Source: Candidatus Latescibacterota bacterium (lineage in GTDB: Bacteria > Latescibacterota > UBA2968 > GCA-2709665). Taken from it: a stretch of DNA of 64,000 nucleotides. This document shows, piece by piece, positions 1-64,000 of the stretch. Both the position numbers and the translations under genes were made by a program. The stretch is taken from positions 2,304,001 through 2,368,000 of the forward strand of contig OZ241917.1 in assembly GCA_965203805.1 (NCBI GenBank), written 5' to 3'. The first letter of the stretch is position 1. Each line of letters begins with the position of its first letter. Below the pieces are notes generated by a model, which was given only the letters and a program-made list of their open reading frames with translations, was not told the origin of the DNA and made no database searches.

Positions 1-2
1 CG

Positions 3-893
3 AAATTGCAGCTCGACCATGTGGGTCGCCGCGTGCCCGCACGCTACCGGCCCTCGTTCGCTACGGGGCCGCTTGCGTATTTCTTCGACTCCGCGGGCTT
101 CAAGGGGGCGCAGGACGCGTCAAATCTCGAGGTATATTACGGGATTCCGGTTTGGGAGCTGTCCTTCTCGCCGGACCCAGGCAGTAAACCGGTGGCCAGA
201 CTGAAAAAGGGCGTGGCGCTTTACAACGATGCGAACGAGCGTGTGCTTCGGACAGACGGGGAGTTCGAACTGTTCTCGGAGACAGTGGCGGATACGGCCC
301 GGAAAGCGTACGTGCCGGAAATGTTCCGGGTTGAGGCGCCGCCCGGCAGATATCGGATGTCCGTCCAGGTCCTTGAAATCGACACGGGCAGATCGCAGGT
401 CTACGAGCAGCGGGTCGTGCTGCCGGCGTATCCACGCGGATATTTGAGGCTGAGCGGCATTCAGCTGGCCGCGTCTATCCAACCCGCGGAGGGGGATCGA
501 TTCCGCAAGGGAGACATCCAGGTCGTCCCCAATCCCACGCGGACGTACGAACGCGGGCAGTCGGTGTTTATATACTATGAAGTCTACAATCTGAAGCGTG
601 ACGAGTTCGGAACCACACGGTACCGGGTATCTTACGAAATGCGGTCGGCGCTCAGCGAATCGATTGGCGCTCGAATTCTGGGTGGCATCGGAAAGTTGAT
701 GAACGTCCGACAGAATACCCGCGCGTCGATTTCGATCGAATACGCCCATATTGGCAGTCGCGAAGACGACCAGGGATACGTGGAGCTGGACATGGCCGCT
801 TCCGACCCGGGAGAAAAGGTCCTGACGGTGACTGTATCGGACCAGGTGTCCGGGCAGACGACGGCGGGAACCACAAGATTGACCATCAGGTAG
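3..893 (+). CDS. C-terminal part of a probable GWxTD-domain-type protein (5' end outside window)
   Basis: Frame is open to the window edge. Beta-rich C-terminus with LSGIQLA...VVPNPTRTY...VFIYYEVYNL pattern, which I associate with GWxTD protein C-termini. The GWxTD motif itself is not in the window. Confidence 0.5.
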   Translation, partial: KLQLDHVGRRVPARYRPSFATGPLAYFFDSAGFKGAQDASNLEVYYGIPVWELSFSPDPGSKPVARLKKGVALYNDANERVLRTDGEFELFSETVADTARKAYVPEMFRVEAPPGRYRMSVQVLEIDTGRSQVYEQRVVLPAYPRGYLRLSGIQLAASIQPAEGDRFRKGDIQVVPNPTRTYERGQSVFIYYEVYNLKRDEFGTTRYRVSYEMRSALSESIGARILGGIGKLMNVRQNTRASISIEYAHIGSREDDQGYVELDMAASDPGEKVLTVTVSDQVSGQTTAGTTRLTIR

Positions 894-974
894 AATCGTC
901 AGCCCAGGGTCGCGCCAGACACAGAGGTGCGCCGAGGGCAAGATGCCCTCGCTCCCGGGGTAGCGGGATGACTT

Positions 975-3260
975 ATGAAGAGAAACCCTTCGATCTGGCT
1001 CGCCCTTGCACTTGTCACGGGTGCATGTGCCGGGGAAAGGGCCGAGGTTACGCTTTCCGGCGCCGTGGCTCGCCCCGGGAAGTACGCGCACCGGACCGAA
1101 TGGGCCGTGGCCGATTACGTAGAGGACGCCGGCGGATATACGCGGGAAGCCGTCGTGAACGAAGGAAAGTTGATCCGGGTACTGCGGGACAGCGTGACGA
1201 ACGAGGAGACAAAGCGGTCATGGTGGCCTCTGGTATCGTCGCCCCCCGTGGCCGCCGGGGACTTGATTCTTGTCCCGTTTCGGACCTACGCGGTGCGGAT
1301 GGACAGCGTGCGGCCCATTGAAGACCTGGCCATTCAGTGGCAGGAGAGGGAATACCGGGTTCCGAGAGGCTGGATGGCCGAAGGACGGACCAGCGCGGGC
1401 GTGATGGTTGTCTCCGTGATCGGCGTCGGGACGGTTGTTGGAAGCCGGGACGGCGAAGCCATGGGAAGGTTTCAGTACCTCTATCTGCATTTGCATCCCG
1501 ACGTGTATCACAAACTTGACCTGCCCGGCGAAAACCCGGTGAGAAACCGGCTGGTCCTGGAGGATGCCCTGGGCGTCCACCAGAGTATCTTCCCCGGACT
1601 TCGTCACCGCTCCGGCGAACGGGCCGAGATGCCGCCGGAGGGCCACCTGCGGGTACTGGCGGGCGTTTGGCCCAAGCCCCGAAGCAAGGCGTCGCCCGGT
1701 TCCGGCATGCGGAAACGGAAATACAAGGACGGACGTGAGTGGACGACGTTTCCCGACGGCAGGCAGCGAACGGTGTTCCCGGACGGACGCGTAGAAGTGG
1801 AATTTTCCGACGGGTCGCGTAAAATCCACCATGCCGACGGCCGTGTCGAGTCAACGGATGCGGGTGGAAACGCGCGGGTCACGCATCCCGATGGCAGGAT
1901 TTCCGCGGCGTTCGCCGACGGCAACCGGGAAGAACGGCTGATCGACGGACGTATCGTGCAACACTTCAAGACCGGAACGCGGCGAACGATCTTTCGGGAC
2001 GGCAAGGAGAAGACGCGATTTGCGGACGGCACCGTGCACGTCAAATACAGTGACGGAACCGTGGAGATGTCCTTCCCCGAGGGCGCGAGCGAAACGCGGC
2101 ATGCCGACGGCCGAATCACAGCGGTCACCCGCGACGGGCACCGGGTGACGGTATTTCCGAACGGCCGGCGGCTGACCCGGGCCGCGAACGGGACGGTACT
2201 TGAGGAATTCGCGGACGGGAGGCGCGTTCAGTCGGGCCCGGGCGGCGAGCGGGTGGAAGTGTTTATAGACGGGACCCGGCGAACGGCCATGAAAGACGGT
2301 GCTGCGGTCATCGAGAAGCCCGACGGCAGCCGCATCGAGCGCCATGCCGACGGGACGATCATAGAGATATATCCGGATGGGCGAAAGGTGCAAACCGACG
2401 TCGACGGAATCAGGTTGGAGACCCGTCCCGATGGAACGGAGATACAGACCGATACGGGAGGGAACCGGCTGGAGACATTTCCGGACGGACGGCGGACACA
2501 GACGGACGCCGAAGGCAATCGCGTTGAGGAATTTCCGGACGGGACACAGATCAAGACCTTCGCCGATGCCTACAGGTACTGGGGACCGTTAACGGACGAT
2601 CTGGTGGCGGTCGACGAAACACCCGGGCAGTTGGCGCCCGGAGGTCGTTTGCGCGTGTCCGGCGCCGTACACTCCGATACGCAGGACCTGATGGCGGCGG
2701 TCTTCCGGCTGCCCGACGGAAGCGTGTTCGAAGTTCCGGCCGAGCAGGAAAAGGGGCGTTTCGCTTGCGTGTTTCCCGAAAGCGTCTTCACGACGCCCGG
2801 GCATTACCGGTTACAGGTTCGGGCGCAACGTACCGGCGGGTCCGTGGTGACGGCCGACCGGGCGCTGGTCGTCGGGAATCCGCCGCCGCTCGAGAAGATG
2901 GTGCTTGCGGTCATGCCATTTCGGGGCGCTGACGATGCTCGGGAACGGTTCGAAAAAATGGTTCACGGTGTGCGCAGCCGCCTCGGATTGCCGGAGCTGG
3001 ATACCCACGCCCGGCTGGTCGAAATCGCCGGCGCGAAAATATGGGACGTCATGGCCAGCGACGCCTTCACGTCCGAGCCCGTCCACGCAGGCGAGGAGAG
3101 TTTCGCCCGAGGTCCGTCCGTTGAAGAGGTCTTTACGTTCCTGATGCTGAGCGGGGCTCACAGAAAGGGCATTCTGAATGAGGAATGGACGCGCTGGGGC
3201 GTGGCTGTACAGCAGGATGGAGATGACATCCTTGTGGTGATGGCTTTCGATACCGGGTAG
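975..3260 (+). CDS. Lipoprotein with SLBB-like N-domain, long xxDG beta-hairpin repeat (Tcp10/G-box-like), Ig-like domain and C-terminal CAP/SCP-like domain
   Basis: Signal peptide and lipobox (LVTGAC). SLBB-like VTLSGAVARPG...AGGYT. About 30 PDG/ADG turns at ~9-aa spacing. CAP-like C-terminus (RSRLGLPEL...SGAHRKGILNEEWTRWGVAV). Confidence 0.65.
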   Translation: MKRNPSIWLALALVTGACAGERAEVTLSGAVARPGKYAHRTEWAVADYVEDAGGYTREAVVNEGKLIRVLRDSVTNEETKRSWWPLVSSPPVAAGDLILVPFRTYAVRMDSVRPIEDLAIQWQEREYRVPRGWMAEGRTSAGVMVVSVIGVGTVVGSRDGEAMGRFQYLYLHLHPDVYHKLDLPGENPVRNRLVLEDALGVHQSIFPGLRHRSGERAEMPPEGHLRVLAGVWPKPRSKASPGSGMRKRKYKDGREWTTFPDGRQRTVFPDGRVEVEFSDGSRKIHHADGRVESTDAGGNARVTHPDGRISAAFADGNREERLIDGRIVQHFKTGTRRTIFRDGKEKTRFADGTVHVKYSDGTVEMSFPEGASETRHADGRITAVTRDGHRVTVFPNGRRLTRAANGTVLEEFADGRRVQSGPGGERVEVFIDGTRRTAMKDGAAVIEKPDGSRIERHADGTIIEIYPDGRKVQTDVDGIRLETRPDGTEIQTDTGGNRLETFPDGRRTQTDAEGNRVEEFPDGTQIKTFADAYRYWGPLTDDLVAVDETPGQLAPGGRLRVSGAVHSDTQDLMAAVFRLPDGSVFEVPAEQEKGRFACVFPESVFTTPGHYRLQVRAQRTGGSVVTADRALVVGNPPPLEKMVLAVMPFRGADDARERFEKMVHGVRSRLGLPELDTHARLVEIAGAKIWDVMASDAFTSEPVHAGEESFARGPSVEEVFTFLMLSGAHRKGILNEEWTRWGVAVQQDGDDILVVMAFDTG

Positions 3261-3284
3261 GCCGCGGGAAACGCGGGTAGGGGC

Positions 3285-3322
3285 ACGGCAAAGGCCGCCG
3301 TAAATCCGGCGGCCTTTGCCGT
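3285..3322. terminator. Perfect 16-bp hairpin between convergent genes
   Basis: acggcaaaggccgccg-taaatc-cggcggcctttgccgt. Confidence 0.65.
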
Positions 3323-3365
3323 TCGAGTCAACCACTACCCCGGTCGCACGACAGGCGCGGACCTG

Positions 3366-4448
3366 CTATTTGCGCCCGTATTGCAGAATGAAATCTTCCA
3401 CCATCTCCCGGGCCTCGTCGTCGCTGAACTGCTCGGGCGGGGTCTTCATAAAGTAGGAGGAAGGACCCATCAGCGGTCCCTTAAGGCCGTGTTCCAGGCC
3501 AAGTTTGCAGCAACGTACCGCGTCGATCACCACCCCCGCGGAATTGGGGGAATCCCAGACTTCGAGTTTCAGTTCAAGGTTGAGCGGAACGCCGCCGAAG
3601 GTTTCGCCTTCCATCCGGATGTGGCACCATTTCCTGTCTTCCAGCCACGGCACATGATCGCTGGGGCCGACGTGTACATTCGCTTCGCCCAGGTCGTAAT
3701 CAAGTTGGGACGTAACGGCGTTGGTCTTGCTGATCTTTTTGGATTCCAGCCTCGATCGTTCCAGCATGTTGTAGAAGTCGGTGTTCCCGCCAAAGTTCAA
3801 CTGGTAGGTGCGGGTCAGTTTTACGCCTCGTTCGCGGAAGAGCCGGGTGAGAACCCGGTGGGCGATGGTTGCCCCGACCTGCGATTTGATATCGTCTCCA
3901 ATGATGGGCAGGCCGCGTTTTTCGAAGCGCTCGGGCCAGTGCCCCGCGCTCGCAATAAACACGGGCACACAGTTGACAAAACCGCATCCGGCTTGAAGAA
4001 CCTGCTCGACGTACCACTTCGTGGCCTCTTCGCTGCCTACCGGCAGATAGTTGACAACGACATCGGTTCCGGTGGCTTTGAGGACCTCTGCCACGTCCAC
4101 GGTGCTCCCGTCGGCCTTATCGATGACTTCGCTGAGATACCGGCCGAGACCGTCGTGGGTCATGCCGCGCTGAACGGGCACGTCCAGATGAGGCACATCA
4201 GAGAATCTGACTGTATTATTGGGCTCGGTGAAGATCGCCTCGCTGAGGTCCTTCCCCACCTTGTTCCTGTCGATGTCGAACGCGGCGGAGAATTCGACGT
4301 CGCTGATGTGATAGCCGCCCAATTCGGGATGCATCAACCCGGGAATGAAGCTGTCTTCGGATGCATCTTTGTAATACCGGACACCCTGAACGAGAGAAGA
4401 TGCGCAGTTGCCGACGCCGACGATGGCAACACGGACTTTTCTTGCCAT
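3366..4448 (-). CDS. ino1: Inositol-3-phosphate synthase
   Basis: [41 protein letters not shown] and WDSPNSAG motifs. Confidence 0.95.
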
Positions 4449-4549
4449 TGGGAAACTCCTTTAAAGGGTAACGTCCCGCTGATATTGAAATAAACCGGCT
4501 GAAAAGATAGGCACTTTTATGTATTTGACAAATGAATAATTGCTATATT

Positions 4550-4572
4550 ATTTATAGAAGTTTTCTATAAAT
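4550..4572. promoter_or_regulatory. LysR-type operator (ATAG-N7-CTAT palindrome) in the AT-rich divergent promoter region
   Basis: atttatagaa-gtt-ttctataaat inverted repeat. A weaker second site (gataggcacttttat) near 4506-4520 and TTGACA at 4525. Confidence 0.6.
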
Positions 4573-4588
4573 ATGACATGCTAAGGGC

Positions 4589-4801
4589 GGTGAGACGCAA
4601 GACGGGAGACGGGAGATTAAGTGAGTGCCCTAAAAGCGGGGAGACGTTAGAGGTAAGACGGGAGAGATTGTCCGCCGCGTCCGGTTTCACTTTTCGCCGC
4701 AGGCAAAAAGGAAAAACCAAACGGGCAAAGATGTCATCTACCGTCTAACGTCTACCCTCTCACCGCTTTCAGGCTTTCATTCTACCGTCTACCGTCTCAC
4801 C
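4589..4801. repeat. Intergenic long hairpin built from heptamer repeats (GGAGACG / CGTCTAC type), REP/MITE-like
   Basis: ggtgagacg...cgtctcacc outer arms, aaagcgg/ccgcttt and gacgttaga/tctaacgtc inner arms. Confidence 0.55.
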
Positions 4802-4837
4802 GGTCTTGTTGCCTGGCTGTCCCAACAGGAGGCGTTT

Positions 4838-5800
4838 ATGAACCTGCAACACCTGAAGTATTTCCTTGCGGTTGCCCGCGAGGGCAGTTTCAGCAGGGCC
4901 GCGCGGGAACTGCACGTGACGCAGCCTACCGTCAGCAGCGGCGTGGCCGACCTGGAGCGGGCGCTTGGCGTGCGACTGTTCAACCGGGGCAACCGGCATG
5001 TCGGCTTGACGATGGAGGGAAGGACGCTTTCGAACTACGGAATGCAGATTCAGGATCTGGTGGAATCGACCGAAGACCGGATCCGGCGACGGGACGTACT
5101 TCCGGGTGAAGGATTTCAGTTCGGGGCGATCGACGCCGCCGTTACCTATCTGCTACCTGACATCCTGAAAGCGTACATGCGGGACTTTTCGAACGTAGCG
5201 CTCTCTGTCCAGGTCGCCCCCTCCCGGTACCTCGTGGACGATCTGTTGCTCAACCGATCCGAATTCGCGGTGATTTCGTTGCCGTTCGCCCATCCGAAAC
5301 TGGAAACGGTATCCATACATCGAGACTCCATGCCCCTGGTGGCAGGGGCCTCGCACAGGTTTTCGCTACGTTCGCCCGTGTCGCTGAAAGAGGTTGCGAA
5401 GGAGCCGTTGATTCTGTTTCACGCCGATTCTGTATCCAGAAAAATCGTAGACGAGCGATTTGCGGAGGCGGGCGTGTCACCGGGGGTGGTTATGGAAATG
5501 CGCAGCCCTGAAGCCATGCGGAAACTGGTTGAGGCGGGCGTCGGGATATCATTCTTGCCGCATCTCACGGTGCGGGATTCGGTGGACTCGGGGGCATTGG
5601 TGACCGTACCGGTGAAGGGCGTGCGATTCGGCCGCGAGATTGGCGTGGCCTGGCGGCAGGGGCGGTATTTCGGACCCGCGATCCGGCGCCTCCTGGACGC
5701 CATTTTCGAACGCTTCGGAGTGACAGCGGACGGGATGCGTGAAGACGCGCCGGAGGTTCAGGATTTCTCCCTCGTCACGTCTGTCGACATCAGCGCCTGA
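4838..5800 (+). CDS. LysR family transcriptional regulator
   Basis: N-terminal HTH (LKYFLAVAREGSFSRAARELHVTQPTVS) plus substrate-binding domain. RBS aggagg. Confidence 0.95.
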   Translation: MNLQHLKYFLAVAREGSFSRAARELHVTQPTVSSGVADLERALGVRLFNRGNRHVGLTMEGRTLSNYGMQIQDLVESTEDRIRRRDVLPGEGFQFGAIDAAVTYLLPDILKAYMRDFSNVALSVQVAPSRYLVDDLLLNRSEFAVISLPFAHPKLETVSIHRDSMPLVAGASHRFSLRSPVSLKEVAKEPLILFHADSVSRKIVDERFAEAGVSPGVVMEMRSPEAMRKLVEAGVGISFLPHLTVRDSVDSGALVTVPVKGVRFGREIGVAWRQGRYFGPAIRRLLDAIFERFGVTADGMREDAPEVQDFSLVTSVDISA

Positions 5801-6930
5801 TCGATCAGCGGGGGCAGGCCCAGTTTCGGTTCGATTTCATGCACCACGTTCAGATCGGCGCGTGTCTCCGGGTGTTTGGGCACGAAGACCGTACAACAAT
5901 CTTCATAGGGCTCGATTGAAATGTCGTAGGTGCCGATACGCCGGGCAAGATCGATGATTTCTTCTTTGTTGTCGCCGGAGAGCGGGCGCAGCACGGGAAG
6001 CGCCGTCACTTCCTCGATGGCGCGCATGTTTGACAGGGTCTGAGAGGCGACCTGACCGACGCTCTCGCCCGTAACGAGGGCCTGCGCGCCTTCCCGCTCG
6101 GCGATGGCTTCGGCGATGCGCAGCATGGCTCTGCGATAGAGGATCACGCGGTACCCGGGCGGCGCGTGGGTCATCACGCGCCGCTGGATCTCTACGAACG
6201 GTACCAGATACAGCGTGGATCGGTACTGATACCTCGTCAGCACGCGGACGAGCTCCTCGGTATTGCGCTGCGAGCTTCGGTTGGTATACGGCTGGCTGTG
6301 AAAGTGTACGAACGAAAGCCGAACGCCGCGCTTCATAGTCTTGTATGAAGCGACCGGCGAGTCGATTCCGGAAGACAGCAGGCTGACGGCCCGCTCGTTC
6401 GCGCCTACGGGAAGCCCTCCGGGGCCGGGCATTTTCCCGGTGTAGATAAACGCGCCCTGGTAAGATACTTCGATGTGACAGGTCAGGTCAGGGTCATTCA
6501 GCTTCACCTGCGCCCGCGAGAGGGACTGAACGTGGGCGCCGACGTCGCGGTTGATCTGCTCGGACGTAAGCGGAAAGCTCTTGTCGCCGCGACGGGCCGC
6601 GATCTTGAACGACCCGAAGTCCTTGCGCCTGACAACGTCCCACGTCCCTGCCCGTATGTGTTCGATGGCGGTGGGAACGCAAATGGCTTCGGAATAGTTC
6701 GCGATCCCGAACACATCGGCCAGACGCTCCCGGATGGCCCCGGTCTCCGCGTCCGGCGCGAGTTCCAGGACAATGCGACCCGAAAGACGGCGGACAGCTC
6801 CGCGCGGCAGACCTTTCAACGCTCGTGCGATATTGGTGACCAGTTGCTGTTCGAACCGGCCGCGGTTCCGGCCCTTCAGACCGATTTCGTGGTAATGGAT
6901 GAGGACAACGCGTTCGGACACGGCGTCCAT
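5758..6930 (-). CDS. thiI: tRNA 4-thiouridine(8) synthase ThiI (no rhodanese domain)
   Basis: HYHEIGLKGRNR, THUMP region, PP-loop SSGIDSPVA, GESVGQVASQT, EDCC. Start taken at MDAVSER. Confidence 0.93.
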   Translation of the reverse strand: MDAVSERVVLIHYHEIGLKGRNRGRFEQQLVTNIARALKGLPRGAVRRLSGRIVLELAPDAETGAIRERLADVFGIANYSEAICVPTAIEHIRAGTWDVVRRKDFGSFKIAARRGDKSFPLTSEQINRDVGAHVQSLSRAQVKLNDPDLTCHIEVSYQGAFIYTGKMPGPGGLPVGANERAVSLLSSGIDSPVASYKTMKRGVRLSFVHFHSQPYTNRSSQRNTEELVRVLTRYQYRSTLYLVPFVEIQRRVMTHAPPGYRVILYRRAMLRIAEAIAEREGAQALVTGESVGQVASQTLSNMRAIEEVTALPVLRPLSGDNKEEIIDLARRIGTYDISIEPYEDCCTVFVPKHPETRADLNVVHEIEPKLGLPPLIDQALMSTDVTREKS

Positions 6931-7024
6931 GGCGTCTTTCCGGTGAGTCGTTCGCGGCGAAACGGGCCGCATGATCCGGCCTGAGGCACGGCGGTGCGGG
7001 TCCGGTTCGGCCTTCGGCCGGCCC

Positions 7025-8134
7025 CTACATCTCGCGAAGAATCTGGTAGAGATTGTGCAGAAAAACGCGGTTGTCGCCGTCGACGTATACCATCTCGCCC
7101 CCCATTCGGCGGAAGGACTTGCAGAATCTGAGATAGTACGCCGGGTTTTCTTTCGGCGGTTCGCCCCTCGACCAGTCCCAGGTCACAGGTGACAGATCGT
7201 TGACAACGATGAACGGGTGTACAACGCGCCTGTGTTTCTGAATTCGAAGGTTGTTGGCCAGCGAAAGGGCTTTTTCGAAGACCTGCGGCGCCATGACGGC
7301 CGAGCCAACCGAGACAAACACGCCTCCGTCCAGATCGACGACACCCCGGGTGAACACCCGAAAGTCGATATCCGCGCCTCGCCCGATGGCCGCGCCGTTG
7401 GCGAGGTGGTGGTTGTGGATGATGTCATAACCGATGCCCGGATGAACGGTAAGCGGTACGCCCTGGCGGTAAGCACGCGCGGTGAGGGACGACTCCCTGA
7501 ACGGATGTTCGACACCGCAGCGGCCGGACGGGATGTCAAATCGCAATACGGCCTGGACCAGTTCTGCAAACGCCGGCATGGAGGGAGAATCCGCCGGTTC
7601 CCGGGTCCAATGGCGCAGCGCGGAGACCAGTTCGCTTCGGTCGGGGATGTCACAGCCGTTTTCGGAAATGAATTTTCCGAGGGATTCCCCGTAGCCCATA
7701 CCCTTCAGCGCGCCGGTTAGAACGGCCAGATGAATGTAGCGGCCGGTTTCCTCCCATGTGCCGAAACACCCCTCTGCGACGTTTGTCCGAACGTCTTCTT
7801 CCGATCGCCCGTGGAAGGCGTATTCCCAGTCGTGAATCGTGCCGGCGCCGTTGGTGGCCAGGTGGGTGATCCAGCCCGCCTCGATCATGCGGGTCACCAC
7901 CGGCCCCAGGCCGTTCTTGACCAAATGCGCGCCGTATGCCAGCATCACGGACGCGCCCCGTCGCCTGGCGAGGTGTATTTCCTCGGCAACGCGCACGACC
8001 CTGTCCGTCAGCGACCCGGCGTCGGGAGCGGGCGCGTCGGGGTCGACCATGATTTCGTCGATCGAGTACTTGCTGCCTCTCTCCGCCAGGGGTCTGAGGA
8101 CGACGTCGCGATGGTCGATCTGCGGGTAGGGCAT
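7025..8134 (-). CDS. Deoxyhypusine-synthase-like fold protein
   Basis: GAHLVKNGL, ATNGAGTIHDWE, TVHPGIGYDI and SVGSAVMAPQVFEKA motifs. Confidence 0.6.
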   Translation of the reverse strand: MPYPQIDHRDVVLRPLAERGSKYSIDEIMVDPDAPAPDAGSLTDRVVRVAEEIHLARRRGASVMLAYGAHLVKNGLGPVVTRMIEAGWITHLATNGAGTIHDWEYAFHGRSEEDVRTNVAEGCFGTWEETGRYIHLAVLTGALKGMGYGESLGKFISENGCDIPDRSELVSALRHWTREPADSPSMPAFAELVQAVLRFDIPSGRCGVEHPFRESSLTARAYRQGVPLTVHPGIGYDIIHNHHLANGAAIGRGADIDFRVFTRGVVDLDGGVFVSVGSAVMAPQVFEKALSLANNLRIQKHRRVVHPFIVVNDLSPVTWDWSRGEPPKENPAYYLRFCKSFRRMGGEMVYVDGDNRVFLHNLYQILREM

Positions 8135-8147
8135 AAAGCCGGCTTCC

Positions 8148-8573
8148 CTATTCGGCCACCCAGACCCGCTTGAGCGGGACGTCGGGGGATTCCAAGACGC
8201 CGCCGTAGATCGTCACGGCGGTAATTTTTCCGTTCTGCATCCGGCACATATGCACTTCGGTGGCGTCCAGATGTTTACCGTGCATCGCTTCGGGCAGCCC
8301 GGGAAGGGGCTGGTTTACGATACCCCTGAAGTGAAACTCCACGGCGGCCATGTCGTGGTCTGCGACGACATTGAGAATATTGAGCCGCATGTCCCGTTCT
8401 TCCTCGTGACAGTCCTGCCAGAGCGCCACCAGGTTATCCGCACCCCGAATGTTGAGTGCGCCGCCGACCATGGTCGCGTCGTCGGCGTAGGTTTCGCGAA
8501 GTCGCTTCCAGTCACAGGCAAAGGCGGCTTCGAGGGACTCCCGGGCAGTTCGTGCGTTGATCTCGGCGGACAT
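8148..8573 (-). CDS. SnoaL-like / NTF2-fold protein (ester cyclase family)
   Basis: 141 aa with NTF2 pattern (YADDA...IRG...NGKI). Confidence 0.7.
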   Translation of the reverse strand: MSAEINARTARESLEAAFACDWKRLRETYADDATMVGGALNIRGADNLVALWQDCHEEERDMRLNILNVVADHDMAAVEFHFRGIVNQPLPGLPEAMHGKHLDATEVHMCRMQNGKITAVTIYGGVLESPDVPLKRVWVAE

Positions 8574-8612
8574 TGGCGTCTCCCTTCGTTATTTCAGATC
8601 GTGGTCGTCTCT

Positions 8613-9395
8613 CTATTCCTCGCCGGTTCGGTACTGTTCCAGATTTCCCCTGTATTCAAGGCCGAGAATATCCCGGGACCGCGCGACGTTGCAGGTTCTG
8701 TCGGCCCCGGGCGTACCCACGATGTGGAAAATGTCGAATTCGATGGACGCGGACTCCAGGCTGAGGCGGCAGGCTTCGGCCAGGTCGTGCCGGCAGACCC
8801 AGCCCTGTCGGTAAGGACGTTCTTCCGTACCCAGTTCTTCTCTGTACCGGCCGATGCCGAGTCTGCTGTCGACAATGTAGTCCGGCCGGAGTACGATAAT
8901 GCGGAGACCGAACGCGTCGTGGAACTGCCGGCACATTTCTTCCTGAAGGCGTTTCGTGACGCCGTAAAGGCCGCCGTCGGGCCGCCTGACGTCGGCCGTA
9001 AAGAAAATCCCTTTGGGATGGGCCGTCTGACACGAGCCGATGTGCACGACCCGCCCGATTCCGTGCCGCCGGGCGGATTCCAGCACGTTCCATAGGCCCT
9101 TGATGTTGATGAGAAAGGGCTTCCGGTCGTCGACGCCGTGAGAACCCGGCTCGTCCGAATGGTACACCGCCATGTGCAGGACCGCGTCCATGCCCTCGAT
9201 GGCACTGTGGACGGCTTCAAAATCCACGATGTCTCCATGTACGACCTCACCGCCCGTCCAATCTCCGTCGGTACTCTGCCACGCACGCCACGCCTCCGGG
9301 CCGTAGTCGAACGCCCGGATTCGATGGTTCTCCTCAAGAGCGGCCAGCGCCGCCCGTCCGAGCCAACCGGCCGCGCCGAATACGACAATGTTCAT
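8613..9395 (-). CDS. NAD-dependent epimerase/dehydratase (extended SDR)
   Basis: GAAGWLG Rossmann motif, GDI, HMA, catalytic YGVTK. Confidence 0.88.
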   Translation of the reverse strand: MNIVVFGAAGWLGRAALAALEENHRIRAFDYGPEAWRAWQSTDGDWTGGEVVHGDIVDFEAVHSAIEGMDAVLHMAVYHSDEPGSHGVDDRKPFLINIKGLWNVLESARRHGIGRVVHIGSCQTAHPKGIFFTADVRRPDGGLYGVTKRLQEEMCRQFHDAFGLRIIVLRPDYIVDSRLGIGRYREELGTEERPYRQGWVCRHDLAEACRLSLESASIEFDIFHIVGTPGADRTCNVARSRDILGLEYRGNLEQYRTGEE

Positions 9396-9576
9396 AGTAC
9401 CTCCCCGCATCTAACCCTAAATCGAAACAAAGACAATCGTTAAAATCGGCCACAAAAAGCACAAAGGGTATCACTGCGAAACGACCGCCATCGTGTTGCG
9501 AGTTTCGCGGCGATTAAGCAATTGACAAGAGCACTGCCATCCAGGTCAGAAACCGATCTTGGACAGATGTGAACGA

Positions 9577-9678
9577 CCACAATATAACGCAATACCCGTA
9601 CTGCCGAAACCATCTTGTTTGTGGATTTTTCGAATCAAAAAAACGAACGCCCCGAAAAACGTCGCCGGGGCGTCTCGC
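9577..9678. repeat. ~100-bp direct repeat, copy 1 (includes a terminator-like hairpin for the helicase gene)
   Basis: About 90% identical by manual alignment to 13932-14036. Minus strand reads acgccccgg...tcggggcgt then ttcgttttttt. Confidence 0.85.
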
Positions 9679-9795
9679 AATCTCTCGACTTGAGGCGTCA
9701 ACTACCTTATTGCCAGGTCCGATCAATATAGGAGGCGCTCGAATCGGACGCCCGTCGGCCAAAAGCCCAGACATCCTGCGGGATTTTCGTCATTA

Positions 9796-12700
9796 CTACT
9801 CGAGTCTGTGAGCGGTCACTTCAATGCGACCGAGGGACTTGAGAGTCCAGGCGACCTGCGGATATCGGTACTTTTCCGACTCGTCGATTCGGCGCTGGCG
9901 ATCTTTTGGTAGGTTGTTGAGTAGTTCCTCGTCTCGTCTAAGCCTGTCCTTCCAGACGGGTAAGATTCGGCGATGGGCATCTTCGTCGCTCCTTCGAAAG
10001 CGGTCCACTATGGTACGAGTCGCTTCTACTTTGTCTCTGGCGGATGTTTGTCTATAGTCGAACCATTTCTCTAGTCTGGCGACTTCTCTATCAACTCGCT
10101 CAGTGGCTTGACTCTCAGCCTGCTTTTGGAGTGTCTCCCGCTTGGAGTTAACGAACTGGTCCGCAAGCTTAGATATCAGGTCAAGATTGTCGGGAATGTC
10201 AGCCGGTTCTATTTCCTGCTCCACATCCTCGAATCGACACGCTCGCCGCACAAGGTTGAGACCGGTTACCTCGTCTACTTCTCCAGCGTCACTTATGAAG
10301 ACTGGCACGAAGTGTTCTATGGATCGAGGTCCGGGAGTCGAGAACTGGTATGTGAAGAGCCATCCTGAACTTGGTGAGAGATCATCGCTGGCTCGGATGC
10401 GACGGGTGCCGGTAATGCCTTCGTAGCTTTCGCTGAGGACGGATCCAACAATTGCATCTACAATTGGATGACCGAAAGTCATGAACTCAATGTCCTCGGC
10501 GTCGGGCCTTTGATCCGGGCGGAAGACTGCTTTCCGTTTCGATCCTGCGGGGAGTAAATTCGGGTGATTCTCGACGAATTCATCACGAAATATCAGTTCA
10601 TAGATGTCCCCCCGACGCTTGATATAAGTGCGCTTATCGGATAGAAGGTGACCGATGAATCGATCGAGAGCTTCATTGGTTATCGGGGAGGGCTCCCCAG
10701 CAATTCGTTCGGCGATCTCTCGGCGGAAGGACTTCGTGTCCATGATGAAGTCACCCAGTTGTCCCTCGGCTTCTTGAGCGCGGCGGACATTGTCCTCTAC
10801 TCGTTTGCCTAACTCTTTAAGAGCAGTTTCCCTCATTTCGGTCGCCAGCCGCATGACTTTCTTGATGTCATCCTCAGTCTCACCGAGGATAGGATCAAGG
10901 CCGCCCACGGTTCTCTCGAAAACTTTAATGCGATTTTCGAGGACGTCCAGGACGCGTTCCTCGATTGTGTCTTTAGCCCAGAGATTGAAGATGTTAACTG
11001 TATGATCTTGGCCGATGCGATCGACTCGACCGATGCGCTGCTCGACCTTCATTGGGTTCCAGGGTAGGTCGTAATTGACGAGCAGATGGCAGAATTGGAA
11101 GTTTCGGCCTTCGCCACCGGACTCTGTGCTGATGAGGACTTGGGGGCCGGGATCGTTTTTAAAACGTTCTACGGCACGGTCCTTTTCTTCTGTTTTCATC
11201 TGCCCGTGGAAGACATTGACGCACCAACCCTGATCTTCGATCAGGTCTTTAAGGTGTCGCTGGGTTTCTCGGAACTGGGTGAACACGAGCACTTTCTCTT
11301 GATCGGGGCTATCATCGAACAATTCGGCGAGCCGTTTGACAAGTACGCGAGACTTTGAATCGCTTTTTACCTGCTCTAGCGCTTCGATAGCTTTGTGGAG
11401 AAGGGATAGTTCGGATTTCGCCATAACCGCGGTGCCGGTATATCCAGCGACATCGCTCCCGTCTTCATCGGCATCGAGTCTTTCTTCAAGCTCGGCATCA
11501 TCGGTGGAAGACCGGGAGCGTCCCATGCCAGATCGGATTTTCTCTCGACGCCTGCTCAACGACTCTCGGATGGCCGCGATGCTTGATGCCATCATCTTCT
11601 GATATATTACCATCACGAAACCAGCAGACCTGTCACTATATGTATCGGCGAGTTGAAAGCCATATTGGACATACTCTTCCACAGCTTGAAGGGCTACGCG
11701 CTCTTCCGTTGTCAACTCGACTTCCCAGCGGTTAGCAACGCGAGGCATAAAGCCGCCAACTACGTTCTTTCGATTCCGAATCAACACTTCGCTGAGGAGG
11801 TGTCGATCAGCGAGTTCGTTCGCAACTTTCTTCCGTACTTCCATACCAGCGGAGAGTCGCTGACGCACCACTTCGACATCAGAGTCGAGCCAGTTCGCTA
11901 TCTTCTCGCTCATCCTGTTGAGGCTCTCGACCGGTAACCGGAATTCATGGCTGTTTAGGTGTTCGACAAGCTGGGAAAGACCGGGCATCTCTTGTCGGTG
12001 TTGTTCAAAGTGATCTTCTGATGGAAAGAGAGCAGGGTCGAGAAGTTCTATGAGCGAGTAGAGCTCATGGGGGTGGAGTTGCATCGGCGTTGCCGTTAGA
12101 AAAAGTACCCCGCGCCGGGCGCAATGTTCCGGTGCCGCGAGATCTCGGACAAGTCGATAGAGTCTGGTCACTTCACCTGAAAGGTGACGTCGCGCATGGT
12201 GGGCTTCGTCTATTATGATAAGATCCCAGTCCACTTCGCTACAGGCCTTCGCCCATTTGTCGTTGACAATCCATCCCGATGAACACAGAATACTGTTTTC
12301 ATACGTGAAGGGGTTTTCTGCATTACCTTGGTTCACCAAGTATTGAACAGTATTTCTATCTAGCACGGCGAAACTCTCATTGAACTTTGTCTTCATTTCG
12401 AACTGCCATTGGCGAACTAGGTTGGGAGGTACGATGGCCAAGACTCTCTGAGCACCGCCTCTCGCCCGGAGTTCCTTTAGGATCATTCCCGCCTCGATTG
12501 TCTTCCCGAGGCCGACCTCATCACACAACAGAAAGCGATGTGGATAGTTGTCAATGACTTTGTGAACCACAGATACTTGGTGAGGCTTGATATCTACACC
12601 AACCCGTCCTAGCGAGATGAGATCGTCGTGGAGATGGAGCGTTTGGTACCATCTAGTCACTTGCTGAAGCCGGTATTGTTGAAGTGAGCCGATCTCGCCC

Positions 12701-13407
12701 TGCTTAAAACGTCCAACTGGGTTCGCGATAAGCAGGGGCCTTAGGTCAGCTTCTGGGACGTTGATAGTTTCCCCACCCTCGACAAAGCACACCCAAGCCG
12801 GTTTCTCCGCCTGCAATGGGGTAAGCACGGAGGCCTTTTCGCCTGTTGATAGCCGTTGAAGGGTTTTGCCTTGGAGCTTCACTCTAGTGAGCGGCGGGTC
12901 TGATTCTACAAATTGGGTGGGTATGTTGTGATCATCCCATCGGACATGGATCCGACTGTCCTCGATTTTTTCGATGACGCCATACGTTTTCGGTCGCGGT
13001 GTCCATTGAACGAGAGCTCCGACCCTAATATCCTGCTCGCTGTAGTATAGAGGGGCTTCCAGTACTGACAAAGGCTCTTTCTTACCCATTCTTTCATGAG
13101 GCCGTGAAAAGGCCGGACTGCCAGCTTTTTTCTGAAGAGTTCGCTTCGTGAGATCTTCTTCCGTGGCCAGTCGGGCCTGTGATGGCGAGATCGTGGCAAT
13201 ACCCATCGTGTTGCCGTCCGGACCCAGAAATTCGACCTCGAGGGCTTCCCCGTTGCCCTGGATACATACAATCGTGCCGACGTCTCCGACTTTCAGCCCG
13301 TCCCCCGGATTGGGTTTCTCAATCAGCGGGCTGGTGTCCGGGACATCCCAAATGTGATCGAGTGGAACTTCGGTTGTAAGCGCTATTACGTCCAGTTCCT
13401 TGAACAT
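9796..13407 (-). CDS. SNF2/RapA-like helicase with fused N-terminal DUF4926-like domain
   Basis: PHQ, DEVGLGKT, IVPPNLVRQW, DEAHH, LTATP, VFTQFRET, STESGGEGRNFQ and EQRIGRVDRIG motifs. N-terminus MFKELDVIALT...GDVGTIV...EVEF fits DUF4926. Confidence 0.88.
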   Translation of the reverse strand: MFKELDVIALTTEVPLDHIWDVPDTSPLIEKPNPGDGLKVGDVGTIVCIQGNGEALEVEFLGPDGNTMGIATISPSQARLATEEDLTKRTLQKKAGSPAFSRPHERMGKKEPLSVLEAPLYYSEQDIRVGALVQWTPRPKTYGVIEKIEDSRIHVRWDDHNIPTQFVESDPPLTRVKLQGKTLQRLSTGEKASVLTPLQAEKPAWVCFVEGGETINVPEADLRPLLIANPVGRFKQGEIGSLQQYRLQQVTRWYQTLHLHDDLISLGRVGVDIKPHQVSVVHKVIDNYPHRFLLCDEVGLGKTIEAGMILKELRARGGAQRVLAIVPPNLVRQWQFEMKTKFNESFAVLDRNTVQYLVNQGNAENPFTYENSILCSSGWIVNDKWAKACSEVDWDLIIIDEAHHARRHLSGEVTRLYRLVRDLAAPEHCARRGVLFLTATPMQLHPHELYSLIELLDPALFPSEDHFEQHRQEMPGLSQLVEHLNSHEFRLPVESLNRMSEKIANWLDSDVEVVRQRLSAGMEVRKKVANELADRHLLSEVLIRNRKNVVGGFMPRVANRWEVELTTEERVALQAVEEYVQYGFQLADTYSDRSAGFVMVIYQKMMASSIAAIRESLSRRREKIRSGMGRSRSSTDDAELEERLDADEDGSDVAGYTGTAVMAKSELSLLHKAIEALEQVKSDSKSRVLVKRLAELFDDSPDQEKVLVFTQFRETQRHLKDLIEDQGWCVNVFHGQMKTEEKDRAVERFKNDPGPQVLISTESGGEGRNFQFCHLLVNYDLPWNPMKVEQRIGRVDRIGQDHTVNIFNLWAKDTIEERVLDVLENRIKVFERTVGGLDPILGETEDDIKKVMRLATEMRETALKELGKRVEDNVRRAQEAEGQLGDFIMDTKSFRREIAERIAGEPSPITNEALDRFIGHLLSDKRTYIKRRGDIYELIFRDEFVENHPNLLPAGSKRKAVFRPDQRPDAEDIEFMTFGHPIVDAIVGSVLSESYEGITGTRRIRASDDLSPSSGWLFTYQFSTPGPRSIEHFVPVFISDAGEVDEVTGLNLVRRACRFEDVEQEIEPADIPDNLDLISKLADQFVNSKRETLQKQAESQATERVDREVARLEKWFDYRQTSARDKVEATRTIVDRFRRSDEDAHRRILPVWKDRLRRDEELLNNLPKDRQRRIDESEKYRYPQVAWTLKSLGRIEVTAHRLE

Positions 13408-13423
13408 ATCTGTCTCCTGACGA

Positions 13424-13756
13424 TCAAGCCGGATATGCCGTAATGAACCTGGGATGGTCGGTTTCTCTGTCGATCTGCCAGACAGTCCTCACGTTTGGGC
13501 TACGTCCATCGGGAGTCGCAAGCGATCCATCTACAACATACTTTACGCCATAGTTACCTTGCTCCTCCTTGATAACTTCATGGCTAGCTCCGTGAACTCG
13601 TAACGCCTCTGAAAAGCTCTGCCATTGTTCTGGCCGAAAGCCGAAGTCGAAAAAGAACTTTGCCTTTTCTCCACCATCCGGATGACTTGCTGAAAGCAAA
13701 TAGCCCGTAATCTTCGTTGGGTCAACGCGAGCCTGTTGTGCGTTGGGTAGCCTCAA
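13424..13756 (-). CDS. DUF6883-like protein (putative toxin/nuclease module usually paired with DUF4926)
   Basis: LPNA...KITGYLL...HPDGGEKAKFF...YGVKY...TVWQID...PRFITAYP. TTG start with gagg RBS. Confidence 0.75.
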   Translation of the reverse strand: MRLPNAQQARVDPTKITGYLLSASHPDGGEKAKFFFDFGFRPEQWQSFSEALRVHGASHEVIKEEQGNYGVKYVVDGSLATPDGRSPNVRTVWQIDRETDHPRFITAYPA

Positions 13757-13931
13757 TCACAAACCTCTGCATGGAGCAATATCGGCCATGCGGTTGCGGT
13801 CCTCGGTGCGTAAGATCCAATCCCGGCCCGTACCGCTCGCCCAACCACGCGCTGCACGAGGTCTTCGATGCCTTCATCAGGTCTGGATGGATAACGAATC
13901 GCAGCCTGGTTTCTTCGATGAATTCAGACGG

Positions 13932-14036
13932 CCACAATATAACGCAATACCCGTACAGCCGAAACCGTCTTGTTTGTGGATTCTTCGAATCGAAAAAAAT
14001 ACGAACGTCCTGACAAACGTCGTCAGGGCGTCTCGC
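13932..14036. repeat. ~100-bp direct repeat, copy 2
   Basis: Matches 9577-9678. Confidence 0.85.
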
Positions 14037-14142
14037 CCGCATTGACGGCGGTTGGCGTGCGCAGAAAACAGGGCAACCTCAAGGGTTGCCCATACATAAG
14101 AATGAACGGATGCGATTGGGAGATGTTTTTGGACCATGCGGG

Positions 14143-14174
14143 ACGAACGCCCCGACGAAAATCGCCGGGGCGCG
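14143..14174 (-). terminator. Hairpin downstream of the beta-CASP gene; third partial copy of the repeat hairpin
   Basis: acgaacgccccgacgaaaatcgccggggcg. Confidence 0.55.
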
Positions 14175-14194
14175 CCGTCGGATGCTAACTGTGC

Positions 14195-15787
14195 TCACGA
14201 ATCCCATCCCCGATGGAATAGATGAGGAGATTGGCGATCCCGAATAAAGGCCTCCTGCCAATCCAACGTCAGGAAAAATTGAAACAGCTTCTCCTCAAGG
14301 AGCGTCGTCGCTTCCGTGCCGAACCAATATTCTGCCAATTCCCGTACGCGAAATGGCCCCGTCGCCCTTATTCTTCGCAGATATGCATTAAGTTCTGCGA
14401 GGATTCTACAATTGCTAGACTGTTTTCCATTCGAGATGCCCACGTGCTTCGTATAGGTGTACGTCCGGCCATTTTTGGGGAGTCGCACGTCCACGGCTGG
14501 AGACGATTCTCGCACGGATTCAGCCAGTTTCTCCCTCGCGGCGTCATCGCCGTGTACGAGAAAGCATTTGTTCGGACGCAGTTTCTTGACCAATTCCGCC
14601 AGTTCTCTCTGGTCTGCGTGCGCTGAAAGTGAGTATCGCTTCACGTTGCAATTCACGTTTGCGCTCACTTCCTGGTCCAATTTCCACTTCCGCTCTTCAG
14701 GTTCTTCTGCCTTTGACAGATTCTCCAGCGCGCGGCCGGGAGTTCCTTCCCCCTGATAGCCCACTATTGCGATCAGGTTCTTCGGATCTCCAGCCAAACG
14801 TTTGGCGTATTCATTCGACAGACCACCGTTCAACATCCCCGAAGAAGATACAATTACACAGGGAGATCCTGACAATATACGCTCCCTATGACCCCTTGAT
14901 TCCACTTTCATTACGTAATCCGAATAAAAAATCTCCTCTCCGAATTTCGCTCCTGCCAGGGACGGATTGAGATCGTCAACCTGACGCAAATACACCTCAT
15001 TGACCTTTTTCACCATCCCGTCAACGTAAACCGGAATCTGATTCCGTTCCATGGCATCCTTCAAAATACGAATGACCTCCTGAGAGCGTGCCACGGCGAA
15101 CGTCGGGATTAACACTTTGCCATCTGCTTCGATCACTTCGGTTACGTCCTGCACAAGAGCAGTTTCTTGTTGGGCCCGATCTTTATGTCGACGATTGCCA
15201 TACGTCGACTCCATCACCATCACGTCCAGGCGGCACAATTCGGGCACGTCCATACCCGGAATGGTCAGTTGATCGTCACCAGACACGTCGCCCGTCATCA
15301 GGATACTTTCCTGTTCGCTCTCAATATAGATCATTGCCGCGCCCAGAACGTGACCTGCGCGAATCCATGTTGCTGTCACGCCGTCGCCTATCTGTACGGG
15401 TTCCTTCCACGGAACCGATTCCATCCGGCTGAAGGCGTAGTTTACGTCGTCGGCAGTGTACTCAGGCGATTTACACTTCTCCTCCCGCTTGACTGCATCG
15501 TCGAATAGCACACGGGTAATTTCTCTGGTTGGAGGGGTACAATACACCTTTTCAGGCAATCTATCCTCCTTGGCAAGCAGAGGCAACGCACCCGTGTGAT
15601 CGCTGTGCGCGTGGGTCAATAGAAGAGCGTCAGGCCTCCACATCTCACGCAAGTCAGGCCACTTTGTCTTTATGGCCGGTCCCATTCGAATGCCCGCGTC
15701 CACCATAATGCGTTGGTCGGCGATTTCAATTAACGTACACGAAGCGCCGACCTCGTCGGCGCCGCCGATAAAATCGAAATGTACCAT
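14195..15787 (-). CDS. MBL-fold beta-CASP ribonuclease (YSH1/CPSF73-like) with C-terminal extension
   Basis: GGADEVGASC, DAG, THAHSDH, AGHVLG, TGD, MESTYG, SSGML, SAHAD and VHGD motifs. RBS aaaggag. Confidence 0.9.
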   Translation of the reverse strand: MVHFDFIGGADEVGASCTLIEIADQRIMVDAGIRMGPAIKTKWPDLREMWRPDALLLTHAHSDHTGALPLLAKEDRLPEKVYCTPPTREITRVLFDDAVKREEKCKSPEYTADDVNYAFSRMESVPWKEPVQIGDGVTATWIRAGHVLGAAMIYIESEQESILMTGDVSGDDQLTIPGMDVPELCRLDVMVMESTYGNRRHKDRAQQETALVQDVTEVIEADGKVLIPTFAVARSQEVIRILKDAMERNQIPVYVDGMVKKVNEVYLRQVDDLNPSLAGAKFGEEIFYSDYVMKVESRGHRERILSGSPCVIVSSSGMLNGGLSNEYAKRLAGDPKNLIAIVGYQGEGTPGRALENLSKAEEPEERKWKLDQEVSANVNCNVKRYSLSAHADQRELAELVKKLRPNKCFLVHGDDAAREKLAESVRESSPAVDVRLPKNGRTYTYTKHVGISNGKQSSNCRILAELNAYLRRIRATGPFRVRELAEYWFGTEATTLLEEKLFQFFLTLDWQEAFIRDRQSPHLFHRGWDS

Positions 15788-15990
15788 TTCAAACTCCTTT
15801 CACAGTTGACATTAAAGGACGATGTTTCCGTCCAAGTTGTCTTGAAGGATGCGTCGTTGCGCGATGCCGATGGGGTCGTGAGGCTATTGAGCCTCGAAGT
15901 GCCACGCATGTGGTAAAGACAATCTCGATGTTGGGATTGACCGGATGCAAGCGTTAGTGCAGGCCGACGGCCAGCCCCTGCGCCGATACA

Positions 15991-16140
15991 TCATTTGCCC
16001 TTACCTCCCCTGGGCGGGGCATTGTCGCGGCCGCCACCGGAACGGTTTCCGGTTTTGGCGGTCCAACCGGCGCCTTGTCCACGGTTGCTGCCTCGACCGC
16101 CACCCCGATTGCCGCCTCTATCACTGCCGCATTTGGCCAT
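15991..16140 (-). CDS. Small Gly/Arg-rich peptide, 49 aa (MAKCGSDRGGNRGGG...GWTAKTGNRSGGGRDNAPPRGGKGK)
   Basis: Very strong RBS gaaaggaggtga upstream of the ATG; same direction as flanking genes. Confidence 0.7.
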   Translation of the reverse strand: MAKCGSDRGGNRGGGRGSNRGQGAGWTAKTGNRSGGGRDNAPPRGGKGK

Positions 16141-16238
16141 TCTCATCACCTCCTTTCCCGTCTTGCGTGTATTCACCGCCTCACGGGGACACTCTGGTTC
16201 CCAGTTGAGGCGATCGACTTGCTTCAGGCAAGGAACCT

Positions 16239-16385
16239 TTACTTCTTTGCCGAAGCGTCGTCAGATGGGTTATTATCTGATCCGTCTGCCCAATTCTCGG
16301 GCCTTTCATCGTCGCCGCGCGACTGCCAATAAGCATCGTTGTTCGGGTTCAACTGATTGGCGCGATTGTCATTGTCGCGATCCAT
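16239..16385 (-). CDS. Small acidic Asn/Asp-rich peptide, 48 aa (MDRDNDNRANQLNPNNDAYWQSRGDDERPENWADGSDNNPSDDASAKK); absent from the ORF track
   Basis: Manual translation. RBS gaaaggaggtgg. First ORF after the sigma54 promoter. Confidence 0.75.
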   Translation of the reverse strand: MDRDNDNRANQLNPNNDAYWQSRGDDERPENWADGSDNNPSDDASAKK

Positions 16386-16489
16386 GATACCACCTCCTTT
16401 CTCTTGGAATCGGGTCGGCTCATGGGGGACACTCAGGTTCCCAGATGTTCCGCAAACCGGGTTACTCTACGATATCTCAATTGAAAAAT

Positions 16490-16505
16490 TGCAAGAACTA
16501 TGCCA
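16490..16505 (-). promoter_or_regulatory. Sigma54 (-24/-12) promoter
   Basis: Minus strand TGGCATAGTTCTTGCA = GG-N10-GC, matching consensus TGGCACGNNNNTTGCW. AT-rich tract upstream. Confidence 0.75.
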
Positions 16506-16575
16506 ATACTTATGTATTTCAAATAAGTCATTTATATTATCTTATGGCAATGAACACACCGGCCCTTTCCTTGCA

Positions 16576-16594
16576 GTTGGTGTAATTTACCAAC
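16576..16594. promoter_or_regulatory. Putative bEBP upstream activating sequence
   Basis: gTTGGTgtaatttACCAAc near-palindrome about 70 bp upstream of the -24 box. Confidence 0.6.
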
Positions 16595-16615
16595 CACAGC
16601 GTTGAAGTCCGCCAT

Positions 16616-18406
16616 CTACGCCTGCCCATCGAGGCGATCATGCTTCTCTCGTGTCCGATGCAATTCCGTTCGTCGAGTTCGCATGGCCCCCGCCTGATCT
16701 ATCTCTATTCCGAGTGTCAGGAGATGCGCCTGGCGAAGCCACCAGAAGGCTTCGAACAAGGGCCGACGCGGCGAGGCGCCGCGTTCGAGATTCGGCCCTT
16801 TGCGATTGAGATGACGAATCCGGCCATGCGCCCTTCTTGCGAGTGTCTGGACCCTTTCATCAGGATCGTTTCTGGAAAGCCAGAACAGCGTTCTGTGCAC
16901 CCGTCCGCCGGGATTGACGCGTAACGCCGTCAGGGCTTGCACATAGCATTGCCTCCACACTCGGCGGGGTTCGACAAATCGTTCGTCTGTGGGATCAATA
17001 GACTCTTTATTCGGCTCAACATTGTCTCTCCGGGTCTTTAGCCGTTCGAGGCAGAATTTGGCAAACGCTTCGCGCAATCCCTTCAAGTGCGGGTCCCGCC
17101 TGAGTTCATCCCGAAGATTCTGCGGATACATGGCGATTCCGATCCACATCGGGAGTCGACTGTAGGGATGAGGCGGAGGTTCTCTGTCAGCCTCGGGCCA
17201 CGGCCGAAGGTCAGACGCTACGGCGGGGACCCGCATCTCCGCGAAAGCCAGCAGGAGGGACCTCAAGCACTTCCAGGGCGCGGCGAAGACGACCAGCGCC
17301 TCAAAGGCTTTTTCGTAGAAATCCGCAACAGGCACGCCCGTCGAGTCCTGACCGTCAAAGGCCTCGGGTGTATCTCGCAACACCTTACGCAGCATGCCGA
17401 CGTGCCTGACCGCGCTGTCCACAATCCGGCTTCTCAGTTCGTCAGAGAGGTCCGATTCCAGCCCACCCATCCCCCGGTAGTAAATCGCCGCGGATAACCG
17501 CCACCAGGCTTTGAGCAATGAAGATCGCCCTGTCGCAGAATCGGGCTGTTTCACACTGAGAAGGTCCAGGAACGGGATCAACTCGTGCGACACAACCCGC
17601 CATCCGTCACCCGCAGGATTCAGACGCTCCGCACCCAATGCAAAGCCGATGCTCATCGCATGTTCGACAGCATTCAGGAGTCCGAGAATCCGGTCGCCCA
17701 GTACATCTTCCGCAGAATTGGAAAACGCCTCTTTCAGGGTGTTCAGGTTTATGGTCTCACGACGTTCCGAGTCTGCGGCGAAACGCCACTTGAGCCAGAA
17801 TTCGAGCTGATCAGGGTCTTCAAAATCCGTACTGGACCACCCCTCTCGCAACATAGGATTCAACAAGGCCGGATTGACGATCTGATCCAACGGCAGGCCT
17901 TCCGGAAAGAGAAATGGAACGAGGTCGAAGAACAGGAATGCGCGTTTGTTTCTTATCTCCACGAGCTTGCGCCAATCCAGGCGTTTTGCTCGAAATTTCG
18001 CCTGCCTTTGAAATTCTCCAACCCACGCGTGAACAACCCAATTTCCGCCTGATTTCACCAGCCCGTGGCCAGGCCGAACCACTTCGCTGTAGACGGGTCC
18101 GAAGCCAAGCAGAAAGCTGAAGAGAAGCGCGAGGCGGGTCTGCTCATCGCCCTCGGGAGGACCCGATTCGTTCAGACCTTCCACGACACCGGGAAGGACG
18201 TGCTCGAAATTGTCCGAGAAATCCTCCCTGAATACGGACGCGCAGCCGGCATCGCCAAAACAGTCCGGACGTTTAAATACCCGAACCAGCCATGCACGAT
18301 CATCACTGGAAAAACCAGCGTCCGCAAGGCACTGTTCTACGTGAGAAATCTCTGAATCATCTGACGGGAAAATCAGGCCGGATGGGCCGTTTTCAGCGTC
18401 GCTCAT
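16616..18406 (-). CDS. Hypothetical alpha-helical protein, 596 aa
   Basis: Long ORF with RBS (aggaaa). C-terminal EPRRVWRQCYVQAL...NDPDERV...FEAFWWLRQAH looks conserved/HEAT-like. No family recognised. Confidence 0.75.
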   Translation of the reverse strand: MSDAENGPSGLIFPSDDSEISHVEQCLADAGFSSDDRAWLVRVFKRPDCFGDAGCASVFREDFSDNFEHVLPGVVEGLNESGPPEGDEQTRLALLFSFLLGFGPVYSEVVRPGHGLVKSGGNWVVHAWVGEFQRQAKFRAKRLDWRKLVEIRNKRAFLFFDLVPFLFPEGLPLDQIVNPALLNPMLREGWSSTDFEDPDQLEFWLKWRFAADSERRETINLNTLKEAFSNSAEDVLGDRILGLLNAVEHAMSIGFALGAERLNPAGDGWRVVSHELIPFLDLLSVKQPDSATGRSSLLKAWWRLSAAIYYRGMGGLESDLSDELRSRIVDSAVRHVGMLRKVLRDTPEAFDGQDSTGVPVADFYEKAFEALVVFAAPWKCLRSLLLAFAEMRVPAVASDLRPWPEADREPPPHPYSRLPMWIGIAMYPQNLRDELRRDPHLKGLREAFAKFCLERLKTRRDNVEPNKESIDPTDERFVEPRRVWRQCYVQALTALRVNPGGRVHRTLFWLSRNDPDERVQTLARRAHGRIRHLNRKGPNLERGASPRRPLFEAFWWLRQAHLLTLGIEIDQAGAMRTRRTELHRTREKHDRLDGQA

Positions 18407-18640
18407 TGTTGTTTCCTGTTAAGCGCCTCGCTATATCCTTGTTGGACAATCGAGCAGGGATGTCAACCTGTTCCGATTGTGAACCCGCAGGATTTCCGGA
18501 GAAGATCCGGAATCGGAAAAGATGCATTAAGCATCGAAGCACGAGGTTCGATCCAAATATACCGGATTAATGATCTGCGTCAAGTGAAAATAGACAAATC
18601 CATGCCCTCCCTAAGGGGCTCCTTATGACAATAACGAACG

Positions 18641-20047
18641 TCAGGTTCTTTCTTTGGCAAGTTCATACTTCCGGTAGAAGTGGCGGAACTGGTCGTAGCT
18701 CAGGCTGAGCGAATCGGCTGCCCTGCGCTGGTTCCAGTTCGTATTGGACAGCGCGCTCCTGAGCAACCCGAGCTCAAAGGATTTGACCTGGGCGTCAAAT
18801 CCGTCTCCCGGCGGCGTCGGTTCTTCACTGGTGATTTCCGGCGGCAAATCCGGGGGTTCAATGGATGGGCCCGTGGCCATGCACGCGGCGCGTTCAACGG
18901 CGAACTTGAGCTCGCGCACGTTTCCGGGCCACGGGTAGCCCTGCAGGTGTCGGAGGGCGCCGTCGGAAAACGGACGCACCGTGAGCCCCGGCACCTCCCG
19001 CACGATTTGCTCGACGAAGAACACCGCAAGCGGATGGATGTCTTCACGCCGCTCGCGAAGCGGAGGAATGCGGATTACTTCGAAGCGGAGGCGGTCGTAG
19101 AGGTCCCGACGAAAGCGGCCTTCGGCAATCTCACGTTCGAGATCGGCATTCGTAGCGGCAATGATCCGGACGTCCACGCTCGCGGGCGAGGCCCCGCCCA
19201 CCCGTTGAATCTCCTGGTACTCGATGGCTCGAAGGACGTTCTGCTGGAATTCGGGTGTGGTGTTGCCAATCTCGTCCAGTAACAGCGTACCGCCGTTGGC
19301 CGCTTCAAACCGCCCGGGCCGGGCTTCGGTCGCTCCGGTGAACGCGCCTTTTTCGTGGCCGAAGAGTTCGCTCTCCAGCAGGTTGGCCGAGAGGGCCGCG
19401 CAGTTGACCTTAACGAACGGTCGATCGCTGCGTACGCCCCCATAGTGGATCGCCGCCGCCACGAGTTCCTTGCCGGTGCCGGGTTCGCCCAACACCAGAA
19501 CCGGCCGGGGTATGGAAGCAATGCGCTCGGCCTGTTGCATGATCCTCAGCATCTGAGGGCTGGCATTGACCGTCCTGTACTTCTTTCCGAACTCGTCCCG
19601 GTAGTATCGATTTTCCCGGTCCAGATCCTTCACCCTGGCCTGAAGCCGCGCATTCTCTCTGAGGACGGCGAGTACGCGGTCGAGTTTTTCCAGGCTGAGT
19701 TCAAGCCGGTCCTCAATATAGAAGTCTTTCTCGATGAAGTCGGATGCGCCCATGCGCAGGGCGGCCACGGCGTTCTCCACGGTACCCTTGCCAGTGAGAA
19801 TGATCACCGGCATATCGGGCACGAGGTCGCGAATCTTGCGCAGGATATTCAGACCGTCCGCCTCGGCCGGTCCGAAATCGATATCCAGAATGGCCATATC
19901 GACGTCCGAAACGTGCGCCTTCAGGTACGCGAAGGCCTGACTTCCCGTTGGAAAAGCCCGCACGATCCTGCCGTCCACCTGAAGGCTTCGCGTGAGCATG
20001 GCCAGTATTTCGGGCTGGTCATCGGCGACGACAATTTGCGCTTTCAT
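18641..20047 (-). CDS. Sigma54-dependent response regulator (REC-AAA+-HTH) with PspF-like output
   Basis: REC (ADD, LDID), [49 protein letters not shown] resembles PspF. Confidence 0.92.
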
Positions 20048-20050
20048 GGT

Positions 20051-21679
20051 CTACTCGATAAATTCCTCTGCCAGGGGCAGCCGCGAGGCGGTCAACGGAT
20101 CGCCGCTCCAGCCGATGCTGTCGGTTCCGGCGACGAGTTCGAAGTCCACCGGAAGATCGATGCGGAACACGGCGCCGGCGCCCGGGCGGCTGATCATCCT
20201 CAGGGTTCCCCTGTGGGCGGAGACGATGCGCGAACAGATGCTCAGTCCGAATCCGTTGCCTTTTTCTTTGGTGGAAAATCCTGGATCGAAGATTCTGGAC
20301 TGGTTCTCTTCGGATATGCCCGGTCCGTTGTCTTCCACCTCGATGAATACCGACCCGCGTCTATTGTCGTAACCGGCCTGTACCGTGACGGCGCCACGCT
20401 CATCGACGGCGTCCAGCGCGTTGAGAATCAGGTTCGTGACGGCTTCACGCAGCATGCCGGGATCCACCTTGACCTGCGGCACCTGTGGTTCGGATGCGAA
20501 GCGGAGCGCCGCGCCGCCGGAACGGGTCGCGACGGCTTGCTTGATTTTGCCCACGAGTTGCGGAATATCCACGAGTGACGGATTCAGCGGATCCTGCTTC
20601 ATGCTGCGCAGATAGGCCACCCACTGGTCGAAGATGTGTTCCTGGTCGCGGGCAATGTGTCGCAGGTCGTCGAGCACGGCGTCGTGCTTCGGAACGCTTC
20701 GAATGAGGCGGCGTGTGCGGCTACCCACCAGACCCATCAGGTTCTTGATCTGGTGACCCCGGGTGTACAGGCTTTCTCCCACCTGTACGCGACCCATGTC
20801 GATGAGTTCAAGGGACAGGCGCGCCAGCACCGAGGCTGCCTGCGTGCCGAATTCCTCGATGATGGACGTATACTCCTGTTCCATCTGGGCCGAACTCTTG
20901 TAATCGAAGAGAAGATGCGCGAGGTTTCTGTAGGGAAGCGCATAGTCCGGCTCGAGCTGGATGGCGATCTTGAACGCGCCCAGAGCCTGAAGGGTCTGAC
21001 CTGTCTGCATAAGCAAAACGCCAAGGTTGTTGTGACCCGGGGCGAACAGCGGATTTGCTTCCAGCCCGCGACGGTATATCGCGATGGCTTCGTCGATGTT
21101 TGCCGGAAGGTCGTCGAGAAAGCTGGCCAACAGGAAGCAGGCGCCATCCACGTTGTCGAATGGCACGCCGCGGTCCACGGCCTCTAGAATAGACCGAAGC
21201 GCTTCAACCGCCTGTTGCCGGCCATTCGATCCGGAGGCCGCGCCTTCGGCCCGCAAAAGCGCCAACTGCAACTGCGCCTCCAGATGGTCGGGATTCATTG
21301 CGATTGCGGATTCAAAAGCCTGCGCAGCTCCCTCGACACCGCCTTTCAACCGGCAGAGACCGATCTTGTAATGCAGGTCCGCTCCATTCTCCGGCGCAAG
21401 TTCCAGGCAACGCGTGAAACACGTCAGCGCGTGCTGCCAGTTGCCCTTTCTGAAATAGACGGCGCCCAGGTTATGGCGCGCCCGTACATTCCCGTCGTCG
21501 GCCGCCAGTGCCGCCACGTAGGCGGCCCCGGCCTTCGACAGGTCGCCTGCTTCCATCGCGTTGTCGCCGTCACGACCGCGCCGCCGGGCTTCGTCGTTCG
21601 CCGATTCCGGCAGGGTCTGTGCGATGCCGATTCGGTTGGCGGCCGCGGGGCGGCTGTCCGATTTTTCGGGTCTGTTCAA
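20051..21679 (-). CDS. Soluble TPR-repeat sensor histidine kinase
   Basis: TPR repeats, H-box GHQIKN, N-box NLILNALDA, DNGPGI, FDPGFSTK, GNGFGL. Start uncertain: TTG at 21679 has a ggag RBS; the ORF extends to 21751. Confidence 0.88.
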   Translation of the reverse strand: MNRPEKSDSRPAAANRIGIAQTLPESANDEARRRGRDGDNAMEAGDLSKAGAAYVAALAADDGNVRARHNLGAVYFRKGNWQHALTCFTRCLELAPENGADLHYKIGLCRLKGGVEGAAQAFESAIAMNPDHLEAQLQLALLRAEGAASGSNGRQQAVEALRSILEAVDRGVPFDNVDGACFLLASFLDDLPANIDEAIAIYRRGLEANPLFAPGHNNLGVLLMQTGQTLQALGAFKIAIQLEPDYALPYRNLAHLLFDYKSSAQMEQEYTSIIEEFGTQAASVLARLSLELIDMGRVQVGESLYTRGHQIKNLMGLVGSRTRRLIRSVPKHDAVLDDLRHIARDQEHIFDQWVAYLRSMKQDPLNPSLVDIPQLVGKIKQAVATRSGGAALRFASEPQVPQVKVDPGMLREAVTNLILNALDAVDERGAVTVQAGYDNRRGSVFIEVEDNGPGISEENQSRIFDPGFSTKEKGNGFGLSICSRIVSAHRGTLRMISRPGAGAVFRIDLPVDFELVAGTDSIGWSGDPLTASRLPLAEEFIE

Positions 21680-21701
21680 GCCATGACTCCCGAATGAAGC
21701 G

Positions 21702-23219
21702 CTACGATTCCGATGGCGTTTCCAATGCGCCCTTGTCGTCGCCGCTTGCATCTGCGTCGCCGGTGGCTTTGCCCAGAAACTCGGGCAGTTCCAGGCCCGC
21801 CAGTTTGGCCAACTCGTGCATTGGCGGGATGGCGCCCATCAGGCGCTGGCCGAGATTGGACATGCCGCCCTGTCCGCCGCCGCCGTCCCAGACCATGATC
21901 TTCTCCAGGGGGAGATTCTGAATGGCTTCCGCCTGAATGCCTGCGACCTCGGTCAGCCGCTCGACGATGAGGAAGGCTGCCGCAGCCTGGTCTTTTCCTC
22001 CGCACGCGGCCACCAACTCCCTGTAACCCTCGGCCTTGGCATCCAGTATGGCCTGGGTACCCTCTGCTTCGGCTCGCTTTTGGGCGAGAATTGCGGCGGC
22101 CTCCCCCTGCGCCACCAGCGTCCTCTGCACCTTCTCAGCCTCCGCCTCTACAACCAGCTTCTGCTTTTCCGCGTCGGCCTGTACCACAATCTCGGCTCTC
22201 AATCGAGCTTCTTCCCGGAGCGCCCGGGCTTCCTCGGCCTCTTTTTCGGCCTTTTCCTGTGCGACCCGGATCGCGCCGTCCGCCGCCTTCGCCGCCTCCT
22301 GCCCCTGTTGCCGCGCGACCTCCTCGGCCACTTTCTGCTGCGCCATATATCCGGCCTTTTTAGAATCGGCATCGGCCTCCGCCTGGACCGCTTCCGCATC
22401 CAGAGAAGAGACCATCCGGCGTTTGTTTCGGGCGGCTTCGGCCTCGCCGATCTGGGCTTCGGATTCCAGGGCGGCAACCCTCTGGCGGCGATCCCTGGTA
22501 GCTTCGGCCTCGCCGATTTCGGCTGCCGCGTTTGCGGCAGCCACGTCGGTGCGCTGGTCCCGTTCCCGCTCGGCTACGCCCACCTTGCCCATCTTCTCCT
22601 GCTCGGCCACGTCGATCGCCGCCTGGTTGATGGCTTCGGCCGCGGCCTTTTGTCCGAGAGCCTTGATATAACCGCTTTCGTCTTCTATATCCTTGATGTT
22701 CACGTTAATCACGGCCAGGCCGATCTTTTCCATTTCGGTGGAGACCGCTTCGTTGACCTTGGACATGAAGGCCTGCCGGTCCTGGTTGATTTCCTCGATT
22801 TCCATCGTGGCGATCACCGCCCGCATCTGGCCGAGGATGATGTCCTGCGCCTGACTCTCGATCTGGTCTCGAGAAAGACCCAGGAGACGTATTGACGCAT
22901 TCTGCATCACGCCCATCTGGTTTGACACCGCCGCGGTAACGGTTGTTGGAACAGACACTCTGATGTTCTCCTGCGACAGGGCGTTGTCCAGATCGATGGG
23001 TACGACAAACGGCTCGAGATCCAGATACTCATAATCCTGCAGGAGCGGCAGCACGAAGGCCGCGCCCCCGTGAACGCATTTTGCCGCCCCTTTTCCGGTC
23101 TTTCCGTAGACGACCAGAATCTTGTTGGACGGGCACCGCTTGTACCTGGAAATAAACGTCACGAAGAGCAGAAACACCACCAGCAGCAGTATAATTGTCA
23201 ATACCGTCTCGGTTGACAC
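21702..23219 (-). CDS. Flotillin family SPFH protein
   Basis: N-terminal TM, RYKRCPSNKILVVYG, HGGAAFVLP, INVNIKDI, Ala/Glu coiled coil. GTG start after gaggag. Confidence 0.93.
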   Translation of the reverse strand: MSTETVLTIILLLVVFLLFVTFISRYKRCPSNKILVVYGKTGKGAAKCVHGGAAFVLPLLQDYEYLDLEPFVVPIDLDNALSQENIRVSVPTTVTAAVSNQMGVMQNASIRLLGLSRDQIESQAQDIILGQMRAVIATMEIEEINQDRQAFMSKVNEAVSTEMEKIGLAVINVNIKDIEDESGYIKALGQKAAAEAINQAAIDVAEQEKMGKVGVAERERDQRTDVAAANAAAEIGEAEATRDRRQRVAALESEAQIGEAEAARNKRRMVSSLDAEAVQAEADADSKKAGYMAQQKVAEEVARQQGQEAAKAADGAIRVAQEKAEKEAEEARALREEARLRAEIVVQADAEKQKLVVEAEAEKVQRTLVAQGEAAAILAQKRAEAEGTQAILDAKAEGYRELVAACGGKDQAAAAFLIVERLTEVAGIQAEAIQNLPLEKIMVWDGGGGQGGMSNLGQRLMGAIPPMHELAKLAGLELPEFLGKATGDADASGDDKGALETPSES

Positions 23220-23368
23220 GACGATCCCTCCTCGAATGAATTTTCCGCCAACGTTGATTTTTTTCCGGAAGGGGTTCCGTGCGGAATACAACCCCGTTCC
23301 GTCTCACCCATCGACAGGTGGAAACAAGCTGAAATACCGCAGACACCGGCTTCTCAGCCACATTGCAG

Positions 23369-23974
23369 TCAGGACGACAGCGGCTCGACCTCGAGAGCTG
23401 TCGTATCCACCACGCGAAGTACCCGGACCGGTGTTTTTGCGGAGATGGACATGCCGTTTCTGCCGCGTGCCGATACGTAGGCGACCGCGCCACTCTCCAT
23501 CACCCGGACCTGTCCGGCCCCGTCTTCAGGGATATCCAGGTATACCTCACCCGAGGTTCCCACGCACGTTTCCAGATTGGCGTTTCCAGTCTCGGTAAGC
23601 TTCCGGACACCGTGAAAGAAATAGGCAACGACCCCCATGCCTGCACTGCCCCAGACAAACGCGTAAAACACTGCCGTCCGAACGTCCAGACCTCTCTCCA
23701 GATACAGAGCGCCCGCCCATCCGAACAACATACCAAAGGCGATCAGAGACCTGATTGACAGCAGTTTGAATGCAGCCACCGTGCCGTCTCCAGGTCCGTC
23801 GTTCAATTCGGGACCCGCGTCGCCAAGGTCCGCGTCGCCATCAGTGCCGGCGTCGGACCCGCCCAGGCCAAACAGGGCCGCCAGGAGTTGCCAGACAAAA
23901 AATGCGCTGAAAAAAACCGCCAATACGTAGAACGCCTGGTTGAGGACGCTCAAATCTGTCCACCATCCATCCAT
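23369..23974 (-). CDS. NfeD-like (YuaF-type) membrane protein
   Basis: Three TM helices plus OB-fold C-terminus (VGTSGEVYLDIP...GQVRV), directly upstream of flotillin. Confidence 0.85.
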   Translation of the reverse strand: MDGWWTDLSVLNQAFYVLAVFFSAFFVWQLLAALFGLGGSDAGTDGDADLGDAGPELNDGPGDGTVAAFKLLSIRSLIAFGMLFGWAGALYLERGLDVRTAVFYAFVWGSAGMGVVAYFFHGVRKLTETGNANLETCVGTSGEVYLDIPEDGAGQVRVMESGAVAYVSARGRNGMSISAKTPVRVLRVVDTTALEVEPLSS

Positions 23975-24219
23975 GTCCGGCTCCTTTCTCGGGATCGTCC
24001 TCGTGTTGCACGCCGTTCTAACATACGGGACGCCGCCCTGCTGCGAAATGTGACATAGAATTTACTTCGCGTCAACACTAAATCGCGACGGGTTTTACCG
24101 GCGTACTGACCTGGCGGTACGTTCATTGCGGTCGATTTCCAGAGTGAACCGGCGACGGATTCGATCATGGCCAATCCGAACCCCGAACTTGCGCGGCACG
24201 GGCTCCGGGATCCACGTGC

Positions 24220-24795
24220 TCAGGAGGGAACCAGCCCCCGCTTTCTGAATTCACCCTTCAACTGAAATCTTCCGCGGTTGAGCCAGGTCTTGACCGTGCC
24301 CATCGGAATCTGCAACTCCCTGGTAATTTCCTCGTAGGACCTGTCTCTCACGTATCGCATCCAGAGAACCTCGCGATATCTGGCCGGCAATGACCGAATG
24401 CTCTTCCTGACCAGGTCACGGTGCTCGTTTCGCTGGACGGACAGTTCAGGATTCTCGCCCGGTGCAGGCCTGCGTGTGGCGTCGGTAAGAGCAGCCGGGT
24501 CGTCCGTCGTCTGAATCCATTTCCGCCGCACCTGCTGTTTGCGAAAATGGGACTTGTGTACGTTGAGCGCGATCTGCGTGAGCCACGTGGCAAAGGCTGC
24601 ATCCCCGCGGTACGAGCCCATTGCCATAAATGCTCGCAAAAAGGCGGTCTGCATCAGGTCCTGCGCGGTATCGGGATCGCTCGTTCTTCGAACCATTGTG
24701 GCGTAGATCTGCTCGTGGCAGGCTTTGTAAAGGTCTCCGAAGGCAGCTGCGTCTCCCGCGACTGCTCTGCGGATCAGATACCGTTCGTTTTCCAT
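24220..24795 (-). CDS. ECF RNA polymerase sigma factor
   Basis: GDAAAF...AQDLMQTAFLRA...FATWLTQIALN; region 4 SYEEI...PMGTVKTWLNRGR. Confidence 0.92.
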   Translation of the reverse strand: MENERYLIRRAVAGDAAAFGDLYKACHEQIYATMVRRTSDPDTAQDLMQTAFLRAFMAMGSYRGDAAFATWLTQIALNVHKSHFRKQQVRRKWIQTTDDPAALTDATRRPAPGENPELSVQRNEHRDLVRKSIRSLPARYREVLWMRYVRDRSYEEITRELQIPMGTVKTWLNRGRFQLKGEFRKRGLVPS

Positions 24796-24826
24796 TAGCG
24801 GGACATCCTTTCGATAGGACAGGCTA

Positions 24827-25003
24827 TTACCTGGAATCGCTGGTAAGCAGCCGGTAACCCACATAAATCAGGACAATCGAGACTGACAATTTAAGGACCA
24901 GGAACAGGATTTCCAGAGACACGCCTATCAGCTTGATCGCTTCGAAAATGCCGAGGTACGCGCCGATGCCGATCAGGATGATGCCAAGAATCTTCGCGAA
25001 CAT
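24827..25003 (-). CDS. Small two-TM membrane protein, 58 aa (MFAKILGIILIGIGAYLGIFEAIKLIGVSLEILFLVLKLSVSIVLIYVGYRLLTSDSR); absent from the ORF track
   Basis: Manual translation. RBS gaaagga. Fills the operon gap just before the ECF sigma gene. Confidence 0.72.
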   Translation of the reverse strand: MFAKILGIILIGIGAYLGIFEAIKLIGVSLEILFLVLKLSVSIVLIYVGYRLLTSDSR

Positions 25004-25125
25004 GGGTTATCCTTTCTTTTTCCGAAGTATTGCTCAGGTAACGAAAATCCAGTCCGGGATTCGGGAGAATCCGCGAGACCCTCTCAGCCGGAGTTTGCAC
25101 AGGCGTTGGACAATTTCAGCGCCGA

Positions 25126-25503
25126 TCAGCTATCTGGATTCTTTACTTCCGATCGGCTGAGTTTGTCGTCCAGGGATATCAGGACGTCCTGAACGTCAGT
25201 AATCCGCCGTTCCAACTCGTTCAGGCGGGCATGGAACGCTTCCGACTGTTCCGCGCCGTTTCCTCGGGTCTGGCCCCCGGCACGGCGTTTCAGGAAGATC
25301 ACGACGCTGCCGAGGGTGAAGACCGACACGGCAGCGATTACGGAGATTGCCAGAATTCCGAGCGCGATATCCATAGCGAATCTCCCGAAGCCGAAATGGC
25401 GCGTCGGCGCCAGAGGGTCGCCGAAGAGAAACTTCAGCGTTACCATGCCCAGCAGAAACAGGACAAAGACGACGGCGGCCTTAGTCGCGAATTCTCGTGT
25501 CAT
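25126..25503 (-). CDS. Membrane protein (2 TM) with C-terminal coiled coil, PspB/PspC-like topology
   Basis: RBS aggagg; motif RLNELERRITDVQDVLISLDDKL. Confidence 0.75.
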   Translation of the reverse strand: MTREFATKAAVVFVLFLLGMVTLKFLFGDPLAPTRHFGFGRFAMDIALGILAISVIAAVSVFTLGSVVIFLKRRAGGQTRGNGAEQSEAFHARLNELERRITDVQDVLISLDDKLSRSEVKNPDS

Positions 25504-25534
25504 CAGAATCCCTCCTTTGTATCGCAGTCAAACC

Positions 25535-26110
25535 TCAAACCCTGGTTCGATCCCTTCTAAGCCTCTCGTCCAGGCTGATAATGACCTCCTGAAGATCGTT
25601 CAAGCGCTGGTCTACGGTTTCCAGCCGCTCTTCCATTCGTCTAGCCCGCTCGGGACTCATTCCTTTGCCCTCCCGCTTTTTCCTCAGGTGGATATAGCTC
25701 ACCAGACCACCGGCGAAGATGATCAGGCAGATTCCGATACCAATTTCCATTGCGATACCAAGACCGGTTCCGGATCGAACCAACTCGAGCCGGTCTGCGA
25801 CGCCTTCGAGTTTCCTGGCGGCCGATTCCAATCGCCGCTGGTTGTCCAGGAGTACACTCACGCCGTCGCCCGACGGACCACTTGCACGACCGACCTCGGT
25901 CGGTCCCGGCACATAAGCAGCATCCGGCAGCAGGTTCCACCGGTCAGACGTGAAGGCCCAGATTGCGAACCCCACGGCCGCCACCGCCAGAAATATTCCC
26001 ACCGTGGATCCGCTCGGCTTTTTGTTGCCGGGAGTCATCAGGTAGACTGAATACCCGCCCGCAACCATCAGCAGGCAAAGGGCTAACGCCAGTTCCAGTA
26101 TCCAGCTCAT
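25535..26110 (-). CDS. Membrane protein (3 TM) with C-terminal coiled coil
   Basis: RBS gaggag; motif RLETVDQRLNDLQEVIISLDERL. Confidence 0.75.
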   Translation of the reverse strand: MSWILELALALCLLMVAGGYSVYLMTPGNKKPSGSTVGIFLAVAAVGFAIWAFTSDRWNLLPDAAYVPGPTEVGRASGPSGDGVSVLLDNQRRLESAARKLEGVADRLELVRSGTGLGIAMEIGIGICLIIFAGGLVSYIHLRKKREGKGMSPERARRMEERLETVDQRLNDLQEVIISLDERLRRDRTRV

Positions 26111-26177
26111 CGAGTTCCCTCCTCTTGTTTCCTCGACTTATGTGATTCGAGCGGCTTAATTCACACCTGTCAGAGAT

Positions 26178-26552
26178 TTACGCGACCTTGCTCAGCGTGC
26201 TTGCAGTGGCGTCCGGTGCGGCGGTCTCCGGGTCTGCCTTTTTGAAAACACCCGACAGTTTCGTCATCTTCAGAATTCTGTCGACGCCCCGGGTAACGCC
26301 GCTCAGCTTCAGTTCGCCGCCCGCGCCCCTGACAGTCTTCAGACCGCTGATCAACTCTCCAATCATGGCGGCGCCGACAAACTTCATTTTTGACAGGTCG
26401 ACCACCACCGTCCGTGCGCCGCTGGTCGCCAACTGTCCTATTTTGCGTCTCAGCGGCGCCACTTCCGACCTTGCGACGGGGTCGCCGCTAACGGAGACAA
26501 TTACCGCTCCGCCCTGAATGCGTTCGCCGACGTCAATGCGCCTCGAATTCAT
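26178..26552 (-). CDS. STAS-domain protein (anti-sigma-factor antagonist-like)
   Basis: VVVDLSKMKFVGAAMIGELI...GGELKL...RILKMTKL. Confidence 0.82.
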   Translation of the reverse strand: MNSRRIDVGERIQGGAVIVSVSGDPVARSEVAPLRRKIGQLATSGARTVVVDLSKMKFVGAAMIGELISGLKTVRGAGGELKLSGVTRGVDRILKMTKLSGVFKKADPETAAPDATASTLSKVA

Positions 26553-26643
26553 CGTACAATCCCTCTTGTTTTCGTGTAAGTCCGGTCCGAGTGGGACAGT
26601 CCGGTGATTCCTGCCATTGGATTTCATCCGATTCCGGCGTCCC

Positions 26644-26859
26644 TTACGACGTTTCCCCCGGGTTTCCTCGATCCAGCTTTTCATCGATCGCGATCATGAT
26701 TTCCTGGATATCGGTAAGTCGCCGATCCAGGTCGTCCAGCCGGGCGTTCAATCGATCTTCGACTTTGCCGGGCACGGAACCCTTGGTTTGTCGATCCACG
26801 TATTTCAGTACAGCCGACGCGAGAACAATAAGCGCAACGCCAACACCGACTTCAAACAT
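26644..26859 (-). CDS. Small single-TM coiled-coil protein, PspB-like topology
   Basis: RBS ggaggga; motif RLDDLDRRLTDIQEIMIAIDEKL. Confidence 0.75.
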   Translation of the reverse strand: MFEVGVGVALIVLASAVLKYVDRQTKGSVPGKVEDRLNARLDDLDRRLTDIQEIMIAIDEKLDRGNPGETS

Positions 26860-26885
26860 GACATCCCTCCGTCAAATGCAAGATA

Positions 26886-27515
26886 TCAGAGTTCATCCAC
26901 GGGTCTTGCCCGGTGCTTTTCCTCACCGCGCTCTATATCAGGAAAGTGGTACACCACAAGACCGGAATCGGAAACGCGCACCTCGGCGCTGCCTTTTTCC
27001 CCCAGGATGCGCAGGATCTCGTCCGCCTTTTCCACGGTCATTCTCCCATCCGTGGCCGCTTCCAGCACGGTAAGGCTGCCTCCCTTTTCTCGGGCGAGCC
27101 TGAGCAGGCGATGTTGATATTGCGCGTATCGTTTCAGGTCGGCCGATTCGTGAGCCCTGCGCCCGGCAAGCCTGAAGACAACTGCGCCGGTCAGTGACAG
27201 GATAAAAAGCAGCGCCTCCGGGTGAAACGAGCGCTCGACAATGCTCATGACGAAGGGGACGATCGCGGCGAACAGACACAAGATCGCGGCGGCTTTCAGA
27301 AAGTGTCCGAGGACGTATCGCATGTCGCAGCTCCAATTGATGGCCATGTCCGAGATTCGTGTCGACAGACCCTGGGACCTTGAACGGCAAACCTGACGCT
27401 GGTATTGCCGCCCATTGCCGCCCCTCCGGGCCGCCTCCACGGCCTTTTTCGCATCGCGCACGGCATTCCTGACTTCATACGCGATCTCGTCCAGAATTTT
27501 CTGTACGTCACGCAT
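26886..27515 (-). CDS. Membrane protein (2 TM) with C-terminal winged-helix-like domain
   Basis: Start overlaps the pspA stop. LLRLAREKGGSLTVLEAA...ADEILRIL...VRVSDSGLVVYHFP fits a wHTH pattern. Confidence 0.7.
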   Translation of the reverse strand: MRDVQKILDEIAYEVRNAVRDAKKAVEAARRGGNGRQYQRQVCRSRSQGLSTRISDMAINWSCDMRYVLGHFLKAAAILCLFAAIVPFVMSIVERSFHPEALLFILSLTGAVVFRLAGRRAHESADLKRYAQYQHRLLRLAREKGGSLTVLEAATDGRMTVEKADEILRILGEKGSAEVRVSDSGLVVYHFPDIERGEEKHRARPVDEL

Positions 27516-28185
27516 CGGACTTGCGCATCCTGTCTTTCAGGGCCTGCAGTTCCTCTTCCACGGTGTTCCGCCGCTCCAGCTTTTCGAACGAGTCTTCGAG
27601 CGAAGGATCTTCCCCCGCGATTTCGGCGTGCGCATGGGCCTCTGCTTCTTCGGTCTCTACACGATTACGGAAGCGCTCGAAGCTCGAAAACGCGTCGTCG
27701 CCGATGCCCGATAGGCCCTGGGCGATCTGCTTTCTCGCCTGGGCGGCGCGGCGCCGGGCGATGAGAGCGCCCTGGCGGGTGCGCGCCTCGTCCAGTTTGG
27801 ATTTGAGCTGCGTCAGTTGCTTCTTGAGCTGATCGGAGGTCTTGTGGCTTTCGTCGAAAGCGACTTCCAGATCCCGGGCGGCTTTTTCAACCGCGGCCTT
27901 TCGTTCCAGGGCGCGCCGGGCCAGGTCGTCTTCGCCGGATTCGACGGCCAGTTCCGCCTTCTTCTGCCAGGACTCGATCTGGTCCGTCTTCTCCAGCAAC
28001 TGACGCTCGAGGCGTTTTTCGTTGGCAACCGCGGTGCCGACGGACGCGGTTGCCTTGTTGACGGCCTCTTCCATTTCAAGGATCATCTGCCGGATCATCT
28101 TTTCCGGATCTTCGGCGCGATTCAGAAGATCATTGATGTTGGCCTTGACGATGTCCGCCATGCGGGAGAAGATTCCTTTGGCCAT
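27508..28185 (-). CDS. pspA: PspA/IM30 family protein
   Basis: GIFSRMADIVKANINDLLNRAEDPEKMIRQMILEME...EDDLARRALERK...VEEELQALK. Confidence 0.95.
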   Translation of the reverse strand: MAKGIFSRMADIVKANINDLLNRAEDPEKMIRQMILEMEEAVNKATASVGTAVANEKRLERQLLEKTDQIESWQKKAELAVESGEDDLARRALERKAAVEKAARDLEVAFDESHKTSDQLKKQLTQLKSKLDEARTRQGALIARRRAAQARKQIAQGLSGIGDDAFSSFERFRNRVETEEAEAHAHAEIAGEDPSLEDSFEKLERRNTVEEELQALKDRMRKSDA

Positions 28186-28277
28186 GGTCTTTCTCCTTTC
28201 TATCGTGGGTCTTTTGATCCCACGAGGGTGGAAAAATCCGATTTCCTGGTATAATTCAGGGTTCTGCCGACATTCCT

Positions 28278-28293
28278 TGCAAGTATCGTACCC
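28278..28293 (-). promoter_or_regulatory. Sigma54 promoter of pspA
   Basis: Minus strand GGGTACGATACTTGCA (GG-N10-GC). Confidence 0.72.
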
Positions 28294-28355
28294 GTTTGAC
28301 GAAAAAGCTGACGCCGCTGTTAAATATCGGTATTTAGAGGATTTAGACAAATCTT

Positions 28356-28416
28356 CAAAATCATGTCACCAATAGAAGTTGGTGAAAATCGCCGTACGCA
28401 AGGCGAAAACGACCGG
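28356..28416. promoter_or_regulatory. Putative PspF-type upstream activating sequences
   Basis: tcaccaa/ttggtga inverted pair; ttggtgaaaatcgccgt and aaggcgaaaacgaccgg spaced 21 bp apart. Confidence 0.55.
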
Positions 28417-28560
28417 ATCGCACGGCCGTCGAATGCCTGATCATGAGCGGTGCCGACTTGTCTTTTGGTAACAAATGGCGTAATATCTGAGGTGCTCTGC
28501 CGGTTGAAACCGACCGGTGCGGTCGCCGTTTCATTCGAGTTGCGGTGTTAGACCATCATT

Positions 28561-29682
28561 ATGAAAAACTGTCGCCATTTGCGCCTGCTCAGTGTCGCTC
28601 TCTGCATGGTCATGTTGCTCGCCAGCCCCCTTGCCGGGCTCTCGCTGGTGTACACGGTCCGGAAGGGGGACTCTCTCTGGTCCATTGCACAGGAGAACGG
28701 GACGAGCATCCGGGAGATCAAGCGAATCAACAAGCTGCGCACCAATAACGTCTATCCGGGCCAGGTGCTGCGCCTGGGCCCGCGGATCGTCAAATACGAC
28801 GCGCCAAACGGTCCGTACTACTGGCGAAAGCCAAGGGCATCGAGGCAAAGGCATCGCAGCTACTCCGAGCGCGCGCGCTCGGCCCCAAGTGTAGACTATC
28901 GCCGGGCCCAGACCCTGCTGCGCGCCTTCGACAACGAGATTCTCGCCAAGGCGCCCAAGCGAAGGAAGAAACCGCTGAAGGGCTGGTGGATCGTACTCGA
29001 CCCGGGGCACGGGGGCATCGATCCGGGCGCGATCGTTTCCAATTTGACGGGCAAGAAACGGCGGGTCTACGTTGTCGAGGATGAGTATGTATACGATATC
29101 GCACTGCGGGTGTACAAGAGACTTCGGCTTTTGGGCGCGGAGGTGACACTCACGGTGATCAGCCCCAATCATCTGATTCGGGAAAACCAGGAGGCCAAAG
29201 TTACATTTGTCCACGAACAGAACGAAGTCTATAACGATGAACGGTACAATCGGAGGAATTCGGACAAGGTGCGGCCCAGGAGCGCCAATCTCTCACAGCG
29301 CGTCCGGGTTGCGAACCGCTTCGTCAAGCGGGCGCGCGGGGGCAGGAGCCTGTTTATCTCGCTGCACGCGGACAACACTCCCGGACGACCTAGGGGAGCC
29401 CTGGCGATCTATCATAAACGGCGGGGCAGGGTTGACAGCCGGTCCAGGTCATTCGCCCGCGTCATGCGTTCGGTCCTGCACCGGCGGGACCTTCCGGCGC
29501 GGGTCAAGGGGCGGAATCTTGCGGTGTTGCGGAACAATCTGGCCCACGCGGAGATTCTGGTCGAGGTCCACAACGTCCACTATGAGAGCGACGCTTATCT
29601 GATCCGGTACCATAAGCATCGGGAGCGCGACGCGGATCGGCTGGTAAACGGCATCCTGGCGTATGCCAGGACAAAGCGATGA
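28561..29682 (+). CDS. LysM-domain N-acetylmuramoyl-L-alanine amidase (Amidase_3)
   Basis: Signal peptide, LysM (YTVRKGDSLWSIA), LDPGHGG, ISLHAD, ILVEV. Confidence 0.9.
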   Translation: MKNCRHLRLLSVALCMVMLLASPLAGLSLVYTVRKGDSLWSIAQENGTSIREIKRINKLRTNNVYPGQVLRLGPRIVKYDAPNGPYYWRKPRASRQRHRSYSERARSAPSVDYRRAQTLLRAFDNEILAKAPKRRKKPLKGWWIVLDPGHGGIDPGAIVSNLTGKKRRVYVVEDEYVYDIALRVYKRLRLLGAEVTLTVISPNHLIRENQEAKVTFVHEQNEVYNDERYNRRNSDKVRPRSANLSQRVRVANRFVKRARGGRSLFISLHADNTPGRPRGALAIYHKRRGRVDSRSRSFARVMRSVLHRRDLPARVKGRNLAVLRNNLAHAEILVEVHNVHYESDAYLIRYHKHRERDADRLVNGILAYARTKR

Positions 29683-29787
29683 TTTCCCGGTGATCGCATT
29701 CGAACGTGGCCGTCAACGGGCGCCGGTGGCGTTGATCGCCGGTCCTCGCAGATTCCGGTGCGGCAGACCGGAGAATCACGGCCTGGC

Positions 29788-32232
29788 CTACCGCATGAAT
29801 CTCCTGATCCGGAGTGAATTCGAGATGACCGAGACGGAACTCAGGGCCATGGCGCCGGCCGCGACCATGGGACCCCCGAGCGGATTGAGCAGGCCGAGCG
29901 CGGCGACCGGAATCAGCAGAACGTTGTAGACGAACGCCCAGAACAGGTTCTGGCGGATCGTGCGCATGGTCCGGCCCGACAGGCGGATGGCGGTTTCTAT
30001 TCCGGACAGGCTGCCGGACATCAGGGTGATGTCCGCGGTTTCCATGGCGACGCCCGTGCCGGTCCCCATGGCGATGCCGACGTCCGCGGTCGCGAGGGCG
30101 GGCGCGTCGTTGACGCCATCCCCGACCATGGCGACTCGGTGACGCCCGGCTTGCAGGGTTGCGATTCGGGCGGCTTTCTCGTCGGGCATCACCCCGGCGA
30201 TGACCTGTGCGATACCTGCCTGCTCCGCGATGGCGCGGGCGGTTCCGGGGTGATCTCCCGACAGGAGGATGACGTCCAGTTCCAGTGACTTCAGATCGGA
30301 GACGACGCCGGCCGCGTCGGGCTTCAGGACGTCCGCGACACCAATGAGCCCTTCCACCTGATTGTCGACGACAACAAACAGGACCGTCTTGCCGCCGGCT
30401 TCGAGACGTGCGGCCCGTGCGTCCAGGTCGTCAGGCACTGAAGTATGACGCTGCATCAACCGCCGGTTGCCCAGAAAAATGGCGCGACCGGCTTTTTTTG
30501 CGCGTATGCCCAGCCCTGGCAGGGCTTCGAATTCCAGGGCATCTTCCGCTGACAGTCCCCGTTCCCGCGCCGCGTTTCGGATCGCCGCCCCGAGGGGGTG
30601 TTCGGAGCCCCGCTCGGCTGCAGAGGCGAACTGAAGGATTTCCGTTTCCGTGCATGATCCGGCGGTGACCAGATCGGTCACGGCGGGCCGGCCGGTCGTC
30701 AGGGTACCTGTCTTGTCCAGGACAATCGTGTCGAGCCGGTGCGCGGATTCGAGGATGTCGCCGCCCTTGATGAGAACCCCGAGTTCCGCCGCACGGCCGG
30801 TGCCCACCAGAATGGCGGTCGGTGTGGCAAGGCCGAGCGCGCAAGGACAGGCGATGATGAGGACCGCAACGGCGTTGAGCAGCGCGTCGGGGTCGCCGGA
30901 ACCTGAACCCGCGATCCACCACAGGGCGAACGTCATCACCGCAATCCCGAAAACCACAGGTACAAAAACGCCGGCAACGCGGTCTGCGACGCGCTGAACG
31001 GGCGCGCGCGAGCCCTGAGCCTGCCGCACCATCCGGACGATTCGCGCGTGCACCGTCTCGGCGCCGACCTGCGACGCCTCGAAAGTAAAGCTTCCCGTCC
31101 CGTTGAGGGTTGCCCCCAGGACACGGCTGCCGACGCCCTTCTCAACGGGCATGCTTTCCCCTGAAATCACGGATTCGTCGATGCTGGATGAGCCGTCCCG
31201 AACAACCCCGTCCACCGGGATTCTGTCGCCCGGCCTGATGCGAATCAGGTCTCCGGCGGCGACGTCGTCCAAGGGAACGAGCGATTCTTCGCCATCGCGA
31301 ATCACGCAGGCGGTCTGCGGGCGGAGGTCCATTAATCCGCGGATCGCTTCGGTGATGCGCCCGCGGGAGCGGATTTCCAGGACCCGTCCCAGAAGGATGA
31401 GCGTAACGATCATCGCTGAGGTGTCGAAGTAGACATTTACGGGCTGGCCCTCTCCGGCGACGGACGTGGGCGCCAGCACGCCGGCGACGCTGTATCCGTA
31501 CGCCGCAAGCGTTCCGACGGCAATGAGGCTGTTCATGTCTGCAGTCCCATGGCGCAGGGCGCTCCAGAACCCTTTGAGAAACCGCCAGCCGCACCAGAAT
31601 TGCACGGGGGTTGCCAGGACGAACAGCAACAGATGCACCTCTCGCAGGGAGAACGGCGTACTATGGATCTTTTGCACCATCCCCACGCCCATAATGAGTG
31701 TTGACAGCACAGCCGCAACGACGAAACGCACACGCGCCGCACGGCGATCCTCGAGTTCCGTCGTCCGGTCTCCGTCTTCTACGGTTGCACTCTCCTCCAG
31801 GGCCGTCGCGCCGTATCCGGCATCGACTGCCGCCCCGGTGAGAAAGGACGCGTCGACGTGGAGATGGCGGACAGTCGCGTGACCGGTTGCAAGGTTGACC
31901 GTGGCGTCAATGACGCCGGGAATCCCGTTTAATGCACTCTCGACGCGGGAAACGCAGGCGGCACAACTCATGTCGTGAATGACGAGCGTCGATTCGGCGG
32001 TGCGCAGACCATAGCCGAGACGCTCGACTCTCCGGACAAGCTGCTCTTCGTCGGCCAGATCGGGACTGAGCAGCAATGTCGCCTCGGCCGTCGCGAAATT
32101 GACGACCGCCTCGTTTACGCCGCTGGTTTCCTTCAGCTCTTTCTGAATCCGGGCGGCGCAGGCGGCACAACTCATGCCGCTGACGGGCACGGTCAGGCGG
32201 ACGGCAGGATTCGATTCGAGAATTCGGGTCAT
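29788..32232 (-). CDS. copA: Cu(I)-translocating P1B-type ATPase
   Basis: Two MSCAAC heavy-metal domains, [27 protein letters not shown] and MALSS. Confidence 0.93.
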
Positions 32233-32292
32233 GGTTGACCTGTCCGGGTTGGCTCAGTAGCGCGAAACGCTTCCGAGTGTGCTCTCCTGAGA

Positions 32293-33315
32293 TTATTCCA
32301 CGGACGCGGGACCTGAAAAATGGTCGAAACCGCGCGTCTTGAGTTCCGTTCTCGCACCCCGAGCATCTTCGAGATGGATACGTCCGTCCCCCGCCTCGAT
32401 CCAACCGATGCGGCGGATCCGTGACCCGGCGGCGAGCGCATCGATCTCGCGTCTGCCTCCGGGAGACGCCGTAAACAGCAGTTCATAGTCCTCCCCGCCC
32501 GTAATCGGCAGACTCCGTGCTCCCGGAGTCGAGAGTTCGCAGAACCGGCGGAACGCCGGTGAAACGGGAATCTCCGACTCGCGGATCACCGCGGAAACGC
32601 CGCTCTGCCTGCAGATATGGCGCAAATCCGAAGCCATCCCGTCCGAAAGATCCAGCATCGACGTTACGGCGCCCGATGCCGCCAGCGCCTGACCCAACGC
32701 TACCCTGGGCACCGGCCGGTGGTGCCTGCCCAGCAGAAACTCCCGGTCGTCCGCAGAAAGCCCGATCTCGCCGCCCATCGCCAGCTTCAACCCCGCCGCG
32801 GAGTCCCCAAGGGTGCCGGACACGTAAATCAGATCGCCGGGACGGGCGCCGGAGCGGTAGCACACCAGGTCCCGATCCATCTCGCCGGTCAGCGTCAGAT
32901 TCATCACCAGCGGCCCGGTACTCCGCGTGGTGTCGCCCCCCACGACGTTCACGCCAAAGCGCGACGCCAATGCGCGTAGTCCGCCGTATACGCGTTCCAT
33001 GTAGTCGACGTCGAAATCAGGCGGAACCGCCAGGGAGACCAGCGCCTCCCCAGGCTCCCCGCCCATCGCCGCGACATCGGACAGATTGACGGCAAGCAGC
33101 TTGTGACCCAGCGACCCTGCATCGGACGCTCCGACCTCGAAATGCACGCCTTCTACCATCAGGTCGGTCGTGATGAGGCGCACCCGTTCTCGTCCGCACG
33201 AAATCACGGCGCAATCGTCCCCGATACCACGCCGTACGTCCCCCGTCCGCGACAATCCTGCCGCCGCAATCCGCTCGATAAATTCGAATTCTCCCATCTC
33301 CCGAAACGTCGTCAC
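32293..33315 (-). CDS. thiL: Thiamine-monophosphate kinase
   Basis: GEFEFI, GIGDDCA, VNLSDVAAMGG, GGDT, DLSDG, GGEDYELLFT, GFDHF. Confidence 0.95.
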   Translation of the reverse strand: MTTFREMGEFEFIERIAAAGLSRTGDVRRGIGDDCAVISCGRERVRLITTDLMVEGVHFEVGASDAGSLGHKLLAVNLSDVAAMGGEPGEALVSLAVPPDFDVDYMERVYGGLRALASRFGVNVVGGDTTRSTGPLVMNLTLTGEMDRDLVCYRSGARPGDLIYVSGTLGDSAAGLKLAMGGEIGLSADDREFLLGRHHRPVPRVALGQALAASGAVTSMLDLSDGMASDLRHICRQSGVSAVIRESEIPVSPAFRRFCELSTPGARSLPITGGEDYELLFTASPGGRREIDALAAGSRIRRIGWIEAGDGRIHLEDARGARTELKTRGFDHFSGPASVE

Positions 33316-33388
33316 GGGTTCTCCACCGGAATCGTCGATGCGCTCCGTCAAGAAAGGGCAGGCGAGTCCGTACACGGGGCGGATCGGC

Positions 33389-34156
33389 TCACGCTGAACG
33401 CTCGCGCCGCCGCTGCCAGGCCACGACTTCCGCATAGGGCACGTCGCCGCCGAATATATCCAGTGCGCTGCCGATTGTCAGACCGACGCGCCCTTTACCC
33501 AGTCTCTCGACGCGGTCCAGGTCTTCCAGGCGCCGGGCGCCGCCGGCGTACGTCACTTCGATGGGCGATTCGGCCCCGAGCATCTCCACAAGCGAATCTT
33601 CAATCCCCGTCCGCTTGCCCTCGACGTCCACCCCGTGCACAAGGAAGCCGTCGCAGAATTCCGAAAGCCAGGCCAACGTTGGACCGTCCACCTGAACGCT
33701 GGTGAACTTCTGCCACAGGTCGGTCACCACCAGATACGCATCGCCCCGTCTTCGGCAGCTCAGATCCAGCACCAGTCTGTCACGACCGACAGTACCCGCC
33801 ATCATGTCCAGTCGGTCGGTATCCACGCGCCCGTCTCGAAACACATACGAAGTGACGATCACGTGGCTGGCGCCGGCATCCAGATATCGCAGCGCGTTCT
33901 CCGGCCGGATGCCGCCACCCACCCGGAACCCGCCGGGCCAGGCGGACAGCGCCGCCAGGGCCGCGGACTCGTTGCCCGGGCCCAGCATGATGACGTGGCC
34001 TCCCGGCAGGTTGTCGGCCCTGTACAGCTCCGCGTAGTCGGCCGCCGCGCGGTCTGTCTCAAAGTTCGTCGCCGGCGTTTCACCGCCTCGCACGGATCCA
34101 CCCACAATTTGCACCACGCGCCCGCCGCGCAGATCGATACACGGCCTGAAATTCAC
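33389..34156 (-). CDS. hisA: ProFAR isomerase, His6 (eukaryotic-type) HisA
   Basis: FRPCIDLRGGRVVQIVGG, GGHVIMLG, LVLDLSCR, HGVDVEG, TIGSALDIFGG. Confidence 0.92.
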   Translation of the reverse strand: MNFRPCIDLRGGRVVQIVGGSVRGGETPATNFETDRAAADYAELYRADNLPGGHVIMLGPGNESAALAALSAWPGGFRVGGGIRPENALRYLDAGASHVIVTSYVFRDGRVDTDRLDMMAGTVGRDRLVLDLSCRRRGDAYLVVTDLWQKFTSVQVDGPTLAWLSEFCDGFLVHGVDVEGKRTGIEDSLVEMLGAESPIEVTYAGGARRLEDLDRVERLGKGRVGLTIGSALDIFGGDVPYAEVVAWQRRRERSA

Positions 34157-34443
34157 GGAGTTGCCTCGCTGCAGACGGAAAATCGGACGGCCGCGCCATA
34201 CGACGCCCGATGCCGGAACCGTGCAGGCTTCCTGTGTTGTCACCGCATCCGTCTCGCCCGGAAGGTCCGGAAGACAGCCGTTTCAATATAACGTACAATA
34301 CCACCCACTTCAACCCTCGCCCAGCCGTTACAACGCCAAGAAAAAACCGAAGGCTCGCGCCTCCGGCGTTGACATCGCGCATTTGGAAGACCACTTCAAC
34401 AACCACCCCCGGAAACGGCCCGCCATTGGCCGCGGGGATCCGT

Positions 34444-37400
34444 TCAGTCGTCGGCGGACTGATGGTAGGCGGCATTGCGGGAAAACGCGGCGCTGACGAT
34501 TCTTTGCAGAACGGCGCGCAGGTCGTCCAGCAGCGTGTAGCATATCGGCACAAGCAGCAGGGTCAGAAACGTGGACGCCAGCAACCCGCCCATCAGGGTC
34601 CGGCCAAGCGGCGCGTAGGGAATCCCGATGAGATTGCTGTTGCCCAATGCCATTGGCAACAGGCCGCACACCGTGGTAAACGTGGTCATCAGAATGGGGC
34701 GAAACCGGTTGTGCCCGGCCTCCAGAATAGCCTCGGTCCGGTTCATGCCCTCTTGACGCATTCGGTTTATCATATCCACCAGGACAATGGCGTTGTTGAC
34801 AACGACGCCGATAAGTACAATCATGCCGATGTTGGCCATCATGTCCATCGGCGTGCCGGTCAGATAGAGCGTCCAGTACACCCCCAGGAACGAAAACGGA
34901 ATGGAAAACAACACCGAAAACGGAAGAACCACGGACTCGAACAACACCCCCATCAGCAGAAAGACGCACGTTACTGCCATCACCACCGCAAAAATCGTCT
35001 CGTTGTCCGACTCCTGGAACCTGGCGAAGCGTTCGCCCTTGTTCCACGAATATCCCCGCGGCATATGGAAGCCGGCCATCGCCCGATCGATTTCGGCGTA
35101 AAGACCCTTCAGATCATCCTTTGTCGTAAACGCCTTCACCGGCAGACGCGTCTTGCCGTCTTCCCTCCGGATTCTCTCGCGCCCCGGCGTCACCTTGAAA
35201 GTGGCCAATTCGGACAGGGGGATTTCCTCTCCGGATGCCGACCTGAACATGAAACTCTTGAGGTGATGCAGCGTCTGCCGGTCCGCCTCTTCCAGGTACA
35301 GTCGCGTATCCACCTCGCGCTCACCGGACTGGTACCGGGGCAGGCTCACGCCCTGCATCGTGAAGGCCAGGGTCCGCGCCACGACCTGCGGCGAAATCCC
35401 GTAGCGCCTCGCGCGGACTCGATGAATATGGACCTGCACCTCGTCTGTGGACCGTTCCAGGTCGGAATCCACGTTCACGACCGAGGGAATCTGCCGGAGC
35501 CGGCGCTCGACTTCCGTCACGAGGCCGGCCAGCACCTCGGTGTCGTCTCCGTAGAGATAGACCGAAACCGAAGGATCGCCGCCGCCACGGGCGCGGCTCT
35601 CCACGCCGATCCGAACGCCCACGTACTTGGGCATGTTCTTCTTCAGGTCAGCGATGACCTCCGTACGGGCGATCGTGTTGTCCACCGGAACGCCCAGACC
35701 CGACCGCAGGTTCTTGTACGCGACGTACCACCACGCCTCGTTGGGATTCGCATCCAGAAAAATCTCGAAATTCCCCCGGGTCTTGCGGAACCAGGACCGG
35801 ATGGTCCGGATGCCGTATGCCTCTCGCTTTGAATTCAGAAACTCCTCGACCTCGTTCATCAGTTCAAAGGTCTCGTATGTCGTAAAGTCGCGGGGGGTCC
35901 GAATATTGATATCTATATCGTTGATATTGCCACGAGAGGAATCCGACCGTTTCATTTTGTCCGCCGGAATCGCGATGGTCGCAAAAACCGCCAGGAGGAT
36001 CAATATGGCGTCCCTGCGGTGGCTCAACGCCCAGTTCAGCACGCGCCCGTAGCGCGTCCGCGCCCAGCCGATGGACTTCGAATCCGGCTTTACCCGGCTG
36101 CCCCCGAACCGCACCGAAGCCAGTGGAATGATCAGGAGCGCCACGAACAACGATCCCACCAGCATCACAATGACCGGGACGCCCATGCGAGAGAGATAGA
36201 ACGTCATCCCCACGTTCCCGGTCATCAACATCAACGGCAGAAAGACTACAACCGTGGTCAGCGTGGCCATGGTAATCGCCATGGCAACTTCGCTGGCGCC
36301 CGCCACGGCTGCAGGCCGGGGGGATTCGCCCTTCTCGCGCCGCCGGTAGATGTTCTCCAGGATGACGACGGCATTGTCCACAACCATCCCCACACCCACC
36401 ATCAATCCCATCATCGTCATGAGATTCAGAGACCACCCGGAAAAATAAAGCACCGTTACGGTTATCATGGCGCACAGCGGTATGGACAGCGTGATGATGG
36501 CCGTCATACGTAGGACGCGCAGGAAGAACAGAAGAACCAGCGCGGCGAACAACCCGCCCCAGAGGCCCGTATTCCTCAAATTGGCAACGGACGCCCGGAT
36601 GAGTTCGCCCTGGTTGAAAAACACATTGAACTGGATCCTGCCCGCCGCGGCGGACCCGGTCTCGATCTCCTCGAGCGCCGCTGAAACACGGTCGCACACC
36701 GTGGCGATATCGGCCCCCGACTCGGCCTTGATGCCCACGGAAGAAGCCGGTTGGCCGTCGATTCTCTGATACCAGCTTCGGGCCGGGATATCGTAGACAA
36801 CGTCGGCGACTTCCCGCAATCTGACGACGCCCCGGCGCGAGCTTATAGGGATATTTCCGACCTCGTCGAGAGTGCGGTACCGCGCCAGGGAACGGACGTA
36901 GAATTTCTTGGCGCCTTCGTTGACGTAACCGCTCTTGAGCGCGAAATTGTCGTTCTGCAGGCTTTGTACCATCTCATAGATATTCACGCCCCTCGCCATC
37001 AGTTGCTCGCGGTTGATTTCGATCATCACCTCTTTGGGGTCGGCGCCCCAAAGTTCCACTCTGGCCACTCCTTCGATGCGTTCAAGGGGCCGTTGAACGT
37101 GCGTTTCCAGGAAACGGTACACGTCCACGATCGTGGAGTCCAGGGCCGCGCCGATCCACATGATGTTCCAGCCCTCGTCATTGTACTTCCAGACGAAGAC
37201 ATTGTCCCGCACCTCCTCCGGGAGTTCCGGTTTGAGCCGGTCCAGTTGATCCCTCAACTGGTTGTACGCCAGGGTCATGTCGGCATCCTGCTGAAACCGG
37301 AGGGGGGCGCCCACACCGCGGCTGTCCGTGTACGTCCGGACCTGTTCGATTCCCTTGATGGTCCGCAGACGCTCCTCGAGGGGGCGTGTGATCTGCTGTT

Positions 37401-37626
37401 CGACCTCCTGAGGTGTGGCGTTCGAGCCGGGATACCGTACGCTCAACCACAGGAAGGGCGGATCGAATCCGGCCGGCATCATCTTCACCGCGATCCGCGA
37501 ATAGGCGACGGCGCCCATAACGAGCAGGGCGATCAGACACACCGTGATTGTTACGGGTCGATTGACGGATATGGATGAAAGAAGGGAGGATCGGCTGTTC
37601 ATCGGAAACGGCGCTCCATCAGGCAT
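34444..37626 (-). CDS. RND efflux permease subunit (AcrB/AcrD/AcrF family)
   Basis: RPVT N-terminus, GMVVDNAVVILEN, GVVVNNAIVLVD, RFRPILMTT. Confidence 0.93.
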   Translation of the reverse strand: MPDGAPFPMNSRSSLLSSISVNRPVTITVCLIALLVMGAVAYSRIAVKMMPAGFDPPFLWLSVRYPGSNATPQEVEQQITRPLEERLRTIKGIEQVRTYTDSRGVGAPLRFQQDADMTLAYNQLRDQLDRLKPELPEEVRDNVFVWKYNDEGWNIMWIGAALDSTIVDVYRFLETHVQRPLERIEGVARVELWGADPKEVMIEINREQLMARGVNIYEMVQSLQNDNFALKSGYVNEGAKKFYVRSLARYRTLDEVGNIPISSRRGVVRLREVADVVYDIPARSWYQRIDGQPASSVGIKAESGADIATVCDRVSAALEEIETGSAAAGRIQFNVFFNQGELIRASVANLRNTGLWGGLFAALVLLFFLRVLRMTAIITLSIPLCAMITVTVLYFSGWSLNLMTMMGLMVGVGMVVDNAVVILENIYRRREKGESPRPAAVAGASEVAMAITMATLTTVVVFLPLMLMTGNVGMTFYLSRMGVPVIVMLVGSLFVALLIIPLASVRFGGSRVKPDSKSIGWARTRYGRVLNWALSHRRDAILILLAVFATIAIPADKMKRSDSSRGNINDIDINIRTPRDFTTYETFELMNEVEEFLNSKREAYGIRTIRSWFRKTRGNFEIFLDANPNEAWWYVAYKNLRSGLGVPVDNTIARTEVIADLKKNMPKYVGVRIGVESRARGGGDPSVSVYLYGDDTEVLAGLVTEVERRLRQIPSVVNVDSDLERSTDEVQVHIHRVRARRYGISPQVVARTLAFTMQGVSLPRYQSGEREVDTRLYLEEADRQTLHHLKSFMFRSASGEEIPLSELATFKVTPGRERIRREDGKTRLPVKAFTTKDDLKGLYAEIDRAMAGFHMPRGYSWNKGERFARFQESDNETIFAVVMAVTCVFLLMGVLFESVVLPFSVLFSIPFSFLGVYWTLYLTGTPMDMMANIGMIVLIGVVVNNAIVLVDMINRMRQEGMNRTEAILEAGHNRFRPILMTTFTTVCGLLPMALGNSNLIGIPYAPLGRTLMGGLLASTFLTLLLVPICYTLLDDLRAVLQRIVSAAFSRNAAYHQSADD

Positions 37627-37813
37627 CGCGCGGCGTCGTGCACTTCCGGCGGTCTGAGACGGTTGCGGGTCACAACGTTAAGACGCGCCAGCGCCGGATA
37701 TGATTCAGACATTCGATAGAAGACGCAGGCGATGCGGAAGGAAAAGCGCCCGGGTTGGGATCCCGGCAACGGAACCGGCGGCCGGCGAATGGTTGAGCGG
37801 ATGCCGGCTGCCT

Positions 37814-38152
37814 TTACGATGCGTCCACGATGCGGCGAAGCGATTTCTTGCGGGACTGCCGGCGTTTCTGCTCCAGGCGTTTTTCTCTGGAGGCGCGCGA
37901 GGGTCTGGTTGGTATTCGGGATCTGACCGTGTGATTCAATCCGATGAGTTTTCGCCGGAGACGCTGGAGGGCGAGGTCTCTGTTGCGTCCCTGGAAACGA
38001 TGTTCCGACGCAACGACCGTGATACCCGTGGGAATGTGTATGAGCCTGACCGCGCTTTCAACCTTGTTGCGGTGCTGGCCTCCGGGTCCCCCGCCGCGAA
38101 AGGGATGGAATCGCACTTCCTTGAGGAGTATATCGGGATTGGTATTATACAT
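37814..38152 (-). CDS. Class I release-factor-like peptidyl-tRNA hydrolase (ArfB-like)
   Basis: GGPGGQHRNKVESAVRLIHIPTG and basic tail RIPTRPSRASREKRLEQKRRQSRKK. Confidence 0.88.
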   Translation of the reverse strand: MYNTNPDILLKEVRFHPFRGGGPGGQHRNKVESAVRLIHIPTGITVVASEHRFQGRNRDLALQRLRRKLIGLNHTVRSRIPTRPSRASREKRLEQKRRQSRKKSLRRIVDAS

Positions 38153-38227
38153 GCCGGGATCCCGGTCACTTCTCCGCCGCTCCGGTCTCGCCATACCGGA
38201 CCGGATGCGGGATCCTGCGACCCTCAT

Positions 38228-39454
38228 CTACAACAATCCGGCTCGGCGGAGGGCGTCGGCCATGACGCTTTCAGATTTGTTTTCGGACGTGTCTTCCTTG
38301 ACCTTGAACGCTTCGACTTCCTTGACTTCAACCGCCTTCTTTTCTTCTTCCTGAACGTCGCGTATGGAAAGGGAGATGCGTTTCCTCTCCCGGTCGATTT
38401 TCCGGATTCTGGCGCGCACCTCCTGGCCTACCGAAACCGCGTCGGCAGGCCGCGCAACGCGGCTTCTGGCGAGCTGGGATACGTGTACCAGACCCTCAAC
38501 ACCCGGCAAGACTTCGACAAAGGCGCCGAACTGCTGTATCGAGACGACCTTTCCGGAAATGACCTCCCCTTCCCGGACTTTCTCGATCGCGCCGTCCCAG
38601 GGGTCGGGCTGGAGCGCCTTCAAGGAAAGCGAGATTCGTTCCTTGTCTCCTCCAAGGTCCTTGAGTTCGAGGATCTTCACGTTCACCTCGTCTCCGGACC
38701 GCAGCACGTCTTTCGGATGCCCCACGCGGTTGTGCGCGATCTCCGAAATGTGGACCAGCCCCTCCACGCCGCCGAGGTCGACAAATGCGCCGAACCTCTC
38801 CAGGCGGGTGACTCTTCCGGTGACTTCGGCGCCTTCGCTGAGCTTTTCGCGCAGTTCGTCCGCGCGGCGGGCGGCCTCGGCTTCGAGATGGGCGCGGCGT
38901 GACAGTACGATATTTCGACCCCTGCCCCGAAATTCCACAATCTTGAAGGTAAGGGTCTGGCCCGCATACGAGGCCAGATCCTTGCTGTAACCCGTATCGA
39001 TCTGTGAAACGGGACAGAAAGCCCTGCGCCCCCCGAGGTTGACAACCAGACCGCCAGAGTTGAACCCGGTAACCCGTCCGTCGACAGGGATGCCGCTCTC
39101 GTAGGCCTGCCGCAGTATCTGAACGTTGCCCGTACGCCGTGAAAGCGTCAGTCGGACTTCGTTCTCAACCGAGGCGACAAAGGCTTCGATATTGTCGCCA
39201 ACCTGGCATGAAACCTCGCCATGTTCGTCTCTCAGTTCCTGGATGTCGACAACGGCCTCACTCCTGCCCCCATAGTCTACGAACACGGAAGATTCATCGA
39301 TGGTCCGGATGCGGCCTGAGAGGCGCTGTCCCACCGAAAGAACAGGCACGGGCGCCTGGTCCTGCTCCTCTTCGAGCATGGCTGCGAATTCGTCGCTCGA
39401 CTGGTCCGAAACGTATTTCTCGTCCATTTCCTGCACATTTCGTGGTTCGCTCAT
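38228..39454 (-). CDS. Four-domain ribosomal protein S1-like protein
   Basis: Four S1 domains (RAFCPVSQI, FGAFVDLGGVEGLVHISEI, FGAFVEVLPGVEGLVHVSQL). Confidence 0.88.
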   Translation of the reverse strand: MSEPRNVQEMDEKYVSDQSSDEFAAMLEEEQDQAPVPVLSVGQRLSGRIRTIDESSVFVDYGGRSEAVVDIQELRDEHGEVSCQVGDNIEAFVASVENEVRLTLSRRTGNVQILRQAYESGIPVDGRVTGFNSGGLVVNLGGRRAFCPVSQIDTGYSKDLASYAGQTLTFKIVEFRGRGRNIVLSRRAHLEAEAARRADELREKLSEGAEVTGRVTRLERFGAFVDLGGVEGLVHISEIAHNRVGHPKDVLRSGDEVNVKILELKDLGGDKERISLSLKALQPDPWDGAIEKVREGEVISGKVVSIQQFGAFVEVLPGVEGLVHVSQLARSRVARPADAVSVGQEVRARIRKIDRERKRISLSIRDVQEEEKKAVEVKEVEAFKVKEDTSENKSESVMADALRRAGLL

Positions 39455-39777
39455 GCGGTTTCTCTCATGCTCCCTTTCCGGCGATGTTCGGGCAATCCCC
39501 CGCGCTCCCGCCCGGCGCGTACGGCGCAGGGATCTTCAGGCATTCTCCGATCAGGAGGCCATCGGATCAAGACAAATAAAGGTATGAAAAAATTCGAAAT
39601 ACGCAAGGTTTTTTTGGAAATCCGAAATCGCGGCCCGGGCGCGGGCCGGCAGGATCGCCATGTGTGCGGATCCGGTCCCGAAGGGTCAGGGAAATCTCAA
39701 CGTTGATTGCGCACGGACGTTATGGTATATTCTGGAGTACCTCGGCAGGAAGCTCACGATCGGACAGGGGACGGAAG

Positions 39778-40989
39778 ATGAACGAGAAGATCGAAGAGGC
39801 TCGGCAGGCCGCGCTTCAGACATTGAAGCCGCGAAAGAAAGAGCTGGAACACGGGTTGGCCCTTCACGGGGACTCCATCGTGTGTGACACGTACGGATTC
39901 GCGCCGCGGGCGGCCATCGATGGCGACGCGATGGCGGCCGCAGTGGAAGCCGGTGCGTCGGCGGCCGAATTGAACGATATGAACGAGGAAATGTCGATGA
40001 CCCGGTGCGCGACCGATCCGGTCGAGCGGGCTGAGTTTCAGGAGGCATGGCTGTCGGCAGGGGTGACGTGTATCGTGCAGAACGCGGGAGAAGAGGGGCA
40101 GGCGCCGTTACGGTTGATCAAACGTCTCGCCCGGTTTACGTACGTGGCCGACGTGATGCGGGATTTTCTGCTTCGGGCGACCACGCCCGCGGATATAGAG
40201 GCGGCCAGGGCGCAGGGGAGACAGTGTTTCTATATGAGCGGCAACGGCGTACCCCTGTCGCAGGACTGGGTGTCCGTCGAGGAGGAACTGAGATATATCC
40301 GTACTTTCTTTCAGCTCGGGATTCGCATGATGCACCTCACGTACAACCGGCGGAATATGATTGGCGACGGGTGCGCCGAGCCCGCCAATGCGGGCTTGAG
40401 CGATTTCGGCAGATCGGTCGTGGCCGAAATGAACCGGGTGGGCGTGATCGTAGACGTGGCGCACGCCGGCTGGCAGACCAGCCTCGAAGCGGCCAGGGCG
40501 TCCACGGCGCCCATGGTGGCCAGCCATTCCGGCTGCTGCGCGGTGAACGAACACATCCGGTGCAAACCGGACGACGTGATCCGGGCGATTGCGGATACGG
40601 GCGGTTACGTGGGCATCTGCTGCATTCCGGCGTTTCTGGGTCGAAGCGGAGACATACAGGCTCTGCTGGATCACGTCGATCATTTGGTTGGAACGGTGGG
40701 CGCCGACCACGTAACGATCGGGACGGATACGGCGTACGCGTCACGCGCGTCCGGCAAGGAGCGGAAAAAGGCGCCCCGACCGCTCGCGCGGCCGCGATGG
40801 GCGTATTTCTGGCCCTCTGACGCATTTGGCGCACACTGGCGGCAGGAACACATGGTGAAGAGCCTGGCGTGGACCAACTGGCCGCTCTTTACGGTGGGAA
40901 TGGTACAGCGCGGTTATTCGGACGCGGATATCCGCAAGATCCTCGGCGGCAACATGCTCCGTGTGGCGCGGGCGGCTCTGGCCTCCTGA
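39778..40989 (+). CDS. Membrane dipeptidase family (M19) amidohydrolase
   Basis: LTYNRRN...GLSDFG, EMNRVGVIVDVAH, ASHSG, IGTD, KILGGN. Confidence 0.88.
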   Translation: MNEKIEEARQAALQTLKPRKKELEHGLALHGDSIVCDTYGFAPRAAIDGDAMAAAVEAGASAAELNDMNEEMSMTRCATDPVERAEFQEAWLSAGVTCIVQNAGEEGQAPLRLIKRLARFTYVADVMRDFLLRATTPADIEAARAQGRQCFYMSGNGVPLSQDWVSVEEELRYIRTFFQLGIRMMHLTYNRRNMIGDGCAEPANAGLSDFGRSVVAEMNRVGVIVDVAHAGWQTSLEAARASTAPMVASHSGCCAVNEHIRCKPDDVIRAIADTGGYVGICCIPAFLGRSGDIQALLDHVDHLVGTVGADHVTIGTDTAYASRASGKERKKAPRPLARPRWAYFWPSDAFGAHWRQEHMVKSLAWTNWPLFTVGMVQRGYSDADIRKILGGNMLRVARAALAS

Positions 40990-41050
40990 TGGCCGCACCG
41001 GCATCCGTGTCATTCCGGAAAGACCGCGGCGCCACAGAAAAGGCTGTTTC

Positions 41051-42298
41051 ATGACCGGAAACCTCAATCGTCTGTCGCTTCTCCTGGTTTTCTGTTTTAC
41101 TTTCGTGCATCCGGCGCGTGGACAGCGTCCGACGTTGATCTGGCAGCCTGAGAATTCCGCGACGCAACGTTCGACAGACTCGCTGGCGGACTTCGACGGC
41201 GACGGCGACGTCGGGTTTTCGGATTTCGTGCTGTTCGCGCGCAGTTTCAACGCCCGGGAAGGCGAAGCGGCGTACGACGCCCGGCTGGACCTGAACGGCG
41301 ACGGCACCGTCAACTTTCCCGATTTTATCGCGTTCAGCGCCGCATTTGGCGGCGTTTCCAACGGTGCGACGTCCACCCGCCATGCGGTTTACGTACTCGA
41401 CCCGGTGTTGGGAGGGGCGGCGATTTTCGATTCGGAATCCCATCTGCTAACGGACTATCTGAGGTTCCGGGGTCCCACCGGTATCGCGGTCTCCGCTGAC
41501 GAGCGGGCTGTTTACGTCTCGGAAGGATTCGGGCTTTTCGCCATAAACGCAAATCACGAAGCGCTGTTCTCGATACCAACGGAGTCTCAGGGACGTGTCG
41601 TGCTCAGCCCCGACGAGCAGTTCGCTTACGTGACCGAAGAACGACACGACCGGTTGGTGGTGCTGGACCTGGTCGCCCGGATTCCCGTGGATACGATTTC
41701 GGTCGGCGACCGGCCGATCGACGTGGCGATCACCCCGGACGGGAAAAAGCTCTACGTGGCGAACGCCGACAGCCGCGACGTTACCGTCATCGACGTGGAT
41801 CAGGGGGAGGTCGTGGCCGGCATAATCATCGGCGGCGTCCCCGGTGAGATCGACGTTACGGCGGACGGGGCGCGGGCGTACGTGACGAACGTCGACCGGG
41901 GTGTGGTTTCGGTTTTGGATTTGAATTCGGATCGGGTTGCGGGGGGCATCCAGCTGAGGGGAGATTCCGCGAGGGGGCTGGCGTTCTCGCCAGACGGCCA
42001 GACGCTCTACGTGGCTTCCACGGGCACGCAGACCGGCGGATTCCTGCTCTCCGTCGACGTGCAGCGCAATCTCATATCCCGGCGGCTCCACGTGGGCGAC
42101 GCCGCGTCCACGGTCGGCGTCTCGCCGGATGGCTCGCGCCTTTACATCGGCACGCTGGTGCTGGACGGCGGCGGCCCGGGCCTGAGCGCCGTCGACCTGA
42201 ATGACTGGCGGGTGCTGGGGCGGGTGCTGGGAGTCGACTTTATCGCACAGTTCGCCTTCCGCACTCTGTCTGAGCGGGAGTCCGCGGGGGATCGCTGA
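41051..42298 (+). CDS. Secreted protein with dockerin/EF-hand-like domain and YVTN beta-propeller
   Basis: Signal peptide, DFDGDGDVGFSDF...DLNGDGTVNFPDF, and repeated PDG..YV(T/A)N blades. Confidence 0.85.
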   Translation: MTGNLNRLSLLLVFCFTFVHPARGQRPTLIWQPENSATQRSTDSLADFDGDGDVGFSDFVLFARSFNAREGEAAYDARLDLNGDGTVNFPDFIAFSAAFGGVSNGATSTRHAVYVLDPVLGGAAIFDSESHLLTDYLRFRGPTGIAVSADERAVYVSEGFGLFAINANHEALFSIPTESQGRVVLSPDEQFAYVTEERHDRLVVLDLVARIPVDTISVGDRPIDVAITPDGKKLYVANADSRDVTVIDVDQGEVVAGIIIGGVPGEIDVTADGARAYVTNVDRGVVSVLDLNSDRVAGGIQLRGDSARGLAFSPDGQTLYVASTGTQTGGFLLSVDVQRNLISRRLHVGDAASTVGVSPDGSRLYIGTLVLDGGGPGLSAVDLNDWRVLGRVLGVDFIAQFAFRTLSERESAGDR

Positions 42299-42339
42299 AC
42301 GCGGAAACCCCCCGTCGGGCTCGCGGTATTGCGGTAACT

Positions 42340-42873
42340 TCAGTCGACGGCCTTGATAATACGGATCTTGACCCGGGCGACCCCCTCCTCCACCATGTCC
42401 AGGCGACGGGCCGCACCCAGAGAAAGGTCCAGAATCCGGCCTTCGACAAAGGGTCCCCTGTCGTTGACCGTCACTTTGACGTTTCGTCCGTTTCCAAGAT
42501 GGGTTACATGGATGACGGTACCGAGCGGAAGTTCCCGATGTGCCGCGGAGAGTCCGTACATATTGTAGATCTCACCGCTTGCGGTGGGACGGCCGTGGAA
42601 CTTGTGCGCGTAATACGAGGCAAAGCCGACCTGAAAAGCGTCTTTGGTGGAAATCACGGGAGCGTCGGCGGCTGTCTTTTCGGAGTCGGTTCCTGGCGGC
42701 GAGGAGCGATACCTGGGACGGGAGAAACAGCCTGAACTAAGGCCGATTGCAAATATCAGGAGCACGTGAACTGCAACGCGGTCAGCCCCGCGGCCCGGTT
42801 TCGAACGAACCCACGAGGTCCGAGATTCGCCCGATCCGTTGGCTGCGGCAGTATTCGGCAAGGCCATCGACAA
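42340..42873 (-). CDS. rlpA: RlpA-like lytic transglycosylase lipoprotein (start uncertain, ORF overlaps pyrD)
   Basis: Lipobox LSSGC, GFASYY..FHGRPTASGE, AAHRELPLG, VNDRGPF, ILDLS. Confidence 0.88.
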   Translation of the reverse strand: MSMALPNTAAANGSGESRTSWVRSKPGRGADRVAVHVLLIFAIGLSSGCFSRPRYRSSPPGTDSEKTAADAPVISTKDAFQVGFASYYAHKFHGRPTASGEIYNMYGLSAAHRELPLGTVIHVTHLGNGRNVKVTVNDRGPFVEGRILDLSLGAARRLDMVEEGVARVKIRIIKAVD

Positions 42874-43705
42874 TCTCCAGGGCAGCCCAGGGGTTGATGA
42901 AGGTGGTCGTCCCTACCTGTACGGCGGATGCGCCGACAATCAGGAACTCGATTGCATCTTCAGCCGTCGCAATGCCGCCCATACCGACAACCGGAATCGA
43001 GACCGTGTTTGCGACCCGCCAGACCATCGCCAGCGCGACCGGCTTGACGGCAGGTCCGGATAGGCCGCCGGTAACGTTGCCCAGAACGGGACGCCGGGTG
43101 CCGATGTCCACGGCCAGCCCCAGGAGCGTGTTGATCAGCGCGATGCTGTCGGCGCCCCCTTCTTCCACCGCCGCGGCCACCACGGCGATGTCGGTTACGT
43201 TGGGCGTGAGCTTGACGATGACCGGAAGTCTGGATACCGCCTTTACTGCCGCCGTGACACCGTACGCGGCCGTCTCCCGACATCCGAAGAGCTGACCGCC
43301 GTCCTTCATATTCGGCGACGAGATGTTCAATTCGAGGGCGTCGATCTCCGGTATGTCGTTGAACCGGCGCGCCATTTCGGCGAATTCGTCGTTCGAGGTG
43401 CCGGCGATGCTGACAATCCGCGCTGTGGAAAGCGCCTGCAGTGCAGGGACCCTTTCCTCAATAAACGCGTCGATACCGGGATTCGTGAGGCCGATGGAGT
43501 TGAGCATTCCCGACGGGGTCTCCGCGGTACGGGGGGTGGTGTTTCCCGCGCGCGGACGATTGGTGATGGTCTTGGTGACCACGCCGCCGACCTGCGCAAA
43601 GTCAAGCACGCCCGCGTACTCTGCGCCGTGCCCGATGGTCCCGGAGGCCATCATCACGGGGTTCCTGATGGTCAGGCCGCCTCCGATGTGCGTGGAAAGG
43701 TCCAT
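42782..43705 (-). CDS. pyrD: Dihydroorotate dehydrogenase B, catalytic subunit
   Basis: NPVMMASGT, TKT, MLNSIGLTNPG, ELNISSPN, VKLTPN, GGLSGPAVKP. Confidence 0.93.
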   Translation of the reverse strand: MDLSTHIGGGLTIRNPVMMASGTIGHGAEYAGVLDFAQVGGVVTKTITNRPRAGNTTPRTAETPSGMLNSIGLTNPGIDAFIEERVPALQALSTARIVSIAGTSNDEFAEMARRFNDIPEIDALELNISSPNMKDGGQLFGCRETAAYGVTAAVKAVSRLPVIVKLTPNVTDIAVVAAAVEEGGADSIALINTLLGLAVDIGTRRPVLGNVTGGLSGPAVKPVALAMVWRVANTVSIPVVGMGGIATAEDAIEFLIVGASAVQVGTTTFINPWAALEIVDGLAEYCRSQRIGRISDLVGSFETGPRG

Positions 43706-43783
43706 GGGCGTTATGAGAGGTGCGTCCTTGCAGGGAAACGCCCGTCAACGCAGGGCTACCCTGTGGGGACGGCCATGGGCCGT

Positions 43784-44578
43784 CTACCAGACGATGGCAT
43801 GGGCGTCCACCACCGGTCCTTCAATGCAGACCCGTCGATATCGATGATCTTCCCGATCCGCTTCCAGGTATTCCACCACACAGCCCATACAGGCGCCGAA
43901 TCCGCAGGCCATATGGTTTTCGAGTGATGCGAAGCAAGGCAGACGGTGCTCGGCTGCGATCCCGGCGACCCGCGCCATCATAGGGTGCGGGCCGCAGGCA
44001 AGGACCTGGGTTTCGCCGGACCGCACGTGTGCCGGAATCAGGTCCGTTACAGGGCCTCTGTGCCCAAGGCTCCCATCGTCCGTTGCAAGGCGTCGACACA
44101 GATCGGGGGGAATCACGCGATCCATCTCGGGCATACGCACTTTGTTCGCAGCCCCCATCAGGAGAACCATTTCGGCTCGACGTTCCTTGTAGAACCAGGC
44201 CGAAAAGGCAAGGGGGACCAGCCCCACGCCCCCGGCGACCAGTAGCAGCCGGTCGGCATCGGGCGGGACAAAGGCCTGGCCCAGCGGGCCGAGCAGGTCG
44301 AGATGCCGGCCGGCCGGGGCCGCGGCCATTCTGCGCGTGCCTTCGCCGATGGCGTCGTAGACGATCTCCAGCCATCCCGCTTCGGCATCCACGCGCAGCG
44401 CGCTGAACGGGCGCCGGAGATAGGGCGTCCGGCCGGGATCGGTAAGGACCTGAACAAACTGGGCGGGGCGGCAGGACCGGGCAATTCCCGGGGCGCGCAG
44501 ACGCATCAGGTAGACGTTTCGAGCAATCCGCTCGTTGACGAGGATTTCGGCGTTTTCCTGGAAGAATCGTGAATTCAT
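43784..44578 (-). CDS. pyrK: Dihydroorotate dehydrogenase B electron transfer subunit
   Basis: LRRPFS, GPLG, AGGVG, CGP, MACGFGACMGC...VCIEGPV. Confidence 0.93.
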   Translation of the reverse strand: MNSRFFQENAEILVNERIARNVYLMRLRAPGIARSCRPAQFVQVLTDPGRTPYLRRPFSALRVDAEAGWLEIVYDAIGEGTRRMAAAPAGRHLDLLGPLGQAFVPPDADRLLLVAGGVGLVPLAFSAWFYKERRAEMVLLMGAANKVRMPEMDRVIPPDLCRRLATDDGSLGHRGPVTDLIPAHVRSGETQVLACGPHPMMARVAGIAAEHRLPCFASLENHMACGFGACMGCVVEYLEADREDHRYRRVCIEGPVVDAHAIVW

Positions 44579-44642
44579 GCGGTGAAGGCTTCACGGGGAC
44601 AAACCGGACCGCATTGAAGATCCGAGCCGGCCGCTCCGTCGA

Positions 44643-46415
44643 CTATTTCTTTTGCCGGCCCCGGGAATCTCTATTGCGTGTTTCGTCTCCCCGATCCGAA
44701 GGCGTCCTTCCGCCTGCGGCTTCGGCGTCCGGATCGGACCTCGCGATGGCTCCCAGAAAGTCGCCCTTAAGGCTTTCCGACGCGATTTCCGCGAAGTCGG
44801 TCTGAGGATAGCTGTCCACCAGCCGCTGGTAATAGACCCGGGCGGTGTCCGGGTTTTCCAGACGGTTCGCGTAGGTCCAGGCGATGGTATAGAGGGCTTT
44901 GGCCGCAACGGGACTGTTCGGGTGCTCCGACGAGAGTTGTTTGAGGACCTCCAGGAAACCGGACGGCGGCGCCCCCTCGCTGATCAGCGTTTCGGCCTCG
45001 AGAAACCTGGCTTCCGCCCTGGCGTCTTCTTCCAGGGACTTCGCCAGCCGCTGGCGGGCGTTCACCGCGTAGGGATTGACGGGATACCCGTCGATCAGTT
45101 GCCGGAATGTCTTTTCCGCAGCATCCTGGTTTTTCAGGCTGTCCGCGTAAATCAGGCCGATGGCATAGAGTGCCTTTGGCGCCAGTTCGGCATCGAGACT
45201 GTCGGCGATTCCGTAGGCTCTGCGGTAGGTCGCGAGCGCGGAGTCGGGTTCCGAAAAGTTGAACAAATACATTTCGGCCACATTGAAGAGCGCTTTCAGA
45301 CCCTTCTTCTTGCCCTTGGCGGCCGCCTTCTGGTAACGCGCCAGCTTGCCAAGGTCCTTTTCCCGGTCTCTGGCCGCCCTGCCGGCGTCGGATCCGGGAT
45401 TTTCTTTTCGGGCGCTGGCGAAAAGTTCCTGCGCCTTCTCCATATCCCGGTGGGTCCGCTGCGCCACCGTCGCCAGGCGGTAGTAGGCTTCGGCGCTGTA
45501 CTCGGTCTTCGGGTTGTCCTTGATGACTTCATTGTAGATCTCATCGGCGGTTTCCTGTCGGCCCATCAGATGATACGCGTGCGCCCGTTTGAGATGCACG
45601 TTCGGCTCATAGGATCTCAAGCTCTTGATCTTCAGAATGCCGTCGTACTCCGCCAGGACTTCGTCCAGCTTTCCCTGGAGCTCTAGAGTCCGGCCGATCT
45701 GAATGCGGGTCTCGTAATTGACTTTGTTTTTCGGTCTTGATTTCAGAACGCGACGATACGCCAGCAGGGCCTCGTCGTACTGTTCCAGCTGAAACCTTGC
45801 GTTCCCGATACCCTCCCATATCTTCGCGGCCAGTCCTCTAGGCCTGCCCTCGAGCAGTTGTTGATATGCATCGATGGCGGCGGCGTGATCGCCGGCTTCG
45901 GCTTCCAGTTCCGCAAGCGCGAGCCGCGCCTTTCCCGAGAATTGCGGATCCCCGCTCTCCCCCACGTTCGCCAGCAAGGGCCGCGCTTCTTCCGGCCTTC
46001 CTGCGGCCCAGAGCGAAAGCCCCTTCCAGTAGAAGCCTTCGGTGAGCAGCCGGCTCTGAGGAAAATTGTCCTGCAGTTCCTGGAACTTGGTGAGCGCATC
46101 CCGGTAGTTTCCCCGCCAGTAGAAGGCCTTGCCGATGAGCAACAGGCTGTCGTCAACCCACTTGCTTTCGGGATGCCGGTCGAGGACGATGGACGCCTTT
46201 TGTATGGCCCACATGTAGTTTTCACGGTACCGTAACGTCATCTGCCGGCTCTTGCGGCCGCTGGCGGCCACGTTTTCGGCTTCCTCTCTCCTGCGTTCGG
46301 CCTCCTGGTATTGTTTCCGGGCGTTATAGAATGTGTTGTAGTAGACACACCCGGAAATCAGGCTTGCGGCGAACAGGATGACGCAGGGGATGAGCATTCT
46401 CCGGTTCGATTTCAT
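44643..46415 (-). CDS. TPR-repeat lipoprotein
   Basis: Lipobox ISGC, YYNTFYNA, HPESKWVDD and multiple TPR repeats. Confidence 0.85.
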   Translation of the reverse strand: MKSNRRMLIPCVILFAASLISGCVYYNTFYNARKQYQEAERRREEAENVAASGRKSRQMTLRYRENYMWAIQKASIVLDRHPESKWVDDSLLLIGKAFYWRGNYRDALTKFQELQDNFPQSRLLTEGFYWKGLSLWAAGRPEEARPLLANVGESGDPQFSGKARLALAELEAEAGDHAAAIDAYQQLLEGRPRGLAAKIWEGIGNARFQLEQYDEALLAYRRVLKSRPKNKVNYETRIQIGRTLELQGKLDEVLAEYDGILKIKSLRSYEPNVHLKRAHAYHLMGRQETADEIYNEVIKDNPKTEYSAEAYYRLATVAQRTHRDMEKAQELFASARKENPGSDAGRAARDREKDLGKLARYQKAAAKGKKKGLKALFNVAEMYLFNFSEPDSALATYRRAYGIADSLDAELAPKALYAIGLIYADSLKNQDAAEKTFRQLIDGYPVNPYAVNARQRLAKSLEEDARAEARFLEAETLISEGAPPSGFLEVLKQLSSEHPNSPVAAKALYTIAWTYANRLENPDTARVYYQRLVDSYPQTDFAEIASESLKGDFLGAIARSDPDAEAAGGRTPSDRGDETRNRDSRGRQKK

Positions 46416-48244
46416 GCCTTGTCGCCCGCCTCCTTCCGGTGGAACTCCTGCAGAGAACGAATCCGGACCGCGCCGTTTTTCTTCAGGGACTCGATGCCGG
46501 ACACCGCGGCCGAGGCGCCCGCCAGCGTGGTCGTGTACGGAATGCCGTATTGCAGCGTTGCCTGGCGAATCCTGTGATCGTCCGCCTGCGCGGCTTCCCC
46601 CGCCGGGGTGTTGACCATCAGGACGATCGACCGGTTTTTAATGGCGTCCAGAATATTGGGGCGGCCCTGCTGAATCTTGAGGATGGGTTCGGCGAGGATA
46701 TCGTGGGCCTTGAGCCGGGCGTGGGTTCCGCGGGTGGCGACAATCCGGAACCCCAGTTCCGCCAGCCGCCGGGCAACGGGTATCACGGCATCCTTGTCCC
46801 GGTCGTTGACCGAGATAAAAACCGCGCCCGAGGTGGGCAGCCGTACCCCGGCGCCGAACTGCGCCTTGTGGAAGCTCAGGCCGAAGTCCGTGTCGATGCC
46901 CATGACTTCGCCGGTGGACTTCATTTCGGGCCCCAGCAGCGTATCCACGCCGGGGAACTTGGCGAACGGCAGAACGGCTTCCTTTACAGCAATGTGATCG
47001 AAGACGACTTCGCCTGTCAGCCCCTGTTCCCTGAGGGATCGGCCGACCATGGCCCGCGCGGCCACTTTCGCCAGCGGAATACCGATCGTCTTCGAGACAA
47101 ACGGTACCGTGCGGCTTGCCCGCGGATTGACCTCGAGAATGTAGACCTGGTTGTCCTGAAGGGCGAACTGCACGTTCATCAACCCCACGACGTTCAACGC
47201 GCCGGCCAGCGCGTGGGTGTGGGAACGGAGTTCATCGAGGTGTTCCGCGGAGATGTCGTAGGGCGGCAGCACGCAGGCGCTGTCGCCCGAATGCACGCCC
47301 GCGCTCTCGATATGCTGCATGATGCCGCCGATCACAACCGTCGTATCGTCCGCGACGGCGTCGACGTCGAACTCATGCGCGTCTTCGAGGAAACGGTCGA
47401 TGAGGATGGGATGTTCGGGGGAGGCCTGGATTGCCTTTTCCATGTAGCTGAGAAGCGCATTCCGCTCGTAGACGATGACCATGGCGCGCCCGCCGAGGAC
47501 GTACGAGGGCCGTACAAGCACGGGATAGCCGATATCGTCGGCCACGGCGACGGCTTCGTCCACGCTGGTGGCGGTTCCGTTGTCGGGCTGGGTGATGCCG
47601 AGTTGCCTGATGAGTGCGCCGAATCGCTTGCGGTCTTCGGCCAGATCGATGCTGTCCGGAGACGTCCCGATGATGTTGACGCCGCCGCATTCCAGGTCGC
47701 GTGCGAGATTCAGCGGGGTTTGCCCGCCGAGCTGCACGATCACGCCGTCGGGCTGTTCCAGGTGTGCGATATTGAGCACGTCTTCGGCCGTGAGCGGCTC
47801 GAAATAGAGTTTGTCGGAGGTGTCGTAATCGGTGCTTACGGTTTCGGGGTTCGAATTGACCATAATGGTCTCATAGCCGTCTTCCTTGAGCGCAAAAGCC
47901 GCGTGCACGCAGCAGTAATCGAACTCGATGCCCTGCCCGATGCGATTCGGGCCGCCGCCCAGGATCATGACTTTGGGACGATCCGATCGCGTGGCCTCGT
48001 TTTCGTCTTCATACGTGGAATAGTGATACGGCGTATATGCCTCGAACTCGGCGGCGCACGTATCGATGGTCTTGTAGACCGCGTGGATATTCAGTTCTTT
48101 TCGGAGCGCCCTGACGGTCCATTCACTGGTCGTCCACAGGTGGGCGAGTTGTCGGTCGCTGAACCCGTATCGCTTTGCCTTGATCAGATCGGCTCGGCCG
48201 ACACGGGTCCGCAGATCGTCGAGGGTTCGTTGTTTCCGGTGCAT
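46412..48244 (-). CDS. carB: Carbamoyl-phosphate synthase large subunit, C-terminal section
   Basis: DTCAAEF, GGPNRIGQGIEFDYCC, RPSYVLGG, EVNPRASRT and MGS domain. Confidence 0.9.
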   Translation of the reverse strand: MHRKQRTLDDLRTRVGRADLIKAKRYGFSDRQLAHLWTTSEWTVRALRKELNIHAVYKTIDTCAAEFEAYTPYHYSTYEDENEATRSDRPKVMILGGGPNRIGQGIEFDYCCVHAAFALKEDGYETIMVNSNPETVSTDYDTSDKLYFEPLTAEDVLNIAHLEQPDGVIVQLGGQTPLNLARDLECGGVNIIGTSPDSIDLAEDRKRFGALIRQLGITQPDNGTATSVDEAVAVADDIGYPVLVRPSYVLGGRAMVIVYERNALLSYMEKAIQASPEHPILIDRFLEDAHEFDVDAVADDTTVVIGGIMQHIESAGVHSGDSACVLPPYDISAEHLDELRSHTHALAGALNVVGLMNVQFALQDNQVYILEVNPRASRTVPFVSKTIGIPLAKVAARAMVGRSLREQGLTGEVVFDHIAVKEAVLPFAKFPGVDTLLGPEMKSTGEVMGIDTDFGLSFHKAQFGAGVRLPTSGAVFISVNDRDKDAVIPVARRLAELGFRIVATRGTHARLKAHDILAEPILKIQQGRPNILDAIKNRSIVLMVNTPAGEAAQADDHRIRQATLQYGIPYTTTLAGASAAVSGIESLKKNGAVRIRSLQEFHRKEAGDKA

Positions 48245-48276
48245 AACGGCTGCCGAACTCGTTCGGGCGCCTGGAA

Positions 48277-49725
48277 TTACGCGACGAGGCCGGCGAGTTC
48301 CTTTTCGTATTCGGTGATCTGACGCAGGTTCTCAATGAACCACGGGTCGATTCCAGTCAGTTCGTAGAGCTCGGCCAGGGGCCAGCCCGCTTCCAGCGCG
48401 GCTTTGAGATAGAAGATTCTCTGGGAATTGGGCACTCTCAGCCGGTGCTCGACCACGGCGCGGTCCAGGGCCGGAACGGCCAGATCCTTGCCGTCGGCCC
48501 CGAATCCCCCGCGGCCGATTTCCAGGGACCGCAATCCCTTCTGAAACGCCTCTTTGAACGTCCGCCCGATGGCCATCGTTTCACCGACGGATTTCATCTG
48601 AGTACCGAGGAGGTCTTCGGTCTGCGGAAACTTTTCGAAGGTCCAGCGCGGGATCTTGACCACGCAGTAGTCTATTGTCGGCTCGAAAGAGGCGGGGGTT
48701 TCCCGCGTGATGTCGTTCCGGATTTCGTCCAGTGTGTATCCCACGGCGAGTTTGGCCGCGATCTTCGCAATTGGAAACCCGGTGGCTTTCGAAGCCAATG
48801 CGGAACTCCGGGAGACCCTTGGGTTCATCTCGATGATGACGATACGTCCGTCCCGCGGATTCAGTGCGAACTGAATATTGGACCCGCCCGTCTCCACACC
48901 GATTTCCCGAATAACGGCGATAGATGCGTCGCGCATGGCCTGGTACTCTTTGTCGGTCAGGGTCTGCGCGGGCGCCACCGTAATGGAATCGCCGGTATGA
49001 ATTCCCATGGGGTCGAAATTCTCGATCGAACAGATAATAACCACGTTGTCTTTCAGATCGCGCATGACTTCCAGTTCGAACTCTTTCCACCCGATGATGG
49101 ATTCTTCGACCAGGATTTCGGTGGTGGGCGAAAGCTCCAGTCCGCGAACCGCGAGGTGTTCGTATTCTTCCGCATTATAGGCCGTGCCGCCGCCGGTGCC
49201 TCCGAGCGTGTAAGAAGGACGGATGATGGCGGGATAGCCTATTTCCGCAATCACGTCGCGGGCCTCTTCCGCGCTGCGGGCAAACCTCCCCTTCGGAAAC
49301 TCGACGCCGATCCCGGCCATCGCAGCCTGGAATCGCTCCCTGTTTTCGGCCTTTTCGATGGCTTCGGCATTCGCGCCGATCATCTCTACATTGAATTTCT
49401 CCAGAATTCCCCCGTTGTAGAGATCCATGGCCACATTCAGGCCGGTCTGCCCGCCAAGCGTTGGAAGAAGCGCGTCCGGGCGCTCACGTTCGATAATGGC
49501 GGCACACACCTCCGGCGCAACCGGTTCCACGTAGGTCCGATCCGCCATTTCCGGATCGGTCATGATCGTGGCCGGATTGCTGTTCAACAGAACGACCGTG
49601 TATCCCTCTTCCTTGAGGGCTTTGCACGCCTGAGCGCCGGAATAGTCGAACTCACACGCCTGGCCGATGACGATCGGCCCGGAACCGATGAGCATGATTT
49701 TCCGGATGTCGTTACGCCTGGGCAT
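48277..49725 (-). CDS. carB: Carbamoyl-phosphate synthase large subunit, N-terminal section
   Basis: [35 protein letters not shown]; ends after IDPWF with TAA. Confidence 0.9.
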
Positions 49726-49817
49726 ATCCGCATCCTGCCCTTAAAAAAAATACCTGCGGCCGTCCTTGAAAACGGAGGATGATCGCAGGTAACGTGGGAC
49801 CGGTTGGTTGTACGCGT

Positions 49818-50345
49818 CTAGACATTTTGCAACAGAACCAGGTAGATAAGCAGAAGGATCAGGAGAAGCGTAACGGCAAAGCAGGTTTTCAGGAAGAGAT
49901 CCTTCGCCCTGTTCCGGGGCGGGTTTTCGCCGATGGGCAGCGGCGAGGCGGCGGGTTCAGGCATCGACCCCGAAAACCGCTCCTGTTCGATGAGCTGCTC
50001 CAGTTTCGGATCGCACTCCCGGATGACACGGAGGATCAGGCGCTTGTTGCGGGCCGCACGTTCGGCGTAACGCCCCCGGTGCGACGTGCGGGTTTCCGAA
50101 TTGGGGATGAGAAGGTCCGTGTCTTCCCGGGATCCCGAAGCGTCTTCGACCAGGCTGAGCGCCCGCGCTCTGGCCAGTTGTTCCGTGAGTCTGCGGGTCT
50201 GTTTCCTGTCGTGGACGTTCTCCCGGATCACCCTGCCGCAGATGCTCACGAAGCGCTCCATATCCGCCTTGATTTCGCCTTCCGTGAGACCGGCGAGATA
50301 GGATTCTTCGATCATTTCGTCGATGCTGTCGCGAATGTCCGGCAT
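49818..50345 (-). CDS. Hypothetical protein with C-terminal membrane anchor
   Basis: Fills the nnr-carB gap; hydrophobic C-terminus FAVTLLLILLLIYLVLL. Confidence 0.65.
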   Translation of the reverse strand: MPDIRDSIDEMIEESYLAGLTEGEIKADMERFVSICGRVIRENVHDRKQTRRLTEQLARARALSLVEDASGSREDTDLLIPNSETRTSHRGRYAERAARNKRLILRVIRECDPKLEQLIEQERFSGSMPEPAASPLPIGENPPRNRAKDLFLKTCFAVTLLLILLLIYLVLLQNV

Positions 50346-50356
50346 TCGTCTGATTC

Positions 50357-51964
50357 TCAGTTTGGCGTGTGAAATCGTATGTACCGGTTCCGGTCTTCGC
50401 CTGTTTCGATCACACGGCGTGCGCCAGGAAGCGCCGAAGCGATGTCGCCCGCGATCAGCCCGGCCTCGCCAGCGCGTTCCGCGCACAGGTCTCCGGCCAA
50501 TCCATGGAGGTAGACGCCCAGGCACCCCGCCGTTTCGGGGTCCGCGCCCTGCGCGATCAGGGCTGCGAGTATGCCGGTGAGCACGTCTCCGGAGCCGCCC
50601 GATGCCATGCCGGCGTTGCCGCTGGGATTGACGTACGTGCGGCCGTTTGGCACGGCGACGACGGTTGGGGCGCCTTTAAGGATTACAGTGACGCCGGCCG
50701 CTCGAGCCAGCGTCTGCGCCGAACCGATGGGATCGGAACGCGTGGCGTCGTTGCCAAGACCGGTGAGTCGGGTGAATTCACCCGGGTGTGGCGTGACGAC
50801 GGTTGGCGCAGCCCGATTTTCGAGAATTTCCGGTGCTCCGGCGAGCGCGTTTATGCCGTCGGCGTCCAGGACGAGCGGCGCCTGGATATCCTCAATGATC
50901 CGACGCACGAGTTGCACGGTTTCGCGATGGGTGCCAAGTCCCGGCCCGAGCGCGACACAGTCGGCCTCCGTAACCAGTCTCCGGATGTCACCGCGGGCAC
51001 GAAGGGCGAGGCAACGGCGATTTCGAACCTCGGGAAGCGGATGGGTCATCGCTTCCGTGAGCTTGACCTCGAGAATATCGTTCAGGCTCTCGGGAACGCC
51101 CACCCGAACCAGACCGGCGCCGCTCCTGAGCGCCCCCTGCGCCGAAAGCGCCGCCGCACCTGTGAGACCCGAAGAACCCGCCAGAATGACGACGCGGCCG
51201 CAGTCCCCCTTGTGGGCGTCGGGCCGTCTTCGGGGCAGCAGGGGCGCGCCCCCGTACGCGGCGATGAGCCGGACGTTGACGCTGTCCGCGTTAATGGCCG
51301 CCTTCGGCAGACCGATATCCGCGCAATGAAGGATTCCGCAGAGGGACCGGCCCGGATAGCGGAACTGTCCGATCTTGGGCAATCCGAAAGTCACCGTGCG
51401 GGTTGCCGCGGCGCAGGGCCCGTCGACACGTCCGGTGTCGGCGTCCAGGCCGGACGGGACGTCGACGGCCAGGACCCGACAGGCTGCATCCCGCAGCGTT
51501 TCGATTGCGCCCGCAACGACCCCGCGGGGGCCGCCGCGAATTCCCGTTCCGAGCAGGGCGTCTACGGCCGCGGACGCGCCGGAAAGCGCGGACCGGATTC
51601 TTTCAAGGTCGTTAGATCCGAGAATTTCGTCGAATTCAAGGCCGTTTTTCCGGGCCCTGTCCAGGTGGTGGCGCGCGTCGCCCCCAACCTGGTCTTCAGC
51701 CGCCAGCAGAAAAGCGGAAACCGACGCACCGGCGGAAGCGGCGAGATCCGCGATAACGAACCCGTCCCCGCCGTTGTTGCCCTTCCCGCAGAGGACAACG
51801 ATCTTTTTTCCCGGAAAACCGCCGACGAGGTCGTTCAGCACCCGGGCGCCGCCACGACCCGCAGAAGCCATCAATTCGATGCCGGTAACCCCGCGCTCGA
51901 CGGCTCCGCGGTCGATGCGAGCCATCTGCGCGCCGGTTACGAGCCTGGCATGGACCTGGGGCAC
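50357..51964 (-). CDS. nnr: Bifunctional NAD(P)H-hydrate epimerase/dehydratase
   Basis: CGKGNNGGDG, DALLGTG, DVPSG, HKGDCG, GPGLG, DADG, TPHPGE, GGSGDVL. GTG start with gaggag RBS. Confidence 0.95.
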   Translation of the reverse strand: MPQVHARLVTGAQMARIDRGAVERGVTGIELMASAGRGGARVLNDLVGGFPGKKIVVLCGKGNNGGDGFVIADLAASAGASVSAFLLAAEDQVGGDARHHLDRARKNGLEFDEILGSNDLERIRSALSGASAAVDALLGTGIRGGPRGVVAGAIETLRDAACRVLAVDVPSGLDADTGRVDGPCAAATRTVTFGLPKIGQFRYPGRSLCGILHCADIGLPKAAINADSVNVRLIAAYGGAPLLPRRRPDAHKGDCGRVVILAGSSGLTGAAALSAQGALRSGAGLVRVGVPESLNDILEVKLTEAMTHPLPEVRNRRCLALRARGDIRRLVTEADCVALGPGLGTHRETVQLVRRIIEDIQAPLVLDADGINALAGAPEILENRAAPTVVTPHPGEFTRLTGLGNDATRSDPIGSAQTLARAAGVTVILKGAPTVVAVPNGRTYVNPSGNAGMASGGSGDVLTGILAALIAQGADPETAGCLGVYLHGLAGDLCAERAGEAGLIAGDIASALPGARRVIETGEDRNRYIRFHTPN

Positions 51965-52263
51965 CGGGTCTCCTCGAAGGGGCTCATTATGGCAGGAAAA
52001 ATCAATGAAAACGGACGTTGATTCCATGCCAATTCCGAACGCCTCAAACTTGCCTAATAATACAGGAATCGGAAGGGCGGCGCAACCCCAAACTTGCATC
52101 GCTGAAGCCGGCAAAGACGAACGATCCGAGGCGCCGAAAACCGCGACGTCCGGACGGTGGGGCGCGACCCGTTTCGAGAGACAAAGCGCTTGACAGACAG
52201 CACCCGATTTCTGTTATTTTTCCCGAGGATCGCCGCAGATTTCAGGCCCGCCTCCATAGCGAC

Positions 52264-52352
52264 GGTGGGGTGACGGAGTGGTCGAACGTGGCGGTCTTGA
52301 AAACCGTTGATCCTTACCGGATCCGTGGGTTCGAATCCCACCCCCACCGCCA
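52264..52352 (+). tRNA. tRNA-Ser(TGA)
   Basis: Cloverleaf with long variable arm, anticodon loop CTTGAAA, GGTTCGAATCC, encoded CCA. Confidence 0.95.
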
Positions 52353-52492
52353 GAAACCGGCCTGGTTCCGGTGTCGCCCATCGGCGAAGTACCGCGGTAA
52401 ACGGCGCGTTGCAGTTGACGCCGCGCTGCCGGTTTTTCCTTGATTTTGCAGTCGTGTTTTGGTAGTATTAGACTCCCTTGAATCTGTGATCC

Positions 52493-52585
<93 letters not shown>

Positions 52586-52664
52586 AAAAACAAGCGCACG
52601 CCGGTCCCCGGCCTCCCAACTGTCAGCAGTCAGCCGACAGCCAATACGATACGTTAGATTCTTA

Positions 52665-54104
52665 ATGTCTGAATCGGTATTGCGATTTGCGCCGTCACCC
52701 ACGGGCGGGTTTCACGTGGGCAACGCCCGGACGGCGCTGTTCAATTATCTCTACATCCGGAAATACGGCGGCCGGCTGCATCTGCGTATTGAAGACACGG
52801 ATCGCGACCGGTCCACCGACGCCGCGCTGAAGACCATCCTGGAAGGACTGGACTGGCTGGGGATTGCTTTCCACGGCCGGCCTGCTTTTCAGTCGCGCAA
52901 CGCCGTTGCGCACGGCACAGCGGTGGATCGGCTCCTCGAAAACGGTCACGCGTATTACGCCTACGAGACCCCGGAAGAGGTCCGCGCCATGCAGCAGCGG
53001 GCGCAGTCGGAGGGCAGGCGGGTCCGATACAACCGGGACGTCACACCCGAACAGTGTGCGGCCTTCGAGGCCGAGGGGCGGCCAAAAACGGTGCGCTTCA
53101 AGGTTCCTGAAGGAGAAACGGTCTGGCGGGATCCCATCAGGGGCGTGCAGCGATGGGACAACCGGGAGGTTGAAGACTTCATCGTCCTGCGGGCGGACGG
53201 GTCCCCCATCTACCATCTCGCCGTGGTTGTCGACGATCATGACCTGGGCGTGACGCTGGTGATCCGTGGCGCCGAACACCTGTCCAATACGCCGAAGCAG
53301 GCGATGCTCTTTCAGGCGCTGGGTTGGACTGCACCGGCATATGCGCATACCACGTTGCTCATGGGGCCGGACGGGAGGAAACTGAGCAAACGCCTGGGCG
53401 CAACGACCGTCACGGAATACCGGCAGCAGGGCATCCTGCCCGAAGCGTTGTTCAACTTTCTGGCGCTTCAGGGCTGGTCGCCGGGTGACGACCGGGAGGT
53501 ATTCACCCGGGAGGAACTGGTTGAAGCGTTCTCCGTTGAGGGCCTGCTCAGCAAGAACGCGGTGTTCGACGAGCGGAAGCTCGTCTGGCTGAACGGCGAA
53601 CACCTGCGGTTGAGACCGGTCCCCGAACTCCTGCAGGCGGCGACACGCCTGTGGCTCGATGCGGAATGGATAACGGCGGAAGACGCGGAGACCCGGAGAG
53701 AGAGCCTGCTGAAGGCCGTGAAACTGATGCAGCCTCGCATCCGGACCGTACGGGATTTCCTGAACTACGAGTACTTTTTCAACGATCCGGAAACGTACGA
53801 GAACAGGGCCCGAAAGAAACACTGGAAGGCGGACAGTCCCTCCCGTCTGGAAATGCTGATCGAGCGGCTGGAAGCGCTGGACGACTTCGGCGAGCGGGAA
53901 ATCGAAGGCGCCACGCGCACGCTGTCCGGGCAACTGGGTATCTCCACCGGAAAGCTGATCCACCCCACCCGCCTCGCGCTCAGCGGCACCAACGTCGGTC
54001 CGGGACTGTTCGAAATGATGGCTGTTCTGGGGCAGGAAACCTGCATCCGACGGATGAAGACGGGCCTGGAAAGACTGGGACGAAAGGAGACCGTTCCGCA
54101 ATAG
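52665..54104 (+). CDS. gltX: Glutamate--tRNA ligase
   Basis: RFAPSPTG.FHVGN, RIEDTD, VVDDH, KLSKR, plus anticodon-binding domain. Confidence 0.95.
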   Translation: MSESVLRFAPSPTGGFHVGNARTALFNYLYIRKYGGRLHLRIEDTDRDRSTDAALKTILEGLDWLGIAFHGRPAFQSRNAVAHGTAVDRLLENGHAYYAYETPEEVRAMQQRAQSEGRRVRYNRDVTPEQCAAFEAEGRPKTVRFKVPEGETVWRDPIRGVQRWDNREVEDFIVLRADGSPIYHLAVVVDDHDLGVTLVIRGAEHLSNTPKQAMLFQALGWTAPAYAHTTLLMGPDGRKLSKRLGATTVTEYRQQGILPEALFNFLALQGWSPGDDREVFTREELVEAFSVEGLLSKNAVFDERKLVWLNGEHLRLRPVPELLQAATRLWLDAEWITAEDAETRRESLLKAVKLMQPRIRTVRDFLNYEYFFNDPETYENRARKKHWKADSPSRLEMLIERLEALDDFGEREIEGATRTLSGQLGISTGKLIHPTRLALSGTNVGPGLFEMMAVLGQETCIRRMKTGLERLGRKETVPQ

Positions 54105-54131
54105 ACTGACCATACGTTCAACGGATATGGC

Positions 54132-54205
54132 TGCCCCCTCGTCTAATGGCAAGACATGCGGCTCTGGACCGTAGTATCGGGGTTCGAATCCCTGGGGGGC
54201 AGCCA
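54132..54205 (+). tRNA. tRNA-Gln(CTG)
   Basis: TGCCCCC/GGGGGCA acceptor stem, anticodon loop CTCTGGA, encoded CCA. Confidence 0.95.
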
Positions 54206-54322
54206 AATTTTCGTCTTTAACGGCGACAGGTGCTTTGAATATCATTCCCTCCCGCAAGGAAAAATGAAAAAATCGGGAATCAAATTACGATAGCTTAGAC
54301 CTGTATATTTGATGGTCATGGA

Positions 54323-55270
54323 ATGAACATACCCTTCGCGCAGGCCCTCGAGGTTGGCGATTTTTGCGCGATTCGGCGCGCGCCGAAAGCCGACTTCCAC
54401 CGTCACGCCTTCTTCGGAACACGAATCGAGAATGTGGAGCGCTGGCTCGGTTACCCGCTGGAACGGCCGGCTTTTCCCATGCCCGGCCTTAAGGCCATGG
54501 ATGACTACGCCGCCAGAGTCCTGGGCCCCCACATCAGTTCGCGAGAGGCCTTTGAATTTACGGCGGCGGCGGCGATCGGCGACGCGATTGAAGACGGCGT
54601 CCGATGCCTTGAGATGAGCTTCGACGTGCGGTCTGCCAGTCACTTCGAGGGCGGTTTCGCGGAATTCGCGACCACCATCCAGAACTTGACGGAGCGATTT
54701 CGCGACCGGATCGATCTCAGGCCGGAGCTCGGCATCCCGCGTGAGATTGTCGGTGACAGGGAGATGGTCCGTCGCATCCACGCGGGAATCGAGTCCGGCG
54801 TCTTCCAGTCGATCGACCTCTATGCCGACGAAAACGCGTGTTCTGTCGACGCCGTGATTCCCATCTACAGAAATGCAAGTTCAGGCGGAATGAAATTGAA
54901 GGCGCACGTTGGCGAATTTGGCGGGGCCGAACGCGTACGGGAGACGACGGAAGTCCTGGAACTGGACGAGATACAACACGGCATCGCGGCTGCTGAATCG
55001 CCCGGGGTGATGCAATGGCTGTCAGAAAACCGGATTCGCCTTCACGTCTGTCCGTCCAGCAACGTCATGCTGGGCGCCGTGGACTCGCTCCCGTCGCATC
55101 CGATTCGCGTACTCTTCGATCATGGCGTGGAAGTGACCGTGAATACAGACGACCCGATGATCTTCGGGCAGAGCGTCTCGCAGGAGTACATGAATCTGTT
55201 CGAAGCCGGTGTCTTCAGTGCCGACGAACTGAACGAGATTCGAGCCACGTCTCTCGCCACACGATCCTGA
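54323..55270 (+). CDS. Adenosine deaminase family protein
   Basis: PKADFHRH, AHVGE, IQHG, CPSSN, NTDDP. Confidence 0.88.
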   Translation: MNIPFAQALEVGDFCAIRRAPKADFHRHAFFGTRIENVERWLGYPLERPAFPMPGLKAMDDYAARVLGPHISSREAFEFTAAAAIGDAIEDGVRCLEMSFDVRSASHFEGGFAEFATTIQNLTERFRDRIDLRPELGIPREIVGDREMVRRIHAGIESGVFQSIDLYADENACSVDAVIPIYRNASSGGMKLKAHVGEFGGAERVRETTEVLELDEIQHGIAAAESPGVMQWLSENRIRLHVCPSSNVMLGAVDSLPSHPIRVLFDHGVEVTVNTDDPMIFGQSVSQEYMNLFEAGVFSADELNEIRATSLATRS

Positions 55271-55383
55271 CGGGTTACCATCGGGTTTACGCAAGCGGAC
55301 ACGCCTTCATCCCGTCAAAGGCCGGCATTGCCTGCGTAACACAGACTGCGGTGGCAGCGGGGTCGGAAAAACGGAGACAAACA

Positions 55384-56388
55384 ATGCGTGAAATCGTGAT
55401 GTTCGGCGGCACGGCGCATCCGGAACTGGCGGAGAACATCTGCAGCCACCTCGGCGTCGCCCGTAGCCGCAGCACGCTGAATCAGTTCAGCAACGGATGC
55501 TTCCAGGTGCAACTCGAGGCCAACTGCCGGGAGGCCGACGTCTTTTTCATACAACCGATGGTGATGCCGGTTCACGACCATCTGATGGAACTGTTGCAGA
55601 TGCTTGACGCCGCCAGGGGCGCATCGGCGGCGCGTACGACGGCGGTGATACCCTATTTCGGCTATGCGCGTTCGGACAAGAAGGACGCGCCCCGGATCTC
55701 AATTGCGGCCCGGCTCGTCGCGGACCTGCTTTGCACGGCCGGCGCCAGCCGCGTGCTCACCATGACGCTGCACGCGGCCCAGGTGCACGGCTTCTTCAGC
55801 GTACCCGTGGACCACCTCAACGCGCTCCACATTTTAGCCGGCCACTTTCAGGGCCGCGACCTTGAGAATACCGTGGTGGTATCGCCTGACCTTGGCCGGG
55901 CTAAAGAAGCCGCCCACTTCGCCAGGATGCTGGGGCTGCCCGTGGCCGCGGGCAGCAAGCGCCGGATCAGCGACCGGGAGGTCGTTATCGATGCGATTGT
56001 AGGTGACGTCAACGGCAAACGCGTGATCGTCCTGGACGATGAGATCGCCACCGGCGGTACGATTGTCGAATTGATCCGCCGTCTACGCGAGCGGAGAGTT
56101 AACCAGATCACCATCACCTGCACACACGGACTCTTTTCGAGCAATGACCTCGAGCGGTTCTGCGCATTGGACGAAGTCCGGGAGGTCGTGACGACGGATA
56201 CGGTGCCCCGGTCCGCGGCAATTCAGTCGCACGAGAAACTGACGACTTTGTCCGTGGCGCCCCTGCTTGCCGAAGCCATTCGCAGAATTCACAACGGCGA
56301 ATCGGTCAGCAGCCTGTTCACGGCGCCGGAGTGGATCGGGGAGAAGGAAGAACAAAAAAGGAAGAAGGAAAAACTGACTGAGGGCTGA
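55384..56388 (+). CDS. prs: Ribose-phosphate pyrophosphokinase
   Basis: PYFGYARSDKK, LHAAQVHGFF, VSPDLG, DDEIATGGT. Confidence 0.93.
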   Translation: MREIVMFGGTAHPELAENICSHLGVARSRSTLNQFSNGCFQVQLEANCREADVFFIQPMVMPVHDHLMELLQMLDAARGASAARTTAVIPYFGYARSDKKDAPRISIAARLVADLLCTAGASRVLTMTLHAAQVHGFFSVPVDHLNALHILAGHFQGRDLENTVVVSPDLGRAKEAAHFARMLGLPVAAGSKRRISDREVVIDAIVGDVNGKRVIVLDDEIATGGTIVELIRRLRERRVNQITITCTHGLFSSNDLERFCALDEVREVVTTDTVPRSAAIQSHEKLTTLSVAPLLAEAIRRIHNGESVSSLFTAPEWIGEKEEQKRKKEKLTEG

Positions 56389-56415
56389 CTGCTGAAAACT
56401 GACCGCTGATAGCTG
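56371..56415. repeat. Degenerate heptamer tandem repeat (GCTGAnn); similar tracts at ~52620-52643 and 63099-63123
   Basis: gctgact gctgaaa actgacc gctgata gctg; cagttat cagcttt cagccat cagc. Confidence 0.5.
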
Positions 56416-56595
56416 TTTTCCCATTGAAAACTTGCCCCGAAACGCCGTGATTGATATATTGTCCTCGCGTTGTTATCCCCTTTGCCTGCTTTGCGCGATC
56501 CCCCGTGCCATTCCGGTTATTTCCGTACGTGCGGACAATCCCGGCCGCGCCCATTTATCGGATGCGGCCCAATTCATTCGTGTGAGGTATTTGCG

Positions 56596-58323
56596 ATGAC
56601 TGACGCCGATGTCAGCCGGGCCGGCGTTGAAGCAGAAGCCCCCTCCGATTTTATCCGAGACGCGATTCGCGAGGACCTCGCCGCCGGCCGGTACGAGGCC
56701 GTGATGACGCGCTTTCCTCCCGAGCCGAACGGGCATCTTCACATCGGCCACGCCAAGGCGATCTGTCTGAATTTCTGGGTTGCCGAGGAATTCGGCGGCG
56801 TCTGCAATCTCCGCTTTGACGATACCGACCCCACCAAGGAAGAGGCCAGTTATGTCGACGGCATCCAACGGGATATCCGGTGGCTGGGGTTTGACTGGGA
56901 GGACCGGCTCTATTTTGCCTCCGACTATTTTGAGCAACTCTACGAACTCGCCGTCAAACTGATCGAAAAGGGCAAAGCCTATGTGTGTGATTTGAGCACG
57001 GAAGAGACCCGGACATACCGGGGCACGGTGACCTCGCCGGGAAGAAAAAGCCCCTATCGAGACCGGTCCATCGAAGAGAACCTGGACCTGTTTGCGCGGA
57101 TGCGGGCCGGTGAATTTCCCGATGGCGCACGAACACTCAGGGCGAAGATCGATATGGCATCGCCTAACATGAACATGCGCGATCCTGTGATGTTTCGCAT
57201 CCTCCGGGCGTCTCACTACCGCCGGAACGATGCGTGGTGCATCTATCCGACGTACGATTTTACCCACGGGCAGTCGGACTCGATCGAGGGGGTTTCGCAT
57301 TCCCTGTGTTCGCAGGAATTCGAAGACCACCGCCCGCTTTATGACTGGTATATCCGCGAACTCGGGATTTTCCCTTCGCGGCAGATTGAATTCCCAAAGC
57401 TGTTTGTCACGCATACGGTGGTGGGAAAACGACACCTGCGTCCGTTGATCGAAAACGGGCTGCTTGCCGGATGGGACGATCCCAGGCTGATCACGCTGGC
57501 GGGATTGCGCCGCAGGGGCGTGCCTCCGGAAGCAATTCGGAATTTCATCCGCCGCGTGGGAATGTCCAAACGGGATACAACCGCGGAGATCGACCTCCTG
57601 GAGTTTCATATCCGGTCGCACCTGAATCGACACACGCCCCGCGTGATGGGGGTGATCGATCCGCTGAAGGTGGTGATCGAGAACTACCCGGAGGGCAAGG
57701 AGGAAGCGTTCCCCGCACAGGTGAATCCCGAGGATCCTTCCGCCGGTACGCGCAGCGTGCCGTTTGCCAGGGTGGTCTACATCGAGCGGGACGACTTCAT
57801 GGAGGATCCGCCACGCAGGTTCCGCCGGCTGGCGCCGGGGCGGGAGGTGCGGCTGCGGGCGGCGTGTTATATCACCTGCACGGACGTGATAAAGGACGAA
57901 AACGGAGAGATTGTGGAACTGCGGTGTACGTTCGACCCGGAAAGCCGGGGCGGGTCGACGCCGGACGGCCGAAAGGTCCGGGGCACCATCCACTGGGTGT
58001 CCGCCGCGCACGCGGTTGAGGCGGAGGTGCGCCTGTACGATCGCCTGTTCAACGCCGAGAATCCGATGGACGCGGCCGGAGGCGGGGACATCGGCGAAAC
58101 GGTGAACCCGAACTCCCTGGAGGTACGGCGGAGCTGCTTTCTGGAATCCACGGTCAAGGGGGCTGAACCCGGTCGCCGATATCAGTTCGAACGGTTGGGA
58201 TACTTCTGCGTGGACCCCGACTCGACGCCCGAAAAGCCTGTCTTCAACCGGACGATTACCCTGCGCGATACCTGGGCAAGGATGCAGAAGGGAGAATCCG
58301 GCAACGCCCGCCGGGGAGGCTGA
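56596..58323 (+). CDS. glnS: Glutamine--tRNA ligase
   Basis: [48 protein letters not shown]. Confidence 0.93.
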
Positions 58324-58816
58324 GGAGCCGTCGGACGGCCCCGGCGATAGGTACGGCTGAATCGACGGATATCGAGTACCAAACAACGACGCCCATACGG
58401 AAGACTGTATGGGCGTCGTTGTTTCAGGCATGGTCGGAGAACGGCAGAAATACTGCAACTTCATTGCCGGGGCGGCTCACCGTTCTTGTCGAAAGGCGGA
58501 GGCGTTAGGAATCGCGTTCCCCTTGCCGTTTCCTCGGCGATGCATTTTTCGACCTGCTGCCGCATTTCCTGACGGCCCTTTTCCAAGCCCTTTTTTTAGA
58601 TTTCTCGCCTTTACCCATTCGGTTATCGCGCCCATTGCGTCTATCGCCTTCACAAAAAAAAGGACCGGTTCTTGCTATACATTGACCGGCCTGGTTTACA
58701 AATCCTTCGATGATTTCCAACAGGACCTCACTTTTCAAGCGGTTTTTCCGATTGACAAGGCAAGTTTCTCAAGACGGAGTCCGGCAAAAGATGCCTATAT
58801 AGGCGTCAATGGGTGG

Positions 58817-59479
58817 CTAGTGGGCAAACCTCAGGCCAATGGCGATGGACATGGTTGCGATACCCATCTGACCAAGATGTGGATCGTGGTTGAGTTCGGC
58901 GATGTTGAGACGCAGTTCCGCGAATACTTCCGGAAATCTTACGGCAATCTCTGCGCCGAATCCCGCCACGCCCTGGAAAACTGGCCCGAACTCACGAATG
59001 GAATTTCCCTCGGTGGGTTTCTCCCATAGACCATAGATCCCTACCCCGGCACCAAGATATGGTACGACCTGAGATTCTGTTAGATAACGATACCGAATGA
59101 ATAACAGAACCGTCCTGAATATCCTCTCGAATTCTACCGCGTTCGCGTTAGCAGTGCGCGCTTCAGTGGACAAAAGCGCACCAGAGATCCGTTCTTTGTG
59201 AAAGTTGAAAGCGCCAAGTCCAACGTCTATGGGATATTCTCTGAAGAATAAGCTGCCGCCGAACACGACACCCGCCTGTGTATGGTCAAAGCTGATGTGC
59301 CCCGATGATCCAGAATGCGCCAGCCTCGGATCCCAATCGTTGTCGAGCCCACTGCTCTGGAATGACCGACTGTCACCCGGTATCCCGTATCCAATAGTGA
59401 AGCCGACACCCAATTCCTGACCGTACCCAGTACCCCGTGATATCACGAGAATAAACACCAAACCGATTGCGAAACGCAT
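58817..59479 (-). CDS. Outer-membrane beta-barrel protein (OmpA/OmpW-like membrane domain)
   Basis: Signal peptide, PYLGAGVG, terminal GLRF strand. Confidence 0.7.
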   Translation of the reverse strand: MRFAIGLVFILVISRGTGYGQELGVGFTIGYGIPGDSRSFQSSGLDNDWDPRLAHSGSSGHISFDHTQAGVVFGGSLFFREYPIDVGLGAFNFHKERISGALLSTEARTANANAVEFERIFRTVLLFIRYRYLTESQVVPYLGAGVGIYGLWEKPTEGNSIREFGPVFQGVAGFGAEIAVRFPEVFAELRLNIAELNHDPHLGQMGIATMSIAIGLRFAH

Positions 59480-59830
59480 CTGGTCCCTCCGTCTGACGGG
59501 AATCCCTCGGCGGTTACACTGCGCAAGATCCGGGCCATTAAGGATTACACTCTGGTCTTTTGTTCCAAGATACGAATAGGACTAAGATCTATATTCAATA
59601 TTATCAGTTATTTTTTCCAATTTGACGTAGCTGTTCATTCGCCGTCGATCGTCGCTTTATCCGGGTTCAAACGGCTATTTTCCGCCCGAACTGTGAATGC
59701 GACCCACGCGTGTGGTGATGGATCGACAGGCGCCCCGGTCGAAATACGAGTTGAAAATCCAAATCGATTCGCCTATTGTAAAACTGGAACGGCTGGACTT
59801 GCTCGCTATCGTCGGGTTCAAGGGAAGACG

Positions 59831-60298
59831 ATGTCCGATAGACAATTGAAATTGAAAGTGATGTGCTCGCATCTGCCTGGGCTAAGGTTCGAAGACCCTT
59901 ACAAGCACGAACCCAGAGTCAAGGAGCCTGTCTATCTCGGAATCCAGCGCGGGACCGACGTGATCGCACAGGTCCCCGCCAGCCGGCGCCGGGTGGTGTT
60001 CCGTCCAGAGTTCAGGATTGGAAAGAGGCCCGACGGGTCCCCCAATTTTCTGGGTCCGTACGCCCAGGGCAGACCCGCAGACCGGTTCTTCTATCTTTCA
60101 TGGGGCGTAAAGACTGAACCTGAACAGTTCGCGATGTTCCGCCGATTGAAGATCCGCCTCACTCACCTCGAATGGCCGGAGATTGACCACGCGCTTGAGT
60201 CGGACGAGCCCATCGTCGTGAGGCTGAAGTTGACCGACGACCTCGGCGGTCCCGCGTGCGGCACGCCGGACGATTCGCGGATCAAGTGGGAATTGTGA
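59831..60298 (+). CDS. DUF5990-like protein
   Basis: LGIQRG, FLGPYAQG..DRFFYLSW, MFRRLKI, LTD..GGP.C pattern. Confidence 0.7.
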   Translation: MSDRQLKLKVMCSHLPGLRFEDPYKHEPRVKEPVYLGIQRGTDVIAQVPASRRRVVFRPEFRIGKRPDGSPNFLGPYAQGRPADRFFYLSWGVKTEPEQFAMFRRLKIRLTHLEWPEIDHALESDEPIVVRLKLTDDLGGPACGTPDDSRIKWEL

Positions 60299-60318
60299 TC
60301 TGCTTGGGAGACGACAAG

Positions 60319-60984
60319 ATGGCCGTTGAAGCGAAGGAATTGAAATTTCTGGCGACAAAGGAAAAAGGCGAGGTGTCAGCGTTGATCGCGCGGCCGCCCG
60401 CCGCCGAGGCGCTGCTGGTGCTGGGCCACGGCGCGGGCACCAATATGCGCCATTCGTTCATGCAGGACCTGAGCGACGCGTTGAACGACGCGGACATCGC
60501 CACGTTCCGCTTCAACTATCCCTATTCCGAAAAGGGTGGCGGCATGGACGGCGAGAAGGTTCGCCTCGCAACCGTGCGCGCCGCCGTCGCGACCGCAACG
60601 AACCGCGCGGACGGTCTCCCGGTCTTCGCCGGCGGGCACTCCATGAGCGGGCGCATGTTCTCCATGGCCTGTGCGCAGGAGCCGATGGACGGGCTCAGGG
60701 GCATCGTCTTCTTCGCGTTTCCGCTGCACGCCGGCAAGCCGAACGCGGACCGCGCCGAGCATCTGAAGGACGTGCCGGCGCCCATGCTGTTCCTGTCCGG
60801 ACAGCGGGACAAGATGGCGAAAATGGAATTGCTCGAGCCCGTGGTGAGGAAACTGGAACGTGCCAGCCTCCACGTCGTGGATACCGCGGATCACGGCTTC
60901 AAGGTACTGAAGCGGCGGAAGACCGAAGAACCCGTACTCGAGGAACTGGCCAGGGTGGCGGGTGGCTGGATGAAACAACCCTGA
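60319..60984 (+). CDS. Alpha/beta hydrolase (KANL3/Tex30-like)
   Basis: LGHGAG, RFNYPY, GGHSMSGR, FPLH, GQRD, DHGF. Confidence 0.88.
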   Translation: MAVEAKELKFLATKEKGEVSALIARPPAAEALLVLGHGAGTNMRHSFMQDLSDALNDADIATFRFNYPYSEKGGGMDGEKVRLATVRAAVATATNRADGLPVFAGGHSMSGRMFSMACAQEPMDGLRGIVFFAFPLHAGKPNADRAEHLKDVPAPMLFLSGQRDKMAKMELLEPVVRKLERASLHVVDTADHGFKVLKRRKTEEPVLEELARVAGGWMKQP

Positions 60985-61014
60985 TGGCAGCGATAGACCT
61001 GGAGGGACATTGCC

Positions 61015-61473
61015 ATGAAAGAAAAAGTCAATCTGTCGGAAATCGAAGAACGATCCCACCACTCCCCCAAAGGGACGTTCCAGGTCTCGCGAAAGGACGT
61101 GTCCGGATCGCTCGAAACCGCCGACCGGCCGTTCGAAATCGACTGGGTGCGGTTACGGCCGGGGATGACCAACTTCCCCTACCACGCGCATCAGATCCAG
61201 TGGGAGTTCTATATCGTGGTCAGCGGGCGCGGAACTGTCAGGCGGAACGACCGCACGTTCGATGTGGTGACCGGCGACGTGTTCGTTCAACCGCCGGGGA
61301 CCGCGCATCACATCCGCAATCCGAGCGAGGACGAGGACCTGATCTACTACGTGATTGCCGACAATCCCGTGTGCGACCCCTGTTATTATCCCGATTCGGA
61401 CAAATGGGCAATCCGGCCGCCGGGTAAACTGGGTCGCATGACGGACGCGGACTATTACGACGGAGAAGAGTAG
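61015..61473 (+). CDS. Cupin domain protein
   Basis: PYHAH...EFYIVVSG...PPGTAH...YYPDSDK. Confidence 0.88.
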   Translation: MKEKVNLSEIEERSHHSPKGTFQVSRKDVSGSLETADRPFEIDWVRLRPGMTNFPYHAHQIQWEFYIVVSGRGTVRRNDRTFDVVTGDVFVQPPGTAHHIRNPSEDEDLIYYVIADNPVCDPCYYPDSDKWAIRPPGKLGRMTDADYYDGEE

Positions 61474-61479
61474 AAGGCC

Positions 61480-61879
61480 TGGCGTCCTTCCCGCCGCCCG
61501 GCTGTTTTCCAGGGTCGACGAGGGCGACCTGTCCGGGTTTATCAGTGCGACGACCGTGACGACCATTCACTATCTCGCGCGTGGGACGGTTGGAGACCGG
61601 CAGGCACGTAACGAGATACGAAACATGCTGGACCTGTTTGACGTCGCGCCGGTAAACCAGACTGTGCTGGAGGGAGCTCTCGAATCGAATTTTAGGGACT
61701 TCGAGGATGCGGTCTTGCATCAGGCGGCGCTGGACGTGAATGCGGACGGCATCGTGACCCGAAACACGGGACATTTCAAACCCGCAACGATTCCAGTCTA
61801 TGCGCCCGACGAACTTGATCGCCTGGTGCAGATTACGGACGAGATCGCGGACAGCCACGGCCATGAAAATGCAGGATAG
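61480..61879 (+). pseudogene. 5'-truncated PIN-domain (PIN_3-like) toxin gene
   Basis: AARLFSRVDEG...ISATTVTTIHY...DFEDAV...IVTRN present; N-terminal LDTN motif and partner antitoxin absent. Confidence 0.65.
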
Positions 61880-61909
61880 AATTGCGTTCGAGACACGGCC
61901 GGCCGCAAA

Positions 61910-61939
61910 AAGCCCCGGAGAACGGCGCCTCCGGGGCTT
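61910..61939 (-). terminator. Rho-independent terminator after manA
   Basis: aagccccggag...ctccggggctt hairpin followed by a T-run on the minus strand. Confidence 0.7.
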
Positions 61940-61963
61940 CGTCCTGTCATCGGTGGCGACGGA

Positions 61964-62953
61964 TCAGGGCACCGACGACACAAGGTATTCGGGCGGGGTT
62001 TCACTCAGGGAATTAACGGTAAAGTCACGGTCGGCGGGGACAAGAAAGGTGTCGCCTAACCCGGCGCGGCAGGTCTCGCGGCCGCCCTGGATTTCGGCGC
62101 TGCCGGAAAGCAAGGTGAGCGCGGCCAGCGAGGCGTATGGCGGATGTTCGGTCCTCATTTTCGACGGATTGAAACGTTCCAGGCGGAAGTGTTCGGACTC
62201 GACGAGTACGGCCTGGTCGGGGTTCGTCCCCGTCAGCGTTGACACGGCTACCGGTTCAAGACGAGGACCGTCAAACGCGATGACCTCCAGGGCGTCGTCA
62301 ACATGCAATTCTCTGGGTTTTCCATCGGCCCCGGGGCGATTGTAGTCGTAGATGCGGAAGGTGATATCGCTGGATTGCTGGACCTCGTACACCATGACCC
62401 CGGCGCAGAGGGCGTGGACGGTTCCAGGCGGGATGAAGACGACGTCGCCCGGGCATGCGTCGAAGAACTCGACGGCATCCGAGACGCGATTGTTGTTGAC
62501 GGCATCCGCGAACGCGGACCTGTCAACGCCGGGTTTCAGGCCGCAGGCGATGCGGCCGTTTTCGGACCGGAGCACGTACCAGGCTTCCATCTTCCCGAAA
62601 CTTCCAGGTTGCTTTATCCGGGCGTATGCGTCGTCGGGGTGGACCTGAATGGAAAGGTGCTGGTGCGCGTCGAGTAACTTGATAAGCAGCGGGAACTCGC
62701 CGCCGTACCGGTCGAAGACCTCCCCGCCAAGCAGTTCGCGGCCGTGCGATTCGACCACATCGGGAAGCGACCGTCCGGAGAATGGGCCTGCCGCAACGGT
62801 GCTTTCCATTCCAGGATACGCGGAAACCTCCCATGATTCGCCGATATTCCTTCCGCGCGGCAGAGATTTTTGGAATTGGCCCTGCAGCCTGCGGCCGCCC
62901 CAGATCATCTCTCTGAAATACGGTCTCAGCGGCATTATGCTCGGCAGCAACAC
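61964..62953 (-). CDS. manA: Class I mannose-6-phosphate isomerase
   Basis: IWGG, IGESWE, FPLLIKLLDA..LSIQVHP, GKMEAWY, GTVHA, EVQQSSD.TFR.YDY, RELH. Confidence 0.92.
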   Translation of the reverse strand: MLLPSIMPLRPYFREMIWGGRRLQGQFQKSLPRGRNIGESWEVSAYPGMESTVAAGPFSGRSLPDVVESHGRELLGGEVFDRYGGEFPLLIKLLDAHQHLSIQVHPDDAYARIKQPGSFGKMEAWYVLRSENGRIACGLKPGVDRSAFADAVNNNRVSDAVEFFDACPGDVVFIPPGTVHALCAGVMVYEVQQSSDITFRIYDYNRPGADGKPRELHVDDALEVIAFDGPRLEPVAVSTLTGTNPDQAVLVESEHFRLERFNPSKMRTEHPPYASLAALTLLSGSAEIQGGRETCRAGLGDTFLVPADRDFTVNSLSETPPEYLVSSVP

Positions 62954-63638
62954 GGATCCCCCTTGGACGGATCGGATAACCCCGTATATGGATATTTCGT
63001 TCAAGATATCCGGTACGCCTCTCGAAGTCAAATGCGGTTCCGACCGGAAGAGCGCTGCGCAGACCTCTCCCCCCCGGCCAACGAGAAGCAGCAAAGAACA
63101 GTTATCAGCTTTCAGCCATCAGCTCAAGTCAAAACCAGGAATCAGATTCAACGTCCACATCTCCCCAAATTCCCTGCCTCCGGCGGGTTCCTTTTGAAGC
63201 GACCAAAAGGAACCAAAAGTCGCCGCTGGGCGCGGGGCCTGCCATATGCATAGCGCGAACACCCTCACAGGATGCACACAATCCTCTGCCCTGACACCCT
63301 CGGTTGCACATCGAACCGTGTCGCTGGACGGATTAGCGCGCTCTGCTTTGGAGGCGCTCCGGTAAGGGAATTCCTTTGTAGACCAATTGGCGCCTGTATG
63401 ATGAGGACAGCCGTCAGCTTGATTCTAGAGCAACCGACTGACGTCAACGTCGTGAAGCATCAGGCCCCCGGGTCACCTCTGCCTGCGTACCGCTATTCCG
63501 CTTGCGGCGCATTGGCTCAAGCATTAGGTTATTGGCCCCTCGCGAAACTCTGTGAGAACCGGCAGACTCCGGCTACCTGAAACGAGGCGCGTCGGTCTGT
63601 TTCCGGGCTTGACATCCAGCGATTGAGAAGGGCCGGAT

Positions 63639-64000
63639 ATGTCGGACGATAGAATTGTGGCGCTGGAGCGGAAAATCGGCGAATTGATGGCTGAACTCCA
63701 TGCCCTGCAGAAGGCCAATCCGGCAGCGCCCGTCCCCAATTACACGCTTAAGAACCTGGCAGGAAAGACCACGCTGCTCGACCTGTTCGGCGGCCGCGAC
63801 ACGTTGCTGGCCATCCATAACATGGGCCAGGGCTGCCGCTATTGCACGCTCTGGGCGGACGGCTTCAACGGACTGCTCCCGCACCTGGAGTCCGCCCTGT
63901 CTGTGGCCCTTCTGTCGAAAGACCCGCCGGAGACCCAGCGCCGATTCGCGAACGCCCGCGGATGGCGGTTTCAACTGGCCTCCCACGGCGGTGGCGACTA
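63639..64000 (+). CDS. DUF899 family thioredoxin-like protein (runs off window end; absent from the ORF track)
   Basis: Manual translation: MSDDRIVALERKI...LLDLFGGRDTLLAIHNMGQGCRYCTLWADGFNG...ARGWRF. Confidence 0.85.
   Translation, partial: MSDDRIVALERKIGELMAELHALQKANPAAPVPNYTLKNLAGKTTLLDLFGGRDTLLAIHNMGQGCRYCTLWADGFNGLLPHLESALSVALLSKDPPETQRRFANARGWRFQLASHGGGD

Follow-up and report, generated by a model that had tools for sequence, protein, structure and literature searches.

A candidate RNA-gated, defence-like cassette with an exchangeable effector gene in Latescibacterota

What do two minute, oppositely charged peptides do in front of a beta-CASP ribonuclease gene, and where does the unit that contains them begin and end? 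The question is raised by a stretch of 64,000 nucleotides from a Candidatus Latescibacterota genome (the window), in which a preliminary description had recognized a sigma54-controlled operon of these three genes. Every part that it listed was found again on the minus strand: an imperfect palindrome (GTTGGTAAATTACACCAAC, with the core TGGTAAATTACACCA; 16576..16594) as a candidate activator site, an AT-rich tract (16575 to 16506, A+T 67%), a sigma54-type -24/-12 promoter (TGGCATAGTTCTTGCA, 16490..16505), pepA encoding an acidic peptide of 48 aa (16239..16385), pepB encoding a basic, RGG-rich peptide of 49 aa (15991..16140), a ribosome site, GAAAGGAGGTG, common to both (16401-16391 and 16157-16147), and the gene of an intact nuclease of 530 aa (14195..15787). 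The operon content was incomplete, however, since the gene that we call P596, the RNA leaders, a repeated box and the terminator had been overlooked. Taken together, pepA, pepB and the nuclease gene are the tail of a larger cassette, whose copy in the window spans 18583-14063 with all of its features on the minus strand.

The cassette starts with a sigma70-like promoter (TTGACG, 16-nt spacer, TATATT; 18556..18583; 10/12 matches in the scan), followed by a 5′ leader that forms a three-way junction (18481..18549; alignment A7) and by the P596 gene (16616..18406). Beyond the palindrome and the sigma54-type promoter, the pepA leader (16386..16444) carries the conserved box CTGGGAACCTGAGTGTCCCC, a short hairpin GGGA/TCCC and the strong ribosome site AAAGGAGGTG, while in the pepB leader (16141..16215) a hairpin GATCGCCTCA...TGAGGCGGT is built around a second copy of the box, and AAAGGAGGTG then follows. 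The interval between pepB and the nuclease is a structured leader region (15981-15785): a hairpin, H1, lies just past the pepB stop codon (15933..15981), and the effector leader (15785..15910; alignment A5, 18 loci) consists of a three-way junction (15910-15847), a CCTT(T)CA stretch (15848-15839), a hairpin P4 (15833-15817) and GAAAGGAG with the nuclease ATG (15803-15785). The unit ends at an intrinsic terminator with an 8-bp GC-rich stem and a T run (14063..14091). We compared 22 loci, of which genomes of the phylum supplied 19 and metagenomes 3; these are related to each other, so that counts of loci are not independent. Their order was fixed, from P596 through one or two small peptides and a hairpin plus three-way-junction RNA to a variable last gene, and a small ORF of 33-65 aa followed P596 in all 22 loci with downstream sequence. 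A TTGACA-like -35 and a -10 region aligned in 18 of 20 loci.

The last gene was a beta-CASP nuclease in nine of the 22 loci, a prokaryotic viperin in ten and a B12-radical-SAM defence candidate in three. Five of the ten viperins, scanned with PADLOC, matched pVip models (E 1e-88 to 1e-118). PDC-M51A was matched by two of the three radical-SAM genes (E 1e-66 and 1e-76), and the remaining viperin and radical-SAM genes were assigned by shared N-terminal sequence. At the same chromosomal site in the genus of the window, two genomes (G000 and G003) carry the nuclease and one (G001) a viperin; the window itself holds no viperin gene, and the nuclease occupies the last place. Prokaryotic viperins occur alone or with nucleotide kinases (PADLOC PDLC02903-02905; the available text of bioRxiv 10.1101/2025.09.30.679545), and the viperin of the cassette is often followed by a P-loop kinase-like ORF.

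Of 168 genomes from the phylum, 19 encode P596 homologues, and in the genus 3 of 15 do. In three congeners the activator gene that borders the cassette is joined directly to the gene lying here at 8594-9388, and the absence of the block from these genomes marks it as an inserted island; the activator, judged from this comparison, belongs to the core genome, and the island was inserted next to it. The island also carries an SNF2 helicase with BrxHI/DrmD-like PADLOC matches. This neighbouring helicase alone was matched by PADLOC 2.0.0, which returned no family for P596, pepA, pepB or the nuclease, and P596 was not found in IMG/VR.

The nuclease contains Pfam Beta-Casp, Lactamase_B and RMMBL domains (PF10996, 89.3 bits with a cut-off of 27.7; PF07521, 56.5 bits with a cut-off of 21.6), and all of its catalytic motifs are intact (HAHSDH at 59-64, H146, D167, E193, H390 and H412). 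Its motifs A, B and C align with the ESTYG, SGHSD and CHGD stretches of archaeal MTH1203, and motif C has His, which in the available text of PMC3095777 denotes RNA substrates, whereas Val denotes DNA. By these motifs it is classed as an RNA-type beta-CASP enzyme of the CPSF73/aCPSF1 clade, as the preliminary description had stated. Its likeness to aCPSF1 (FttA) and to Cas14 includes all metal-binding and beta-CASP motifs, 315.9 and 264.8 bits with the respective NCBIfam profiles, and E values of 5.5e-62 with PDB 2ycb and 8.8e-58 with Cas14 8yhd. Both memberships were rejected: the aCPSF1 equivalog (TIGR03675) has a cut-off of 580.2 bits, and the match begins at profile position 175, indicating a protein without the KH domains, whereas type VII CRISPR Cas14 (NF045584), with a cut-off of 800 bits, is set apart by profile score. 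The enzyme further differs by an extra C-terminal stretch of ~90 residues, which also occurs in paralogues of ~840-900 aa from relatives.

The peptides differ sharply in charge, with a pI of 4.1, 12 Asp plus Glu and 9 Asn in pepA and a pI of 11.9, 17 Gly and 11 Lys plus Arg in pepB. The former carries an A module, DNRANQLNPNNDAYWQSRG..ERPxxW, and the latter a MAKxxG N-terminus with a B module, (W)xxKTGNxSGGGRxNAPP. Their families comprise 285 (pepA) and 330 (pepB) protein clusters, and entropy by codon position was highest at the third position (1.19 bits vs 0.42 at the first and 0.25 at the second), a pattern by which pepA and pepB are judged to be conserved coding genes, in keeping with the earlier proposal. 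Upstream of each gene lies the 20-nt box CTGGGAACCNGAGTGTCCCC, of which the genome has no further copy. In the hairpin of the pepA leader, the inner helix was 93.5% paired with 3 covarying pairs and the whole hairpin 78.6% paired. At other loci, P596 genes end in a sequence similar to the 5′ arm of the pepB-leader hairpin.

Across the 22 loci the slot behind P596 was filled by four peptide types, A, B, an A/B chimera and an SMP/LEA-like type C, in which modules are interchangeable behind a common MAKSxG start; all are small, disordered, hydrophilic, of low complexity and rich in Gly, Asn, Asp and Arg, with very strong ribosome sites. An A peptide preceded the nuclease in five loci and a viperin in two; a B peptide preceded the nuclease in three, a viperin in five and a radical-SAM gene in three; type C preceded a viperin in two loci and the chimera a viperin in one. 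The two-gene A+B arrangement was confined to the window. A-, B- and C-peptides thus combine freely with three effector kinds. Since the kind of peptide does not predict the kind of effector, the peptides do not appear to be cofactors specific to the nuclease, which speaks against the role of nuclease cofactor or inhibitor that had been assigned to them. A type II toxin-antitoxin pair was rejected as well, the small upstream protein not being specific to the downstream enzyme in these 22 loci.

Peptides of both types recur beside each other and beside RNases in very distant lineages. A- and B-type neighbours occurred in 3 of 80 unrelated pepA loci (Vibrio, Azonexus and Latescibacterota), and a beta-CASP gene follows immediately on a pepA homologue in Stutzerimonas; the expected general linkage failed, with a beta-CASP gene near 2 of the 80 best pepA loci elsewhere and -24/-12 boxes likewise at 2 of 80. 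Homologues of pepA and pepB are widespread with neither P596 nor any effector nearby. Neither peptide matched Pfam, NCBIfam or PADLOC or has a second copy in its own genome, and a pepA alignment profile gave no match in the PDB at E<=1. Plasmids yielded five pepA matches, all annotated as hypothetical or unannotated, and 50,697 phage records yielded none. Searching the ESM Atlas with pepA returned unnamed clusters alone (scores 0.87 or less), one of them, by two records, half-viral. Type C (the slot peptide of L122 and L125) approached Pfam SMP (PF04927) with E 3.7e-4, at 21.2 bits in L122 vs a cut-off of 22; membership of the SMP/LEA hydrophilins was rejected, since pepA and pepB do not match and type C stays below the cut-off.

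We then consider the RNA between the peptides and the last gene. H1, with 8 pairs, starts 9-12 nt past the stop codon in the aligned loci and was 95.7% paired over 18 loci, with 5 pairs changed on both sides. The effector leader, common to all three effector kinds, was 92.5% paired (A5, 18 loci) vs 35-44% when the alignment was slid, and both partners had changed in 9 pairs. Directly after its three-way junction, the CCTTTCA stretch is complementary to the effector ribosome site; 85% of the cells of this helix were paired, and in L123 and L124 one CG pair is replaced by UA, a change of both partners, although covariation support is low because the helix is mostly invariant. In L118, the single-sequence fold instead buries the start codon in another hairpin. 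A model of the leader (R1) found it in 15 of 151 genomes, one match being a contig-end fragment, as a single copy per genome that sat at the P596 locus in every case in which that gene could be located; L132 has the leader twice, in front of a radical-SAM gene and, with a weak score of 21 bits, in front of a nuclease gene. The leader of the window is the lowest of the full-length R1 matches in its genus (110.6 bits), with a weak fold of its own (z -0.95), a degenerate P3 helix and one T missing from CCTTTCA; its genome holds no second copy. A search of 13000-19000 against Rfam (4227 families, E<=1) gave no relevant match, the only rows being two chance miRNA hits that fall well short of their gathering scores. 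The leader RNA, seen in no context but this cassette, is therefore not a general metabolite switch.

P596 has a second structured leader of its own behind its sigma70-like promoter, with helices GAACCTCG/CGGGTTC, GATGC/GCATC and CGATxCCGG/CCGGAAATC and a 5′ end at the expected transcript start. Over 20 loci (A7), 97.3% of its cells were paired vs 29-49% when slid, and 8 pairs were changed on both sides, which none of 500 shuffles reached. With conserved structure, compensatory changes and a fixed position before a gene, the effector and P596 leaders are both classed, on comparative grounds, as cis-regulatory RNAs.

The protein itself, the constant first gene product of the cassette, is an all-helical, ARM/HEAT-like solenoid of 596 aa without a match in Pfam, NCBIfam or PADLOC; its family counts 428 clusters and 471 representatives at E<=0.001. 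An AF2 model (pLDDT 66.6) best matched armadillo/karyopherin repeats (Foldseek TM about 0.2, VIA Z up to 9), and a specific fold relative was rejected because these matches are generic to helical repeats and below the level that helical repeats reach by chance. The ESM Atlas gave weak HEAT-like leads alone (scores 0.90 or less, low recognition), the predicted complex of P596 with pepB scored 0.02, which counts neither for nor against an interaction, and a convergent protein of ~400 aa beside pepA in proteobacteria was discarded as a relative (hhalign probability below 1%). Behind more distant P596-like proteins (28-35% identity), encoded on metagenome contigs of low GC content, A-like and B-like peptides are found once more; these loci also carry NYN-like genes, assigned by N-terminal sequence, and, in L137, a radical-SAM gene.

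How is sigma54 involved? TGGCATAGTTCTTGCA agrees with 10 of the 11 specified bases of TGGCAC-N5-TTGCW, and its GG-N10-GC spacing places the expected start near 16478-16480. Strict TGGCAY-N5-TTGCA occurred at 9 sites in the 5.87-Mb genome vs 4 for the reversed control, and when no more than 1 mismatch is allowed, TGGCATAGTTCTTGCA is the sole site of the window; allowing up to 2 gives 18 sites vs 13.9 expected, which is chance level. The genome encodes rpoN (Sigma54_DBD, E 1.1e-58) and, 2 kb upstream, an NtrC-type sigma54 activator with REC, Sigma54_activat and AAA-lid domains (gene 18641-20047), and by these sequence features the predicted promoter is more than a chance match. The activator scored best against PspF (344 bits, short of the 443.55 set as cut-off), and genes for PspA and flotillin are no more than 10 kb away; a shared activator site with pspA was rejected, the palindrome not occurring in the pspA upstream region. 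The palindrome lies about 90 nt upstream of the -24 box, is perfect in L111 (TGGTG-AATTA-CACCA) and has no second close copy in the genome. Sigma54 control therefore stood in part: promoter and palindrome are kept in three loci of the genus, but the promoter is found in 4 of 19 cassette loci (at the same place in L110, L111 and L121, with GT for the -12 GC in L111) and is absent from the other 15, and pepA genes in general are not enriched for it. Confined to one genus and one other locus, with activator adjacency in one genus, it is best described from these comparisons as a lineage-specific addition before the peptides in this genus. The single RNA sequencing run, kept as contigs, held 7% of words.

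We propose, with moderate confidence, that this mobile and apparently undescribed cassette is an RNA-gated, defence-like module with an exchangeable effector. The last gene would be the harmful effector, in the window an RNA endo/exonuclease that would cut transcripts and so stop phage or host gene expression. The leader would keep it silent by pairing of the CCTTTCA stretch with the effector ribosome site, to which H1 and P4 possibly add attenuation, until some component that every cassette shares, be it P596, the peptides or a host factor, senses a signal that opens the leader. The peptides would then take part in sensing or regulation within the cassette, or be general protectants, and not partners of the nuclease. 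Defence is assigned by guilt by association, since P596, the peptides and the nuclease match nothing in PADLOC and no copy turned up in the phage records and viral contigs searched. More tentatively, the cassette may be a new inducible immune or stress module, in which P596 and plentiful modular, disordered micro-proteins control the translation of swappable toxic enzymes via two three-way-junction RNAs, the peptides acting as signal or decoy or as charge-driven RNA condensates.

Other readings share much of this evidence. As first described, the locus would be a sigma54-inducible RNA-processing operon of pepA, pepB and the beta-CASP RNase only, with the peptides as cofactors, inhibitors or condensate scaffolds of the RNase; its promoter, palindrome and AT-rich tract are real and kept in the genus, rpoN and an activator are present, and the A/B neighbours elsewhere and the Stutzerimonas gene pair fit it. 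We nonetheless consider it very unlikely, given the independence of peptide and effector types, an A+B pair seen in the window only, the scarcity of beta-CASP genes at pepA loci and of the sigma54 promoter among cassettes, and an activator that appears to be a core gene beside the insertion site. Also unlikely is that the peptide ORFs act in cis, ribosomes stopping at the peptide stop codon melting H1 and thereby changing the effector-leader fold, so that the effector reports the state of translation. The position and covariation of H1 and the invariable presence of a peptide ORF directly upstream of the leader, where differing sequences are tolerated, argue for such a model, whereas the peptide modules are conserved as amino acids across phyla with free third codon positions, the peptides are also stand-alone genes far from any such leader, and the gap between H1 and the junction is about 20-45 nt (22 in the window), with no alternative pairing demonstrated. 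This mechanism can coexist with the RNA-gated, defence-like reading.

An abiotic-stress or dormancy cassette would use the same parts as hydrophilin/LEA-like protectants and a last gene that arrests growth, under envelope-stress or two-component control via sigma54. Patchiness, effector swapping at one site in the genus and an SNF2 neighbour of the BrxHI/DrmD-like kind are typical of defence islands instead; the viperins score as pVip, and the sigma54 promoter and the adjacent activator are restricted as described above. We rate this role as rather improbable, with a type C peptide nearly at the SMP cut-off, strongly translated-looking hydrophilic peptides, a PspF-like activator near pspA and flotillin, and stand-alone pepA/pepB homologues in its favour. 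The SMP-like type C peptide and the pspA/flotillin neighbourhood, which fit an abiotic-stress role, count against defence.

Viperins and CPSF73-like nucleases, treated as stand-alone effectors, here lie, together with a radical-SAM gene that is a defence candidate, behind one common control module, which is unnamed in databases and would allow tests of how bacteria silence dangerous enzymes and then release them. The cassette gives a first genomic context to two widespread micro-protein families of ~300 clusters each, which have no Pfam, NCBIfam or PDB relative, and adds two new covarying RNA structures; should the leader turn out to be a switch worked by a ligand or protein, a regulatory RNA devoted to an immune cassette would be something unusual. 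Should the more tentative immune or stress module be correct, the A/B peptides would form a general class of micro-proteins, linked to defence or stress, that has escaped notice until now. Neither a curated family nor a publication was found to describe the arrangement, as the preliminary description had supposed, and searches on the peptide motifs and on PDC-M51 returned nothing relevant and no paper, respectively. Literature on prokaryotic viperins with riboswitches held nothing relevant by title or abstract, and that on viperins, beta-CASP enzymes and defence held nothing relevant either, including the available part of bioRxiv 10.1101/2025.09.30.679545.

The cassette resembles several known systems in part. 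Hydrophilins and LEA proteins (SMP, PF04927) share with the slot peptides a small size and hydrophilicity, and type C matches SMP below its cut-off, whereas pepA and pepB match no family. Leaders that sequester the ribosome site and riboswitches with a three-way junction are known kinds of RNA, and the effector leader likewise has a covarying three-way junction followed by a stretch complementary to the ribosome site; it differs in having no Rfam match and in its confinement to the cassette. Prokaryotic viperins are described as single genes or gene pairs. In ten of the 22 homologous cassettes a viperin is the last gene, in exactly the place of the nuclease in the window, but there it is preceded by P596, by a peptide gene and by a dedicated leader RNA, three elements that PADLOC lacks. 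CBASS, retrons, Avs and other defence systems combine a conserved sensing part with swappable effectors, and the cassette is similar in its constant upstream half, exchangeable enzymatic last gene, patchy occurrence and variable island. Scans of its genes gave no cyclase, reverse transcriptase or STAND ATPase; its constant half consists instead of a solenoid protein, micro-proteins and cis RNAs.

The minus strand of 13800-17000 was read, and its ORFs were listed, to check the elements of the preliminary description, which from the sequence alone had proposed a sigma54 operon of two peptides and a beta-CASP ribonuclease. The claimed elements were found on that strand: an imperfect palindrome (16594-16576) followed by an AT-rich tract (67% A+T), a sigma54-type promoter TGGCATAGTTCTTGCA at 16505-16490, an acidic small ORF, pepA (48 aa, 16385-16239, pI 4.1), a basic, Gly/Arg-rich one, pepB (49 aa, 16140-15991, pI 11.9), the ribosome site GAAAGGAGGTG common to both, and a beta-CASP nuclease gene of 530 aa (15787-14195). 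A 20-nt box precedes the ribosome site of both peptide genes, and these two copies are the only ones in the genome.

The first gene of the cassette, P596 (596 aa, 18406-16616, minus strand), matched no Pfam, NCBIfam or PADLOC family. It is present in 19 of 168 genomes of the phylum, 5 of 49 genera and 3 of 15 genomes of the window's genus, and a large protein collection holds 428 clusters, few of them named, as 'hypothetical protein' of Poribacteria or Gemmatimonadetes MAGs. Conservation among 471 representatives (E<=0.001) lies mostly in the C-terminal half, and the AlphaFold model is all-helical (pLDDT 66.6), with a likeness to armadillo/HEAT solenoids that is generic only. Longer forms exist (P0361, 1195 aa; P0362, 862 aa), and one longer form with five matched stretches may be duplicated or fused. 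The neighbours upstream of the cassette head vary by lineage: the window's genus has a sigma54 activator gene there, another family has a dTDP-sugar-dehydratase-like gene, and a third has an RND-pump gene (the latter two named by eye from sequence). Three congeners lack P596, and in them the activator gene directly adjoins the counterpart of the gene at 8594-9388; by synteny, the ~9.2 kb comprising P596, the peptides, the nuclease, a DUF6883 gene and a DUF4926-SNF2 helicase is therefore an inserted island, and the activator a resident core gene. The DUF6883 gene (110 aa) and the helicase gene (1203 aa, with BrxHI/DrmD/RapA-like scores) occupy 9796-13756 on the minus strand; only fragments of these two genes are left in a fourth congener, G009.

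For the peptide count, 19 genomic and three metagenomic loci, all with downstream sequence, were oriented. A small ORF lies directly after P596 in 22 of 22, with the near-identical ribosome site AAAGGAGGTG. We found that these slot peptides are modular: most start with MAKSxG, followed by one module, A (DNRANQLNPNNDAYWQSRG..ERPDDWE), B ((W)PSKTGNPSGGGRxNAPP) or C (MTPKDAARIQ...GSFAARAQRAA), the last of which scores 21.2 bits against the Pfam seed-maturation-protein family, just below the cut-off of 22. Modules are also combined within a single peptide, A with B in locus L110 and B with B in L119, while two separate peptide genes occur in the window only. On a contig from sequencing run X5, from a relative, 90 other letters stand in place of the stretch corresponding to 16057-16391 of the window, which runs from within pepB to a point before pepA. 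The slot there has just one peptide gene, and a different one, an arrangement that fits exchange of cassettes at this position.

Homologues of pepA form 285 clusters, with 329 loci in species-representative genomes, and their hosts include Dehalococcoidia, Pseudomonas, Vibrio, Acidovorax, Flavobacteriia, Verrucomicrobia and an archaeal MAG; those of pepB form 330 clusters. No name, Pfam family or solved relative was found for either. The entropies at the three codon positions of the A module were 0.42, 0.25 and 1.19 bits (80 segments, 73 loci), and the low values at positions 1 and 2 show, for segments that were themselves chosen by a peptide pattern, that selection acts on the peptide sequence. 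Among the 80 best pepA loci, P596 was nearby in none, a beta-CASP gene in two (directly downstream in a Stutzerimonas genome) and a B-type peptide gene within 250 nt in three. In proteobacteria, a convergent gene for a hypothetical protein of ~380-500 aa without a Pfam family comes after the pepA homologue (L053:6304-7500, L054:6205-7338 and L030:6045-7559; on plasmids, CP147412.1 87655-88788 and NZ_CP049142.1 179406-180602), and neighbour clusters of this kind were present in 14, 7 and 5 of the 80 loci. This neighbour was considered as a P596 relative, and hhalign found no relation.

The last gene of the cassette is exchangeable. It is a beta-CASP nuclease in nine loci (one truncated), a prokaryotic viperin in ten, and a B12-binding radical-SAM protein in three; the five viperins scanned with PADLOC matched pVip models at E 1e-88 to 1e-118, and both radical-SAM proteins scanned matched the candidate PDC-M51A. 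Peptide A stands before a nuclease in five cassettes and a viperin in two, peptide B before three nucleases, five viperins and all three radical-SAM genes, peptide C before two viperins, the A/B chimera before one viperin, and A plus B as two genes before one nuclease. Effector type is thus not tracked by peptide type across the 22 cassettes, which argues against the peptides as dedicated nuclease partners. Low-GC metagenome contigs encode distant P596-like proteins (28-35% identity in the C-terminal third), again with A-like and B-like peptides, together with NYN-like genes (named from N-terminal sequence) and, in L137, a radical-SAM gene. At these loci (L134-L140, one metagenome), the P596-like gene is followed by a double-motif pepA-like peptide (..NVHNPNSEAY...NQLNQFHDAFYESRG..) and pepB-like peptides, and NYN/LabA-like genes, a viperin-like radical-SAM gene and a MoxR-like ATPase are also held there, a gene content that suggests a wider gene guild. 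Taken together, the peptide and effector counts and the survey of pepA loci indicate that the peptides are real and recurrently linked to one another and to this gene guild, yet are no dedicated partners of the nuclease.

The effector in the window carries Beta-Casp, metallo-beta-lactamase and RMMBL domains, and in an alignment its catalytic residues match those of MTH1203, a CPSF homologue from an archaeon (PDB 2ycb); according to the structure paper on that protein (PMC3095777), RNA enzymes are marked by His in beta-CASP motif C and DNA enzymes by Val. The loci of its two closest relatives, at 73% and 69% identity, are syntenic with the window's: in each, a P596 homologue is followed by just one peptide gene, of B type at one locus and of A type at the other. 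The remaining relatives (49-57% identity) are longer, ~840-900 aa, and stand in unrelated contexts. Most relatives encode such a longer paralogue, whose C-terminal extension spans some 310 residues and has no assigned function (L011:622-3132 and about 20 other loci); none was found in the window's genome at E<=1e-20.

The non-coding stretch that separates the last gene from the peptide gene is conserved, whichever last gene stands there. Both RNAalifold and pair counts back a hairpin directly after the stop codon (H1) and a three-way junction. In the trimmed alignment of 18 loci, 92.5% of cells are paired under the full leader model, compared with 35-44% when partners are slid, and nine pairs have changes on both sides. 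The model contains the hairpin P4 and a CCTTTCA stretch paired with the downstream GAAAGG ribosome site. Since this helix is mostly invariant (one compensated pair, in two sequences), and one single-sequence fold favours a start-codon hairpin instead, we only infer that the leader would sequester the ribosome site. The leader covariance model, which has no Rfam match, hits the window's genome once, with the weakest copy in the genus, 15 of 151 phylum genomes, each at the P596 locus except for one contig-end fragment, and all three close metagenomic loci. In L132 a B12-radical-SAM gene and a beta-CASP nuclease gene are stacked in this order (6911-9247), each with its own copy of the leader in front; the copy before the nuclease gene is weak (21 bits). 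A second structured leader, also a three-way junction, lies upstream of P596 and begins at the expected transcript start; 97.3% of its cells are paired, and eight pairs changed on both sides, a number that none of 500 shuffles reached. In both junctions (18481-18549 and 15847-15910, minus strand) a GATCCC-like hairpin starts after a CTCTT-like run (CUCUUCCGAUCCCGA vs CUCUUGAUCCC in most loci), and this hairpin may be a common recognition element.

The P596 promoter is of the TTGACA type and common to the loci (18583-18556 in the window, minus strand, 10 of 12 matches). The sigma54 pattern has one window site with at most one mismatch, TGGCATAGTTCTTGCA; strict TGGCAY-N5-TTGCA sites number nine in the 5.87-Mb genome, against four for the reversed control, and sigma54 itself is encoded, as is an NtrC-type activator at 18641-20047. 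A promoter at this position (at least 9 of 11 bases) was present in 4 of 19 cassettes, three of the genus plus L121, accompanied within the genus by the palindrome and AT-rich tract, and elsewhere it showed no enrichment before pepA homologues, at 2 of 80 compared with 18 of 800 background windows. The element is therefore credible as a lineage-specific second promoter, which would lift transcription of the peptides, and possibly of the nuclease, independently of P596. No second copy of the palindrome was found in the genome, and the pspA upstream region lacks it. The best score of the activator is with PspF but falls short of the cut-off, and pspA and flotillin genes are close by; together with the TPR histidine kinase at 20051-21751, this REC-sigma54 activator may regulate pspA rather than the cassette. 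A GG-N10-GC box, GGGTACGATACTTGCA, lies at 28293-28278 (minus strand), ~95 nt before the PspA/IM30 gene, which has a strong ribosome site (annotated ORF 27508-28350, minus strand; likely start near 28184).

The main rival reading is an abiotic-stress or dormancy module, supported by the stress genes in the neighbourhood and by the LEA-like peptide of type C. The small ORFs may also be cis-acting leader ORFs, which is compatible with a stress as well as a defence role. We favour an RNA-gated, defence-like cassette whose effector in the window is a CPSF73-type RNase, a reading to which we give about an even chance. Gating is suggested because the tightly structured RNA ahead of the last gene would suit an enzyme that needs to stay off, and the structured leader would hold the effector off. 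In the literature searched, no published description was found of the cassette, its leader or the motifs of the peptides. The defence-like part is favoured because effector and peptide are exchanged at one chromosomal site within a genus, because bona fide viperins occupy the effector slot, and because a constant head with an exchangeable enzymatic tail, and patchy presence, are likewise features of anti-phage defence islands.
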